A program made the translations under genes and the position numbers. 47,086 nucleotides of DNA from a virus (lineage: Duplodnaviria > Caudoviricetes): the IMG/VR virus record IMGVR_UViG_3300017747_003232, positions 1 to 47,086 of that record. One strand, written 5' to 3'. The notes below the pieces were generated by a model. That model had not been told where the DNA came from and searched no databases. It worked only from the letters and a program-made list of their open reading frames with translations. Every line of letters begins with the position of its first letter. Position 1 is the first letter of the stretch. This document shows positions 1 through 47,086 of this stretch, one piece after another.

Positions 1-123
1 CAAGAAGGAAGCAAACCCCATAGCAACCCCAAAAGGAAACAAGGAGAACTGACCAACCTGTACCCCAAGGGATGCAAGGATACAGCAGATGATGGCGACG
101 ATTAGGAAGACAGTCTTCATATC
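1..123. repeat. Terminal direct repeat, left copy (circular-assembly overlap)
   Basis: Bases 1-123 are identical to 46964-47086 (caagaaggaagcaaacc...gtcttcatatc). Confidence 0.95.
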
Positions 124-178
124 TGCTGATACGATTTTCGCATAGTGCGAAACAACAACCCAACGAGACAAAAAATAA

Positions 179-811
179 ATGAAAACAATAACGCTCAAGT
201 TGGATCAAATCAAGGCCGCTGACTGGAACCCGGAGCATCGCTCTGAGGAATCATACTGCGCTGATCTGGTCAGTTCATACACATCCATCGACCCCGAAAC
301 AGGGCAACCGTTTGGACAGATAATCGCTGCTCTTGTTTCCGACAACGGAGACGGGACATACACACTCGTAGAGGGGCATCGCAGGTACACCGCCTGTAAG
401 GTTCTAGGGCTACCTCTGGTGTGCCAGGTCTGCAAGCCAGGTTCAGCCGCAAGGTTGTACGCAGAGATCAACTCCACGGCAAAGCGGCTTGACGGCAGAG
501 ACAAACTCCACGTTTATCTGACCAATCGGGAAGCACTAGATCGCCACGCACAGAAAGAGTGCGACAAATGGGATGAGGGGACGCTGAAGTACATGGCAGA
601 GCATGGAGCCGGGATTGCAACCTTCAAGCAAGGTCGCACGGTAGCCAACTATGCGGGGACCGATCCTGACAAGACGGTTCGCTGGCTTGCCCGGTACAAC
701 CTCACCTACGCAATCCGCAGAGCGATAGAGGACGGCACCAAGCCTGAAACCATCGCATCAGCCATCAACAATGACAAGTCGCTGAAACCCAGTTGGGGAA
801 TGGCGGCATAA
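179..811 (+). CDS. ParB/Srx N-terminal-domain protein
   Basis: WNP motif near the N-terminus, GQIIAALV, then YTLVEGHRRYTACKVLG (ParB GxRR box); helical C-terminal region. Confidence 0.8.
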   Translation: MKTITLKLDQIKAADWNPEHRSEESYCADLVSSYTSIDPETGQPFGQIIAALVSDNGDGTYTLVEGHRRYTACKVLGLPLVCQVCKPGSAARLYAEINSTAKRLDGRDKLHVYLTNREALDRHAQKECDKWDEGTLKYMAEHGAGIATFKQGRTVANYAGTDPDKTVRWLARYNLTYAIRRAIEDGTKPETIASAINNDKSLKPSWGMAA

Positions 812-819
812 TAGAGATG

Positions 820-1027
820 AGCCAACCGGACGGACTTCTTACGAGGTTCGGCGGCAAAAGCCCCGGTTGGCGCTGAGGCTCTGAAAGACAGCACCACGGA
901 TACAGTCGAAGTGGCTACTAGACTCGTGTGATTGAGCCAGCAAGGGGCAGATGTTGCGGTTAGCCAGCAATGTTGCAGCCCCTTCGAAAGCGGAGTGAGC
1001 CTCGGCGGACGAACCGGGGCTGCACTC
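820..1027 (+). ncRNA. Candidate structured RNA between convergent genes
   Basis: Stems GCCAACCGG/CCGGTTGGC, CGGACTTC/GAGGTTCG, AAGGGGC/GCCCCTT enclosing ATGTTGC/GCAATGT, and GAGTG-AGCCTCGG/CCGGGGCT-GCACTC. The mismatches read as G-U pairs on the + strand. Confidence 0.4.
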
Positions 1028-1034
1028 ACGGGAG

Positions 1035-4000
1035 TTAGTTCCTTATGCCCCTCTTTGGGGGGGTGTAGACCTTCTTGATCGGCGCATCGGGCATACTCGG
1101 CTTGCCGGGGCCGACCCAAGGAAGACCAACCGGGAGGTTCTTCGTCAGGCCGCTTCCAGCTTTAGCCAGCATCGTGTCCTTGTCTTCCTCGAACGCGGGC
1201 TTAACCCTTCGGCCTTGCCCGAACCATGTATCGTCAAAGTCTTCCCAGTTCTTGTTGTCCCGGTGCTGGTAGGAGTCGTAGACCGTAGTTCCCCTCTTGA
1301 TCGCTCCAGGGACGACGCGAGAACCTAGTGTGCCAACTCGCTTGCCGGGGTCGTCGCCCTCACTGAGAGCCCAAAAGTTCTTCCAGTTTGATGCGGCCAC
1401 GTTTGCGGGCATGACATAAAGTTCCTTGATCCTGAGCATTCCCGCCTCTTTCTCAGTGATGGCATCAGCCGCCAGCGCATCCTCAATGAGCCGAGCCTTC
1501 AGCCCAGTCATGATCCCGCCGAATGGAGATGTCAACTGCTCAATCAGTGGCGGCATCGTGATGTATGGTTCGCCGTTGTTGTTCTTCTCAATCCTGAGTC
1601 CCACCCACGACGGGTCGCCCTTCATGTAAGCCCCAATCCCCAAGCCCGTCCCGACGATTGACTTAGAAGCAATATCTACGGCCCTGCGGCCTTGGGATAG
1701 GCTTTTGGGCTTCAGCCCCATTCGGACCCCGCCCTCAATCATTCCGTATGGGGTTCGGTTGATATAGTCCAAGCCGACATTCGTTAGGATCTTAGCATAG
1801 CGCATGAATAGGCGAACCCCAGTCGCCCCCACCTTCCCGAGGCGCTTGCTTCCTATATCAGTGCCCCCATTCACCAAGACTCTTTCCGCGTAGTGGTTGA
1901 GCCGTGATACGAGGTTGGAGTTGTTGTAGGTACCGTCCAGGGAAGCGTCAAGGGCGGCCTTCATTACGTCCTCGAACTCATCCGTCGTCAGACCTGCTGG
2001 CTTCTCGCCCTTGCGAAGCTGTTGGAGTATCCTGTTGCGCTCTAACTCAAATGGAACACCCTTCCGCGTGGATGATGTTAGCTTCAGGTTGCGCTGAGCG
2101 ATGTTCCCAGCGAAGTCATCTAGGGCCATGTGGAAGTGGACGTGCCGCATAGGGGCATCCGACAACGCTCCTAGGTTTGCGATCTTGCCGAGTTTGCTGT
2201 CGGTCCTAAGCCCTCCAACCTTGTCAAGCTCAATCGTGTCCTTTCCTGCGAGTACATTGGCGACTTCCTCTCGGAATGCCCCTTTCGTTCCTGAGAGTGC
2301 GCGGCTGATCTTGCTTGGATTCCATGCTTCTTGTCTTAGAAGCGGGTTCTTCTGGAGCCGAGAAAGCGGACCCCGAAGGTAAGACTCTCCGACCGTCACG
2401 ACTCCACGGACTCCACCAGCCCCGAAGTCAGCAAGCCTCATCGGAACGTCGGTGCCCGTGTTTAAGCCCGTGATGACGCTTTCGGCCTTCTCGGTGAACG
2501 TGTCCTGCGGGGCGATACTCTGTTCGCCTTTCATCAAACGCTTGAGTTCGTCCCGCTTGGCCTTGAGCATTTCTGCTTCTTCGTCAAGGTCTAGCTTCTC
2601 GCCCTTGGGCTTGTACTCTCCGTTCTCTAGCTTTTCGATTTCTCTTTTGAGCCGAGCTTTGTACTTCTCTAAGCCAGCGTTCTGATCTTCTGAAGTGGTC
2701 GCCCTCGCCCCAGTTTTCGCACCCTGGACAGCGGTTGCTGATACCCCTTTCTTCTTGGCCCATGCGTCAAAAGCTGCGATTGCTTCGGGATCTGTTTGCA
2801 GTTTGCCGAGCGCGGCTTTTAGCTCGTTGTAACCAGTCGTGCCCTTGTCGTACAGCCGGTCAAGCCCAGCTACGAACTGGTCGTTGTCCATCGTCATGTT
2901 GACGTTTCGCCCGCCGATCTTCTTGGACTTTACCGTGATAACGGACGGATCAACCCATTCCTTGAACCCGTTCACGTATTCAATCTGGACCTTGCCCTCG
3001 TTCTTGCCTGTGCCGACTGTCTTTCTGACCGTGACCGGCATCGGAGGCTTGTCGGGGCTATTGCCAGGGACTTCACCTTTCCACCCTGGCTTCAGTTCCG
3101 TTCCCTCTACTTTGGGCTGGAGGGATTCAGGGAGAGGGGTGCCTGACTTTGCTTCTGCTATAGGGGTAGTGGGGGGCTTGGCGTTTACATCGGTCAACGT
3201 TTTCTTGGGGTTAAAGAGGGCGAAGAACTCTTGATCCGGTACGCCTTCGTCTCCGGTCAGCCTGACTCCATCGAACCCAGAACGCTTCAACCAGTTGAAT
3301 AAGACCGGGTGCTCTAGCAAGTTGAAATCTTTGCCGTTGCGGGTTAGCCTATCAATAAGCGCGTCCGTGGTCTCAAAACCCCGCACCGTATCGTAGGTTC
3401 GCCCGCCCTCTGTGACTTTGAGCGCGTACGCCTTCGCTTTGGCAATATGTTCTGGATTCGTCGCGTCAAACAGGTTAAGGTTCGACGGCATGTCAAACTC
3501 ACGCACGCCGGGGCTTGTTCCCCATGAGCTTGCATACCTTCCCGCTTGCTCCCTGCTCGTGGTCACAAACTGCGCACCCAATCGGCCAAACGATTTCCTT
3601 GGATTCAGCGGAGTGTCCGTAACGTAAGGCGTCCCATGATAGACCCGAATCGGTGCATCCCCACCCTTCCCAGTAACCGTCTCTTTGACCTTTGGTTGTA
3701 ACGCCTCGGGGAGAGGGGTGGAAGCTGGTTCGGGGGTCTTTGTGCCTTTCTTGCCAGAAGTCGTCTGTGCGGTTGCTACAGGGGCATCAGCGGGGGTTTT
3801 CTGTGCTTGGGTTAGCGTATCTTCCCATTGCTTCATCGCCGCCGCGTCACTCTCGGGGGTAGCCGTAGGCTTGACCCTAGTTTCAAGGACTGCGACTTTC
3901 TCTTTCGCCTTCAGGTTGGCTTTGCTCCCTGCTTTGGTGCGGGCGAGTTCGGCGCGGGCGGCGGCAAGATCATCAACGAAGGTTTCGTTTGGCGTTGAAT

Positions 4001-5561
4001 AAAGATTAGCGCGAGTGGCATCCGTGAGGGTGTTCCCGTCCTTCTTTCGGGTGGTGCTAACTACCGGTTCGCCGTTGGCCTTCGTGCGCCACGTCGTTTG
4101 CTTGCGAGGTCCTTTTGTTGCGGGCTCAGGAACAGCGGCCTTCGCTGGTTCAGGAATGCTCTGAGGGGCTGGCCCGGTCGCGCCTTCTGTTTTGCCCTCC
4201 GCCTTGGCCGCCTCCCGAGCTTTCAATCGCTCCTTGTTCTTGATGGCCTTAATAGCTTCGTCGGCTTTGATCTCACCTACGACATCGCCAGCCTTCGCCG
4301 CCTTCGCCTTCTTTTCCAGTAAGCCCTTGATAATGAGGTTTGTAACGTCGTCAGGGGTCGGCGGAGCGGGGGTAGCCCCCTGCGTTCCGTATCCGCTCGG
4401 GATGGTCTGTTCGCTAGTGCCTCCGCGAAGGAACCTTGCCAAAGCATCTTGCTGGTCAAGGGGCAACATTTCTCCGGCTGATAGCCCGCCTGGAGCCTCT
4501 ACGGAAGGAATCCCGCCCCCACCTCGTTTGAATAACTTGTTTATTACCGGGCCAAGAACCTTGTTTGTTACCGGGCCAAGAGCCTTGCCACCCGCGCTGA
4601 CAACCTTTCCAGCACCGGGAGCCCCGACCTTCAGATACGTGTTCCCTGCCGCTCCTACTCTCTCCATCGGAGTAGCGCCAGGGCCGATCAATCCAGTTCG
4701 GACATCCGTCAATGCGTTCCCGGCGATGATATCGTTGTAGGAACTCGAAGCCGCGCTGGCGGGATTACCCGCTTGCTCCATGAACTGGTTGGCATCACCC
4801 GCCCCCGATATACCGAGGGCTTCCAGTAGCTTGCTTGTCGTATACAGAGGGTTGGCCGGGGTGCCGATCATATTGAGCGGCGATACCAGTTTCCCAAGAA
4901 CCGACTCACCAACGATCTTCTCGTTCTGAGCGTTCACCGTGTTCTGGTCGGCCATCTGGTTCTGATACCGGGCTCGGTCGATCTGACCTCTTTCCAGCGG
5001 TTCACCCGTTTCAGGCAGTCCGAGGGTGATGCGAAGGCTGTTGATCTTGCGCCGTTGGTCGGACTCAAAATCTGCCCGTTGCTTATCCTTGGCTGGGACT
5101 TGATCCAGTTCCGTTCGCCTTGCCTGAACCGTGGAGGTTTCGCTATCCACTCTCCCAAGCTGATCCCATTCCTCGTCAGACTTGGGCTTGGGATACATCG
5201 CTCCCGTTTGCTTGGACTTGATTAGACCGTTGGTTCCAGGCTCAAAGTTGCTCCGTGCCTTGTGGAGCCGAACGGCTTTCTTGTACCCTTCGGGGGTGCC
5301 GTCGTAAGGCAGGAACTTCCCGTCAGGCGTCTCAATGTAGTCCCCCGATTCAGGAGGTTTCGGCTGGGGTTGGCTTACCGTCTTTGCGGGCTGCTTCTTA
5401 GGTGCAACAGTTTGGACAGGCACTTGGCGCACAACCTCTTTCCTGACTGCCGCTTGCCTTTTGGGTTGGGCATTGATGAACTGCTGAATGGGCGTGGCGT
5501 TGGGGTCGATTAGGTTCGACTTGTTGCCCTGTGCAAGCGTATCAATGACCAGCTTCCTCAT
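1035..5561 (-). CDS. Large internal virion (ejection) polyvalent protein with an ART-PolyVal-like ADP-ribosyltransferase domain
   Basis: 1508 aa, last gene of the virion operon, Ala/Lys/Pro-rich linkers; internal RVYHGT...FVTTSREQAGRYA...GFDGVRL...EFFALFNP. Confidence 0.75.
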   Translation of the reverse strand: MRKLVIDTLAQGNKSNLIDPNATPIQQFINAQPKRQAAVRKEVVRQVPVQTVAPKKQPAKTVSQPQPKPPESGDYIETPDGKFLPYDGTPEGYKKAVRLHKARSNFEPGTNGLIKSKQTGAMYPKPKSDEEWDQLGRVDSETSTVQARRTELDQVPAKDKQRADFESDQRRKINSLRITLGLPETGEPLERGQIDRARYQNQMADQNTVNAQNEKIVGESVLGKLVSPLNMIGTPANPLYTTSKLLEALGISGAGDANQFMEQAGNPASAASSSYNDIIAGNALTDVRTGLIGPGATPMERVGAAGNTYLKVGAPGAGKVVSAGGKALGPVTNKVLGPVINKLFKRGGGGIPSVEAPGGLSAGEMLPLDQQDALARFLRGGTSEQTIPSGYGTQGATPAPPTPDDVTNLIIKGLLEKKAKAAKAGDVVGEIKADEAIKAIKNKERLKAREAAKAEGKTEGATGPAPQSIPEPAKAAVPEPATKGPRKQTTWRTKANGEPVVSTTRKKDGNTLTDATRANLYSTPNETFVDDLAAARAELARTKAGSKANLKAKEKVAVLETRVKPTATPESDAAAMKQWEDTLTQAQKTPADAPVATAQTTSGKKGTKTPEPASTPLPEALQPKVKETVTGKGGDAPIRVYHGTPYVTDTPLNPRKSFGRLGAQFVTTSREQAGRYASSWGTSPGVREFDMPSNLNLFDATNPEHIAKAKAYALKVTEGGRTYDTVRGFETTDALIDRLTRNGKDFNLLEHPVLFNWLKRSGFDGVRLTGDEGVPDQEFFALFNPKKTLTDVNAKPPTTPIAEAKSGTPLPESLQPKVEGTELKPGWKGEVPGNSPDKPPMPVTVRKTVGTGKNEGKVQIEYVNGFKEWVDPSVITVKSKKIGGRNVNMTMDNDQFVAGLDRLYDKGTTGYNELKAALGKLQTDPEAIAAFDAWAKKKGVSATAVQGAKTGARATTSEDQNAGLEKYKARLKREIEKLENGEYKPKGEKLDLDEEAEMLKAKRDELKRLMKGEQSIAPQDTFTEKAESVITGLNTGTDVPMRLADFGAGGVRGVVTVGESYLRGPLSRLQKNPLLRQEAWNPSKISRALSGTKGAFREEVANVLAGKDTIELDKVGGLRTDSKLGKIANLGALSDAPMRHVHFHMALDDFAGNIAQRNLKLTSSTRKGVPFELERNRILQQLRKGEKPAGLTTDEFEDVMKAALDASLDGTYNNSNLVSRLNHYAERVLVNGGTDIGSKRLGKVGATGVRLFMRYAKILTNVGLDYINRTPYGMIEGGVRMGLKPKSLSQGRRAVDIASKSIVGTGLGIGAYMKGDPSWVGLRIEKNNNGEPYITMPPLIEQLTSPFGGIMTGLKARLIEDALAADAITEKEAGMLRIKELYVMPANVAASNWKNFWALSEGDDPGKRVGTLGSRVVPGAIKRGTTVYDSYQHRDNKNWEDFDDTWFGQGRRVKPAFEEDKDTMLAKAGSGLTKNLPVGLPWVGPGKPSMPDAPIKKVYTPPKRGIRN

Positions 5562-7147
5562 TTCTTGCCCTTCACTTTCTTAGCCTTGTATCCGTCTTCT
5601 TCAGGAATCGCCAGCCCTTTCGTTGAAGTAGTGGTTGGCTTCTTTGGCCCGGGTTTGGTCGCGGGCGGGACGGTAGCGGTCGGAGCAACGTAGGGCTTGG
5701 TTGCCTTTTTGCTACCCTTGTCGTTTTCCGTGTGCGCTCTTCCATCAATGGACCCGTAGGGCAGGTATTTGCCGTCCTTGTCTACGGGCATCTCAGTGTC
5801 AGCCCGTTCGGTTGTAGGACCACCCGACCCCTTCAATGCTTCTTCGTATTGGCGCTTGTAGTCGTCAACCTCTTCTCGGAGGATCTTAAACGCATCCTTC
5901 TCTTCGGGAGTCATCCGGTTAGCGATGTCCAACATATCCAGCATCCCCGTACCGGGAGGGATGATCTCTTCAAGCTGGGTTTTCTTCAGGGTCCAAAGTT
6001 GCTTGAGTTCGGTCGGAGTCGGCTGTTCGCCGTTCGCCAGTTTGCCTTCAATCTGAGAACGAACCGTCGCCCATCGCAGAGCGTACTGAGGAGCGATGAA
6101 CCGGGTTTCCTCTGCAATCTTCTTGCCGACGATCTCGTTGAGTTTCGTGCGGGAGATGACCGCTTTGATGTCAGCATCCAGCTTTTTGACCTTCATAGGG
6201 TTGATCTTCTCAAGCTGCGCCCATTCCTGCTTATAGAGGGCCGTGCGGGCTTGCATCTGTTCGCCCTTGTAGGTGTCTCCAGACAACGCCTTGACGATAT
6301 CAGGATCAGACAAAACTGACAGGTCAATCTGCCCCTGTTGCATGGCAGACAGTAACGCCGCATTTGCGATCTCCCGCCCTTCCTTACTGGAAAGATTGGG
6401 GACCGACTTCAGGAAGTTCATCGCCACTTCCTTCTGAGCCTTGTAGCGTTCCGTGTTCCGCTTAGCGTCGATGTTCATCTCAGTCCGATCAGTAATCGCG
6501 GACTGATTGAACTTCGCAAGGTCCATGCTTTGAGTGTGTTTCTTATCCAGGGCTTGGAGTTCACGCAGGAACCGCTCATTGTCCGACCTAGCTTTCTCGG
6601 CTTTGTCGATCTTCTCGCCCATGAACCCTGCATCCTGCATGATTCCCTGACGGCGAAGCTGTTCATTCTGCATGGCTTGTTGGTATTCCTGACTAACCAC
6701 GTCTTGACGAGCCCCCATGAAGCCCTGAAGCCCTTGGGATAAGTCCTCATCTTGCGCTCCGAGCAAGGAAGCAAGGATAGCGGCCAAGCCTACAGGGAGA
6801 ATGTCCCTTCCGCTGATCGGGTTTCGTTGCTTGATGTCCATAGGCTGATAGGCTTGACGCATCAAATCCTGTCGCTGATTCTGCCACTCGGGTATTTGGC
6901 CTTGGCCGGTGAGGATCTGAGGGATGTTGCCCGTCATCGTCCCCGCCATCAAGTTCGCCGGGAACGGAAGGCTTTGCCGGGGATCGGGAGCGCCTGGGTT
7001 GATGCCGGGTGTTCCGATCTGCGGGGGATTCATCCCGCTCTTAATCATGTTCGCAATGAGCGTTGCGAATGGGTTCCCGCCCTGCGGTTGGGCAAAAGGA
7101 TTCCCGCCAGCGATGGCGTCAATCGGTCGGCCTTGCTGAAACATCAT
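5558..7147 (-). CDS. Internal virion/ejection protein (Gln-rich coiled coil)
   Basis: 529 aa; hydrophobic segment ILPVGLAAILASLLGA followed by Q/E/K-rich helices; lies between the nozzle and the large ejection gene. Confidence 0.6.
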   Translation of the reverse strand: MMFQQGRPIDAIAGGNPFAQPQGGNPFATLIANMIKSGMNPPQIGTPGINPGAPDPRQSLPFPANLMAGTMTGNIPQILTGQGQIPEWQNQRQDLMRQAYQPMDIKQRNPISGRDILPVGLAAILASLLGAQDEDLSQGLQGFMGARQDVVSQEYQQAMQNEQLRRQGIMQDAGFMGEKIDKAEKARSDNERFLRELQALDKKHTQSMDLAKFNQSAITDRTEMNIDAKRNTERYKAQKEVAMNFLKSVPNLSSKEGREIANAALLSAMQQGQIDLSVLSDPDIVKALSGDTYKGEQMQARTALYKQEWAQLEKINPMKVKKLDADIKAVISRTKLNEIVGKKIAEETRFIAPQYALRWATVRSQIEGKLANGEQPTPTELKQLWTLKKTQLEEIIPPGTGMLDMLDIANRMTPEEKDAFKILREEVDDYKRQYEEALKGSGGPTTERADTEMPVDKDGKYLPYGSIDGRAHTENDKGSKKATKPYVAPTATVPPATKPGPKKPTTTSTKGLAIPEEDGYKAKKVKGKK

Positions 7148-7959
7148 CGTCGCGTCACTACTCCTTGCCCGCCTCCATCGCTGGCCCCGTCAGGGTTTGA
7201 CCACCCGCCACCTCCACTACCGCCGAATAGCGATCCGAGGATGCTTCCCCAACCACCCGCCCCACCGGTCAAGCCGCCGAGCATGGAACCAAGGATGCCG
7301 CCGAAACCACCGCTGGACTTCTTGCGGGTCATGTCGTTCTTCAGGTTCCAGTCTTCAACCCTGAGAGCGGTGTCGGTCACTCCTTGGTAGGCCCCGAGAG
7401 CCGCAGGGTTGAACGCTCCGTTGATGGCAGCGATAATGGCCTGTACAGCCTCCTGTTGACCTTGGGGGGACTGAAGATATGCGTCGAAGGCAGAACTCCT
7501 GTCAGCGCCTTGATTAGAGGCGTTTAACATGGCTCCCTGTCTCAATGCTTCTGCGTTCGCCGGGTTTCCTTGGCCGAGCATCTGCGCCAACCGATAGCCT
7601 TCGTCTTGAGCTACGCCCCGCTGTTGACCACGGAACGCCGCCGCGTTTGCTTCGGGGTTCATAAGCTGGCTCACTTGTCCTTGGATGGCTTGCTGTCTTT
7701 GAGGCTCCATGCTTCGGGCGAAGAGGATATTGTCTCTGAGCCACGGAAGCGTGTCGTATTGGAGTTTCCAGTTGTTCTGCTTCCACCCTGCCCAAGAATC
7801 GCTCAGGTCAAAAGGGAGCGGTCCCGAGCTGCCGTCAGATGGACTCGCGGCTGGCATCTTCCCCCAGTCGTAAGGAAGGGGGTTGGACTTGGCCGGGTCT
7901 ATCCCGAACGGGTTCGTGGAAGTTCGGGGCTTCTTCGTGGCGGCAAAGGATTGGAGCAT
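7144..7959 (-). CDS. Ejection/pilot-like protein with a C-terminal glycine zipper
   Basis: Gln/Ala-rich helices and GGFGGILGSMLGGLTGGAGGWGSILGSLFGG; position typical of podovirus ejection proteins. Confidence 0.6.
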   Translation of the reverse strand: MLQSFAATKKPRTSTNPFGIDPAKSNPLPYDWGKMPAASPSDGSSGPLPFDLSDSWAGWKQNNWKLQYDTLPWLRDNILFARSMEPQRQQAIQGQVSQLMNPEANAAAFRGQQRGVAQDEGYRLAQMLGQGNPANAEALRQGAMLNASNQGADRSSAFDAYLQSPQGQQEAVQAIIAAINGAFNPAALGAYQGVTDTALRVEDWNLKNDMTRKKSSGGFGGILGSMLGGLTGGAGGWGSILGSLFGGSGGGGWSNPDGASDGGGQGVVTRR

Positions 7960-7961
7960 GA

Positions 7962-8555
7962 TTAGTACCTGTAGTTTGGCAGAGTTTTGGGGTCAACCCA
8001 ATGGGAAGGGTCTTCAAAGAGTAGACCGCAGAACTGAACCGTGTAGGGGTTTATGTCAGCGGAGATAGCGAGTCGGTTCCGACCTTGGACGACGGTTAGA
8101 GTGAGGGTTTGCCCCACTGATGGAGCGGGGCCTGACCCGGCAACGTATTCGGTGACGACGCCGTTCATCTTCACTTGGATGTTGGCGTCCACGTCGTTGT
8201 TCGCAACATCAACCCCCGAGAGCAAACACTTGACCTCGCCAGGGTGAGGGGAATCCCACATAATCACCCAACGTCGTTGCATCGCGTAGCCGAGGTTGCC
8301 TTTGTCAAACGAACCAAACCCCGCCGCGAGGCGATACTTCATGTAATCCGTCGCGTTGGGGTCTTCAAACAAAAGGTCCCAATCCAAGCTGACGCCGGTC
8401 GTCATGGTCGCCCCGTTCTGGTACGTGCAATCCCAATAGGGAATCTTAACCGGGATCGCGGGCGCGGTAGAGCCTTCCACCTGGGGGATGGTGGATTGCA
8501 TCCTATCCAGCTTTGCCTGGAGATCCGAAACGATTCCTCTGAGGTTCTCGCTCAT
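7962..8555 (-). CDS. Putative virion tail-associated protein
   Basis: N-terminal short coiled coil and beta-rich C-terminus; ATGA-coupled to the nozzle gene. Confidence 0.5.
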   Translation of the reverse strand: MSENLRGIVSDLQAKLDRMQSTIPQVEGSTAPAIPVKIPYWDCTYQNGATMTTGVSLDWDLLFEDPNATDYMKYRLAAGFGSFDKGNLGYAMQRRWVIMWDSPHPGEVKCLLSGVDVANNDVDANIQVKMNGVVTEYVAGSGPAPSVGQTLTLTVVQGRNRLAISADINPYTVQFCGLLFEDPSHWVDPKTLPNYRY

Positions 8556-11086
8556 GGCCGATCTTGACCACCCCCGATAGAAGTGGTTTCTAACGATAAA
8601 TAACGAATCTTGAAGTCTGCATGGAGCGGGATTGTGAAAACAACCCTACATCTCGGCCCGACTGGTTGACCCGTTCCCGTAACTGTAGCCCCCTCAATCC
8701 GGTCCTCGCGGTAGATATGCTCGTTGTCCGCGTCGATGGAGAGAGTGGTCGTCTGGTAGACCTCGCTTGGGTAGTAGGTGCGAACAATCGTGGCTTGCCT
8801 GCCGATCATGTCGTCAATCATCGCCTTGCACCGTCCGACATGGAACATGCCTCCGTCTTGGGAGTGGAGTTCGTAAGGCTCTAGGATGCACGAGATGTTC
8901 TCCCCGAGGTCGTGAATCGCGGATACGAGGTCGTAATCGTAAGCGATCAGAGTGGTAGACAGTAGCCCAATCCCGACAAATCTCAGTTCCTCGGTAGAGT
9001 TGTCAATCCACGTGAGCAAACAATCAAAAGGGATCGGAGGCGTGTCGGTCGTCCACATCCCTGCATCCATGTCCCAAACTAGGATTCGGTTGTTGGTTGT
9101 GGATTCTGAATAGGATAGGTAATACCGATCCTTCCAGACCACCCCACAGAGCCATTTCCTTCTGTCACCGGGGACTGACTGTAGTTTGTCGTCTACGACG
9201 CTTCGGGTGATGCTTTGGATGCTCCCCGCGTCGAGAACTCTCACCTGTCCTTCTTGATCCACGAAATAGACCGTCCCCTTGTCGGACGCAATAGACAAGG
9301 GGGCCGGGGTGCCAATATTTGCGATACGCCCAAGCTGGGAAAGCTGAGATGTTTCCTGCCCGCTCACGGCATAGATGTTCTTGTCGGTGAAGACGAAGAT
9401 CGTGGAGCTTCCCGCCGTGCTTGCGGCGATAGGGTGGATGGCCTGGACCGTTTCCCCCTCTAGGGAAAGATACGTCCCTGATTGCTCGGCTTGCCTTCCG
9501 TTCTCAAACCTCGGAACCAGAGTCGTTCGGAACGGCAGCTTGTACTCCGAGATTGCAAGGTTGTCGGTCTTTATCCCGCCCACGAGAAGGCGGTTGTTCG
9601 CCCAACATACTTCAGTGGAATCGGTGGGGATAGCCTTGTTGAATGCGCTCGGGATGTCTACGTCGGGGTAGATCACGTCATAGGTATCCGGCCCCGCTGT
9701 GGTCCATGCGAACAAGTCTTCTGCCGAAGGGTTGGTGTGCGTCCAACTCGCCCCTCCCCATGAAGTCAATGCTTGACTGTAGTGGTAGCGATACCTCGTG
9801 CTTCCCGTCTCCTTGACGTAGAAGTTGACCCGGTTCACGCCCTTGTCTCTTTCCGTATCCGACACGCCCACTACAGGGGCCGAGAAGACTGCGTTGATGA
9901 CTGGGGAACGGGGGAGGCGGACATCGCTTAATACCGGCCCGCCGACATCCTTCACCCTCACTGTCTGATAGGTTGAGTAGACGACGCCAGGGGATTCTGT
10001 TCCCGATCCCGAGTTGACGGAAGAAACTCCCAAAGAAGCGTCCGACTTCATCAACCCGCCGCCGTATCCTATGGCGATCATGAAGAAGTCCGCGATCTGG
10101 CTTGCACTCGGAGCCTCAGCCGTGTCCGCCGTCCACGTCAGCTTGAACGTCGTGATATTCGTCGTGCCGGCAATCGTCGGCAACTCAAACACCCAAATGA
10201 TGCGCTGAGAGTTGTCCAGAAAGACGGGGATGGGTCTTGTGTAAGATGCAGGGTTGAAGCCGTCCCACACGACCAAAGCGTTGCACTCAATCTTCAGCTT
10301 GTCCCACAGTTGACCGTAAGCCGTATCAACCCCAATCAAAAGCTGCCGGTTGAGCGCCGAGGTGGTGACGTTGGAGATGGTGCGCGTAATCGTCGCGGTA
10401 GAGCCGCTCGTGACGCCTGAAGTGATCGTAAGCCTTGCTTGGAGATCGGGGTCTGCGCCGTTGACTGTCCATGTTATCCCAGCACCCGTCGCGCTGAGGT
10501 CGCCGCCGACAATCGCTTGGATGTTAAGAAAGAACCCTGAAGGCACCTGAGAGACGTAAACCGTCTTGTCCTGAACCTTGGTCGGGGGTTCGATATCTTC
10601 AACGATAGAACATCCCGCAGAAGTGAACGCCCTTGCGTCGTCAACTCCATTCACTGCGATCAAGATGGACCCTACCCCGTCCTCAGTCCCGAACGTGCGG
10701 GGGACGACCGTAAACCTTACGGGTCGGTCGGTGTCCGTGAACCTCGTGTTCCCATACTTGCCAGAAGCCGCTGTGATCTCAGTCCATGAAATCAAATCTG
10801 TGGACTCGTAGATTCTGACTTCCGCAGAAACCATCGCCGCGACGATGACTGTGTAGCCGTTCCACAGGTTCCCCTCCCAGTGCCCCCTGTAGGACGCTGC
10901 GGAGACGATTGAACCGATGGTTGATGTTCCACCACGGCAGGTGAGCAAACCCTTCTCTATGCGAAGGTTGTCAAGTTGCGCCCACTCCGAAGGCCCGAGA
11001 GATGCCTGATCCATCGCAGAGTTGAGTGCGCGGACCGGGACCGACTTGGGGTCCAGGATGACAACCTCGTTCCTGATGGATTTCAT
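8552..11086 (-). CDS. Tail nozzle/tubular protein B-like (P22 gp10/T7 gp12 analogue)
   Basis: About 844 aa, beta-rich; LDNLRIEKGLLTCRGG start; NRLLVG, IGTPAPLSI, GTVYFVD and DRYYLSY propeller-like blades. ATG at 11086 overlaps the upstream stop (ATGA). Confidence 0.7.
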   Translation of the reverse strand: MKSIRNEVVILDPKSVPVRALNSAMDQASLGPSEWAQLDNLRIEKGLLTCRGGTSTIGSIVSAASYRGHWEGNLWNGYTVIVAAMVSAEVRIYESTDLISWTEITAASGKYGNTRFTDTDRPVRFTVVPRTFGTEDGVGSILIAVNGVDDARAFTSAGCSIVEDIEPPTKVQDKTVYVSQVPSGFFLNIQAIVGGDLSATGAGITWTVNGADPDLQARLTITSGVTSGSTATITRTISNVTTSALNRQLLIGVDTAYGQLWDKLKIECNALVVWDGFNPASYTRPIPVFLDNSQRIIWVFELPTIAGTTNITTFKLTWTADTAEAPSASQIADFFMIAIGYGGGLMKSDASLGVSSVNSGSGTESPGVVYSTYQTVRVKDVGGPVLSDVRLPRSPVINAVFSAPVVGVSDTERDKGVNRVNFYVKETGSTRYRYHYSQALTSWGGASWTHTNPSAEDLFAWTTAGPDTYDVIYPDVDIPSAFNKAIPTDSTEVCWANNRLLVGGIKTDNLAISEYKLPFRTTLVPRFENGRQAEQSGTYLSLEGETVQAIHPIAASTAGSSTIFVFTDKNIYAVSGQETSQLSQLGRIANIGTPAPLSIASDKGTVYFVDQEGQVRVLDAGSIQSITRSVVDDKLQSVPGDRRKWLCGVVWKDRYYLSYSESTTNNRILVWDMDAGMWTTDTPPIPFDCLLTWIDNSTEELRFVGIGLLSTTLIAYDYDLVSAIHDLGENISCILEPYELHSQDGGMFHVGRCKAMIDDMIGRQATIVRTYYPSEVYQTTTLSIDADNEHIYREDRIEGATVTGTGQPVGPRCRVVFTIPLHADFKIRYLSLETTSIGGGQDRP

Positions 11087-11748
11087 TGAGCCGCAGATAC
11101 CCTCCTGCTCTTGCATCGGAGGCGAGTGGAAGTGGCGTTAGCTTGTCGGCCCTTCAGATAATCCTCGTTGCGGTCGAACTCGTCCCTGAAAAGCCCCATG
11201 CGAAGCGGAAGGTCTTCCAATCCTCTGTCTTCAGCGTATCGCTGGCAGATAGCGTGGACGTAGACCATCGGGGAGAGAACGTCGTCTTGGATCGTTGACC
11301 CTGAGTTGAGGGTGTCGCAATCCAGATAGTGAATCCTCGCAATCGGATACCCGCCCGTGGTCGTTGTGTCAGGGGTTGGGAAGAATCCTATCTTGGACCC
11401 CGTTGAAGTTCCGACGAAGTAATACTCCCTCGGCTCCGCAGAAGCTCTCGCCCGCCAGTTGGGATTCACGATATCTAACGTTTCCGAGTTAGTCGCTACG
11501 AGCGCCTTTCGGTTGGACTGCGTAGCGGAACGGATGTATTCAATGGACGTAGCCCCGAGCATTGGAGCCGTGATTGCGTACTCCCTCGTGTCCGCCGTGA
11601 GCGAGATGTCTTGCGACGTGTTCCTCAGTCTCAACCTTCGCAGGATGTCGGGGCGGATCTCGTTGAGATAGGTCACGATGTCGTCCGTGCGAAGCATGGA
11701 GTAGACCCTTTGGACGCCGGTTACGATGTTGGTTACAGTGAAACTCAT
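11083..11748 (-). CDS. Head-tail adaptor/tail tubular protein A-like
   Basis: Helical ends; ISLTADTREYAI, EPREYY and KIGFFPTPD resemble podoviral adaptors; immediately upstream of the nozzle. Confidence 0.7.
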   Translation of the reverse strand: MSFTVTNIVTGVQRVYSMLRTDDIVTYLNEIRPDILRRLRLRNTSQDISLTADTREYAITAPMLGATSIEYIRSATQSNRKALVATNSETLDIVNPNWRARASAEPREYYFVGTSTGSKIGFFPTPDTTTTGGYPIARIHYLDCDTLNSGSTIQDDVLSPMVYVHAICQRYAEDRGLEDLPLRMGLFRDEFDRNEDYLKGRQANATSTRLRCKSRRVSAAQ

Positions 11749-12104
11749 TCGCTAGGTTCTCCCCATGTCGTAGGCTGAGCGGGCGGGAATGCTTTGTGGT
11801 GCGGATAGAACGGAGCCCCAACCCTTTTACCGTAGAACTCGGAGTGAGGATCGGTGATTGTCCGAAGCATGTGACCAGGGAACCATGCCCCCGATATTTC
11901 ACACACCGCTCCCGCTTCCCCGTCTTTGAACGTGAGCGGGTCGCACCACTTGAAGTTGCCCCGGTATCGGGTATCGGGAGCCGGTGGGAGTCCAGGGACC
12001 CGGAAGAACCAACGGAACATCAGCAACGTGGACCAAGGGCTAGACATCGGAGGGGTCAGGTTCCGCGTAGCCTGAAACGCGAAGGGGGACCAAGGATAGA
12101 TCAC
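11745..12104 (-). CDS. Hypothetical protein (Pro/Trp-rich, CEISG motif)
   Basis: GTG at 12104 overlaps the previous stop (GTGA); its stop overlaps the adaptor ATG. Confidence 0.55.
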   Translation of the reverse strand: MIYPWSPFAFQATRNLTPPMSSPWSTLLMFRWFFRVPGLPPAPDTRYRGNFKWCDPLTFKDGEAGAVCEISGAWFPGHMLRTITDPHSEFYGKRVGAPFYPHHKAFPPAQPTTWGEPSE

Positions 12105-12628
12105 GAGATTTCGCCCCTCGTTGCCGTCGTCCCGTCGTCGGTCGCTGTTCCCGTCACTTTGGCTGTGGTACCGTCCGTCTTGTAGAGCGTCATCGTGGCA
12201 CTCGTTGCGCCCGCTACTACGTCCATCGCGTGGAAGTTGAAGCCCCACATATCGGTTAGGTATTGCTCCAGCTTCTTAACCGACTGATCCCCGGCTTTCC
12301 CGGTGAACTCCGCGAGGTCGAGGGTCTTAATCTCTCCCGTAGCGTAAACAGCGTTGGCCGCGTTGGACGTGAGATTATAAGCAATTACCTTGGCCGTCAT
12401 GTCTGCCGCAGAAAGAGAAACATTAACGAACCCAGGAGTTCCAGAAACCTCCGCGATGGACCCGCCCACAGATACCCCAAATGCTGCCCCATCCTTGGAG
12501 ATGTTGATAGCCAATGTTCCAAGTCCACCAGTGAGAGGGTTGGCCGTAACTGAGGACTTGATGCAGTCGGTGAAATCGAAAGCCTGCCCATACACTGGGA
12601 ATACGGTTGCGTTGTCGGGGAATGCCAT
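12101..12628 (-). CDS. Virion structural/appendage protein
   Basis: Beta-rich, ISKDGAAF...EV...G.VNVSLSAADM motif, Thr/Gly-rich C-terminus; RBS AGGAG. Confidence 0.55.
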   Translation of the reverse strand: MAFPDNATVFPVYGQAFDFTDCIKSSVTANPLTGGLGTLAINISKDGAAFGVSVGGSIAEVSGTPGFVNVSLSAADMTAKVIAYNLTSNAANAVYATGEIKTLDLAEFTGKAGDQSVKKLEQYLTDMWGFNFHAMDVVAGATSATMTLYKTDGTTAKVTGTATDDGTTATRGEIS

Positions 12629-13239
12629 TAGCTTGTTTTCTCTCCTAAACCTTTATTGCGGACCATGCCGAGATCGGGGATGCGTTTATGCTTGGAAGCC
12701 ATGATGGTAACTGGGGTGACGGTGCCCGCCGAATAGTGAATCCGAGCCCGCTCATAATCCACTCGCCGACCACCGTTAGGGGAACCGGCTGTGTTTGAAC
12801 CTTCCCTTATCAAGAATCCGAACGTAGCCGTCAGAACATCCGCTCCTGTCAGAGCTAGCCCCCAAGGGTCCGTGGATGATCCGAGCGTATCGTTCTGCAT
12901 CCCCGGCCCGGTGCAATCAAACTCTTTCTCTGCGCTTGCAGGGGTGGAGCCATCAAGGGTGACGTAGACCCCCATCGTGTTTCCAGGGGTAATGTGCGGG
13001 ATGCCAGTAGTCCCGTAGCACTCGAACTCAATCCCGTCGATGACATCAGTGGCGATCAAACCTTCAGCCGTGAAATCGTAATCCAGGCACTCTAGGTAGT
13101 CGCTCGTTGGGTCGGCGTGGAGATTCAGCCGGCCATCATTGGGGGACAGGACCCCATCTAGGAGCGTATCCCCGCCGATTAGGGCACTCCAGTTGGTGCC
13201 TGTGACGCTTTGGGCCTTTACCCACCCTGTTACTGGCAT
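12628..13239 (-). CDS. Virion structural protein (beta-sandwich-like)
   Basis: Acidic, G/T-rich, TLGSSTDPWG motif; TAATG coupling on both sides. Confidence 0.55.
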   Translation of the reverse strand: MPVTGWVKAQSVTGTNWSALIGGDTLLDGVLSPNDGRLNLHADPTSDYLECLDYDFTAEGLIATDVIDGIEFECYGTTGIPHITPGNTMGVYVTLDGSTPASAEKEFDCTGPGMQNDTLGSSTDPWGLALTGADVLTATFGFLIREGSNTAGSPNGGRRVDYERARIHYSAGTVTPVTIMASKHKRIPDLGMVRNKGLGEKTS

Positions 13240-13517
13240 TAGAGCGGCTTTGCGATGGCTTGGAAAGTATCGACTTCATACTTGTCCACTACGCCAGCGC
13301 CCTCCCATGAGTATTGCCACGTTCCCGCTTCGTCTACGTCCAGATCGTAATACCACTGGCCGTCGATGGGGTTCGTGAGGCTTGCATTCGTCAAAGTCGC
13401 CGTGTTCCCGCTCGGGTCCTTGTGCTTCAGGGTAACCGTGGTTGGGTCGGTCAAAGTCCCATCGAAGTCTCGGAACTCTGCGTTTAAGCGCACGGTGTCG
13501 GTTACATAGATTGGCAT
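13239..13517 (-). CDS. Small Ig-like virion protein (possible upstream in-frame start at 13655)
   Basis: DTVRLNAEFRD...DPTTVTL...GQWYYDL..EAGTWQYSW; GAGG RBS before ATG 13517. Confidence 0.6.
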   Translation of the reverse strand: MPIYVTDTVRLNAEFRDFDGTLTDPTTVTLKHKDPSGNTATLTNASLTNPIDGQWYYDLDVDEAGTWQYSWEGAGVVDKYEVDTFQAIAKPL

Positions 13518-13636
13518 TCGTACGACCTCTAGGGAAATCTGGATTCCTTGACTTGACTTAGTAGAGACGATTCGGGATTGGTCTATGGATGCAACTATAG
13601 ATTGCAACGATAAGGACAGCTTGGCGTTACAGGTGC

Positions 13637-14095
13637 TTAAAGTGATTCCGTCCATATCTTGATCCCCATTGTTTGGTTGCTGACTTGGACCGTGCCAACG
13701 CTCGGTAGCGCCTGACGAGGTACGCCTCTGCCCGTGAAAGTGATCGTGCCACTCGCTTGTAGTTGTGCATTGGATTGGATTTGAACCTGACCACCTAGCT
13801 CTATTCTACCGCGAGGGCGCATGATATGAGCCCTTGTTAGCGTCGTTGAACCTGCAAACTCTATGCTTCCCGTAGCCGCAAAGACCGCAACTGCGACCGC
13901 TCCCGCTCCACCGCTAAGTTCAATCGTTCCACTTGCAAGAATCGTGGCGACGGTGACCCCACCCGTGGCCGCAACGTAATCCCTTCGGTCCGCCCTGAGA
14001 AGGTCGTCAGGGTAAAGATACGAGCCGTAGATGGTTGGGGCGTTCGGCCTTAGCTTGTCATCAACCTGAAGCAGAGGATCGAACGTCAGCGCCAT
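13637..14095 (-). CDS. Virion fibre-like protein with about 20-aa beta repeats
   Basis: ASGTIELSG, ATGSIEFAG, PRGRIELGG and ASGTITFTG repeats. Confidence 0.55.
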   Translation of the reverse strand: MALTFDPLLQVDDKLRPNAPTIYGSYLYPDDLLRADRRDYVAATGGVTVATILASGTIELSGGAGAVAVAVFAATGSIEFAGSTTLTRAHIMRPRGRIELGGQVQIQSNAQLQASGTITFTGRGVPRQALPSVGTVQVSNQTMGIKIWTESL

Positions 14096-14097
14096 CG

Positions 14098-14580
14098 CTA
14101 ACTCGCAATCAGCGTATTCGCTGAGGTCCCGAACACGTCAGGAACGCCTGACTTGTAGAAAACGAGGTAGTTCGTGTCTGGATAGTAAGGGGTGTTGCAA
14201 AGGTACACCCCGGTCGTCGCATCGCTGACCGTCTGGTCTAGCTTCAGGTCGTCGGACGTGCGGAACAGCTTCACCGTGACGCCGCCGAGGATAGAACCGT
14301 ATTGGTCCCTCGTGACGCCCGTGACGCCGAACCGACTCGCCGCGCCCGCCGCAGGGTCGTAGAACCCCCACTGAACAGCGCGGTAGCAACATCCAACGTC
14401 TGTCCCCTGATCCCCGAGCAGATTCCCGCCGCCCGGCCACCATTCATTAGCAAACGATGGAGGTGCGATAGCCGAAACGCACTCGCGGAACAGCGCATCC
14501 CTCTGGAAGCGGGGTCCCATTGTGCGCCAATCGTCTTCTATCCCCCTGATCGTGTAAGCCCCGTTAATGAATCCGCTCAT
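14098..14580 (-). CDS. Virion protein with a carboxypeptidase-regulatory-like (Ig/prealbumin) domain
   Basis: VTGVTRDQYGSILGGVTVKLF...TVSDATTGVY matches the pattern of this fold. Confidence 0.55.
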   Translation of the reverse strand: MSGFINGAYTIRGIEDDWRTMGPRFQRDALFRECVSAIAPPSFANEWWPGGGNLLGDQGTDVGCCYRAVQWGFYDPAAGAASRFGVTGVTRDQYGSILGGVTVKLFRTSDDLKLDQTVSDATTGVYLCNTPYYPDTNYLVFYKSGVPDVFGTSANTLIAS

Positions 14581-14843
14581 CGTCTGTCACCTGCTGGAAT
14601 GGTTGGATAGATGGCATGGTTCTGAGGCGCTACCACGTCAAGGTGAGGCACGACCAGCCCCGCCCCGTGAGGCTCAAGGATGCTCGGCCTTCCAAGCCGG
14701 TGCGATACCGCATCTCTGGCTGAATCCAGCATCCCGAGCGCACACTTCACGTCCCCGATGTTCCCCTCAACGGAGAGTGCCCCGTTATCGTGGAGCGCCA
14801 GGGTGATCGTGGCAACGACTGAAGGAGCGAGGCTATTCATCAA
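14577..14843 (-). CDS. Hypothetical protein in the virion operon
   Basis: 88 aa; overlaps both neighbours. Confidence 0.5.
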   Translation of the reverse strand: MMNSLAPSVVATITLALHDNGALSVEGNIGDVKCALGMLDSARDAVSHRLGRPSILEPHGAGLVVPHLDVVAPQNHAIYPTIPAGDRR

Positions 14844-15261
14844 GTGCTACGTTGATGTCAGATGCCAGCGCCGTGGTGATGTTCCAGACGACAGCCGAAG
14901 ACGAAACGGGGATGACGAATCCACGGGGGAAAGTCCAGATAACTCCGACGCCAATCGTGGCCGCACTATTCCACCTTCGGGCAAAGACGAGCGGCACAGT
15001 GGGAGAGGTAGCCCAGGAAAGCGCCGTAGTTGTCACGCAGACGGGGGAACCGGGCTCATCCCTGATAGGAGTGGACGTGCCGCCTGGAGTGACGCCAATG
15101 GCCTGTGGGCGGCCAAAGCCGAGCGATTGCGCGGTACCCGTTGCCTGTACGATACTCAACTCCAAAAGAGTCGCCCGCACAGCGGCAGTTGTCCGAATCT
15201 CAAGACAAGCCTGAGTGATTGTGAGGTTGGTGGTTCTTACACCGATTGAGCCAATTGCCAT
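14833..15261 (-). CDS. Putative virion beta-sandwich protein
   Basis: Thr/Val-rich, GVIWTFPRG; lies in the contiguous structural operon. Confidence 0.55.
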   Translation of the reverse strand: MAIGSIGVRTTNLTITQACLEIRTTAAVRATLLELSIVQATGTAQSLGFGRPQAIGVTPGGTSTPIRDEPGSPVCVTTTALSWATSPTVPLVFARRWNSAATIGVGVIWTFPRGFVIPVSSSAVVWNITTALASDINVALDE

Positions 15262-15262
15262 G

Positions 15263-15676
15263 TTATGCTACCGTCCAGGTTAGATTGCCGATGGGGATTT
15301 CGGGCCGAATGTTCAGCCCTACCCCGATTGAAGATGTGAGCGCCGCCCTTGCGAGTAGCGTTCCAGTGCCCGAAAGGTCTGTCCCGAGCCCTACGTGGGT
15401 GATTGTCCCCGACCCACCGGTTCCGAGCGGGAACTGGATCAATCCAGCGTTCGCCCCCGTGTCACCCGTGATCGTGAACCCTGTGGTCCTTGAGACGGCT
15501 TGCCTTGCGTAAGAACCGTAGTTGGTTTCGCTTGATGCCTGGTTCCCTGTTTCGCCGGGGTCGCCAGTGTGGAGCGACAGATAGAAACTCCCCGCCGCCG
15601 CCCAAGAGGGAGCAGTGGAGTCAAGCAGATATCCGATGATATCATTCTCAAGAGTGTTTGTCGCGTCCTGTGCCAT
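15263..15676 (-). CDS. Minor tail/fibre-associated protein (LHTxDP family)
   Basis: YLSLHTGDPGETG...E..YGSYARQAV...IQFP...TITHVGL is a conserved phage tail-protein pattern. Confidence 0.7.
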   Translation of the reverse strand: MAQDATNTLENDIIGYLLDSTAPSWAAAGSFYLSLHTGDPGETGNQASSETNYGSYARQAVSRTTGFTITGDTGANAGLIQFPLGTGGSGTITHVGLGTDLSGTGTLLARAALTSSIGVGLNIRPEIPIGNLTWTVA

Positions 15677-15677
15677 G

Positions 15678-16907
15678 TTATTCCGTTGGGGCTAAGACCC
15701 GCTTCCTCCATTCCGTAAGGTTGACGAAATCGGCCTGTGCTTTCTTTCGGTAGCAATGGTCTATGACTTCTTTGAAGCTGGCCGTTTCGTATTCGATGTT
15801 CGCCGCCGCGCCCGCCACGACCTTGTGGAACAAGACAATGATCGAAGTTCCCGACCCGATAGCCGCGTCAATGTAAGCCTTGATCTGAGCTACAGACCAA
15901 GTGCGAATCGTGGAAACGCAAGGAACGTATCGGGCATTCGGGTAAGCGTCAACAAAACTGCATGACTCGGGGGCGGTTGAACTGGCTGCAGTCAGAACCC
16001 TAAACATCAATATGCCCGCCGCATCCGCCGCCGCCTTGTAGTTCGCCGACCACTCACCGTAAGGGGAGCAGAAGATCAAATGCTCGCTGTCGCGGGTGAA
16101 CCCGTTGTCCTTCAAGTAATCACGGGACGCCTCAATCTGCTCTTGGCAGGTTGCTTGGCTTGCGTCCTGAAGCCACCTGGAAGGGCTCCCCGATACCGCT
16201 GTGTGGTCCCGTGTGTGGCCGACCATTGACCACCCTGCCGCATGAAGGGTAGTCAGTTCAGCGAGGGTCATGAAGTTAGCCGCACCGACTGAGCCTGAGA
16301 TAACCCCGACCGAGCCAGGAATCCCACGAGCCGCCATGTATGGCATAGCCGTGTCGATTACTGAATCGTAACCATCGTCAAACATGATCGCAATCTGAGG
16401 GCGCGAGTAGCCCGCGTAGGCGAGGTTGTCAACGTAGATCGAAAGCGTCGTTGACGTGACGGCATCCACTTTGATGATAATGTCGTTCCAAGTGGTCGTA
16501 TCCCAAACCGGGGTGCCCGCCGCAACGGCAAACTTGTTCCGTCCCAAGCGGAACTCATTCCAGCCGGGACGCATGGCGATAATCGCGCCCCACTGGTGGG
16601 TGGTGGCGGCATCGCGGATTCGGATAAAGCCCGAATAGATCGTCGCGGGGTCGTTGGTGTCGGGAGCATCAAGGTAGATGCGAATGAATAGCCCTTTCTT
16701 TGTTGCCCAAACATTCCCTGCGGCATAGGCAAGGAAGAGGTTCTGCCCGCTCCCTGATGTGGCCTTGACCCTTGTGCCAATGGTGCCGTCAATGAGGGTG
16801 ATAGAACCCGTTGTTTGGCTTGCACCTGTTCCCGAAGCGGTCCAGCCAGCAGCGGCGGCTCCTGAGTTGATGAGAACATCAGCCGTGGCTCGGATCGGCC
16901 TACCCAT
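15678..16907 (-). CDS. CE4/NodB polysaccharide deacetylase with an N-terminal carbohydrate-binding-like domain
   Basis: MFDDG, GHTRDH, SPYG and VLFH motifs; N-terminal PGWNEF jelly-roll pattern; TAATG coupling at 16907. Confidence 0.8.
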   Translation of the reverse strand: MGRPIRATADVLINSGAAAAGWTASGTGASQTTGSITLIDGTIGTRVKATSGSGQNLFLAYAAGNVWATKKGLFIRIYLDAPDTNDPATIYSGFIRIRDAATTHQWGAIIAMRPGWNEFRLGRNKFAVAAGTPVWDTTTWNDIIIKVDAVTSTTLSIYVDNLAYAGYSRPQIAIMFDDGYDSVIDTAMPYMAARGIPGSVGVISGSVGAANFMTLAELTTLHAAGWSMVGHTRDHTAVSGSPSRWLQDASQATCQEQIEASRDYLKDNGFTRDSEHLIFCSPYGEWSANYKAAADAAGILMFRVLTAASSTAPESCSFVDAYPNARYVPCVSTIRTWSVAQIKAYIDAAIGSGTSIIVLFHKVVAGAAANIEYETASFKEVIDHCYRKKAQADFVNLTEWRKRVLAPTE

Positions 16908-17323
16908 TAGGCAACCGCCTGAGAGTATCCGAGGGCTTGGCAAGACGTAGCTGTAGCAAAGTCGATGTAGACCCCGAGAGCGTAGGGGACGTTCAACTCC
17001 AAGACCACCAGCCCTGATACTGGGAGCGGGATCGTGGTTGTCAGTTTGGTTCCCGCCGCCGAAGTGTTATCGTAGACTTCAGCCGTCGTCGCTCCACCAG
17101 AGCCATTGTAAAGCATCAATCGCTTGAGGACACCAACGCCAGTCAATGTTGCACCGTCAGCACCGCTTAGGAGCGTTCCAGCGGTGACCATCTCGGCAAC
17201 CTTGGTGACTTCGTTCGTCGCATCGACGCCAGGGCCGACGTTCCAGACATGCTGGATATGAGAGTTCGACTGGTCCTCTGCTTTCACGAGGTCAACGACT
17301 GGGTTGATATTCTTTGTTGCCAT
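16907..17323 (-). CDS. Virion structural protein
   Basis: GVLKRLML...EVYDNTSAAGT...GVYIDF; beta-rich. Confidence 0.55.
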   Translation of the reverse strand: MATKNINPVVDLVKAEDQSNSHIQHVWNVGPGVDATNEVTKVAEMVTAGTLLSGADGATLTGVGVLKRLMLYNGSGGATTAEVYDNTSAAGTKLTTTIPLPVSGLVVLELNVPYALGVYIDFATATSCQALGYSQAVA

Positions 17324-17412
17324 TGTTCTTTCTCTTTCAAATCTGGGGGCCGGGGATGAGTCCGGCCCGTTGCAGACAGCCCCCTCGCGACTGGAGGTTA
17401 CTGGGGGCTATC

Positions 17413-17982
17413 TTAGATGGGATGGTAGGTGATGTAGGCGTAACCCACAAGACCCGCCGCCGCTCCACCAGTTCTCGACGCAGTGATGTACTGCGAAGAT
17501 GTCAGTTTGAGCGCAGACTTCCCGTTTGTTCCCTGGTTTTCGATGTTGTCGAATACTCCGGCAGCGGTGCCGACATCCAACCCATCCATGACCGTATCAG
17601 CGGAAGTAGTGCCGTCTGCGGCAACTCCCACGTCAATCGTGCAAGCTCCGGTGGCCTTCGTTGTTACGTCAAACACAACTCGCGTTGCGATGATCGAACC
17701 ACCAGTGGGGTTTGCCCATGCCAGAACGCCACCCGCCGTATCCGCCGCCGCTAGGGCGACTCGCACGGTGACAGGGGTCTTCGTCACGGCAGATGCAGAC
17801 TGGACTCCAGCCTCCCAAACCACCGCATTGTTCACGTCCCGAAGGACTGGACTGCCGAGCGAGTTGAAACCCAACCCGGCCTTGTCCATATTGACCCCGC
17901 CAACTTGAGGGTTCTGTGCTCCATAGGTGATGCTCCAGCCCGGTGCCGAAGCGTTTGTTTCCGGTGCTGTGCGCATACCCAT
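17413..17982 (-). CDS. Capsid decoration/cement-like protein
   Basis: Directly after the major capsid gene; Ala/Gly/Thr-rich, TIDVGV..DG motif; GGAGG RBS. Confidence 0.55.
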   Translation of the reverse strand: MGMRTAPETNASAPGWSITYGAQNPQVGGVNMDKAGLGFNSLGSPVLRDVNNAVVWEAGVQSASAVTKTPVTVRVALAAADTAGGVLAWANPTGGSIIATRVVFDVTTKATGACTIDVGVAADGTTSADTVMDGLDVGTAAGVFDNIENQGTNGKSALKLTSSQYITASRTGGAAAGLVGYAYITYHPI

Positions 17983-18894
17983 TTAAGCGCCCTCCGTGCC
18001 CCAAGTTCCGCGCCAGGAGAGGAAGGACGCAATGTATTCCTCAAAGACGGCGAACTTGTAGATCAGGTGGTCGATGTCGTACTCCTGACGAGACTTCCGG
18101 CCAACTCGCTGGAGGAAGAACAGAGGATTCTCTGCCTTCTTCGCAGGGAGAAGGAACCACGCTGTTGAGGAAGTCAAGTAGGGGTTGGTGACAACGCCCT
18201 CAATCATCCCGCCCGCGATGTTCTTCTCATTGTTCGGAGTGCCCGGCATCTTCGTTGAAGTGACAACTTCCTGAGCGTAGATCGACAGATCAGGCGGAAC
18301 GATCAGTTTGAACGGTCCCATAGAAGGGAATGGATCACCCTTTTCGGAGTCCACGTTCATGAGATCGGTAATCGCGGCCCGCAGAGCCGAAATCGAGAAC
18401 GCAGTTGCGACCGAAGCCTTGTTGCGTCCCGACCCAATCTCCTGGGTGTGATCCGTAGCGAACAGACTCTTGCTGTCTGCGCCGAGGTTGGCTGCCGCTG
18501 TGTTGAAGCCGAGGTTCAGGACGTTTGCGGCGACCTGCTCCTTCGTCTTGTCCATAGCAAGCATGATGTTCGGCACCGGCTGTGCGGCAAGGTTGTAGAG
18601 ATCAGTCTCTTTGGCCTGTTCCGACACTTGGTAACCGATTGCCCGCATGATCGGGGCATAGGTCTTGCTTCGGATCAGCCGCCACGTATCGAACGAGATC
18701 CCAGAGGTTTCGTTGACCGTGTTTGCCATGCCGAAGTCCGACACCTGAGCGACCTGGAAGTAGCTCTGGTTGTCGTTGAACGTCTTCCCGATAAACTGCG
18801 GGTACAGCGATTCTACGCTTTCGGCGTAGTTCTTGACGATCTTGTCTACGCCCACGCGGGCGAGGATGCCAAGTTGGGTAGTTGTCATTGCCAT
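17983..18894 (-). CDS. Major capsid protein (HK97 fold, Mu gpT-like family)
   Basis: KTKEQVAANVLN, GADSKSLFATDH, KLIVPPDL, NPYLTSSTAWFL and C-terminal WRGTWGTEGA. Confidence 0.85.
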   Translation of the reverse strand: MAMTTTQLGILARVGVDKIVKNYAESVESLYPQFIGKTFNDNQSYFQVAQVSDFGMANTVNETSGISFDTWRLIRSKTYAPIMRAIGYQVSEQAKETDLYNLAAQPVPNIMLAMDKTKEQVAANVLNLGFNTAAANLGADSKSLFATDHTQEIGSGRNKASVATAFSISALRAAITDLMNVDSEKGDPFPSMGPFKLIVPPDLSIYAQEVVTSTKMPGTPNNEKNIAGGMIEGVVTNPYLTSSTAWFLLPAKKAENPLFFLQRVGRKSRQEYDIDHLIYKFAVFEEYIASFLSWRGTWGTEGA

Positions 18895-18897
18895 GAG

Positions 18898-19473
18898 TTA
18901 TAGGCCTCCCAGCGTTTGAAGCGCAGACCGGACCTTGACCCAAACTCCTGGGTATTGGTCAGTTGCTGATCGGTCGTCAGGCTTCTCAGTGATGACAACC
19001 TTATTGATCCCGTCCGTACCGCTCGGGGCGGCAGAGCAGACAGTCTGAATGTCCCCAGCGCCGTTATAGCGGAAGAGTTCAGCTTTATCGCCGACCGCGA
19101 CATCTTGGAGTTGAGCGTCAGTGGCCGTATCGTTGTACAGCCGAAGGAAGAACTCCACGTTGTCCGTAGCCAAGATAACAGGGATGTTATTGGTCGTGGA
19201 CGCAGTGGTGTTGTTAGCCGAAGCTAATGCCATTCCAAGTACGAGATCGCCAGCAACAAGGCTGGCACTTTCAAGACCTGCCCCTGGGTCCACAATGGTG
19301 CCCAGGTTGATGACTTGACCCGAGGAGTTGAGTCCTACGAGTTCACCGTGTTGGAATGTCTGGCTGGCCGCTTCGGGATAGTGGCGAGTCGAGGACCCGC
19401 CCGCTCCGTCTGCGGTTCGCCATCGTGGGGTTTTCGGGAGCGTTCCCGAGCTATATGCGCCAGGTAGTGGCAT
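18898..19473 (-). CDS. Capsid-associated/decoration protein
   Basis: EAASQTFQHGELVGLNSSGQV pattern; directly upstream of the capsid gene; GGAGG RBS. Confidence 0.55.
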   Translation of the reverse strand: MPLPGAYSSGTLPKTPRWRTADGAGGSSTRHYPEAASQTFQHGELVGLNSSGQVINLGTIVDPGAGLESASLVAGDLVLGMALASANNTTASTTNNIPVILATDNVEFFLRLYNDTATDAQLQDVAVGDKAELFRYNGAGDIQTVCSAAPSGTDGINKVVITEKPDDRSATDQYPGVWVKVRSALQTLGGL

Positions 19474-19523
19474 TTATTTTTGTTTCCTCCTGATGGGATA
19501 TTTGCCGGACTACCCGGCAAAAT

Positions 19524-19985
19524 CTATTGATCGAATGTCTCCAAAGTAGCGTCTCGCTGTTCTTGGATTTGTCGTTTGGCCGCATCCGCTTCCGCATCAG
19601 CTACAAGAGCCTCCATCGTTTGCGTTGGGCCAAGGGTTACGGTATTTGAAGTCGCTCCGTCCACCGCAGCCGCCGCTGCTACACGGCGCATGGCTTTACT
19701 CTCAGCCTGTGCTTGGTGGTCACGGAACGCCTTCTCGGGATAGATGACGGTGACCTTGTTGTGCGTCTCGTCCGCGATCTGTCCCTTGAATGGACCGTCT
19801 TCGTCCAGGTAGACCTGAACCATGTCATCAAAGTTGTCTCGGGTGCCCTTGAAGATTTGGACAGCCCGCATCCCCGCAGGGGCTTTGTACTTCCCACGTG
19901 GTCGGCCCATCTCTCCCATCACGGAGGGAGAGCCTTGAGTCGGGGTTGGCTGTACGTGTTGTGGTCGTGGTCGTCCGTTAGACAT
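19524..19985 (-). CDS. Hypothetical head-module protein
   Basis: 153 aa between the scaffold and capsid genes; TAATG coupled. Confidence 0.55.
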   Translation of the reverse strand: MSNGRPRPQHVQPTPTQGSPSVMGEMGRPRGKYKAPAGMRAVQIFKGTRDNFDDMVQVYLDEDGPFKGQIADETHNKVTVIYPEKAFRDHQAQAESKAMRRVAAAAAVDGATSNTVTLGPTQTMEALVADAEADAAKRQIQEQRDATLETFDQ

Positions 19986-20554
19986 TAGCGAATCCCCGCC
20001 GCCCGCAGAGCGGCTTTATCTTCTGCGGTCATCTCTCCGAACGCTTGCTTCCATGCGTCCTCCCCGTCAAAACCTTGTGCTGATTGGTTGCTCACACCGT
20101 TGTTCCCCGCCTTGGGGCCGGTGGCGTTGAGCTTCCCTTGTTTTCGGACCTCCCGAAGGATAAGCCCTGAAAGAACTGCCGCGTTATCAGGGTTCGCCAA
20201 ATACTCGGGCGAACACTTGGCAAGTGCGTCCTTTGCCAACTGAACAGCGTCGGGTCCAATCTCCGCGCATTCGTCCATGACCATCTGCTGAGTGCGGTTG
20301 ATAGCAGTCATGGCTGACACGGCTTCTTTCATCGTCTCCGCTTTGATCTTCGCGGGGTCGATGTACGTCTCTTCAGGCGTGTTCTGCGACTCGATGTAAT
20401 CGCGCCATTCCTGGTCGCGCTTTTCGATGCGATCAGCCTGTGCCTGTCGTTCAGCTTCAAGCATTGCTTGAACCTGTGCGGGGGTGTAAGCCGGTGGGGC
20501 TTCTGCTACTCCCTCTTCTGTTTCCAAAAGTTCGATGTTGTCTTCGTCTTCCAT
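19985..20554 (-). CDS. Putative scaffolding protein
   Basis: Acidic N-terminus, coiled coil, C-terminal MTAEDKAALRAAGI helix; between portal and capsid. Confidence 0.6.
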   Translation of the reverse strand: MEDEDNIELLETEEGVAEAPPAYTPAQVQAMLEAERQAQADRIEKRDQEWRDYIESQNTPEETYIDPAKIKAETMKEAVSAMTAINRTQQMVMDECAEIGPDAVQLAKDALAKCSPEYLANPDNAAVLSGLILREVRKQGKLNATGPKAGNNGVSNQSAQGFDGEDAWKQAFGEMTAEDKAALRAAGIR

Positions 20555-20557
20555 TTT

Positions 20558-20800
20558 CTATTCCTTGGCCGCTTTCACGACCGCATCTTCAAAATCTTTG
20601 CTAAGAAGCCATTTGAGAAGTTCGGCCTTGCCCTGCGCTCGGCATAAGAGAGTCGCCTCCAACAGCGGGTCCTGAACTTCCAATGCCATTAAGCAATCCT
20701 GCCGCAATTTGCTGAGGGTCTTGCGCACCAGGTCCCATTCCGGGCTGCGGAACAACGCCCGCGCCGACTCCCCCGATTGCAAGTTGGATATATTGCTCAA
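20558..20800 (-). CDS. Small portal-adjacent helical protein (Bbp19-like), overlapping the portal 3' end
   Basis: LFRSPEWDLV...RAQGKAELLKWLL pattern; GGAGG 9 nt before TTG. Confidence 0.65.
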   Translation of the reverse strand: MSNISNLQSGESARALFRSPEWDLVRKTLSKLRQDCLMALEVQDPLLEATLLCRAQGKAELLKWLLSKDFEDAVVKAAKE

Positions 20801-22379
20801 TGACGTGATCCTCCATCGGTAGCTTCAAGGTCTTGATGAGAAGGCTGTAGAACTCCAGCATCAGTTGTGGCGGGAGCATTCCTTGAGCGACCATGTTTGC
20901 CGTCATCTCCATCGCCAGCTTTGTCTTCTCAATCAAAGCGCCAGGGGTCGATTCTTCGGTCTTGCCTGTGGGCTCAAACGTGTACTCGCCCGCGAACTCC
21001 TCCACGGACTGAGCGGGGAAGTCGTCTCCATAGTGCTGAATCAGCTTCACGAAGTACAACTGAGCCATCTCTACAAGGAAGGCGCAAAGTTCTGCCATTC
21101 CTTGACAAGAGTTGGAGCGGTATTCGTCCAGCCCCATCCGTTGCCCTTGAAGGATTCCCGAAACTTCCGTAGCCGTCGTATTCCCCGAGAACTGCTGTCC
21201 TTGACCGGCCTGGGATACACGAGATGCCGCGTCCGCGAGTTCCGACATCAGGGTAATCAACTGAGGCATCTGGCCCGAGTTGAACTGAGAAGGAACAGGG
21301 AACAGGCTTACATTCCCCGGCATGGAGATGATGGACCCCGGTTCGTATTCGATCAGCTTCCCGGCGTCCCCAATCGCGCCCGTGGCGATGATCGGGGTAG
21401 CGGCGTTCATTTGGGTGCCGTCAACCATGCAGTTCAGCAACTTGTCGAATACAAGCTGAATCGACTGCATCTTGTGAGCGACAGGGACTTCCCGCAGGAA
21501 CTCGTTCTCTTCGCTCTCTTGAAGGAAGACTTCAAAGTAGCCGGGGCGCAGGAACGGGATGTTCATGCTCATCTCAATCCCCTCCACGCGAACGGCGTAA
21601 GGCTCGCAGGAGAGTAGGATCTTCCGCCCGAAGGCTACGCGGCAAAGATGGTATTCGTCCCCGAACTTGGCAATAACCCTCCAGCACTCTACGGGCTGGT
21701 CGCCAGACAAGGACCCCTCGTAAGGCTGAGAGCGGGTCGTCCCCTGGAAGGCTTGGTCGTCGGGCCGGTCGCCACCCGATAAATCTTTCCTCTCCTCAAA
21801 GAACGCTTCGTTCTCTTTGAGGTCGTCTAGCCGTTCGTAGTAGCGGTCGGCACAGACGCGGGCTTTCTTGATTCCACCTTTGTAAGCGGGATAGATGATG
21901 AAGTTCTTGGGGTGGATAACGTCAGCTTTAGGGCCGAAATCTGCATAATCCTCATCGAAGTAGCAGAAAACGATGGCGGGCTCGGAAGTCGTTGCTCTTC
22001 GGACGGCGACCCGGAAGAACCGGTCGAAACTCATCCGCTCCATGAGGAACTGAACCACGTCAGAACCCTTCTTAGCTTTGCTTGTGGAGGCTCCGTAGCC
22101 GATGGCGGTGAAATAGGGCCTCGCGCTAAGGACAGGGCCGCAAATCGCCCCTACGAGTTGGTCAATCTTCGGTGAGAGCAAGGGGAACGTAGAAGGAGTG
22201 GTGGTTTCGTCGTAAAGCGACCCCTCATCCGTGGGGGTTTGCTTCGCCATCGCCTCTAAGCGAGCCCAGCGGTCCCCGATATTGCCTTGCTGTCGTTTGC
22301 CAGCTTCGATACACTGGCATAAGTATTGAGCAAGCTCCTTTCGCCCTTCGGGTTTCTTGATGTTTGGGAGCTTATTCAA
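20601..22379 (-). CDS. Portal protein
   Basis: 592 aa after terL; IHPKNFIIYP, EYEPGSII and QGQ...TTATEV motifs of P22-like portals. Confidence 0.85.
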   Translation of the reverse strand: MNKLPNIKKPEGRKELAQYLCQCIEAGKRQQGNIGDRWARLEAMAKQTPTDEGSLYDETTTPSTFPLLSPKIDQLVGAICGPVLSARPYFTAIGYGASTSKAKKGSDVVQFLMERMSFDRFFRVAVRRATTSEPAIVFCYFDEDYADFGPKADVIHPKNFIIYPAYKGGIKKARVCADRYYERLDDLKENEAFFEERKDLSGGDRPDDQAFQGTTRSQPYEGSLSGDQPVECWRVIAKFGDEYHLCRVAFGRKILLSCEPYAVRVEGIEMSMNIPFLRPGYFEVFLQESEENEFLREVPVAHKMQSIQLVFDKLLNCMVDGTQMNAATPIIATGAIGDAGKLIEYEPGSIISMPGNVSLFPVPSQFNSGQMPQLITLMSELADAASRVSQAGQGQQFSGNTTATEVSGILQGQRMGLDEYRSNSCQGMAELCAFLVEMAQLYFVKLIQHYGDDFPAQSVEEFAGEYTFEPTGKTEESTPGALIEKTKLAMEMTANMVAQGMLPPQLMLEFYSLLIKTLKLPMEDHVIEQYIQLAIGGVGAGVVPQPGMGPGAQDPQQIAAGLLNGIGSSGPAVGGDSLMPSAGQGRTSQMAS

Positions 22380-22956
22380 TGATTACCCCTATGTCTGACT
22401 CTGGAATGATCCAATGGTTGCCGATTTGGAGCCAATCGCCCGAGTTCGAGACGGTGACCCGTTGCCCGACTTCGTAATCCTCGCAGGATTCATGGACTTT
22501 GACGATAGTTGCCGTCTCTTTGGGAGGTTTGATCTGGATAATCACGGATTCTGGCTCGTCCCATTCCACCATGATGTTCTCAGGGGCGGGGATAACCTCT
22601 CCATCCTCGTCAAAAGCAACGATATGCTCCCAAATGCTGACGACGGACGCGATTGAGTCGCCCTGGAATACTTCTCGCCCCGTGATGCGATACCATCCTT
22701 CTTCGTGATCCACGTAAAGGCCGACATAGGGGCGGACATAAACTCTTGTCCCGACTGGGATCTCCGTTGCACAGGCAACTACCCCCGCGTCGGGGCGGGA
22801 GTTTCCTGATGTTCGGTCAGGGAGAAGGATTCCGCCCTCTGATTTCTCAGGCGGGGCGCACATGAAGATGACTGGCCGACCAGGGAGGGGCCTGAAGCGT
22901 GATTGTGGAACTTCGGGCCACACCGTTGCCTTATTCAGCACGTCAGCGTATTGCAT
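22372..22956 (-). CDS. groES: Co-chaperonin GroES-like protein with two tandem domains
   Basis: FRPLPGR...EKSEGGILLPD...GVV...IPVGTRV, followed by VIPAPENIMV...ATIVKV...YEVGQRV...IIPESDIGVIIE. Confidence 0.7.
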   Translation of the reverse strand: MQYADVLNKATVWPEVPQSRFRPLPGRPVIFMCAPPEKSEGGILLPDRTSGNSRPDAGVVACATEIPVGTRVYVRPYVGLYVDHEEGWYRITGREVFQGDSIASVVSIWEHIVAFDEDGEVIPAPENIMVEWDEPESVIIQIKPPKETATIVKVHESCEDYEVGQRVTVSNSGDWLQIGNHWIIPESDIGVIIE

Positions 22957-22997
22957 CGACTTAGTTAGTTTAACCCTTTTTCACGGAATATGACGTT

Positions 22998-23270
22998 TCA
23001 ATGTCTTAAAATGATGCCGTTCGTTGCTTCGAGGAATGTCCCCCAGTCAACATTGACACTTAGGACGGCGTTTTCACCCGGCTCGATCTCCGAGATATAG
23101 AACCCGGCACTTCCTACTCGGTCCCCCGGCTCTGCGTCCATCGGTTCGATCTGCTGAACTCCTTGATTCCCATTCTCCAGCCCCGCGACTCGTGCATTGA
23201 AGGCTTCCATCATCCCGAGTAGCCGGGAGACTTGTTCCTCAATCTTGTCCAACCGCTCGGCTGTACTCAA
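22998..23270 (-). CDS. Hypothetical protein (N-terminal coiled coil)
   Basis: 90 aa; TTG start overlapping the previous stop; AGGAG RBS. Confidence 0.55.
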   Translation of the reverse strand: MSTAERLDKIEEQVSRLLGMMEAFNARVAGLENGNQGVQQIEPMDAEPGDRVGSAGFYISEIEPGENAVLSVNVDWGTFLEATNGIILRH

Positions 23271-23527
23271 AAGAACTCCTTGAGAAGATCAAACGTCGCC
23301 CCTTCATTGAAGTAGGTGTCTCCGATCATGAGTTTGACGCCCTTGATCTCACCCTCTACAACATAGGCAACTGCGGTGAGTTCCACGTTGACAGTAGCCG
23401 TCTTCATTTTGGCTTGCTTGGACTGCATCGTAGCGAGTGCCATATCCATATCACGCATCTGGTTCTTGTCCTTGGGGATGGTGACCATCTCCTTTGTCTT
23501 CTCTACTTTCTCTTTCTTTGCTGCCAT
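23267..23527 (-). CDS. Hypothetical protein
   Basis: 86 aa; AGGAG RBS; follows terL. Confidence 0.6.
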   Translation of the reverse strand: MAAKKEKVEKTKEMVTIPKDKNQMRDMDMALATMQSKQAKMKTATVNVELTAVAYVVEGEIKGVKLMIGDTYFNEGATFDLLKEFF

Positions 23528-23529
23528 CG

Positions 23530-25035
23530 TTAGTTTCTCCTGAACATGCTGTCTTCGAGAGCCTTTAGCTCGGTGTCGATTTGGGTTCCCTGTTTGTTGC
23601 GACGGTATATCTTAACGCCGTTTCCTTTGCTGACAGGGAATGCGAAAATGTCGGGGCCGAGATACCGGAGAGCGTCAAGCCGGTGCCATTTCGACTTGTC
23701 TGCGATCTTTTCAGAGCGGTTCCCATCTTCGTCCGTGTCCCGTGAATACTGTTGAACATCCTCAATCAATGAGTTGAGGTCACTAAAGATGACGAGTTGA
23801 GCGAGTCCAGGGTGCTTGCCTTTTTCAATCGTCCGCTTAAACGCCGTCCATACGGTCTGGATTTGGTATTCAACGTTGGAGTCGGATGGTTTATTCAAAG
23901 GCTGTCCAGCAAGCGTCCAGAAGCCTCTCCACCCCACTTCCTGCGCCGATCCTGCGAAGCCTAGGGGAATCTTCGGGAATCCTTCTACTGCTCTCATCGC
24001 CATCTCCCTGAGTTTCTTGATATGACCGGCAGCGGTGTTCTGCTCGACTTCCCTTCCCGCCCCTCCGTGATAGGACCCGAAGATGTAAACCCTGCCCGTT
24101 GCTTCGCCGTAGTCGTCCAACTCTCTAGCTCCAAGGACGGCAGCGGTGTTGTCGGGTCCGAAGTCCACTCCCATGACGAGGGGCCAGTCGTTAGGGATGA
24201 GGAACCGTTTGCAGGTGTTCCGGTCGTGGGTGAAGCAGTCGTAAATCTGGCCCGCTGGTTGGGTGAACTTGCCTTCGTACATCATCTGCCATCTTTCGAT
24301 AGGCATGAGATCCTTCTCGGCTTCGATGATTGCTTTGTCTACAAGGGGGTTCATCCACGAGGGGAACTGATGCAGTGAATAATCAGGGTGGCCTTTATCC
24401 GCGATGTCGTGGATGTGCGTTTTGAAGAAGTTCCACTCGTAAGGAGTTGAGCCGAAGAGTATCCGACCGTAACCCGCCGACCTTGCTGGGTTGAGACGAC
24501 GGCGAAGGGCTTCGTAGGATGCTAACTTATTCTCCTTCTGCCCCACTTCGTCCCATACCGCGCAAACTCCTGTGACTGATTCAAGGTTGGATGAGTCTTC
24601 GGCGTAGGCGAACTGGATGATGAGTTCTGCCGAGAATCCTAAGAGTCGTCTTGCCCCTTCCTCCGAGAACTTGAAGACCGTTTCGGGGCTTTCGTAGAAC
24701 TTCCCAAGCTGGAGTTGTTCCTCAAGCAAGAGTCTGAGAGCGGGGATGGCTTGTTTCCTGAGCAGTTTGAGCGTGGGGCCGACGTACAGCCCGACTCCTC
24801 TTCCTAGTTTCTTGATGAGCGGAGAACAGCGTTGGAGTTCTCTGAGCATCCATCGGCATTGAATAGCGGTCTTCCCGCCTTGTGATCCGGCAACGCAGAC
24901 GACGTTCCTTGCAAAGCTCTCCCAGGCACTTAGCTGACCTTCATGGAACCAATCCGGGGGTGTTTCCGTGTCCAGCAGGGGGCGACCGACCGATTTGGCC
25001 TGGTCGAACATTTTATCTAAATCAATGCCTGCCAA
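23530..25035 (-). CDS. terL: Terminase large subunit
   Basis: Walker A AGSQGGKT, Walker B VWDE, coupling motif GSTP, nuclease motifs GVDFG and HRLDALRY. Confidence 0.92.
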   Translation of the reverse strand: MAGIDLDKMFDQAKSVGRPLLDTETPPDWFHEGQLSAWESFARNVVCVAGSQGGKTAIQCRWMLRELQRCSPLIKKLGRGVGLYVGPTLKLLRKQAIPALRLLLEEQLQLGKFYESPETVFKFSEEGARRLLGFSAELIIQFAYAEDSSNLESVTGVCAVWDEVGQKENKLASYEALRRRLNPARSAGYGRILFGSTPYEWNFFKTHIHDIADKGHPDYSLHQFPSWMNPLVDKAIIEAEKDLMPIERWQMMYEGKFTQPAGQIYDCFTHDRNTCKRFLIPNDWPLVMGVDFGPDNTAAVLGARELDDYGEATGRVYIFGSYHGGAGREVEQNTAAGHIKKLREMAMRAVEGFPKIPLGFAGSAQEVGWRGFWTLAGQPLNKPSDSNVEYQIQTVWTAFKRTIEKGKHPGLAQLVIFSDLNSLIEDVQQYSRDTDEDGNRSEKIADKSKWHRLDALRYLGPDIFAFPVSKGNGVKIYRRNKQGTQIDTELKALEDSMFRRN

Positions 25036-25062
25036 GGTTAACCTTCGTGCTACAATCCCGTT

Positions 25063-25263
25063 ATGGGAAAAGTGGTAGGGATCAAGCTCACTGATGAAGA
25101 ATACGAACGATGGAGCAAGTTTGCGTCCGAGAAAGGTTTCAGGGCTCCTTCAGAAATGTGCCGACATGCGACGAAGATCTTCATGAGCCCTATTTCGACT
25201 GAACATCCTATCAGTCTAGCGATGAATAACGATGAGGTTTTACCCGAAGGGAAAGGGGAATAG
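25063..25263 (+). CDS. Ribbon-helix-helix DNA-binding protein
   Basis: KVVGIKLTDEEYERWSKFASEKGFRAPSEMCR beta-alpha-alpha pattern. Confidence 0.65.
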   Translation: MGKVVGIKLTDEEYERWSKFASEKGFRAPSEMCRHATKIFMSPISTEHPISLAMNNDEVLPEGKGE

Positions 25264-25704
25264 CTATCCTTTCTCGTTCGGTTGCCTGAACAGCACCGGT
25301 AGCCCGGTGTTCTCGTGCATTCTAACGTCAAAATCGCAAGCCTTGAGCGTGGACGTGTCGAATCGCCATTCGATGAAGGCTTCAACTCTCGACCCCATGA
25401 CTCGGATTCCGCCATGTGCAGTCGGATAAACAGTCTTGCCTTCATGCTCAATCGGTTCAGGCTTGACGGCCATCGCCTCAGCCCATAGATCATCCCGCGA
25501 TGCACGGCGAATCTCGTCCATCCTGGCATGTTGCGCTAGTCTCTCTTCGTACCTAGCTTTGGCCTCTTGTTCCTCATAGGCTTTCTTGGCTTTGGCGCGA
25601 TCTTGGTAAACGTCGTCCATGACTCTGCCGTTTCCGGTAAGTCCGCCACCTGGATCGGGGACGCCATAGAATGGAGGGCCAGGGATTTTCTTGTCTTCGT
25701 TCAT
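25264..25704 (-). CDS. Hypothetical protein
   Basis: MNEDKK start, ATGA-coupled to the upstream ORF. Confidence 0.55.
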   Translation of the reverse strand: MNEDKKIPGPPFYGVPDPGGGLTGNGRVMDDVYQDRAKAKKAYEEQEAKARYEERLAQHARMDEIRRASRDDLWAEAMAVKPEPIEHEGKTVYPTAHGGIRVMGSRVEAFIEWRFDTSTLKACDFDVRMHENTGLPVLFRQPNEKG

Positions 25705-25865
25705 TTCTTCACCGGGAATCCTACAGCCCGCATTTCGCCTGGAGTGTGCCTCGGAGGGCAGAACAGCCAGAGCCCATAAGCGATGAGGGGGTCGATGGAT
25801 GATGTGGCGTACATTCCGTTTGACCATCCACCGACCTGACGGAGCAACCAGTAAGGCTTGCTCAT
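25701..25865 (-). CDS. Hypothetical protein (54 aa)
   Basis: MSKPYW start; ATGA overlaps at both ends. Confidence 0.5.
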   Translation of the reverse strand: MSKPYWLLRQVGGWSNGMYATSSIDPLIAYGLWLFCPPRHTPGEMRAVGFPVKK

Positions 25866-26146
25866 TTCTTCAACTCTCTCCAGGCTTCGAACAGAACGTC
25901 GTAGACATTCCTCATATCTTCCGGGTGGCAGAGCGGACAACGGATAGACCGTATGAGGCCTTCCTTGTGCCAAGTGGTCCCAACCGACCATCCTGGATGC
26001 CACATGCAACCGAGGGTCTTCTGTTCGCACTCAAACCCCGCGAGGCGCATGAGTTCATGGAGGGGTTCGATTGGTTCGGGCTTCTTGGGTGGGTCCTGCT
26101 TGATTACGACATTGAGCCCGCTCTCGGTGGCTGTCTCTTTGCTCAT
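25862..26146 (-). CDS. Hypothetical protein with CPLC motif
   Basis: 94 aa; -10-like TAAAAT 6 nt before ATG. Confidence 0.55.
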   Translation of the reverse strand: MSKETATESGLNVVIKQDPPKKPEPIEPLHELMRLAGFECEQKTLGCMWHPGWSVGTTWHKEGLIRSIRCPLCHPEDMRNVYDVLFEAWRELKK

Positions 26147-26223
26147 GCATTCATTTTACACGATATGTACCCGAAACAGTCATTGGCCCTAGTAAAGTTA
26201 GAAAACCGGGTACAATGCAGTGA

Positions 26224-26439
26224 GTGAGGACAACCAAATCACGGGCTCTTGAGGAGATTTTCGATCATCTGGACGCAATCCAGACCATTCTGGCCGCCCA
26301 AGGGATAGGAAATCGCCCCTGCGCAAAGCCCGGTTGCCCCAATCAAGTCATGAGAAAGGCAAGAAACGCAAAGTTCTGCTCGGATCGGTGTCGAAATGCA
26401 GAGGCACAGCACCGCAAAAGAGCCAAAAACAAGGCATAG
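26224..26439 (+). CDS. CGNR-like zinc-finger protein
   Basis: CAKPGCPN...AKFCSDRCRNAEAQHRKR. Confidence 0.7.
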   Translation: MRTTKSRALEEIFDHLDAIQTILAAQGIGNRPCAKPGCPNQVMRKARNAKFCSDRCRNAEAQHRKRAKNKA

Positions 26440-26490
26440 TCACGGGATAGTCATTTCCCCTAGTGAAACGAGAGAACCAGGTACAGAACA

Positions 26491-26748
26491 ATGGACGGAA
26501 TGAGGAAAACGATCAACATCGACGGCGTTATCTACGAAGAGTGCAGCCACGCAGAATGGACCGCAGACAAGAACGCCATCTTGCTTGAAGTAATGAAGGC
26601 CAGCACCTACTACAGACTCAAACCAAGAGAGCCGAGAACCTGGGAAGGGAAGCTGTGGGAAGCGGCAGGACAGATCAATACAGAATCCGGGGAACTGTGG
26701 AATTGGCCCGGAAACATCAAGGTGAAGATAACAGAGGTTATCGAATGA
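26491..26748 (+). CDS. Hypothetical protein
   Basis: 85 aa; YRLKPREPRTW...IKVKITEVIE; ATGA-coupled to the next ORF. Confidence 0.6.
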   Translation: MDGMRKTINIDGVIYEECSHAEWTADKNAILLEVMKASTYYRLKPREPRTWEGKLWEAAGQINTESGELWNWPGNIKVKITEVIE

Positions 26749-26945
26749 ACTGGGATTGGGCTTGCAGGAACCTACTCGAAGGGAACGAAGTCGCAATGAA
26801 GTCAGACACAAACGTAGAGTTCACATCGTTCAAGCTCGTTGGAGGCGAGATCCAATGCTACACAGACAAAGGGGGCTGGCACGAAACCACAGTCAGCCGA
26901 GAGATGATGGAAGCCATCGACTGGTATCTGCCATTTAAAGGTTAA
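26745..26945 (+). CDS. Tad2/DUF2829-like small protein (possible signalling-molecule sponge)
   Basis: MNW..A...LLEG.EVA at the N-terminus and IQCYTD..GW....S.EMMEAIDW at the C-terminus resemble the Tad2 pattern; the WNG motif is absent. Confidence 0.45.
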   Translation: MNWDWACRNLLEGNEVAMKSDTNVEFTSFKLVGGEIQCYTDKGGWHETTVSREMMEAIDWYLPFKG

Positions 26946-27048
26946 CCCTCCCCCTTTTTAGGTCAAAGTTATAGAACGTGCCTTCCCCGCCGACTTCATC
27001 ATGAAAAAGGGGGCTCCCCCTCCCCTCGGTTGAACCTGACATAGCAAT

Positions 27049-27091
27049 GCGCACGTCTCACGGCCCGTTACAGGCGTTGGACGTGCGTTTG
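27049..27091 (+). terminator. Possible terminator hairpin between convergent genes
   Basis: GCGCACGTC...GACGTGCGT stem followed by TTG; the T-tract is weak. Confidence 0.35.
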
Positions 27092-27154
27092 TGTGTGTGG
27101 AGCCCCATAAGCCCCTAAGTCTTGTGTACGGGTCAGGGAGGAGGCTTTAATAGC

Positions 27155-27616
27155 CTATTGCGTCTCTACGTCTTGTGAGACTGAGGTGGATACCTCGGCG
27201 TTATCCTTCACGTCTTGTTGAATCAACGTGAGTAGGTGGTCCCTGGTCTCTATGCCAAGCTCACTCGCAAGAACCCTAGCGACAGACTCCAGAATGCCGG
27301 CGACGCGATGTTCTACGGTATGAGTGATGACTTCTTTGGGGATACCGATGTCTAGGACCGCTTTGGCAGCGCTTTGACGCACCGTGGGATAGATCGTGGC
27401 TCCGTCAGCAGATACGCCCCTTGCCTGGTCTATCAGGATATCGAGCATAGCCTCAGCATTTGCAGCCGCTTTGGCTTTGGCCCTCAGGCTAGGTCTACCG
27501 GGGCCAGGGACATGATTTGGGCTAGGACCACGCCATAGAGTTCCCCCGTGAGACTGAGGCACAAGTTCCCCGAGCTTATCCCCGGGCTTTTGCACTTCCG
27601 ATTGTATAGCGCTCAT
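27155..27616 (-). CDS. terS: Putative terminase small subunit
   Basis: VPQSHGG...PGPGRP N-terminus and RQSAAKAVLDIG helical motif; first gene of the late strand, upstream of terL. Confidence 0.6.
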   Translation of the reverse strand: MSAIQSEVQKPGDKLGELVPQSHGGTLWRGPSPNHVPGPGRPSLRAKAKAAANAEAMLDILIDQARGVSADGATIYPTVRQSAAKAVLDIGIPKEVITHTVEHRVAGILESVARVLASELGIETRDHLLTLIQQDVKDNAEVSTSVSQDVETQ

Positions 27617-27714
27617 AGGTCATTCCTGTCTACTGGTTTGACGTTCATCAGGTGGACATTGTAGGCTGTTTTTTGAGATTCTTTTGCTTTTGGGTCTATT
27701 CCTAGGTTTTACCG

Positions 27715-27723
27715 TGCTATCAT
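27715..27723 (+). promoter_or_regulatory. Extended -10-like element of the early cluster
   Basis: TGCTATCAT in a T-rich divergent intergenic region, 9 nt before ATG 27733. Confidence 0.4.
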
Positions 27724-27732
27724 TGGAATGTT

Positions 27733-27927
27733 ATGACTATCATCTGCAACGCTTCCAACCTTGATCATCTGTACGCTTCCCGTGATTCGCTTCGCGCTGA
27801 ACTTGAATCTGCCGAGCGGTGTGACCCTAGATTTGAGCGCTATCACGCGTTGGATCATGCCATTAAGACTTACTTGGGAATGAATCTTCAAGGCAAGTCT
27901 CATGATCCTTGGGACTTCAAGGCTTAA
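27733..27927 (+). CDS. Early hypothetical protein
   Basis: First ORF of the plus-strand cluster. Confidence 0.55.
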   Translation: MTIICNASNLDHLYASRDSLRAELESAERCDPRFERYHALDHAIKTYLGMNLQGKSHDPWDFKA

Positions 27928-27963
27928 TCTTCCCTTCCCTCTGAACTTTGGAGAATATGAACT

Positions 27964-28221
27964 ATGAACAAACGCGAGATTCCAAACGGATACAAACAGA
28001 TCAACATCACCCAAGCCCGGAAACTTTGGGGCACGGGTGCCGAGATTACGGTCTATCCCAATAACGTCAACAGCTACCATGTTTTTGGCGGCTGGCATCT
28101 TGGGTGCACTGCTGATGAGGACCGTCAAGCTGAATCTACTTTTGATGAGTTCCACAATGCCTGGCTTAGCTACCTTGATTCTGAGCTTGGGCGTTATGGC
28201 GTCTGGCTTATCCCTGCCTGA
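27964..28221 (+). CDS. Conserved phage early hypothetical protein
   Basis: GGAGA RBS; QINITQARKLW...FDEFHN...ELGRY pattern. Confidence 0.65.
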   Translation: MNKREIPNGYKQINITQARKLWGTGAEITVYPNNVNSYHVFGGWHLGCTADEDRQAESTFDEFHNAWLSYLDSELGRYGVWLIPA

Positions 28222-28251
28222 CTTTCCTTTATTGATTGGAGATAGAACCTT

Positions 28252-28461
28252 ATGAAAACCCGAAAACCTAGACTTACCCAATGCTCCGAATGCTCGTATC
28301 CATACGCTGGCGACGGTTGTACCAATCCGGCATGCTATGCCAATCCCAAGGTTAGCGACGCTACCAAAGCCATAGGGCGTGAGCGTGACGCCATCCGCAA
28401 AGCTGAAGAAGCCGAACGTCAACGGATTCGTGATATTCAAGCCTCTATGCGCTCGCGCTAA
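28252..28461 (+). CDS. Small Cys-containing (zinc-binding) protein
   Basis: CSEC...CTNPAC; GGAGA RBS. Confidence 0.6.
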   Translation: MKTRKPRLTQCSECSYPYAGDGCTNPACYANPKVSDATKAIGRERDAIRKAEEAERQRIRDIQASMRSR

Positions 28462-28507
28462 CACTCCCTCATTTTACCCTGTTTAAACCTATTAGGAATC
28501 TAAAACC

Positions 28508-29140
28508 ATGAAAACACTAACCATTGAGAAAACTATTTTTGACTTCACTGAACTGTCAGAATCCGCCCAAGATAGGGCCATTCAAGACTACGCTCAAGAC
28601 TTCGGATCTTCCGGTTATGAATGGGAGTTCGTATACGATGATTTTGTGTCCATCGCCGATATCTTGGGAGTTGATATCAAGATTCGGAACGGGGGCTCAA
28701 GCTCCCTGAGACGGGCTATCTACTGGTCCGGCTTCTGGTCTCAAGGTGACGGCCTGGCATTCGAGTCCCATTATCGCTACGCTAAGGGAAGCTGCAAGGC
28801 CATTCGGGCATATGCCGGGACGGATACCGAACTCCACCGGATAGCGGATGAACTGCGTAAGGCTCAAAAGAGGGCATTCTACCGTCTCACTGCCACAACG
28901 GAAGCGGATAGAAACTATATGCGCGTTGAAGTCTCATGTACCGATCACCGGGGTTATGAGGGTTACGCTGAAGTGCCAGACGGCGCTGCCGATGATATCA
29001 CAGACGCATTGCGGGACCTCGCCTCATGGATGTACCGAACGCTTGAGCGTGAGTATGAATACCAAACATCGCGTGAAGCATTCATTGATATGTGCGACGC
29101 TAATGAATGGCAGTTCAATGAGGACGGATCTTTAGCCTAA
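28508..29140 (+). CDS. Conserved acidic phage/plasmid early protein (family often labelled 'antitoxin of toxin-antitoxin stability system'; function unproven)
   Basis: IYWSGFWSQGDG, ELHRIADEL, ALRDLASWMYRTLEREYEY and ANEWQFNEDG motifs. Confidence 0.7.
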   Translation: MKTLTIEKTIFDFTELSESAQDRAIQDYAQDFGSSGYEWEFVYDDFVSIADILGVDIKIRNGGSSSLRRAIYWSGFWSQGDGLAFESHYRYAKGSCKAIRAYAGTDTELHRIADELRKAQKRAFYRLTATTEADRNYMRVEVSCTDHRGYEGYAEVPDGAADDITDALRDLASWMYRTLEREYEYQTSREAFIDMCDANEWQFNEDGSLA

Positions 29141-29225
29141 CACCGTATCGGGAAGTTTGAACGCTTCCCCGGAGGGCCTTAATGGGGCCTTGCGGGGAGT
29201 CTGACAAGACTTCGGAGAATGAACT

Positions 29226-29504
29226 ATGCAAACAGCCAGAACCGAAACTAACACCGTTGACGTGATTTTCAGAACCGAAAAGAAGGGCCAGTTCAAAGGC
29301 GAGGTTACCGCCGTCTTCCCGGGCATGTATGAAGGGCCAGGACGGTGCACGTGCTACATCCATGTGGGCCAGCACGGTACATGCTGCCGAGATTGGTACA
29401 GAGAGACAAGACCAGCGACAAAAGCCGAGTATGCGCCGTTGCTACGTGAACTGCGCTCGATTGGTTACGATGATTTGAGGATCATTCAACGCTGGAGATA
29501 CTAA
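29226..29504 (+). CDS. Conserved phage early hypothetical protein (HVGQH family)
   Basis: VIFR...GEVTAVFP...YIHVGQH...PAT.AEY..LLREL..IGY; GGAGA RBS. Confidence 0.7.
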   Translation: MQTARTETNTVDVIFRTEKKGQFKGEVTAVFPGMYEGPGRCTCYIHVGQHGTCCRDWYRETRPATKAEYAPLLRELRSIGYDDLRIIQRWRY

Positions 29505-29580
29505 CACCGTGGGAGCCCTACCAGTTCCCCAAAGCCTGCGGGGTTTTGGGGAACTCTATACAGTTCCGGAGATAAAATCA

Positions 29581-30441
29581 ATGAAAACTAGCACCGCTTT
29601 AATCAACGCGCCGACACTCAAAACCACGATTCATTGCTACCGCTTTGATATCTCTAGCCCGTCCGATCTGGCTGCGTGGGAAGGGCTGCGCGCCGACCTG
29701 AAAAAGACGCGCCGATGCTTCAACGTTCTCGCCGACCCAAAGGGCCTGACAGATAAACCCATTCGGAACCTTGACGGCCAAACGGTGGAACTCGAATGCA
29801 AACACCTGTTTGAAGATCAATGGAACTCCGCACCGCTTCCCGGATTTGAGAACGGGCTCCGGCTTCATGACTGGTATGAGGGAATTTATCCGAACGCAAA
29901 AATCAAAACCGGCTATTGGCTTGAGCTAACACCGGAGATTCAAGCCATTCGGAGGGACGTTCTAAAGTGCGGCTACTGTGGCAATCAGGAATGGGCCAAA
30001 GACGCGCCGACGTTCTGCACCCAGTGCATCGGGGCCGTACACCTCAAAGAGTCCGATTTGCCGCTTTTGCGCCTCATGCCGGTCGCTACTCGATTCGGAA
30101 CCAAACGGGCTCCACTGACAGAAGCCGAAGCCGCCGAACTCATTCCAGCGTTCGTACATGCCCAAACCGTAAGCAAAGAGACGGCGGCAGGACGTGCCAG
30201 GGAAGCCACATACGTTCGCATACTCAAAGATCGGGATAACACCGTATCGAACGCTAATGACCAATACGACGGGCTCAAATGGATTCTAGACAAGGGCCTA
30301 ACGCTTGAGAATGTAATCTTCTACAACCATACCGGGACGTTCTGCGTTGGCTGGCGCAAGCCCCTAGGGGAAGCCGAAGCCGCTGTATGGTTTGACTTGC
30401 TTGACGGCTTCCCCTTCCCCGTGGAGGTTAAGAGGGCCTGA
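29581..30441 (+). CDS. Hypothetical protein with a central zinc ribbon
   Basis: CGYCG...FCTQC; GGAGA RBS before ATG 29581. Confidence 0.65.
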   Translation: MKTSTALINAPTLKTTIHCYRFDISSPSDLAAWEGLRADLKKTRRCFNVLADPKGLTDKPIRNLDGQTVELECKHLFEDQWNSAPLPGFENGLRLHDWYEGIYPNAKIKTGYWLELTPEIQAIRRDVLKCGYCGNQEWAKDAPTFCTQCIGAVHLKESDLPLLRLMPVATRFGTKRAPLTEAEAAELIPAFVHAQTVSKETAAGRAREATYVRILKDRDNTVSNANDQYDGLKWILDKGLTLENVIFYNHTGTFCVGWRKPLGEAEAAVWFDLLDGFPFPVEVKRA

Positions 30442-30530
30442 TTTTCAAAGACCTGGCCGGGTAACACCGGCCTATATATAGAGACGTATCTTCAGACTCA
30501 TTTGAACCTACTATAACACCGGAGAATATC

Positions 30531-30746
30531 ATGATTTCAAACACTTTTCTAGACATCGCACAGACCGCTATCGACCGCTACGGTTACGATTCTGAGGGGT
30601 TCCACATCTACATTCAAGACGCCGCTGACACATTCTGCGCATACATGGGGCTACCTGGGTTCCAACATGCCGCCGCAACCCAAAGGGCCGCGAGGGACAT
30701 CTACAAACTCGCTGACCGCATCGCAACCCGTGAGGCTGCGGCATGA
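30531..30746 (+). CDS. Hypothetical protein
   Basis: TAACACCGGAGAATATC-ATG start. Confidence 0.6.
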   Translation: MISNTFLDIAQTAIDRYGYDSEGFHIYIQDAADTFCAYMGLPGFQHAAATQRAARDIYKLADRIATREAAA

Positions 30747-30838
30747 CACCCAAACAGACCCGCATTGCAGACACCCTCTGTACCGCTGCCCTTTGCATCG
30801 TGGCCGTCTGGTTGCTTTGCTTCCTGACTACTTTGTAA
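30743..30838 (+). CDS. 31-aa single-TM micropeptide (not in the ORF track)
   Basis: MTPKQTRIADTLCTAALCIVAVWLLCFLTTL; ATGA coupling and GAGG RBS; its stop is the TAA of an octamer copy. Confidence 0.55.
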   Translation: MTPKQTRIADTLCTAALCIVAVWLLCFLTTL

Positions 30839-30855
30839 CACCGGAGAATAAGACC

Positions 30856-31074
30856 ATGAAAACAACCTACGCCGTCCACACTTACCACCCATCCGGGTGC
30901 CGATCTTGCGACACGCTCCCACGATCCAAACGTGAAGCCATCCGGTACGCCCGCTGGTTTCAATCTCAAGCCAAATGGCCGAAGGTTGAAGTCGTGCGAG
31001 TCTCGCCGTCTGACTTTTTGCGCCCGGTAGCGTCTAGACCGACGCTCACGCTCAGAGGTGTAACACCGGCATGA
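30856..31074 (+). CDS. Hypothetical protein
   Basis: GGAGA RBS; MKTTYAVH start. Confidence 0.6.
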   Translation: MKTTYAVHTYHPSGCRSCDTLPRSKREAIRYARWFQSQAKWPKVEVVRVSPSDFLRPVASRPTLTLRGVTPA

Positions 31075-31262
31075 TCGGCACCGCTGAAATCGCCAAGCGG
31101 TTGAACGTATGCCCTCAGCGGGTGTACCAACTCATCGCCAATGGCACCATTAAGGCCCAACAAGGGCGGTATAGAGTTTATTCCGTAACACCGGAGGAGA
31201 TGGAGAGGGTGCAAGCTCTTTACCGTCCCTCTGGACGACCTCGAAAGGAGAACCAATCATGA
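31071..31262 (+). CDS. Excisionase/MerR-type winged-HTH protein
   Basis: IGTAEIAKRLNVCPQRVYQLIANGTIKA with a C-terminal GRPRK AT-hook-like tail. Confidence 0.75.
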   Translation: MIGTAEIAKRLNVCPQRVYQLIANGTIKAQQGRYRVYSVTPEEMERVQALYRPSGRPRKENQS

Positions 31263-31525
31263 CCACCGAAGCCACCTATAGCCGCCTCTCTGATGAGATC
31301 TCGGCCTACTCGTGCCACCTTCACCATACATTCAACGGGGAGGTCATCCAAGATGGCCCGTTCCCCCTTGAAGGGCTGATGGGAGATTGTTCGCTCTCGG
31401 ATTACCGCGAGTACATGGAAGTGGAGCATGGGTACACCCTGGCTTACATAACACCGAAGCCGTCAGCGAACCTACTCGCAACCTGGGTGAAGGGTGGGCG
31501 CAAATACACAATAGCGTTCGCCTAA
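31259..31525 (+). CDS. Hypothetical protein
   Basis: AGGAG RBS; ATGA coupling. Confidence 0.6.
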   Translation: MTTEATYSRLSDEISAYSCHLHHTFNGEVIQDGPFPLEGLMGDCSLSDYREYMEVEHGYTLAYITPKPSANLLATWVKGGRKYTIAFA

Positions 31526-31541
31526 CACTGCCCCATTCTAT

Positions 31542-31571
31542 AGCCCTGTGCGACCCGTACAGGGCTTTTCT
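31542..31571 (+). terminator. Intrinsic terminator ending the early cluster
   Basis: AGCCCTGTGCG-ACC-CGTACAGGGCT followed by TTTCT. Confidence 0.65.
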
Positions 31572-31685
31572 GTGCGTTTGGCACTTCAGATACGGAGAAG
31601 CCCCCTCGGTTTCCCTTGGAGGCTTGTGAACCAATGAACCAATCACATCTTCAGCAGATGCTTGACTAACACCGGAGATTATACA

Positions 31686-31976
31686 TCATGTCCCGCGATT
31701 AAAGCGAACATTTGGAGCCTGTTGGCGAACTTCCATGAACTGCCTCTGGCTTGGGCCGTCAATGGCTTTCGATTCTTGGTTTTCAACATCCAACCCGTAC
31801 ATGTGCATACCGTTGCACTGATCGCATCGGACCCACCCATACAACACCGTTGATTGCTTCTTGAGAAGGGCATAGAGAGCGAATGGGATGGTTGCTAGAT
31901 TCTCGTGGTCATCCTTCCCGCCCGTGACCTTGATTGGCTTTGCGAACCCTTGGGGATGGATGAGTTTCGTTTCCAT
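31686..31976 (-). CDS. Hypothetical protein with CDQC motif
   Basis: METKLIH start 2 nt after the upstream stop. Confidence 0.5.
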   Translation of the reverse strand: METKLIHPQGFAKPIKVTGGKDDHENLATIPFALYALLKKQSTVLYGWVRCDQCNGMHMYGLDVENQESKAIDGPSQRQFMEVRQQAPNVRFNRGT

Positions 31977-31978
31977 CG

Positions 31979-32170
31979 CTATCCGTTCAATGCTGTCAAT
32001 CCAGCACCAGTGAGGAAACCGCCGAGCATTCCCTCTAACACCCGGAACAGACACAACTTGTAGTCGAAGGCCACGTTGGGATCTTCTGATCGGGCTCTAA
32101 CATACGCGCCGAAGTCGATGCGGGCAGCGGTTGCGCCCATGACTAGGATCGGGATTAAATATGTCTTCAT
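31979..32170 (-). CDS. Small membrane protein (holin-like)
   Basis: Two hydrophobic segments; downstream of the endolysin. Confidence 0.5.
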   Translation of the reverse strand: MKTYLIPILVMGATAARIDFGAYVRARSEDPNVAFDYKLCLFRVLEGMLGGFLTGAGLTALNG

Positions 32171-32212
32171 GTTCGTCTTTTAGGTTCTAGGGTAGGTATT
32201 ACACATATTCTC

Positions 32213-32292
32213 TGCGACCCCCGCCCCTTATGCCGATCTTGCCCCCGAAGGAGTTATGAGTACGAGCAGACGGGAATGAAGCGGGGATCGCA
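32213..32292 (-). ncRNA. Candidate structured RNA element within the lysis operon
   Basis: 15-bp closing stem with 3 G-U pairs on the minus strand; internal CUCC-UUCG-GGGG hairpin. Confidence 0.45.
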
Positions 32293-32298
32293 AAACTG

Positions 32299-32535
32299 TT
32301 ACGCGCCGTCCTCTGATGCGAACCGGGACAACAACTCGTTAAGCAACGCCAACAACTCGTCAATCTGGTCGGCATACTCGGTTCGGTTTGTCGCTTGGAG
32401 TTGAGCGATCCTGCCGGCTACTTCAGCTTCGGTGTCGATGTCACCGCCGACTAAGCCGCCCAAACTACCGATAACAGCGGCGAGGTTGGCCCATAGGACG
32501 AGGATCTCATATTGGAGTTGTGCTGTGGTCTTCAT
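32299..32535 (-). CDS. Hypothetical protein with a hydrophobic N-terminal segment
   Basis: ILVLWANLAAVIGSLGGLVGG; ATGA coupled. Confidence 0.55.
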   Translation of the reverse strand: MKTTAQLQYEILVLWANLAAVIGSLGGLVGGDIDTEAEVAGRIAQLQATNRTEYADQIDELLALLNELLSRFASEDGA

Positions 32536-32876
32536 TTCAGTCCGTGTTGCTTCTTGTAAACCTTCATTTGTTCGTGGATGATTGCCTTTTGGCGGTTATC
32601 ATCCGTGCTTGCGATCCCGACGAGGAACCCCTGGACTCGTATCTCATGACCGAGTGCCACCTTTTGGGCTTCGAGTTCAAGCCGGACAGTGCTTTCGATT
32701 TCAAACGCGATTTTCCGCGCAATAAGCGCACAGCCAGCGATGGTTGCGCCGCTTGCCATGACGACGCCGAGGATGATGCAGAGAGCTTGCTTGCGGGGCG
32801 GGGGCCGAGCGTCCCGCTGGTCCATGACATCAAGTTTCTCGATGATCTTGTCGAGCTTGTCGATTGCGTCATGCAT
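32532..32876 (-). CDS. Single-TM membrane protein (lysis accessory candidate)
   Basis: ALCIILGVVMASGATIAGCALIA; AGGGG RBS. Confidence 0.55.
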   Translation of the reverse strand: MHDAIDKLDKIIEKLDVMDQRDARPPPRKQALCIILGVVMASGATIAGCALIARKIAFEIESTVRLELEAQKVALGHEIRVQGFLVGIASTDDNRQKAIIHEQMKVYKKQHGLK

Positions 32877-33243
32877 TCCCCTTACGTCCCATTGCGTCTA
32901 TCTTCTGCTCGATGCGACTTGCGATGTTCTCAAGTTTGCGCTCGATGTCAGATGCCCGCTGGTCAACTCGGGCGATGGCTTGCATCGTGTTAGCGTGACG
33001 CTCGTCGGCAATCGCCCAACGTCGCGCCGCTTCCTCGTTCCGCTCGTGGTACATCGTGATCGCTTGCGTCCGATCTTCCGACCATGACACGAGCTTGGCG
33101 AGTGCGATATGATCTTGCGCCCGCTCTTTAATCCAGTCGCTGTGTTCTTTTGAGAGGATGTACTGGCGAATCAGGAAGCCGACGAAAGCGAGGGTTTGGA
33201 CCCCAAGGAATATCAACAGCGCATCGCTGACGCCCGGTATCAC
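32869..33243 (-). CDS. N-terminal TM plus coiled-coil protein (holin/lysis accessory candidate)
   Basis: ALLIFLGVQTLAFVGFLI followed by heptad repeats; GAGAGG RBS. Confidence 0.55.
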   Translation of the reverse strand: MIPGVSDALLIFLGVQTLAFVGFLIRQYILSKEHSDWIKERAQDHIALAKLVSWSEDRTQAITMYHERNEEAARRWAIADERHANTMQAIARVDQRASDIERKLENIASRIEQKIDAMGRKGNA

Positions 33244-33350
33244 CGATCGAACCTCTCAATGTTCCGTAGTGGCCGAACCTCTTCGGCAGTCAAGATGATG
33301 ATCTTGTAAAACCCGTAGATGATGGCCGCGCCGTAGAGAATGAAGTCCAT
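33240..33350 (-). CDS. 36-aa membrane micropeptide (not in the ORF track)
   Basis: MDFILYGAAIIYGFYKIIILTAEEVRPLRNIERFDR; TGATG overlap with the endolysin stop and GTGA overlap with the next start. Confidence 0.55.
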   Translation of the reverse strand: MDFILYGAAIIYGFYKIIILTAEEVRPLRNIERFDR

Positions 33351-33892
33351 CAGAGCTCACCGAATCCCCATGACCAAAACCGCCGATGCCGAAGCCGTCG
33401 ATACATTCCGTCGCCGTCTCTCTGGCTACCCGCTTCACCCGGTCCGGTATTGCCTTCGATACTCCAGAGCATCCCGAGCGGTAGCACCTTGACCACGATT
33501 CCAATATGGCCCTTGCCACCGCCCGAGTTCTTCATGCAGACCATACCGCGTTGAGCGTATTTTCTGTCCCAGTTGCGCTGCCGCCCTATAAACCAATCAT
33601 CCCAGTTCCGTACCGCAGCAGGAGCCGCAGGGTGACCAACTTCCGCAACCTTGCAAGCGAACGTCAATGCAGACGCGCACCAGGGGTTACCAGGAGCCAC
33701 ACCGGCGGAGTCCAAGAATGCTTCGACCCATTGACCTCGGTTGGTTCCGAGTTCCCGAACCTTGACAGCATCGCATAACCACGCCATGCAAAGCAGAACC
33801 CGTTCGCCGTTTGGAAACTTGGCGTAACCGGGATACTTTTGCTCCATCACCTTACGGGTGGAGGCTATCAAGGCTTCGGTGCTGGGTTTCAT
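33350..33892 (-). CDS. CHAP-domain endolysin
   Basis: VRELGTNRG, NPWCAS (catalytic Cys), GHIGIV (His) and IEGNT. Confidence 0.85.
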   Translation of the reverse strand: MKPSTEALIASTRKVMEQKYPGYAKFPNGERVLLCMAWLCDAVKVRELGTNRGQWVEAFLDSAGVAPGNPWCASALTFACKVAEVGHPAAPAAVRNWDDWFIGRQRNWDRKYAQRGMVCMKNSGGGKGHIGIVVKVLPLGMLWSIEGNTGPGEAGSQRDGDGMYRRLRHRRFWSWGFGEL

Positions 33893-33897
33893 GGGCG

Positions 33898-34191
33898 CTA
33901 ATCGTTGTCGTAGACTCGGAAGCCCATCTTTACGGGGCCTTCGCCGCCGAGCAGTAACGAGGCAACATCGGCAGGGATTGCGAGGTCGGCCTTTGCGATC
34001 TCGGAGACGATAATCTCGTTCACCTGATCCAGCCGAGCGATTACCACGTCCGCAACCTCGGCGGGGATTCGATATTCAAACAACGTCTTGTGTCGGTCTA
34101 CCGGCTGTGTGTCTTTGCCGAGTCGCTTGGGTCCACGTCGGTCGGCTGTATCTACGTTGCCTTGATAGGCTTGAAACTTTACATCTGGCAT
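33898..34191 (-). CDS. Hypothetical protein
   Basis: AGGAG RBS; 97 aa. Confidence 0.6.
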   Translation of the reverse strand: MPDVKFQAYQGNVDTADRRGPKRLGKDTQPVDRHKTLFEYRIPAEVADVVIARLDQVNEIIVSEIAKADLAIPADVASLLLGGEGPVKMGFRVYDND

Positions 34192-34205
34192 ATTTGGTTC
34201 TCCTG

Positions 34206-34239
34206 AAAAACTGGGGCCGAGTGTAGGCGCTACGGCCCC
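34206..34239 (-). terminator. Intrinsic terminator-like hairpin downstream of the replication gene
   Basis: GGGGCCG...CGGCCCC followed by AGTTTTT on the minus strand. Confidence 0.5.
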
Positions 34240-34329
34240 GAGGTGAAGGATTTGTTGTTTGCGCTTTAAGTCTAGCTTACTAGACGGGTTTTGTCAAGGA
34301 TTGGATTCTCGGTTACGATTTGGGGTGTC

Positions 34330-34519
34330 CCTCGCGCGCGCACACGTAGAACCGGGCCAATCAGGAAGACTGTAGGAAGTATGGCCTTCCCCATACTTCC
34401 TGGTTTCATACTTCCTGATGCCGATAGGTTCAAACCTCCATACTTACTAACAAAATTGAGTCCCCACGCGCGCGCGCGTATACTTCCTGAAACCCGGAAG
34501 TATGGGGGCATTCTTCCTA
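34330..34519. repeat. Putative replication origin: ATACTTCC iterons in both orientations plus (CG)n runs
   Basis: Forward copies at 34391, 34407, 34438 (variant), 34479 and 34509 (variant); inverse GGAAGTATGG at 34375 and 34496. Confidence 0.7.
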
Positions 34520-36583
34520 TTTCTGGTCCCATCGTTCCTCCCCCGTTTCAGGAATCAGCGTCCATTGCACATCGCTCTGGAACCCTGATCGGACCATCCT
34601 TATTCGTAGCTTTGACTTGAGTTCGTAGATCATGTCTCTGCCGAACCCTTCACGCTTTCCATTTTCGAACACCATTTTCGACGGCACCATCTGGTCTTTC
34701 AAGTAGTCTTTGAGCCACTCCTCGCAAGCGTCACGTTTGCCACGGGCGCTCCTGACTTGTGGTTGCTCCAGTATTCGGTCCATCGTCAGAGTCGAGTCGT
34801 TCAGCCAGTAGAACCCGGACTCTGAGTCGATGGCGTACCCAAGCGGGTCACCCATTGGCCCTACGTTTGACTTCACATGGGCCACACTTCGGACCTCCTC
34901 GTCGTCCGGGTCTTTGCCCGCGTAGAGGACCGAGCGAACCGCCCCGGAGAAGTCAATCGAGCCCATGATCTTATGCAGTGGATTGGTTGACTGAGACTTG
35001 TTTGGGTGCATCAGAACCAACATCGCGCAGTTCGTTCCCCTCGCAATAGCGATCAATCGCCGCATCCATTCTCGAACCTGGTTGGCCGTATTGATATCCC
35101 GCGTGGCTTCGATATAAGCCGTCATCGTGTCAATAACAATCAGCTTGGCCCCGGTCTGTTCGGCCACCTCGCGCAAAATAACCGTACCGGCAGAATCCAA
35201 GATGAACGGGTCAACCTCGCCGGTGGGGTCGTCCTCGTCGGGGAGCGTAATCAGCCCTAGATCGGCCCCCATCTGCTTGAACCGGGGAACGGTAATCTTG
35301 GACCGGGATTGCTCCGCGCTCATAAAGATCACCTCCCCCTTTTCTAGTTTCCTGGCTCCGATATTCCCACCGAGGCTAACTGCTGTCGCTATCGCTTGCG
35401 CAACCGTCGATTTTCCTACCCCAGGATCGCCAACCAGAAGAGTTACCTCCCCGAGGGGTATGTAGGGCTCAAGTAGCCAATCAACGTGCTCTACGGCTAT
35501 CTCAGACGCCTTAGCCCACCCAGTATTGCGTCGGGCCTCCATGACGACCGCTTGGCTCTTGATTTCTGTAACCATTTGGCGCTTGGGGTCCGACATGGGC
35601 ATCATGTCACGACGGATTGCAGTAGCCGCCGCGTGAAAGTCCCCGTGATGTTCAAGTCTGGTGTATGCCGAGAACTTGGAGTAGGCGTACTCTGCCTCAA
35701 ACTCGGTCGAAGTAGAGAAGCACCAGAAGCACTCTCCGTCCATCGTCACCGTCCCCGATAGCCCATGTCCCCGCTTCTTACCGGGGCGCGTCATGGCGAT
35801 TCGGTTACCCGACCGTCCCGACTCCACCCAACCGTAAGCCTGTAGGAGTTCGACTAAGTGTGGGCCGTTAGAGTTATACCAATCGCCCGGTCTTCCGCTG
35901 ACGGCTGAAACGACTCTCTCGTACCGGTGTGACTTGTCGGCTTGGTCGATGCTCTCGCGTTCGTCTAGGAGCCCCGCAGCCGTCAGAAGAAAGGCCCGCT
36001 CCTCTTCCGTGATGATGGGAATATCGGTAACCTTCAGGCCATAGAGCTTATAGCCGGGAGTCGGAGCGATACCGAAGTATCCACCCTGCCCTCTGGTTTC
36101 GATGAGAGTCTTGTTGTCCTTTCGGCAAGCTAACTTCATGTTGCCGGGGATCTCAACATCAGGACATCGGTAGATAATCCCGAATCCCCCCGATGGCGTG
36201 TTCTGGCACCCCAAGCGTTTCAGTAGGTCCTCGTGCCCGTTCTCTTTCATTAGGGCGACGAACGGTTTCCATGCCGGGGCTTCCCCTCGCGTGAATCCCT
36301 CATCGTTCTTTTCAGGAATGTCGAAGTCAATGAGTTCAACATGATTTACCCCCGCGACCATTGCGATTGATGCGCCGTTAGCCCAGAACCGATGGCATTC
36401 TTCGGGGGTTGGGACTCTCGTCTGGAATGGCTTCCAAACGGACTTGTCCCTTCCCAGTTTAACGTCAAACTCTTTCGGGAGAACTCGCCATGCGGGGGCT
36501 TTGGTAGGCATCTCTATCGGGATGCACGAGTAGCCAGCCGCCGTGAGTTCTAAGGCTAGGGGGATCAGACTGCTGTTTGCCAT
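34517..36583 (-). CDS. Bifunctional primase-polymerase (Prim-Pol) fused to a RecA-family (AAA_25/RepA-like) helicase
   Basis: GYSCIPI..TKAP, IDFD, TPSGG and IETRGQGGY; Walker A GDPGVGKS, Walker B LIVIDT, HPNK, GSIDF and HVKSNVGP. Confidence 0.9.
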   Translation of the reverse strand: MANSSLIPLALELTAAGYSCIPIEMPTKAPAWRVLPKEFDVKLGRDKSVWKPFQTRVPTPEECHRFWANGASIAMVAGVNHVELIDFDIPEKNDEGFTRGEAPAWKPFVALMKENGHEDLLKRLGCQNTPSGGFGIIYRCPDVEIPGNMKLACRKDNKTLIETRGQGGYFGIAPTPGYKLYGLKVTDIPIITEEERAFLLTAAGLLDERESIDQADKSHRYERVVSAVSGRPGDWYNSNGPHLVELLQAYGWVESGRSGNRIAMTRPGKKRGHGLSGTVTMDGECFWCFSTSTEFEAEYAYSKFSAYTRLEHHGDFHAAATAIRRDMMPMSDPKRQMVTEIKSQAVVMEARRNTGWAKASEIAVEHVDWLLEPYIPLGEVTLLVGDPGVGKSTVAQAIATAVSLGGNIGARKLEKGEVIFMSAEQSRSKITVPRFKQMGADLGLITLPDEDDPTGEVDPFILDSAGTVILREVAEQTGAKLIVIDTMTAYIEATRDINTANQVREWMRRLIAIARGTNCAMLVLMHPNKSQSTNPLHKIMGSIDFSGAVRSVLYAGKDPDDEEVRSVAHVKSNVGPMGDPLGYAIDSESGFYWLNDSTLTMDRILEQPQVRSARGKRDACEEWLKDYLKDQMVPSKMVFENGKREGFGRDMIYELKSKLRIRMVRSGFQSDVQWTLIPETGEERWDQK

Positions 36584-36780
36584 GTGCGATCCAACCTCCG
36601 TGCCTCTCGCGCCGCTTCAAGGTACCGAGCGTAGAATTGTTCGGCCATGTCGGGATACTCTCTGGAGCCGAGAACAAAGTCGCTCCAGCATTGACGGGCA
36701 AATCTTACCGAGCATTGCCACTCGGCATGTAAGTCGATCTTTGAAAGTGCCGTTGATGGGCTTGAATCTTGCATAACCAC
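36565..36780 (-). CDS. Hypothetical protein
   Basis: About 70 aa upstream of the primase; start uncertain. Confidence 0.45.
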   Translation of the reverse strand: MVMQDSSPSTALSKIDLHAEWQCSVRFARQCWSDFVLGSREYPDMAEQFYARYLEAAREARRLDRTWQTAV

Positions 36781-36910
36781 CTCATTTGTCGTGGATTGTA
36801 TGGGACGCCCCGTTCAAGGATTATAAGCCCTTTGGCGGAGTGTGGAACGCCCGGCAGCGCCCCGTACAATCAGCTTTCATTTTACTACGCATCCATTCCT
36901 GAATGCAATC

Positions 36911-37243
36911 CTAGTTGACCCCGATTGCCCGCATGAAGATCATGGTCGCATCCGAGTAGTTGACAAGGCTTCGGCCCGCACTCTGATAGGCGGCTGAATC
37001 CCTTGCGAAGTTTGCTTTCTCAAGGAGCCATTCATCCGTTTTGCCCGTGTGCTTGACGAGCAGGGTTGCGATTGGTAGATGCTCGCGGTTCATGACCCCG
37101 GTTGTCCGAAGGTATCGTTCGCAAGCCCCTTTCCAGTCGCTCTTGTTTGAGATCGTCTTGGGGGCTGGCTCAAGGACATGCTCCCCATTCTCGAAGTCGA
37201 ATCCACCCTTAATCTTTTTGTTTTTCGTTGATGTGTCGATCAT
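36911..37243 (-). CDS. Hypothetical protein
   Basis: AGGAG RBS; 110 aa. Confidence 0.6.
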   Translation of the reverse strand: MIDTSTKNKKIKGGFDFENGEHVLEPAPKTISNKSDWKGACERYLRTTGVMNREHLPIATLLVKHTGKTDEWLLEKANFARDSAAYQSAGRSLVNYSDATMIFMRAIGVN

Positions 37244-37394
37244 TGCTTTTCTCCTGTTCTAGTTGTCTTCCATGCTCTTTGCCAAGCATGTAAATCTCTC
37301 GTTCCCGTGCGCTTTGGTTCTCCGCGAAGTTGCCGTAAGTCGTTTTGAATCTCCGGTCAAACTCACGCTCCAGCCGATATTCAAGATTCCTCAC
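37209..37394 (-). CDS. Hypothetical protein
   Basis: GTGA coupling with the upstream ORF. Confidence 0.5.
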   Translation of the reverse strand: MRNLEYRLEREFDRRFKTTYGNFAENQSAREREIYMLGKEHGRQLEQEKSNDRHINEKQKD

Positions 37395-37573
37395 GAGCAG
37401 TCAACCTCGGCTCTCGGCTTGTCCTCTAGCCACTTCCCACTCCAGCTTCGTTCTTGGGGATAGTCGGGATATTCGATGTCCCTGAGTTTGGCGAGAGCTT
37501 TCTTTCCCTCGCACTTGGGGCATTTGTATTTGCTGAAGTAGCCGTAGCCACAGTCAGGGCATTTCGTGTTCAT
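37391..37573 (-). CDS. Small zinc-ribbon protein
   Basis: CPDC...CPKC. Confidence 0.55.
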   Translation of the reverse strand: MNTKCPDCGYGYFSKYKCPKCEGKKALAKLRDIEYPDYPQERSWSGKWLEDKPRAEVDCS

Positions 37574-37577
37574 GATT

Positions 37578-37916
37578 TCAAAACTCCTCCACCGACCAGC
37601 CCCCGCCGTTCTTCTTTGCGATAGCTTTGATGGCGACGAATCGGAAGGGATACAGAGCCGACGCGACCTTGATCTTTACCTTTGCGTCGTCCATCCAATA
37701 CCCCTTGACCTCGTGGCATTCGATGTAGCCATCCTTGTTCATGACTGTGAAATCAGGCGTGTAAAACGTGTTGTCCGCAAGCCTCAGTTTTAGGCCCTCG
37801 AACTTGAACCACTGGATATCCCCGACCTTCATTAAAAGGTCTAGGTGAGCCTCGTAAGCCGCCTCAGTGCTGTTCCTATCGCCGGTCTTCATCCGACCCT
37901 TTGCAAACGCTCTCAT
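37578..37916 (-). CDS. PD-(D/E)XK endonuclease (DUF1064-like/resolvase-like)
   Basis: NSTEAAY...YTPDFTV...ECHEVKG. Confidence 0.75.
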   Translation of the reverse strand: MRAFAKGRMKTGDRNSTEAAYEAHLDLLMKVGDIQWFKFEGLKLRLADNTFYTPDFTVMNKDGYIECHEVKGYWMDDAKVKIKVASALYPFRFVAIKAIAKKNGGGWSVEEF

Positions 37917-38236
37917 TTCAGCCCCCATTTAATCGCCCGCAGCCGATCTATGCGACCGGGCCATATCTCGTTGACTCTCGCCTTGAAAGACTTACTGTTC
38001 TCGGTAGCGTATTTGTGATGAGTCCGGCAGAGCCGCATGTGGTTCTCGTCGTTCCCCCACAGCGTTTCGTCCCGGCCCTCGACGTGGTGATCCTCTCGGA
38101 AGTGGTCACACGCTCGGTCGAACTCGCCCGCCATTTGGCATTCTTTGACCTCGCGGATACGGGCGATTGCTTCTTTCTCGGCTTTCTGCATCCGCTTCCC
38201 GCGATTGCCTACAGGCTTGATTAGAGAACGCTTCAC
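37913..38236 (-). CDS. HNH-like (His-Me finger) protein
   Basis: CQM...C...DHHVEGR...NHMRLCRTHH; GTGA-coupled start. Confidence 0.55.
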   Translation of the reverse strand: MKRSLIKPVGNRGKRMQKAEKEAIARIREVKECQMAGEFDRACDHFREDHHVEGRDETLWGNDENHMRLCRTHHKYATENSKSFKARVNEIWPGRIDRLRAIKWGLK

Positions 38237-38400
38237 TTGCCCTCCAAGTCCTTGCGGATCATATTCTCGACAGGATACAGGGGCTTCATCTTCATCCTTG
38301 CACCCCATCCCATTTGAGCGGGTTTGGTTTGGATCTGCTCTGGTTCTGTTACGGGGATGTCCTTGTTGTGGAGGATGGGGAGATCGGCGGGGGGCTTCAT
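38233..38400 (-). CDS. Hypothetical 55-aa protein (not in the ORF track)
   Basis: MKPPADLPILH...; AGGAGG RBS; overlaps both neighbours by 4 nt. Confidence 0.5.
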   Translation of the reverse strand: MKPPADLPILHNKDIPVTEPEQIQTKPAQMGWGARMKMKPLYPVENMIRKDLEGK

Positions 38401-38570
38401 GCGGCCTCCTTTTCCGAAGATTCCGATAGTCGTTTGCGGTAGTTCTGCACAGTCCGAACCGTTACGTCGAACTTGACGGCAAGTTCCGCATCGTTGTATC
38501 CCTTGGCGAGTGCAAGTTCAAAGTCCCGCAATCGCTCTCCCGTTATCGCTGATTTACCTTGTTGGGCCAT
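38397..38570 (-). CDS. 57-aa HTH regulator, Cro-like position (not in the ORF track)
   Basis: GYNDAELAVKFDVTVRTVQNYRKRL HTH pattern; first gene of the leftward replication arm. Confidence 0.7.
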   Translation of the reverse strand: MAQQGKSAITGERLRDFELALAKGYNDAELAVKFDVTVRTVQNYRKRLSESSEKEAA

Positions 38571-38638
38571 GAACTTTATTCTAGCCGAGTTGTTTCCAGG
38601 TGATACCTGTCATTTCTACCAGGTTTACCGAAATGCCC

Positions 38639-38667
38639 TTGCATTCTGACGACCGATAGCGGATAAT
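38639..38667 (+). promoter_or_regulatory. Sigma70-type promoter for the rightward arm
   Basis: TTGCAT-N17-GATAAT in the divergent intergenic region. Confidence 0.6.
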
Positions 38668-38700
38668 GAATATGGCCCTGGTGACGGGGCCGGAGAAACC

Positions 38701-38814
38701 ATGAAACGACTAGGAACATCTAAGCATCGACCCTCGCTACGGTCACGCATTGACCGAGCCCTACGAATCCAGGCACAAGCCCGACGATACAAGTTGATGG
38801 ACGGTGCGCGATGA
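38701..38814 (+). CDS. 37-aa basic peptide (not in the ORF track)
   Basis: GGAGA RBS; MKRLGTSKHRPSLRSRI...; ATGA overlap with the next gene. Confidence 0.45.
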   Translation: MKRLGTSKHRPSLRSRIDRALRIQAQARRYKLMDGAR

Positions 38815-39383
38815 GCGGCCAGCTAACTTACACCCCCATGTGCGGGCAAAGCATCCACGATGCGGCACAAGAAATGGTCGCCCTCGTCCTAGCAGAAGGA
38901 AAACGAGTTACCGCGATCTTCAATCAGGCCCCGACGCTCGCCGATCCCGGCATGATCCCCGACGACGTGGTAGCCCTATGGCGCAAGACATCCAAACGGG
39001 TTTGGGCTCGCCAATCGAAGTTGACCCGATCATCAAGCAAGCGACGCCAACGGAAGGCCACAGCCCGCCACCAGAAACAAGCGTGGGCATTCGTTGAAGC
39101 ATCGCAAAGCCGAGCATGGGGAGCCGATCCCGTTGCCGATCTTCTGTTTATTGAACCGTGGCTTGGTTGCTTGGGGTGGACTTACACGACGGGGATTGTC
39201 TCAGATGTTCGCCGAGCCATCAATGTCGCTTATCAGAAGCTCGACTTCAAAGATTGCGGAGTCGATACCCCCGAGCTCTATGCGCGATGGCTTTTGGCGA
39301 ATGCCGCCGACATGCAGTTTGATGGGCCGACCGTTTCGTTCTTCGAGAGGTTTCACACGACGTTTGACGAGGTGCCCGCATGA
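38811..39383 (+). CDS. Hypothetical protein
   Basis: 190 aa; part of a translationally coupled chain. Confidence 0.6.
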   Translation: MSGQLTYTPMCGQSIHDAAQEMVALVLAEGKRVTAIFNQAPTLADPGMIPDDVVALWRKTSKRVWARQSKLTRSSSKRRQRKATARHQKQAWAFVEASQSRAWGADPVADLLFIEPWLGCLGWTYTTGIVSDVRRAINVAYQKLDFKDCGVDTPELYARWLLANAADMQFDGPTVSFFERFHTTFDEVPA

Positions 39384-39589
39384 GGCACTGCAAACTTTGC
39401 GGCTACTGGAGCCACACCCTACGTTGTGACCGATGCAACCTCGACTTGTCCTACACCTACATCGGAGGGACAAAAGCAGAGGATGAGTTTCGACTAGCTC
39501 GTATTCAGCAGATGCAGGAATCCCAGCCTGGTCTTATGGTCCCTGGACAGCCTGACGGTGGGTTGTTTGCTGAGGTGGGGCGACCATGA
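39380..39589 (+). CDS. Small zinc-ribbon protein
   Basis: CKLC...CDRC. Confidence 0.55.
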   Translation: MRHCKLCGYWSHTLRCDRCNLDLSYTYIGGTKAEDEFRLARIQQMQESQPGLMVPGQPDGGLFAEVGRP

Positions 39590-40038
39590 ACGCACTCAAG
39601 CCGGGCACGCCGTTGCCGTGGGAAGTCCTGTCGTGGGCTAACCCATACGAGTCACACGATCACCGCCAAGTCAAGATCGTTCGCTACGCCGAAGATGGCG
39701 GCAAGTCGTGGGTTGCCGAATGCTCTGGCGGCTCGTTTTACTACCACGAAGGGACGGAAGCGAACGCCGCATACATCGTCACCGCTTGCAACGCATACCC
39801 TGACCTTGTAGAGGCGCTACAAGCGATGTTTGACCGTCACAAGTTGATGGCCGGGTATGGGTCGCCAATCGAAAGGCAAGCCCTGGTTATGTCTTGGGTT
39901 GATCACATGTCCGAACTTGGCTACCTTGACCCACTGGAGGCCGAGATGGCAACTCCTGACAAGCTAGCTGGCGAGTTCCTGAACTTTGCCTACGAGATCG
40001 CCCGCGCCGCTCTTAAGAAAGCAAGGGGTGACGCATGA
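39586..40038 (+). CDS. Conserved phage protein (TPxPW...ANAxxI family)
   Basis: TPLPW, EANAAYIVTACN, DLVEAL and ARAALKKARG. Confidence 0.65.
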   Translation: MNALKPGTPLPWEVLSWANPYESHDHRQVKIVRYAEDGGKSWVAECSGGSFYYHEGTEANAAYIVTACNAYPDLVEALQAMFDRHKLMAGYGSPIERQALVMSWVDHMSELGYLDPLEAEMATPDKLAGEFLNFAYEIARAALKKARGDA

Positions 40039-40229
40039 AGCTATTCAAGGCAATGACCCAAATCAGGGAGCATGCAAACCCGCCCGGTGCAGGGATGGCA
40101 TACGCATCTCACGTATACCACTCGGCTCTCGTTCTCGCACTTGAAAAGCTCTCTGATGAGCAACGAGCCCAACTTGTAGAAGAGGTTGAACGCATTGCGG
40201 TTCCTATTGCGGAAGGAGTAGCGGCATGA
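40035..40229 (+). CDS. Hypothetical protein
   Basis: ATGA coupling at both ends. Confidence 0.55.
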   Translation: MKLFKAMTQIREHANPPGAGMAYASHVYHSALVLALEKLSDEQRAQLVEEVERIAVPIAEGVAA

Positions 40230-40597
40230 AGATGATTTGCATGGCCGAGGAGTTGCAACCGATTCCTGATTCCCCGGTGGAGGTTTACGACAAGCCAGTA
40301 TGGACGTTCGCCGGGAAGCTCTACAAGACCGAATACCTTGCGATGTTCGCCAAAGCCAAACAGCAACTCTACACCGAGGAATGGAACAAGTGGGTTCAAA
40401 CCAGCCAAACCGTTCCCTATGATGAATGGGTTAAACGCAACTGGCGAGAGTACGAATACAACGAGTTTGGCAATACGGGGTTTGCGTACAACGAGCCCAC
40501 CAATTGGAATAAGCGCATTCACGAACGAACTCGGCAACTGCTTGCCGCCCGTCTTGAACCAAACCAAGCCGTACCGCATGAGGAGGGGGAGAAGTGA
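40226..40597 (+). CDS. Hypothetical protein (aromatic-rich)
   Basis: AGGAG RBS. Confidence 0.6.
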   Translation: MKMICMAEELQPIPDSPVEVYDKPVWTFAGKLYKTEYLAMFAKAKQQLYTEEWNKWVQTSQTVPYDEWVKRNWREYEYNEFGNTGFAYNEPTNWNKRIHERTRQLLAARLEPNQAVPHEEGEK

Positions 40598-40896
40598 GGT
40601 GCCCAACGTGTGAGCAAGCGGGTAGGGAATGCCGATCTTGTCGGGAGCGAAGGTTAGCCCGAATTTCCATATCGGTAAGGCACTACACCGCAGGTGCATC
40701 TACTAACCGGCATGGACGTGGGCTTGCCGTGACCGCCCCAGTCCAATGTGCCGCAGAACCCAACCGCTGGTCGATGCCTGATGATGACGAGAAGTACGAG
40801 GCTACCGTCATGTTCGAGGAATCAAACGAGATGCGAATGGATCAAGAAGAGATCGCTTGGTTCGAGTGGACTCAGCGACACGCATACGACAACTGA
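40594..40896 (+). CDS. Hypothetical protein with CxxC pairs
   Basis: CPTC...CRSC; GTGA coupling. Confidence 0.5.
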   Translation: MRCPTCEQAGRECRSCRERRLARISISVRHYTAGASTNRHGRGLAVTAPVQCAAEPNRWSMPDDDEKYEATVMFEESNEMRMDQEEIAWFEWTQRHAYDN

Positions 40897-40919
40897 CGAT
40901 TTGACCGAAGTGAACCACT

Positions 40920-41243
40920 ATGACAAACCTATTTGACACGCCCGACTTCGACGGCGACACCTACGAAGCCCCACTGGATAAGCCACGGCTCTCGACACAA
41001 CTGAAGCAGGTATTTGATCTGATGAAAGATGGCCAATGGCGAACGCTATCCGAGATCGGAGCCAAGGGTTCCGGGTCCGGGGTGTCCGCAAGGCTGCGGG
41101 ATCTTCGCAAGGCTAAGTTCGGCGGGCACAAAGTCGAGCGCCGCCGCAAAGGGAACCCCAAGGACGGCCTGTTTGAGTATAGGCTGATCGTAAACGATTT
41201 GCCGCAAGGCGAAAAAGCAAACAACGCAAAAGGAGCAATCTAA
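40920..41243 (+). CDS. Winged-helix DNA-binding protein
   Basis: VFDLMKDGQWRTLSEI...SGVSARLRDLRK..FGGHKVERRR...LFEYRL. Confidence 0.7.
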   Translation: MTNLFDTPDFDGDTYEAPLDKPRLSTQLKQVFDLMKDGQWRTLSEIGAKGSGSGVSARLRDLRKAKFGGHKVERRRKGNPKDGLFEYRLIVNDLPQGEKANNAKGAI

Positions 41244-41248
41244 ACAAA

Positions 41249-41737
41249 ATGAGTATCTACGATCAAGAAGCACCGCAAGGGCTATTTCTGAACATCAAAG
41301 ACCTTGGAAACCAGGTCAGCGTCCGGTTCTTTGGCGAACCAATCTTCTTCCAGAAGGAAGCCGAGTTTGATGGCAAGAAAACCATTCAGGACAAGTTCGC
41401 CACTCTGTGTCTATACCGAAACGCCAAGATGAAGGCATCGGAGGTCAAGGTCTACGAGTTCGGCTGGACAGTTCAGAAGCAACTCCGCAACCTCGCACAC
41501 GATGAGGATTGGGGCGACCCCACCGGCTACGACATTACGATCAAGCGGGAGGGTGAGGGGCTTCAGACGAAGTACTTCATCACGCCACGGCCAAAGAAGC
41601 CGCTCTCTGACGAGGATAAGGCCCTGATCGCCGCCGATAAGACCGACCTAGCGAAAGCGGTAAAGGCTGGCGAGGTTCCGACTGGGCAACAGGCTCCAGC
41701 AGACGAGGATTCTTACAATCCATTCCAAGATGAGTGA
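41249..41737 (+). CDS. ssb: Single-stranded DNA-binding protein
   Basis: VSVRF, DWGDPTGYDITIKREGEGLQTKY and an acidic C-terminal tail (DEDSYNPFQDE). Confidence 0.7.
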   Translation: MSIYDQEAPQGLFLNIKDLGNQVSVRFFGEPIFFQKEAEFDGKKTIQDKFATLCLYRNAKMKASEVKVYEFGWTVQKQLRNLAHDEDWGDPTGYDITIKREGEGLQTKYFITPRPKKPLSDEDKALIAADKTDLAKAVKAGEVPTGQQAPADEDSYNPFQDE

Positions 41738-42039
41738 TGCCTGACATTTACGGGCTTGACCCTTACCGAGAACCCGAAGAAGGCCCACTAGGCCCGAAGG
41801 TGGAGTGCACCGGCGAAGTCGAGCCCAATGTCTGGATGTGGTCTGTACGATCGCACGAGAACATGCTATGGCGATACGAAGTGACACTGGATTGGGAAAC
41901 CTCCGTGGTTCAATGCTCGTGTCGCCACGCCTATCGGAGATTAAACAAAGACCGACCACTGCTGACCGGTGGTTGCAAGCATGTGGACGATATTTGCTTG
42001 GAAGCCGCCCGAATCCTAGAGGAGAGAAACGAACTATGA
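41734..42039 (+). CDS. SWIM zinc-finger protein
   Basis: YEVTL...QCSCRH...GCKHV. Confidence 0.7.
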   Translation: MMPDIYGLDPYREPEEGPLGPKVECTGEVEPNVWMWSVRSHENMLWRYEVTLDWETSVVQCSCRHAYRRLNKDRPLLTGGCKHVDDICLEAARILEERNEL

Positions 42040-42557
42040 GCGAAGTTAAACGAAGCTGGAAGCGCCCACTCAAGCAATTGCTGGGCAGGCATCTTAAACC
42101 GAGTAAGGATTCTGATTGCTGGGAATGGCAGGCATACCGGAATCCGAAAACCGGATACGGATACTACACTGTTGACGGGACAAGGAAGCCTGTTCACCGA
42201 CTAATATTCGAGATATATAATGGCCCGATTCCAACTGGAATGTTTGTCTGTCATAGGTGCAATAACAGGCGGTGCGCGAATCCCGCTCACCTATATGCCG
42301 GGACAGCGAAAGACAACGTTCACGACGCCATCAGGTGTGGCGCATTTGACAAGGTGCTTGAACAGGCGCGAGTGAATTTCTCAAAGAAATGGCACGAACG
42401 CAGCTCGCAAACCCACTGCAAGCGCGGGCATGAGTTATCCGGCGACAACATTCGGGTGAACGATAAGGGGCACCGATGGTGCATCGCTTGCGCAAAACTT
42501 TACAGACAGCAATATCAAGCGGCCTATAGAGCCGGAGCCAGAAGGAGATCACTATGA
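42036..42557 (+). CDS. HNH homing endonuclease with a C-terminal zinc-binding domain
   Basis: CWEW..GYG, VHRL, VCHRCNNRRCANPAHL..GT.KDN..D and THCKRGH...CIAC. Confidence 0.85.
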   Translation: MSEVKRSWKRPLKQLLGRHLKPSKDSDCWEWQAYRNPKTGYGYYTVDGTRKPVHRLIFEIYNGPIPTGMFVCHRCNNRRCANPAHLYAGTAKDNVHDAIRCGAFDKVLEQARVNFSKKWHERSSQTHCKRGHELSGDNIRVNDKGHRWCIACAKLYRQQYQAAYRAGARRRSL

Positions 42558-43051
42558 CGCTGTATGAAATCACGGAAGACATCCTAGACCTAAAAAGCAA
42601 ATACGAATCGGGAGAAATCTCGGAAGAGGCTTTCGAGGACACCCTATCATCACTTCCAGTGGAAGAGAAACTTGAGTCAATCGCCAAGCTGATCCGAACA
42701 TGGGAAGCCGAGGGGGATGCACTGAAGGCCGAGGCCAAGAAGTTCTCTGACAGAGCTTCTGTGGCGTTCAACGGTGCTGACCGGCTCAAAGCTCGGGTGC
42801 AATCGTTCCTCGCGTCTACGGAAGCTACAGAGGCCAATGCGGGGCTATTCAAGTTCCGGCTCGTCAAGAACGGTGGCAAGGCTCCTCTGGAGTTCTTCGC
42901 CAACGCCCCCGACCCCAGCCAAGCAGACCCGAAACTTACGAATCTGCGCTACGAGTTCAACAAAGATGCCATCCGCGCCAAGCTGGAAGCAGGGGAAGAG
43001 ATTCCTTGGGCCAAGATCGGAGAGCGTGGAACGCATGTGAGGTTATTGTAA
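42554..43051 (+). CDS. Siphovirus Gp157-family (Gam-like) protein
   Basis: MTLYEIT, coiled coil, KNGGKAPL and DAIRAKLEAGEEIPWA...G..VRL. Confidence 0.8.
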   Translation: MTLYEITEDILDLKSKYESGEISEEAFEDTLSSLPVEEKLESIAKLIRTWEAEGDALKAEAKKFSDRASVAFNGADRLKARVQSFLASTEATEANAGLFKFRLVKNGGKAPLEFFANAPDPSQADPKLTNLRYEFNKDAIRAKLEAGEEIPWAKIGERGTHVRLL

Positions 43052-43263
43052 TGCCATTCAAACCACGAACAAAACGCTTTGCACTGGTACCCGTAGAGCC
43101 GGGGAACGAACAGGATACGGACGTGAGGATTGAACAGGACATCATCGGCAACCTTGAGCTTTTGGGCTGGGAGGATGACGCATTCCGCTTGATTGTCATT
43201 GCAAAAGGCGACCAAGCCATCATCGCCGCACTAGGGTTCCCCACCGAAGGAGAGGAAGCATGA
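43051..43263 (+). CDS. Hypothetical protein
   Basis: TAATG coupling. Confidence 0.55.
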   Translation: MPFKPRTKRFALVPVEPGNEQDTDVRIEQDIIGNLELLGWEDDAFRLIVIAKGDQAIIAALGFPTEGEEA

Positions 43264-43619
43264 GTAAAAGATATTTGATTTGGAGCCAGGGTGACGCGCT
43301 TGATTATCCGCGACTCTATGACGGGGAAAGCAAGTTCTACAGCAACCACGACAGGGAGTGGAACCCAGGATCTTCTGGCATGGTTCCAGGCGAAATAGCC
43401 TTCGTGTTCAAGAATGGCCGATTCGTCACCCTAGACCACCAACCAACCCCCTCAGAAGTCAGGGAGCTACTAGCTATGCCTGATCCACTAGAGGAGTGCT
43501 TTGCGCTTCTCGAAAGAGTCGCGAACCCGAACTTCTTTGGTGATCCGACGCCGAAGGGACTTGCCGAAGTCCGCACACTCGCCCGAACGTTGCTGAACAC
43601 GCACAGGAGGACAGCATGA
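43260..43619 (+). CDS. Hypothetical protein
   Basis: GGAGAGG RBS; ATGA coupling. Confidence 0.6.
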   Translation: MSKRYLIWSQGDALDYPRLYDGESKFYSNHDREWNPGSSGMVPGEIAFVFKNGRFVTLDHQPTPSEVRELLAMPDPLEECFALLERVANPNFFGDPTPKGLAEVRTLARTLLNTHRRTA

Positions 43620-44266
43620 AGATCCCTGTACACCGCAACCCCGGCTCATGCCCTGGTAGCCCCGCGGCTGATCTTCAAGCCGACCAACTGATAGCATCAA
43701 ACCAAAAAGACGATCTTTCTGGACTCCCGACACCAAGGGAGGGATACCAGTGGGTGAAGGTGGAGATCATCCATTCGGATCAAGTCAAGCCGGGGGACGT
43801 AGTTCAGCACCATCACTACAAATGGTCAGATCCACTCAGCCCAGCACCAAAGGATATCTTCGCGCGGTGGCAAGGCTACGCTTCCTGCCGTGGCTGGGTA
43901 GCTCGACAAGTCCCCACCCCTGAACCTGAAGGACCTGAAGTGATATGGGGACCGAAGCTGAACGACGTCTTGCACTTCCGAATCCTCGCTGGCGGCACAT
44001 TGCAACGGTGTGAGCGCGACAAGTGGCTGGACTGTCTTGGCACTACAGCCGGGGTTTCCATCGCTGCTGACTACGCCTCTCTCTACGCAAAGGACAAAGC
44101 CAACACAGCCTTACTTGACAAGTTTTTTGAGTTAGGAGAAAGAGCCGAGAAGTGGCTTGCGTGGGCTCTCGATGATAAACAGGGCTACCAAGTTGAACCA
44201 GGATGTTACAGTTCGATCATCCGCGACCTCGCTAAGGCTTACAAGGAGGCCAAAGGGGATGCTTAA
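43616..44266 (+). CDS. Hypothetical protein
   Basis: GGAGG RBS; 216 aa. Confidence 0.6.
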   Translation: MKIPVHRNPGSCPGSPAADLQADQLIASNQKDDLSGLPTPREGYQWVKVEIIHSDQVKPGDVVQHHHYKWSDPLSPAPKDIFARWQGYASCRGWVARQVPTPEPEGPEVIWGPKLNDVLHFRILAGGTLQRCERDKWLDCLGTTAGVSIAADYASLYAKDKANTALLDKFFELGERAEKWLAWALDDKQGYQVEPGCYSSIIRDLAKAYKEAKGDA

Positions 44267-44426
44267 ACCGATCTACATTCTTTTGATGGTGGGGATATCG
44301 CTTATCCCTCTCTATCTTGGATTCCATGCTCAGGACGGGAGGTTGCTGTATGCCATCGGGCTAATCATGCTGATCGCCTCGTTCATCGCTACGCTGGTCT
44401 TGGTAATGGAGGAGAAGGATGTTTGA
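44259..44426 (+). CDS. Small two-TM membrane protein
   Basis: IYILLMVGISLIPLYL and LLYAIGLIMLIASFIATLVLV. Confidence 0.55.
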   Translation: MLKPIYILLMVGISLIPLYLGFHAQDGRLLYAIGLIMLIASFIATLVLVMEEKDV

Positions 44427-44507
44427 ACAATATTCATCAGCTTGTCGGCTGGGACGGAAGACCGCTTGGGCTTGGCATGGCTTGAGCAAAGAGGAGGATT
44501 ACTTACG

Positions 44508-44816
44508 ATGAACCGAATTCAAGAGATTGAAGATCGTTTGGCGAAAGCTACGCCGGGACCGTGGGCATGGGCTACGGGCTGGCATTGCTCAGATTCAGGC
44601 CCAACCTATGTGTTTTCCGAGGGGCCGAGATACCAGGGGACGCATAGCGGGTCGTCAATCCCGGACGATCACCCACAAGTTGACGCCGACGCCGACTTAA
44701 TCGCCAACGCACCCGCCGATATCGCCTATCTCCTTGACTATGTATCCGATCTAGAATCAGAGGCGCAATCGCTCAGGGCACAACTCCGGGTAGCGGAAGG
44801 GATGGAGCCAGCATGA
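44508..44816 (+). CDS. Ead/Ea22-like conserved phage protein
   Basis: RLAKATPGPW...DADLIANAPADIAYLL; GGAGG RBS. Confidence 0.65.
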   Translation: MNRIQEIEDRLAKATPGPWAWATGWHCSDSGPTYVFSEGPRYQGTHSGSSIPDDHPQVDADADLIANAPADIAYLLDYVSDLESEAQSLRAQLRVAEGMEPA

Positions 44817-45601
44817 GACTCTTTATCCTCGCTTGCTTGGGCTTCTGCACATTCGGAGTGTTGCCCACGTTCGTTGACGCTATGGCGGAGAAACGAGCAT
44901 ACGACTTTGAGACTGCGGGGACGATGAGAATGGCATCGCTGCAACCTCACGCCGGGGAGGTCCCCAAGCCCGGCTACCAGTCAACTAGTGAGGCCGAACA
45001 GATCGGCATTTTGGAGGATACGGGATGGCAGTCAAGCAGGAAGAAATCTACACTTACGAAGGCGAGTTCGGAGGTTTTAATCGGCGGGTTATCATCGAGG
45101 CTGAGTTCGGCCAGCTTAAACACAAGAAAGTCGAAAGCTACATTGAGCTGGAAGACATTGACGGTCGCAAGTACTGGCAATCAAGCCACGTTGACTGCTC
45201 TCTCCTACTTGTCCTCATCAGCCGCAGGACGCTCAAGATCGTCTGACCAAGCGACCGTAGCCCCGAAGCCATCTCCCCGGCAGAATGGCGCGGTCATGGA
45301 GTTGAGCGTTTATGCAAGTCGTTACGACGGCAGGGTGACCAAGTACAGCCGAACCTATTCCCATTGGAACGGAACGACCTGCGCAAGCAACAACCCCGCC
45401 CACAAGATGAAGGTTCTGAGAGTGACCTACAAAGGGAAGTCCATCGACCTGCTTTGCATTGACACGGGGGGAGACAAGCGCCTTGGATATACGAGGCTCG
45501 ACATATCGGGCAAAGCAATGAAGTTCTTCGCGCCCAAGTGGAACGGGAAGGACAAGGGAGCGCCGCTGTTGAAAGGGGCGACGGTTCAGGTGGTGAAGTA
45601 A
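44813..45601 (+). CDS. Secreted or membrane-anchored RlpA-like double-psi beta-barrel protein
   Basis: Signal-like N-terminus and Ser-rich linker; SVYASRYDGRVT...TCAS...LRVTY.GKS...IDTGG...LDIS. Confidence 0.65.
   Translation: MRLFILACLGFCTFGVLPTFVDAMAEKRAYDFETAGTMRMASLQPHAGEVPKPGYQSTSEAEQIGILEDTGWQSSRKKSTLTKASSEVLIGGLSSRLSSASLNTRKSKATLSWKTLTVASTGNQATLTALSYLSSSAAGRSRSSDQATVAPKPSPRQNGAVMELSVYASRYDGRVTKYSRTYSHWNGTTCASNNPAHKMKVLRVTYKGKSIDLLCIDTGGDKRLGYTRLDISGKAMKFFAPKWNGKDKGAPLLKGATVQVVK
45025..45246 (+). CDS. Nested out-of-frame ORF inside the RlpA-like gene
   Basis: GGAGG 7 nt before ATG; globular-looking 73-aa sequence. Confidence 0.5.
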   Translation: MAVKQEEIYTYEGEFGGFNRRVIIEAEFGQLKHKKVESYIELEDIDGRKYWQSSHVDCSLLLVLISRRTLKIV

Positions 45602-45900
45602 TGGGTAACCCGCAAGCAGAATCAAGACTGGCCGGCATCATCAGCCGCAAAGACCCCGCCGAGATGATCGCAGAGTTAGAGCGATACGAACAAGGGCTCA
45701 ATATGCTTGGCTACGTTCTCGGCGCATGGATGAACCGGCCCGATATGGTCGATTGGACGGCATACGAGAAGCTGTACGACGTGCTAGGCAAGATCGAAGC
45801 CGGGGACAACGTGACGCTCTCGGAACCGTGGATATCAGATCCAAACGGGACGGCTTACGAAGTCAAGTACACGATCACTTTCTCAGGGGGAAGCGAATGA
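45601..45900 (+). CDS. Hypothetical protein
   Basis: TAATG coupling. Confidence 0.6.
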   Translation: MGNPQAESRLAGIISRKDPAEMIAELERYEQGLNMLGYVLGAWMNRPDMVDWTAYEKLYDVLGKIEAGDNVTLSEPWISDPNGTAYEVKYTITFSGGSE

Positions 45901-46031
45901 GCGCAATCGACATCCGCAACCTATTCTCCGCCCCAATAGAATACTGGTGGAACCCTACGACATGGGACGTACTCAGCGTTACCCTGGAATCCCTCTCCCC
46001 CACCCAAGAGACTGGAGGGGAGCGGGAATGA
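45897..46031 (+). CDS. Hypothetical 44-aa protein
   Basis: ATGA overlaps at both ends. Confidence 0.45.
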   Translation: MSAIDIRNLFSAPIEYWWNPTTWDVLSVTLESLSPTQETGGERE

Positions 46032-46282
46032 GGCTATTGCGTGAAACAGTGTTCGCCTACATTGCGATGGGGCCGAAAAGGAGTCGATGGTCATACGCGA
46101 ATATGGACGATCCAGCACAGCCGCTTGCGGGAGAGCCTATCCCCGAAGGGCTTCGCCGTGACCTTGAAGTGTTGCGGCAGTATGGATACATGGTGTCCTA
46201 TGGACGTGGCTACGGATGCACTTCCTTTTGGATGCTTCGATCCATCACTCCACCCATAACCTTAGAAGAGTCAAGCACATGA
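46028..46282 (+). CDS. Hypothetical protein
   Basis: GGAGGGGAG RBS; ATGA coupling. Confidence 0.5.
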   Translation: MRLLRETVFAYIAMGPKRSRWSYANMDDPAQPLAGEPIPEGLRRDLEVLRQYGYMVSYGRGYGCTSFWMLRSITPPITLEESST

Positions 46283-46683
46283 AAGAACTATTTGAGAGAC
46301 TAGCGCGTTTTTGGCCGAAGGATTCGGAGTGGCAGTGTTTCCGCGAGGAGGACAGCTTCATTCTCAACCGCGAGGGAGACGAAGAGATCCTTGACGGCGC
46401 ATGGGACGACATCGACAACGCCGCCGCCCGCACGATCATCGAAGACGAGTTGATTCGGTTGGGGCGACCGGTTCAAGTCACGTTTGACGCTGGATACCAG
46501 AACTGGTGCGCATATCTGCCGACAACTTACATTCCGCACCCTGACGACCCATCTCGCGCCCTTAACGCTGAGTTCGTCACCCCAGGAATGATATACAAGG
46601 GCGCTCCTACTAGAACCCAAGCACTTCTTACCGTAGCCGTCGAAGCATTTGAGGCCGCATCCAAGGGAGAGGAGCCCACCTAA
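46279..46683 (+). CDS. Hypothetical acidic protein
   Basis: MKELFERL start with ATGA coupling. Confidence 0.6.
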   Translation: MKELFERLARFWPKDSEWQCFREEDSFILNREGDEEILDGAWDDIDNAAARTIIEDELIRLGRPVQVTFDAGYQNWCAYLPTTYIPHPDDPSRALNAEFVTPGMIYKGAPTRTQALLTVAVEAFEAASKGEEPT

Positions 46684-46711
46684 CTTGTTCCCCAAAGGAG
46701 GATAATGAGAT

Positions 46712-47068
46712 ATGAACGACTGGATGGGACCCGCGATGCAACACCTGCGCGAGAAGAAAGCCGCCGACCTTCTGAACCTGGGATGGGAGGAAGTTGGAGC
46801 CGTAAGCGACAAGCGAAAAGCCGAAGGCGGGATAACTGTTGAGGGACCAAGCACCGATGGCAGGACGGTATTCATGGGCGTCGATTACGGATCTTCTGAA
46901 TCCGTCTGCTACGAGATCACGATGGATGGTGACAAGATCGTGAGTGTGGAGCTACTCTCTGAACAAGAAGGAAGCAAACCCCATAGCAACCCCAAAAGGA
47001 AACAAGGAGAACTGACCAACCTGTACCCCAAGGGATGCAAGGATACAGCAGATGATGGCGACGATTAG
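46712..47068 (+). CDS. Hypothetical protein
   Basis: AGGAGG RBS; its 3' end lies within the terminal repeat. Confidence 0.6.
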   Translation: MNDWMGPAMQHLREKKAADLLNLGWEEVGAVSDKRKAEGGITVEGPSTDGRTVFMGVDYGSSESVCYEITMDGDKIVSVELLSEQEGSKPHSNPKRKQGELTNLYPKGCKDTADDGDD

Positions 47069-47086
47069 GAAGACAGTCTTCATATC
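46964..47086. repeat. Terminal direct repeat, right copy
   Basis: Identical to 1-123. Confidence 0.95.

Follow-up and report, generated by a model that had tools for sequence, protein, structure and literature searches.

The window, a stretch of 47,086 nt analysed at its full length, is a complete podophage-like genome whose host is probably a member of the Armatimonadota. An island of small genes, with the putative terS on one side and the lysis genes on the other, is closed by a terminator-like hairpin and carries 12 copies of one octamer (Table 1). Homologues of the 210-aa (phrog_5162) and 286-aa (phrog_26133) genes of this island are found in the terminal regions of other phages. Synteny and these homologue positions suggest that the island lies near the entering end and probably enters first, as an earlier note on this DNA had proposed. 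It is probably also expressed early and first.

The predicted fold of the 286-aa protein (pLDDT 90) had no PDB match at E<=0.001 and matched one uncharacterised viral homologue, and ten homologues of the 92-aa protein belonged to no Pfam family. Rfam gave no matches. No real ORF contains an HExxH (SprT-like) motif; two such strings occur in the six frames, both in frames of at most 35 codons.

Table 1. Features of the octamer array, its gene island and other genes that bear on its interpretation
Feature	Position	Strand	Remarks
Gene island	27733..31525	+	11 small genes, probably early
Copy 1	29138..29145	+	supplies TAA stop of 210-aa gene 28508-29140
Copy 2	29249..29256	+	in 92-aa gene (T-N-T-V), variable N-terminus
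Copy 3	29502..29509	+	supplies TAA stop of 92-aa gene
Copy 4	29927..29934	+	in 286-aa gene (L-T-P)
Copy 5	30237..30244	+	in 286-aa gene (D-N-T-V)
Copy 6	30462..30469	+	intergenic; loop and 3' arm of GGCCGG/CCGGCC hairpin
Copy 7	30514..30521	+	intergenic; runs into GGAG ribosome-binding site of gene 30531
Copy 8	30836..30843	+	stop of 31-aa gene; runs into GGAG site of gene 30856
Copy 9	31061..31068	+	end of 72-aa gene (V-T-P); 2 bases 5' of HTH gene ATG
Copy 10	31186..31193	+	in HTH_17 gene (V-T-P)
Copy 11	31449..31456	+	in 88-aa gene (I-T-P)
Copy 12	31667..31674	+	past terminator; ends 11-codon ORF 31634-31669
Fringe near-copies	28459..32043	+	28459 two mismatches; 29589, 31523, 31842, 32036 one mismatch each
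HTH_17 (excisionase/MerR-like) gene	31071..31262	+	candidate reader
Intrinsic terminator-like hairpin	31542..31572	+	closes operon
Putative terminase small subunit	27155..27616	-	from synteny, no family match; divergent from island
Ribbon-helix-helix-like ORF	25063..25263	+	sigma70-like promoter 5'; candidate reader, weak structural lead
Prim-Pol/RepA-like helicase fusion	34517..36583	-	PF09250 and AAA_25; candidate reader if copies are priming sites
Mu Gam-like/Gp157 end-protection protein	42554..43051	+	bears on the Chi-like alternative

Count, placement and selection of the octamer

The octamer TAACACCG is present 12 times on the plus strand between 29138 and 31674, with no further exact copy on either strand of the whole genome. 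It is non-palindromic, and its eight bases are invariant over the 12 sites within 2.5 kb. In 100 dinucleotide shuffles, it reached a mean of 0.92 and a maximum of 3 copies per shuffle, and among clustered 8-mers it ranks first with a score of 28.4, followed by an 8-mer with 12.9 that overlaps it. Genome-wide, copies with at most one mismatch number 38 in total compared to a mean of 25, and without the 12 exact copies the one-mismatch copies are little above chance. The ninth base from the octamer start is G in seven copies, T in four and A in one, and the preceding base is T in none of the 12.

Half of the copies lie at gene junctions and half within genes. The junction copies comprise three stops of real genes, two copies that run into a GGAG site (one copy belonging to both groups), a further intergenic copy and the relic junction at 31667, where copy 12 overlaps a weak sigma70-like site and is followed by GGAG and a 4-codon ORF. 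The in-gene copies use two codon phases, two of them are internal to the longest island gene, and the flanks of the copies are unrelated beyond a weak bias. The copies are spaced more evenly than random placement would give (CV 0.46, P=0.0045), with no helical phasing. Downstream of the terminator, one exact and two near-copies follow, one near-copy being antisense to a minus-strand gene. The near-copies at 28459, which reads TAACACTC, and at 31523 are both located at a stop. The first 1.4 kb of the island, covering four genes, contains neither an exact nor a one-mismatch copy on the plus strand, and the other plus-strand operon (38.8-47 kb) has no copies.

The earlier note had given these 12 coordinates, the single strand, the absence of copies elsewhere, the ninth-base counts and the two codon phases of the six in-gene copies, all of which were reproduced exactly. 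Its count of four TAA stops is reduced to three real genes (29138, 29502 and 30836), since the copy at 31667 only ends an 11-codon ORF. Its one-mismatch flanks hold for 31523, 31842 and 32036, whereas 28459 has two mismatches and 29589 has to be added. The intervals, described as irregular, do vary but are more even than chance would give.

Resampling of synonymous codons over the 11 island genes yielded 0.17 expected in-gene copies compared to the 6 observed, and none of 3000 runs reached 6. In homologues of the 286-aa protein, the L position of copy 4 is Q in 18 of 24 and L in 1, and the position of copy 5 is mostly x-K-A-I, with N in 1 of 24. Since the in-gene copies exceed what the proteins explain and the residues encoded by the two copies in the 286-aa gene are rare among its homologues, selection on the nucleic acid is supported, together with the strict polarity that the earlier note had put forward.

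That the array arose by chance, from codon bias or a repeat in a protein, or through faulty assembly has a negligible probability. The word was picked after the fact, and elsewhere it was found clustered in coding repeats. However, it leads the clustered 8-mers by a wide margin, its flanks are unrelated, and it combines two codon phases with non-coding copies. An independently assembled contig of sequencing run X1, possibly the source sample, spans the island with 0 differences, and copy 6 is also present in a short contig from this run that represents another genotype. The octamer array is real: shuffles, codon resampling, spacing and residue analysis refute chance, codon bias and artefact. 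For the sequencing runs containing the sequence, one DNA run and no RNA run is listed. The depth of the contig over 22.4-34.2 kb is 81.5 compared to 61 and 63.5, possibly due to terminal redundancy or strain mixing.

Integron attC sites, in which a TAAC core is paired with a downstream inverted GTT core, were considered as an identity and rejected. The island lacks the reverse TAACAC, and no matching inverted repeat is among the 25 longest listed.

Possible readers of the array

As the best explanation, we tentatively suggest that the copies may act as roadblocks of the stoperator type, bound by one DNA-binding protein that the phage itself probably encodes. This protein would dock one-way at the 12 co-oriented copies and stall or block the host RNA polymerase at intervals of a few hundred bases, and the roadblocks would turn down the probably first-expressed operon after its job is done. 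We infer reading on DNA, a phage-encoded reader and a repressive effect. All 12 copies have the sense orientation of the operon, within it or immediately beyond. Their even intervals, and the two internal copies that fill the longest gene, are consistent with a signal recurring along a transcription unit. A signal at the DNA level is favoured over one in mRNA because the array continues past the terminator and one near-copy is antisense to a minus-strand gene. The word is scarce in Armatimonadota chromosomes, which is in keeping with an operator private to the phage and less so with a signal of the host.

The phage encodes several small DNA-binding candidates. Possible readers are the HTH_17 protein (31071), the ribbon-helix-helix-like ORF (25063) and an HTH at 38397, followed by a predicted winged-helix protein (40920) and a ParB-like protein (179). 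Weighing against this reading, small MerR-like proteins commonly recognise repeats set close together, and eight fully invariant base pairs would be unusually strict for a small repressor. Also counting against an operator are the site-free first 1.4 kb, which presumably includes the main promoter and is where an operator would be expected, and the lack of copies in the other plus-strand operon. Family scans of the ORFs found neither a two-domain repressor of the stoperator type nor an integrase. G202, a complete relative whose layout matches, carries an HTH-like gene at the corresponding position and a ribbon-helix-helix-like gene between terS and terL, but no array. This also bears on the option of the earlier note that the copies may be direct-repeat sites for the local Xis-like HTH.

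It is somewhat unlikely, though worth weighing, that a private one-way octamer at about every 230 bp of the probably first-entering genes represents an undescribed cis-acting track, by which a phage protein meters entry or silences the pre-early operon. Such a track would be written even at an amino-acid cost.

That the word acts on early mRNA as UAACACCG, either as a cleavage or decay tag for a sequence-specific endoribonuclease or as a site for an RNA-binding antiterminator or translational repressor, appears improbable. Within the operon all copies are on the sense strand, every gene from 28508 on contains or adjoins a copy, and cuts at such even intervals would yield message pieces of at most 425 nt. 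Other genes show a mild depletion of TAACA (P about 0.03), yet on both strands. When folded with 12-base flanks, 7 of the 12 copies place the word in a hairpin loop, but this enclosure is not significant compared to flank swaps (P 0.45-0.60) or planted controls (P 0.05-0.20). A boxB-like RNA hairpin, as in N-type antitermination, would display the word in a conserved stem-loop. Neither a ribonuclease nor an Rfam match was found in the phage. The RNA tag of the earlier note gains no support from folding, and one exact and two near-copies lie beyond the terminator. The absence of the word from other mRNAs is uninformative, as only 0.84 copies are expected there.

The copies are unlikely to be a directional signal read by an enzyme as it moves along the entering DNA end. 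Such a signal would be either a Chi-like AddAB/AdnAB site, for which a host helicase-nuclease would read CGGTGTTA on the minus strand, or a series of pause or re-loading marks for an ejection motor. A Chi site has its 3' side toward the DNA end; the copies are strictly polarised, and synteny places the probable end. An exact asymmetric octamer with strict polarity suits such a signal, and a site-free first 1.4 kb followed by even spacing would suit a motor that engages after the first stretch. The array lies between the replication/lysis and terminase genes, where Chi gathers in lambdoids (PMC3784561), and end-clustered polarised Chi is described in LLS and MD8 (PMC12315714). A nuclease domain of the AddAB/AdnAB type (PD-(D/E)XK_1, which is not specific to AddAB) is present in 5/5 candidate host genomes, and RecC in 0/5.

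Nevertheless, Chi-like abundance was found in none of 201 genomes of the Armatimonadota, the probable host phylum, from which the actual host species may differ. Their highest octamer density is 43 per Mb compared to about 219 per Mb for Chi in E. coli, most lie below the reversed-word control, and over-representation was likewise absent from G215, G376 and G306. The two complete chromosomes show no replichore skew, with 32 plus and 34 minus copies in G001 and 20 plus and 34 minus, interleaved, in G215; 400-kb samples of the two gave strand counts of 2:3 and 8:2 with a noisy GC skew. These results weaken both the Chi mimic and the host KOPS signal suggested earlier. The likeness to the Caulobacter chi is limited to the 5-mer CGGTG, and the base matching the first G of chi is G in 0/12 copies. 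As a possible short Chi core, CGGTG ranks 10th and 17th of 1024 for the G-rich strand, where G-rich words rank high by construction. The phage also encodes a Gam-like protein; lambdoids with RecBCD inhibitors avoid Chi (PMC3784561), although those inhibitors belong to families other than Gam-like ones. As for a motor, G202 has the same large ejection-like protein (25%) without the array.

A use of the copies as priming sites for the phage Prim-Pol/helicase, forming a dispersed one-strand origin, is quite improbable. The Prim-Pol/RepA-like helicase fusion is the only polymerase that was found in the phage. The Prim-Pol of NrS-1 initiates DNA synthesis de novo at an asymmetric octamer, TTTGGTTA (PMC8718748), which has its last four bases in common with CGGTGTTA, but only 4/8 positions match overall. 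The phage Prim-Pol gave no match to the NrS-1 structures at E up to 1. None of 80 Prim-Pol loci has more than one octamer copy per strand, neither the word nor a comparable array is present in G202 (Prim-Pol 41% identical, whole record) or G203, and at the L252/L253 Prim-Pol locus the origin-like cluster is compact and adjoins the gene.

No relative carrying the array was found in the sets searched. Among the closer homologues of single genes are P0002 for terL (87%) and P0113-P0115 for the Prim-Pol (56-60%). At most one copy per strand was also seen in 16 early-gene loci, 80 terL loci and 5 whole virus records, and none in 16 prophage-region stretches. A pair-pattern scan of 7/64 parts of the viral collection gave 121 loci (80 full-flanked), of which the 25 richest were inspected and are coding tandem repeats, the setting in which TAACACCG clusters in other sequences. 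Searches with two longer patterns returned 5 and 2 loci, all with one copy each and no protein similarity, and blastn of the island against named phages gave no match. In a generic search for dispersed polarised 8-mers, 7/301 loci of 4 kb or more passed, consisting of three coding repeats, two promoter/start-site repeats and two cos-end clusters of the CCCTGG type. In the main text of the openly accessible papers covered, no passage joins the octamer with 'phage'.

The timing of genome entry and the shut-off of the first genes are poorly understood in phages without their own RNA polymerase, and an exact, even, one-strand word offers a defined handle on early phage control. A phage repressor as the reader would mean that polar control by roadblocks is not confined to temperate mycobacteriophages. 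A host helicase-nuclease would imply a signal that resembles Chi without being abundant in the host chromosomes sampled, and the Prim-Pol a new priming specificity.

Comparison with known systems

Four known systems resemble the array in part. The injection-stop region of the T5 first-step transfer, an in-silico proposal (bioRxiv 10.1101/866236), likewise has repeated cis-sites in DNA thought to enter first. However, its sites are non-coding nested repeats with DnaA-like boxes, whereas here a single word runs through coding genes. The NrS-1 octamer (PMC8718748, PMC8775771) is also an asymmetric 8-mer ending in GTTA in a phage with a Prim-Pol and a helicase, but the helicase class differs, the polymerases have no detectable similarity, and related Prim-Pols lack an adjoining array.

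The Chi of LLS and MD8 (PMC12315714) is, like the array, a polarised exact octamer that lies near a probable end of the genome, with replication genes on one side and terminase genes on the other, and the Caulobacter chi (PMC5443536) has CGGTG in common with the array word. In contrast, Chi in LLS and MD8 occurs genome-wide, and the array is about nine times denser than that of LLS and has no copies outside its 2.5 kb. Its word is neither abundant nor skewed in the probable host phylum, and the phage has a Gam-like gene.

The stoperators of Cluster A mycobacteriophages (L5, TipsytheTRex; PMC9283540) have a 13-bp consensus and more than 20 sites genome-wide, compared to 8 invariant bp in one 2.5-kb operon. 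They are located in promoters and short intergenic spaces; of the array copies, six are at junctions, six are in genes, and one overlaps a weak promoter-like match. Stoperators belong to temperate phages with a two-domain repressor (HTH and Stoperator), and here neither such a protein nor an integrase was found. Despite these differences, the two have their general layout in common, as stoperators are dispersed, asymmetric and oriented with transcription, and the array likewise consists of many asymmetric, transcription-oriented copies, several of them at gene junctions.

A one-way octamer array under selection

A one-way octamer array lies among the genes of this single uncultured phage, and it is both real and strongly selected. 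As the earlier note had claimed from the sequence, TAACACCG occurs at 12 positions between 29138 and 31674, all on the + strand, and at none elsewhere on either strand of the whole genome. The shuffle control gave a mean of 0.92 and a maximum of 3 copies (100 shuffles), and no other 8-mer in this genome comes close to it in clustering. The 6-mer TAACAC is found 15 times on the + strand, always inside 28459-32036, and twice on the minus strand, outside that range. Two details of the note did not stand: the near-copy at 28459 differs from the octamer at two bases, and of the four copies credited with a stop codon the last one ends only an 11-codon ORF. The flanks are weakly biased, with the preceding base never T and the next base never C, and GGAG follows 5 of the 12 copies. 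The gaps (mean 230 bp, CV 0.46) are more even than under random placement (P=0.0045), which is partly due to the copies marking gene ends; no helical phase of the spacing was detected.

When synonymous codons were resampled in the 11 genes of the island, a run of small, probably early + strand genes (27733-31525), 0.17 in-gene copies were expected, and the six seen were reached in none of 3000 runs. Together with family-rare residues, this bears out the proposal that selection acts on the nucleic acid. Spelling the octamer in the 286-aa gene requires two residue changes, namely L where 18 of 24 homologues have Q (L in 1/24) and N-T-V where most have K-A-I (N in 1/24). The copy in the 92-aa gene falls in a variable N-terminus and is little informative on selection.

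No second genome with the array was found among early-gene, terL, Prim-Pol and prophage-region loci, in whole records or by blastn of the island against named phages; the viral collection is divided into 64 parts, of which the pair-pattern scan covered 7. A 151-base contig of a different genotype from sequencing run X1 retains copy 6 although its upstream sequence differs, which may hint that this copy is kept in a second genotype, a weak indication since X1 may be the source sample. No description of the octamer or its arrangement was found in a search of the open literature. Repeated start-site/promoter cassettes among small genes are present in other phages or prophage-like regions (L001:8474-11456; L003:6209-9005; L120:2155-6097; L374:5418-9290).

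Genomic setting and probable host

The genome is complete and circularly permuted (123-bp overlap) and encodes an SU10-like portal and adaptor, terL, capsid, CHAP endolysin, Prim-Pol/helicase, SSB and a Gam-like protein; neither an integrase nor an RNA polymerase was found among its genes, and it lacks a SprT-like gene. The island carrying the array is flanked by a putative terS on one side and lysis genes on the other. In G202, a relative with a complete genome, terS, island, HTH and lysis genes follow one another in the same order; its island genes are different ones, it has no enriched word, and an RHH-like ORF lies in the matching putative terS-terL interval. The closest relative by capsid (73%) has a lysis-terS-terL order without an island at that position. 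We infer that the island is the first-entering DNA because homologues of two of its genes are located within the terminal repeats of named phages or close to their ends. In run X1, the contig that spans 22434-34235 is about 30% deeper than neighbouring contigs, which may reflect terminal redundancy or strain mixing.

Features of the phage genome beside the array
Feature	Position	Strand	Remarks
tRNA-Arg call (ARAGORN)	14064-14142	-	overlaps structural ORFs; probably spurious
Polysaccharide deacetylase-domain gene	15678-16943	-	virion region
RHH-like 66-aa ORF	25029-25263	+	directly behind sigma70-like promoter, between putative terS and terL; probably leaderless
Second small-gene block	25050-27150	+	separates terS from terL
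37-bp repeat, two copies	26178 and 26449		in 25050-27150 block
Treble-clef zinc-finger-like ORF	26224	+	in 25050-27150 block
92-aa protein gene	29226-29504	+	family is very large, with 2389 clusters (E<=0.001); no Pfam model in 10 homologues tested
Relic-like junction	31634-31702		beyond terminator; 11-codon ORF, copy 12, GGAG, then 4-codon ORF; perhaps deleted-gene remains or a promoter antisense to the lysis genes
Small HTH gene with promoter-like sequence	38397-38720		where the two middle operons diverge; a partner repressor was not seen

Three of five terL matches in genomes are from Armatimonadota (one on a complete chromosome) and two from other phyla, and three Armatimonadota genomes carry prophage-like regions with several structural genes in common with the phage. 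With identities of 22-48%, the host assignment goes as far as the phylum, which is probably Armatimonadota.

Possible entry, RNA and priming signals

The Chi/KOPS idea of the earlier note came out weakened. Geometry and position agree with lambdoid Chi (PMC3784561; PMC12315714). On host chromosomes, over-representation is the norm for Chi-like words and polarity is frequent (PMC8022716), but such abundance is approached in none of the 201 Armatimonadota genomes sampled. The highest density was 43 per Mb (by reading) compared with about 219 for E. coli Chi, most of these genomes have the octamer less often than the reversed-word control, and two complete chromosomes (G001, G215) show no skew. 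The likeness to Caulobacter chi, GCGGTGGT (PMC5443536), comes down to a common CGGTG. RecC was found in 0/5 candidate host genomes and AddAB-type nuclease domains in 5/5; the array may therefore still involve a virion motor or a Chi-like site that is unusual in not being abundant. An entry or end-processing signal is rather unlikely and ranks second among the readings. CCCTGG has 23 versus 0 copies per strand in an end-proximal operon of Stenotrophomonas phage Bhz60 (L015:6900-11520) and 20 versus 0 in that of Clavibacter phage 33 (L013:6960-11310), with its 3' side facing the end; it is a possible Chi-like word.

The sense-strand polarity of the copies would agree with an RNA tag, but they show no significant tendency to form hairpins, and the array extends past the terminator (31542-31566), beyond which lie one exact and two one-mismatch copies (one-mismatch density elsewhere about 0.2-0.3 per kb); this reading is unlikely. 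Slightly less probable again is priming by Prim-Pol, for which NrS-1 (PMC8718748, PMC8775771) offers a precedent, although the NrS-1 site matches TAACACCG at 4/8 bases and the array is missing from related Prim-Pol loci. Shortly after the Prim-Pol gene of another locus, a stretch of about 300 bp holds six copies of TACTATCA (L253:11988-12285; same in L252), which looks like an iteron origin.

Likeness to stoperators

The most likely reading, still a tentative one, is that a candidate phage protein would bind the copies as roadblocks and that these would turn down the first operon; part of the probability goes to none of the four readings named. An operator private to the phage would fit the scarcity of the octamer in the probable hosts. 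Against a stoperator model, the promoter-proximal 1.4 kb of the island is without a site, and the HTH gene is present in G202 without the array. The stoperators of Cluster A mycobacteriophages (PMC9283540) resemble the array in asymmetry, orientation and junction placement. By this analogy, the array would work most like stoperators, yet it falls outside the stoperator family.
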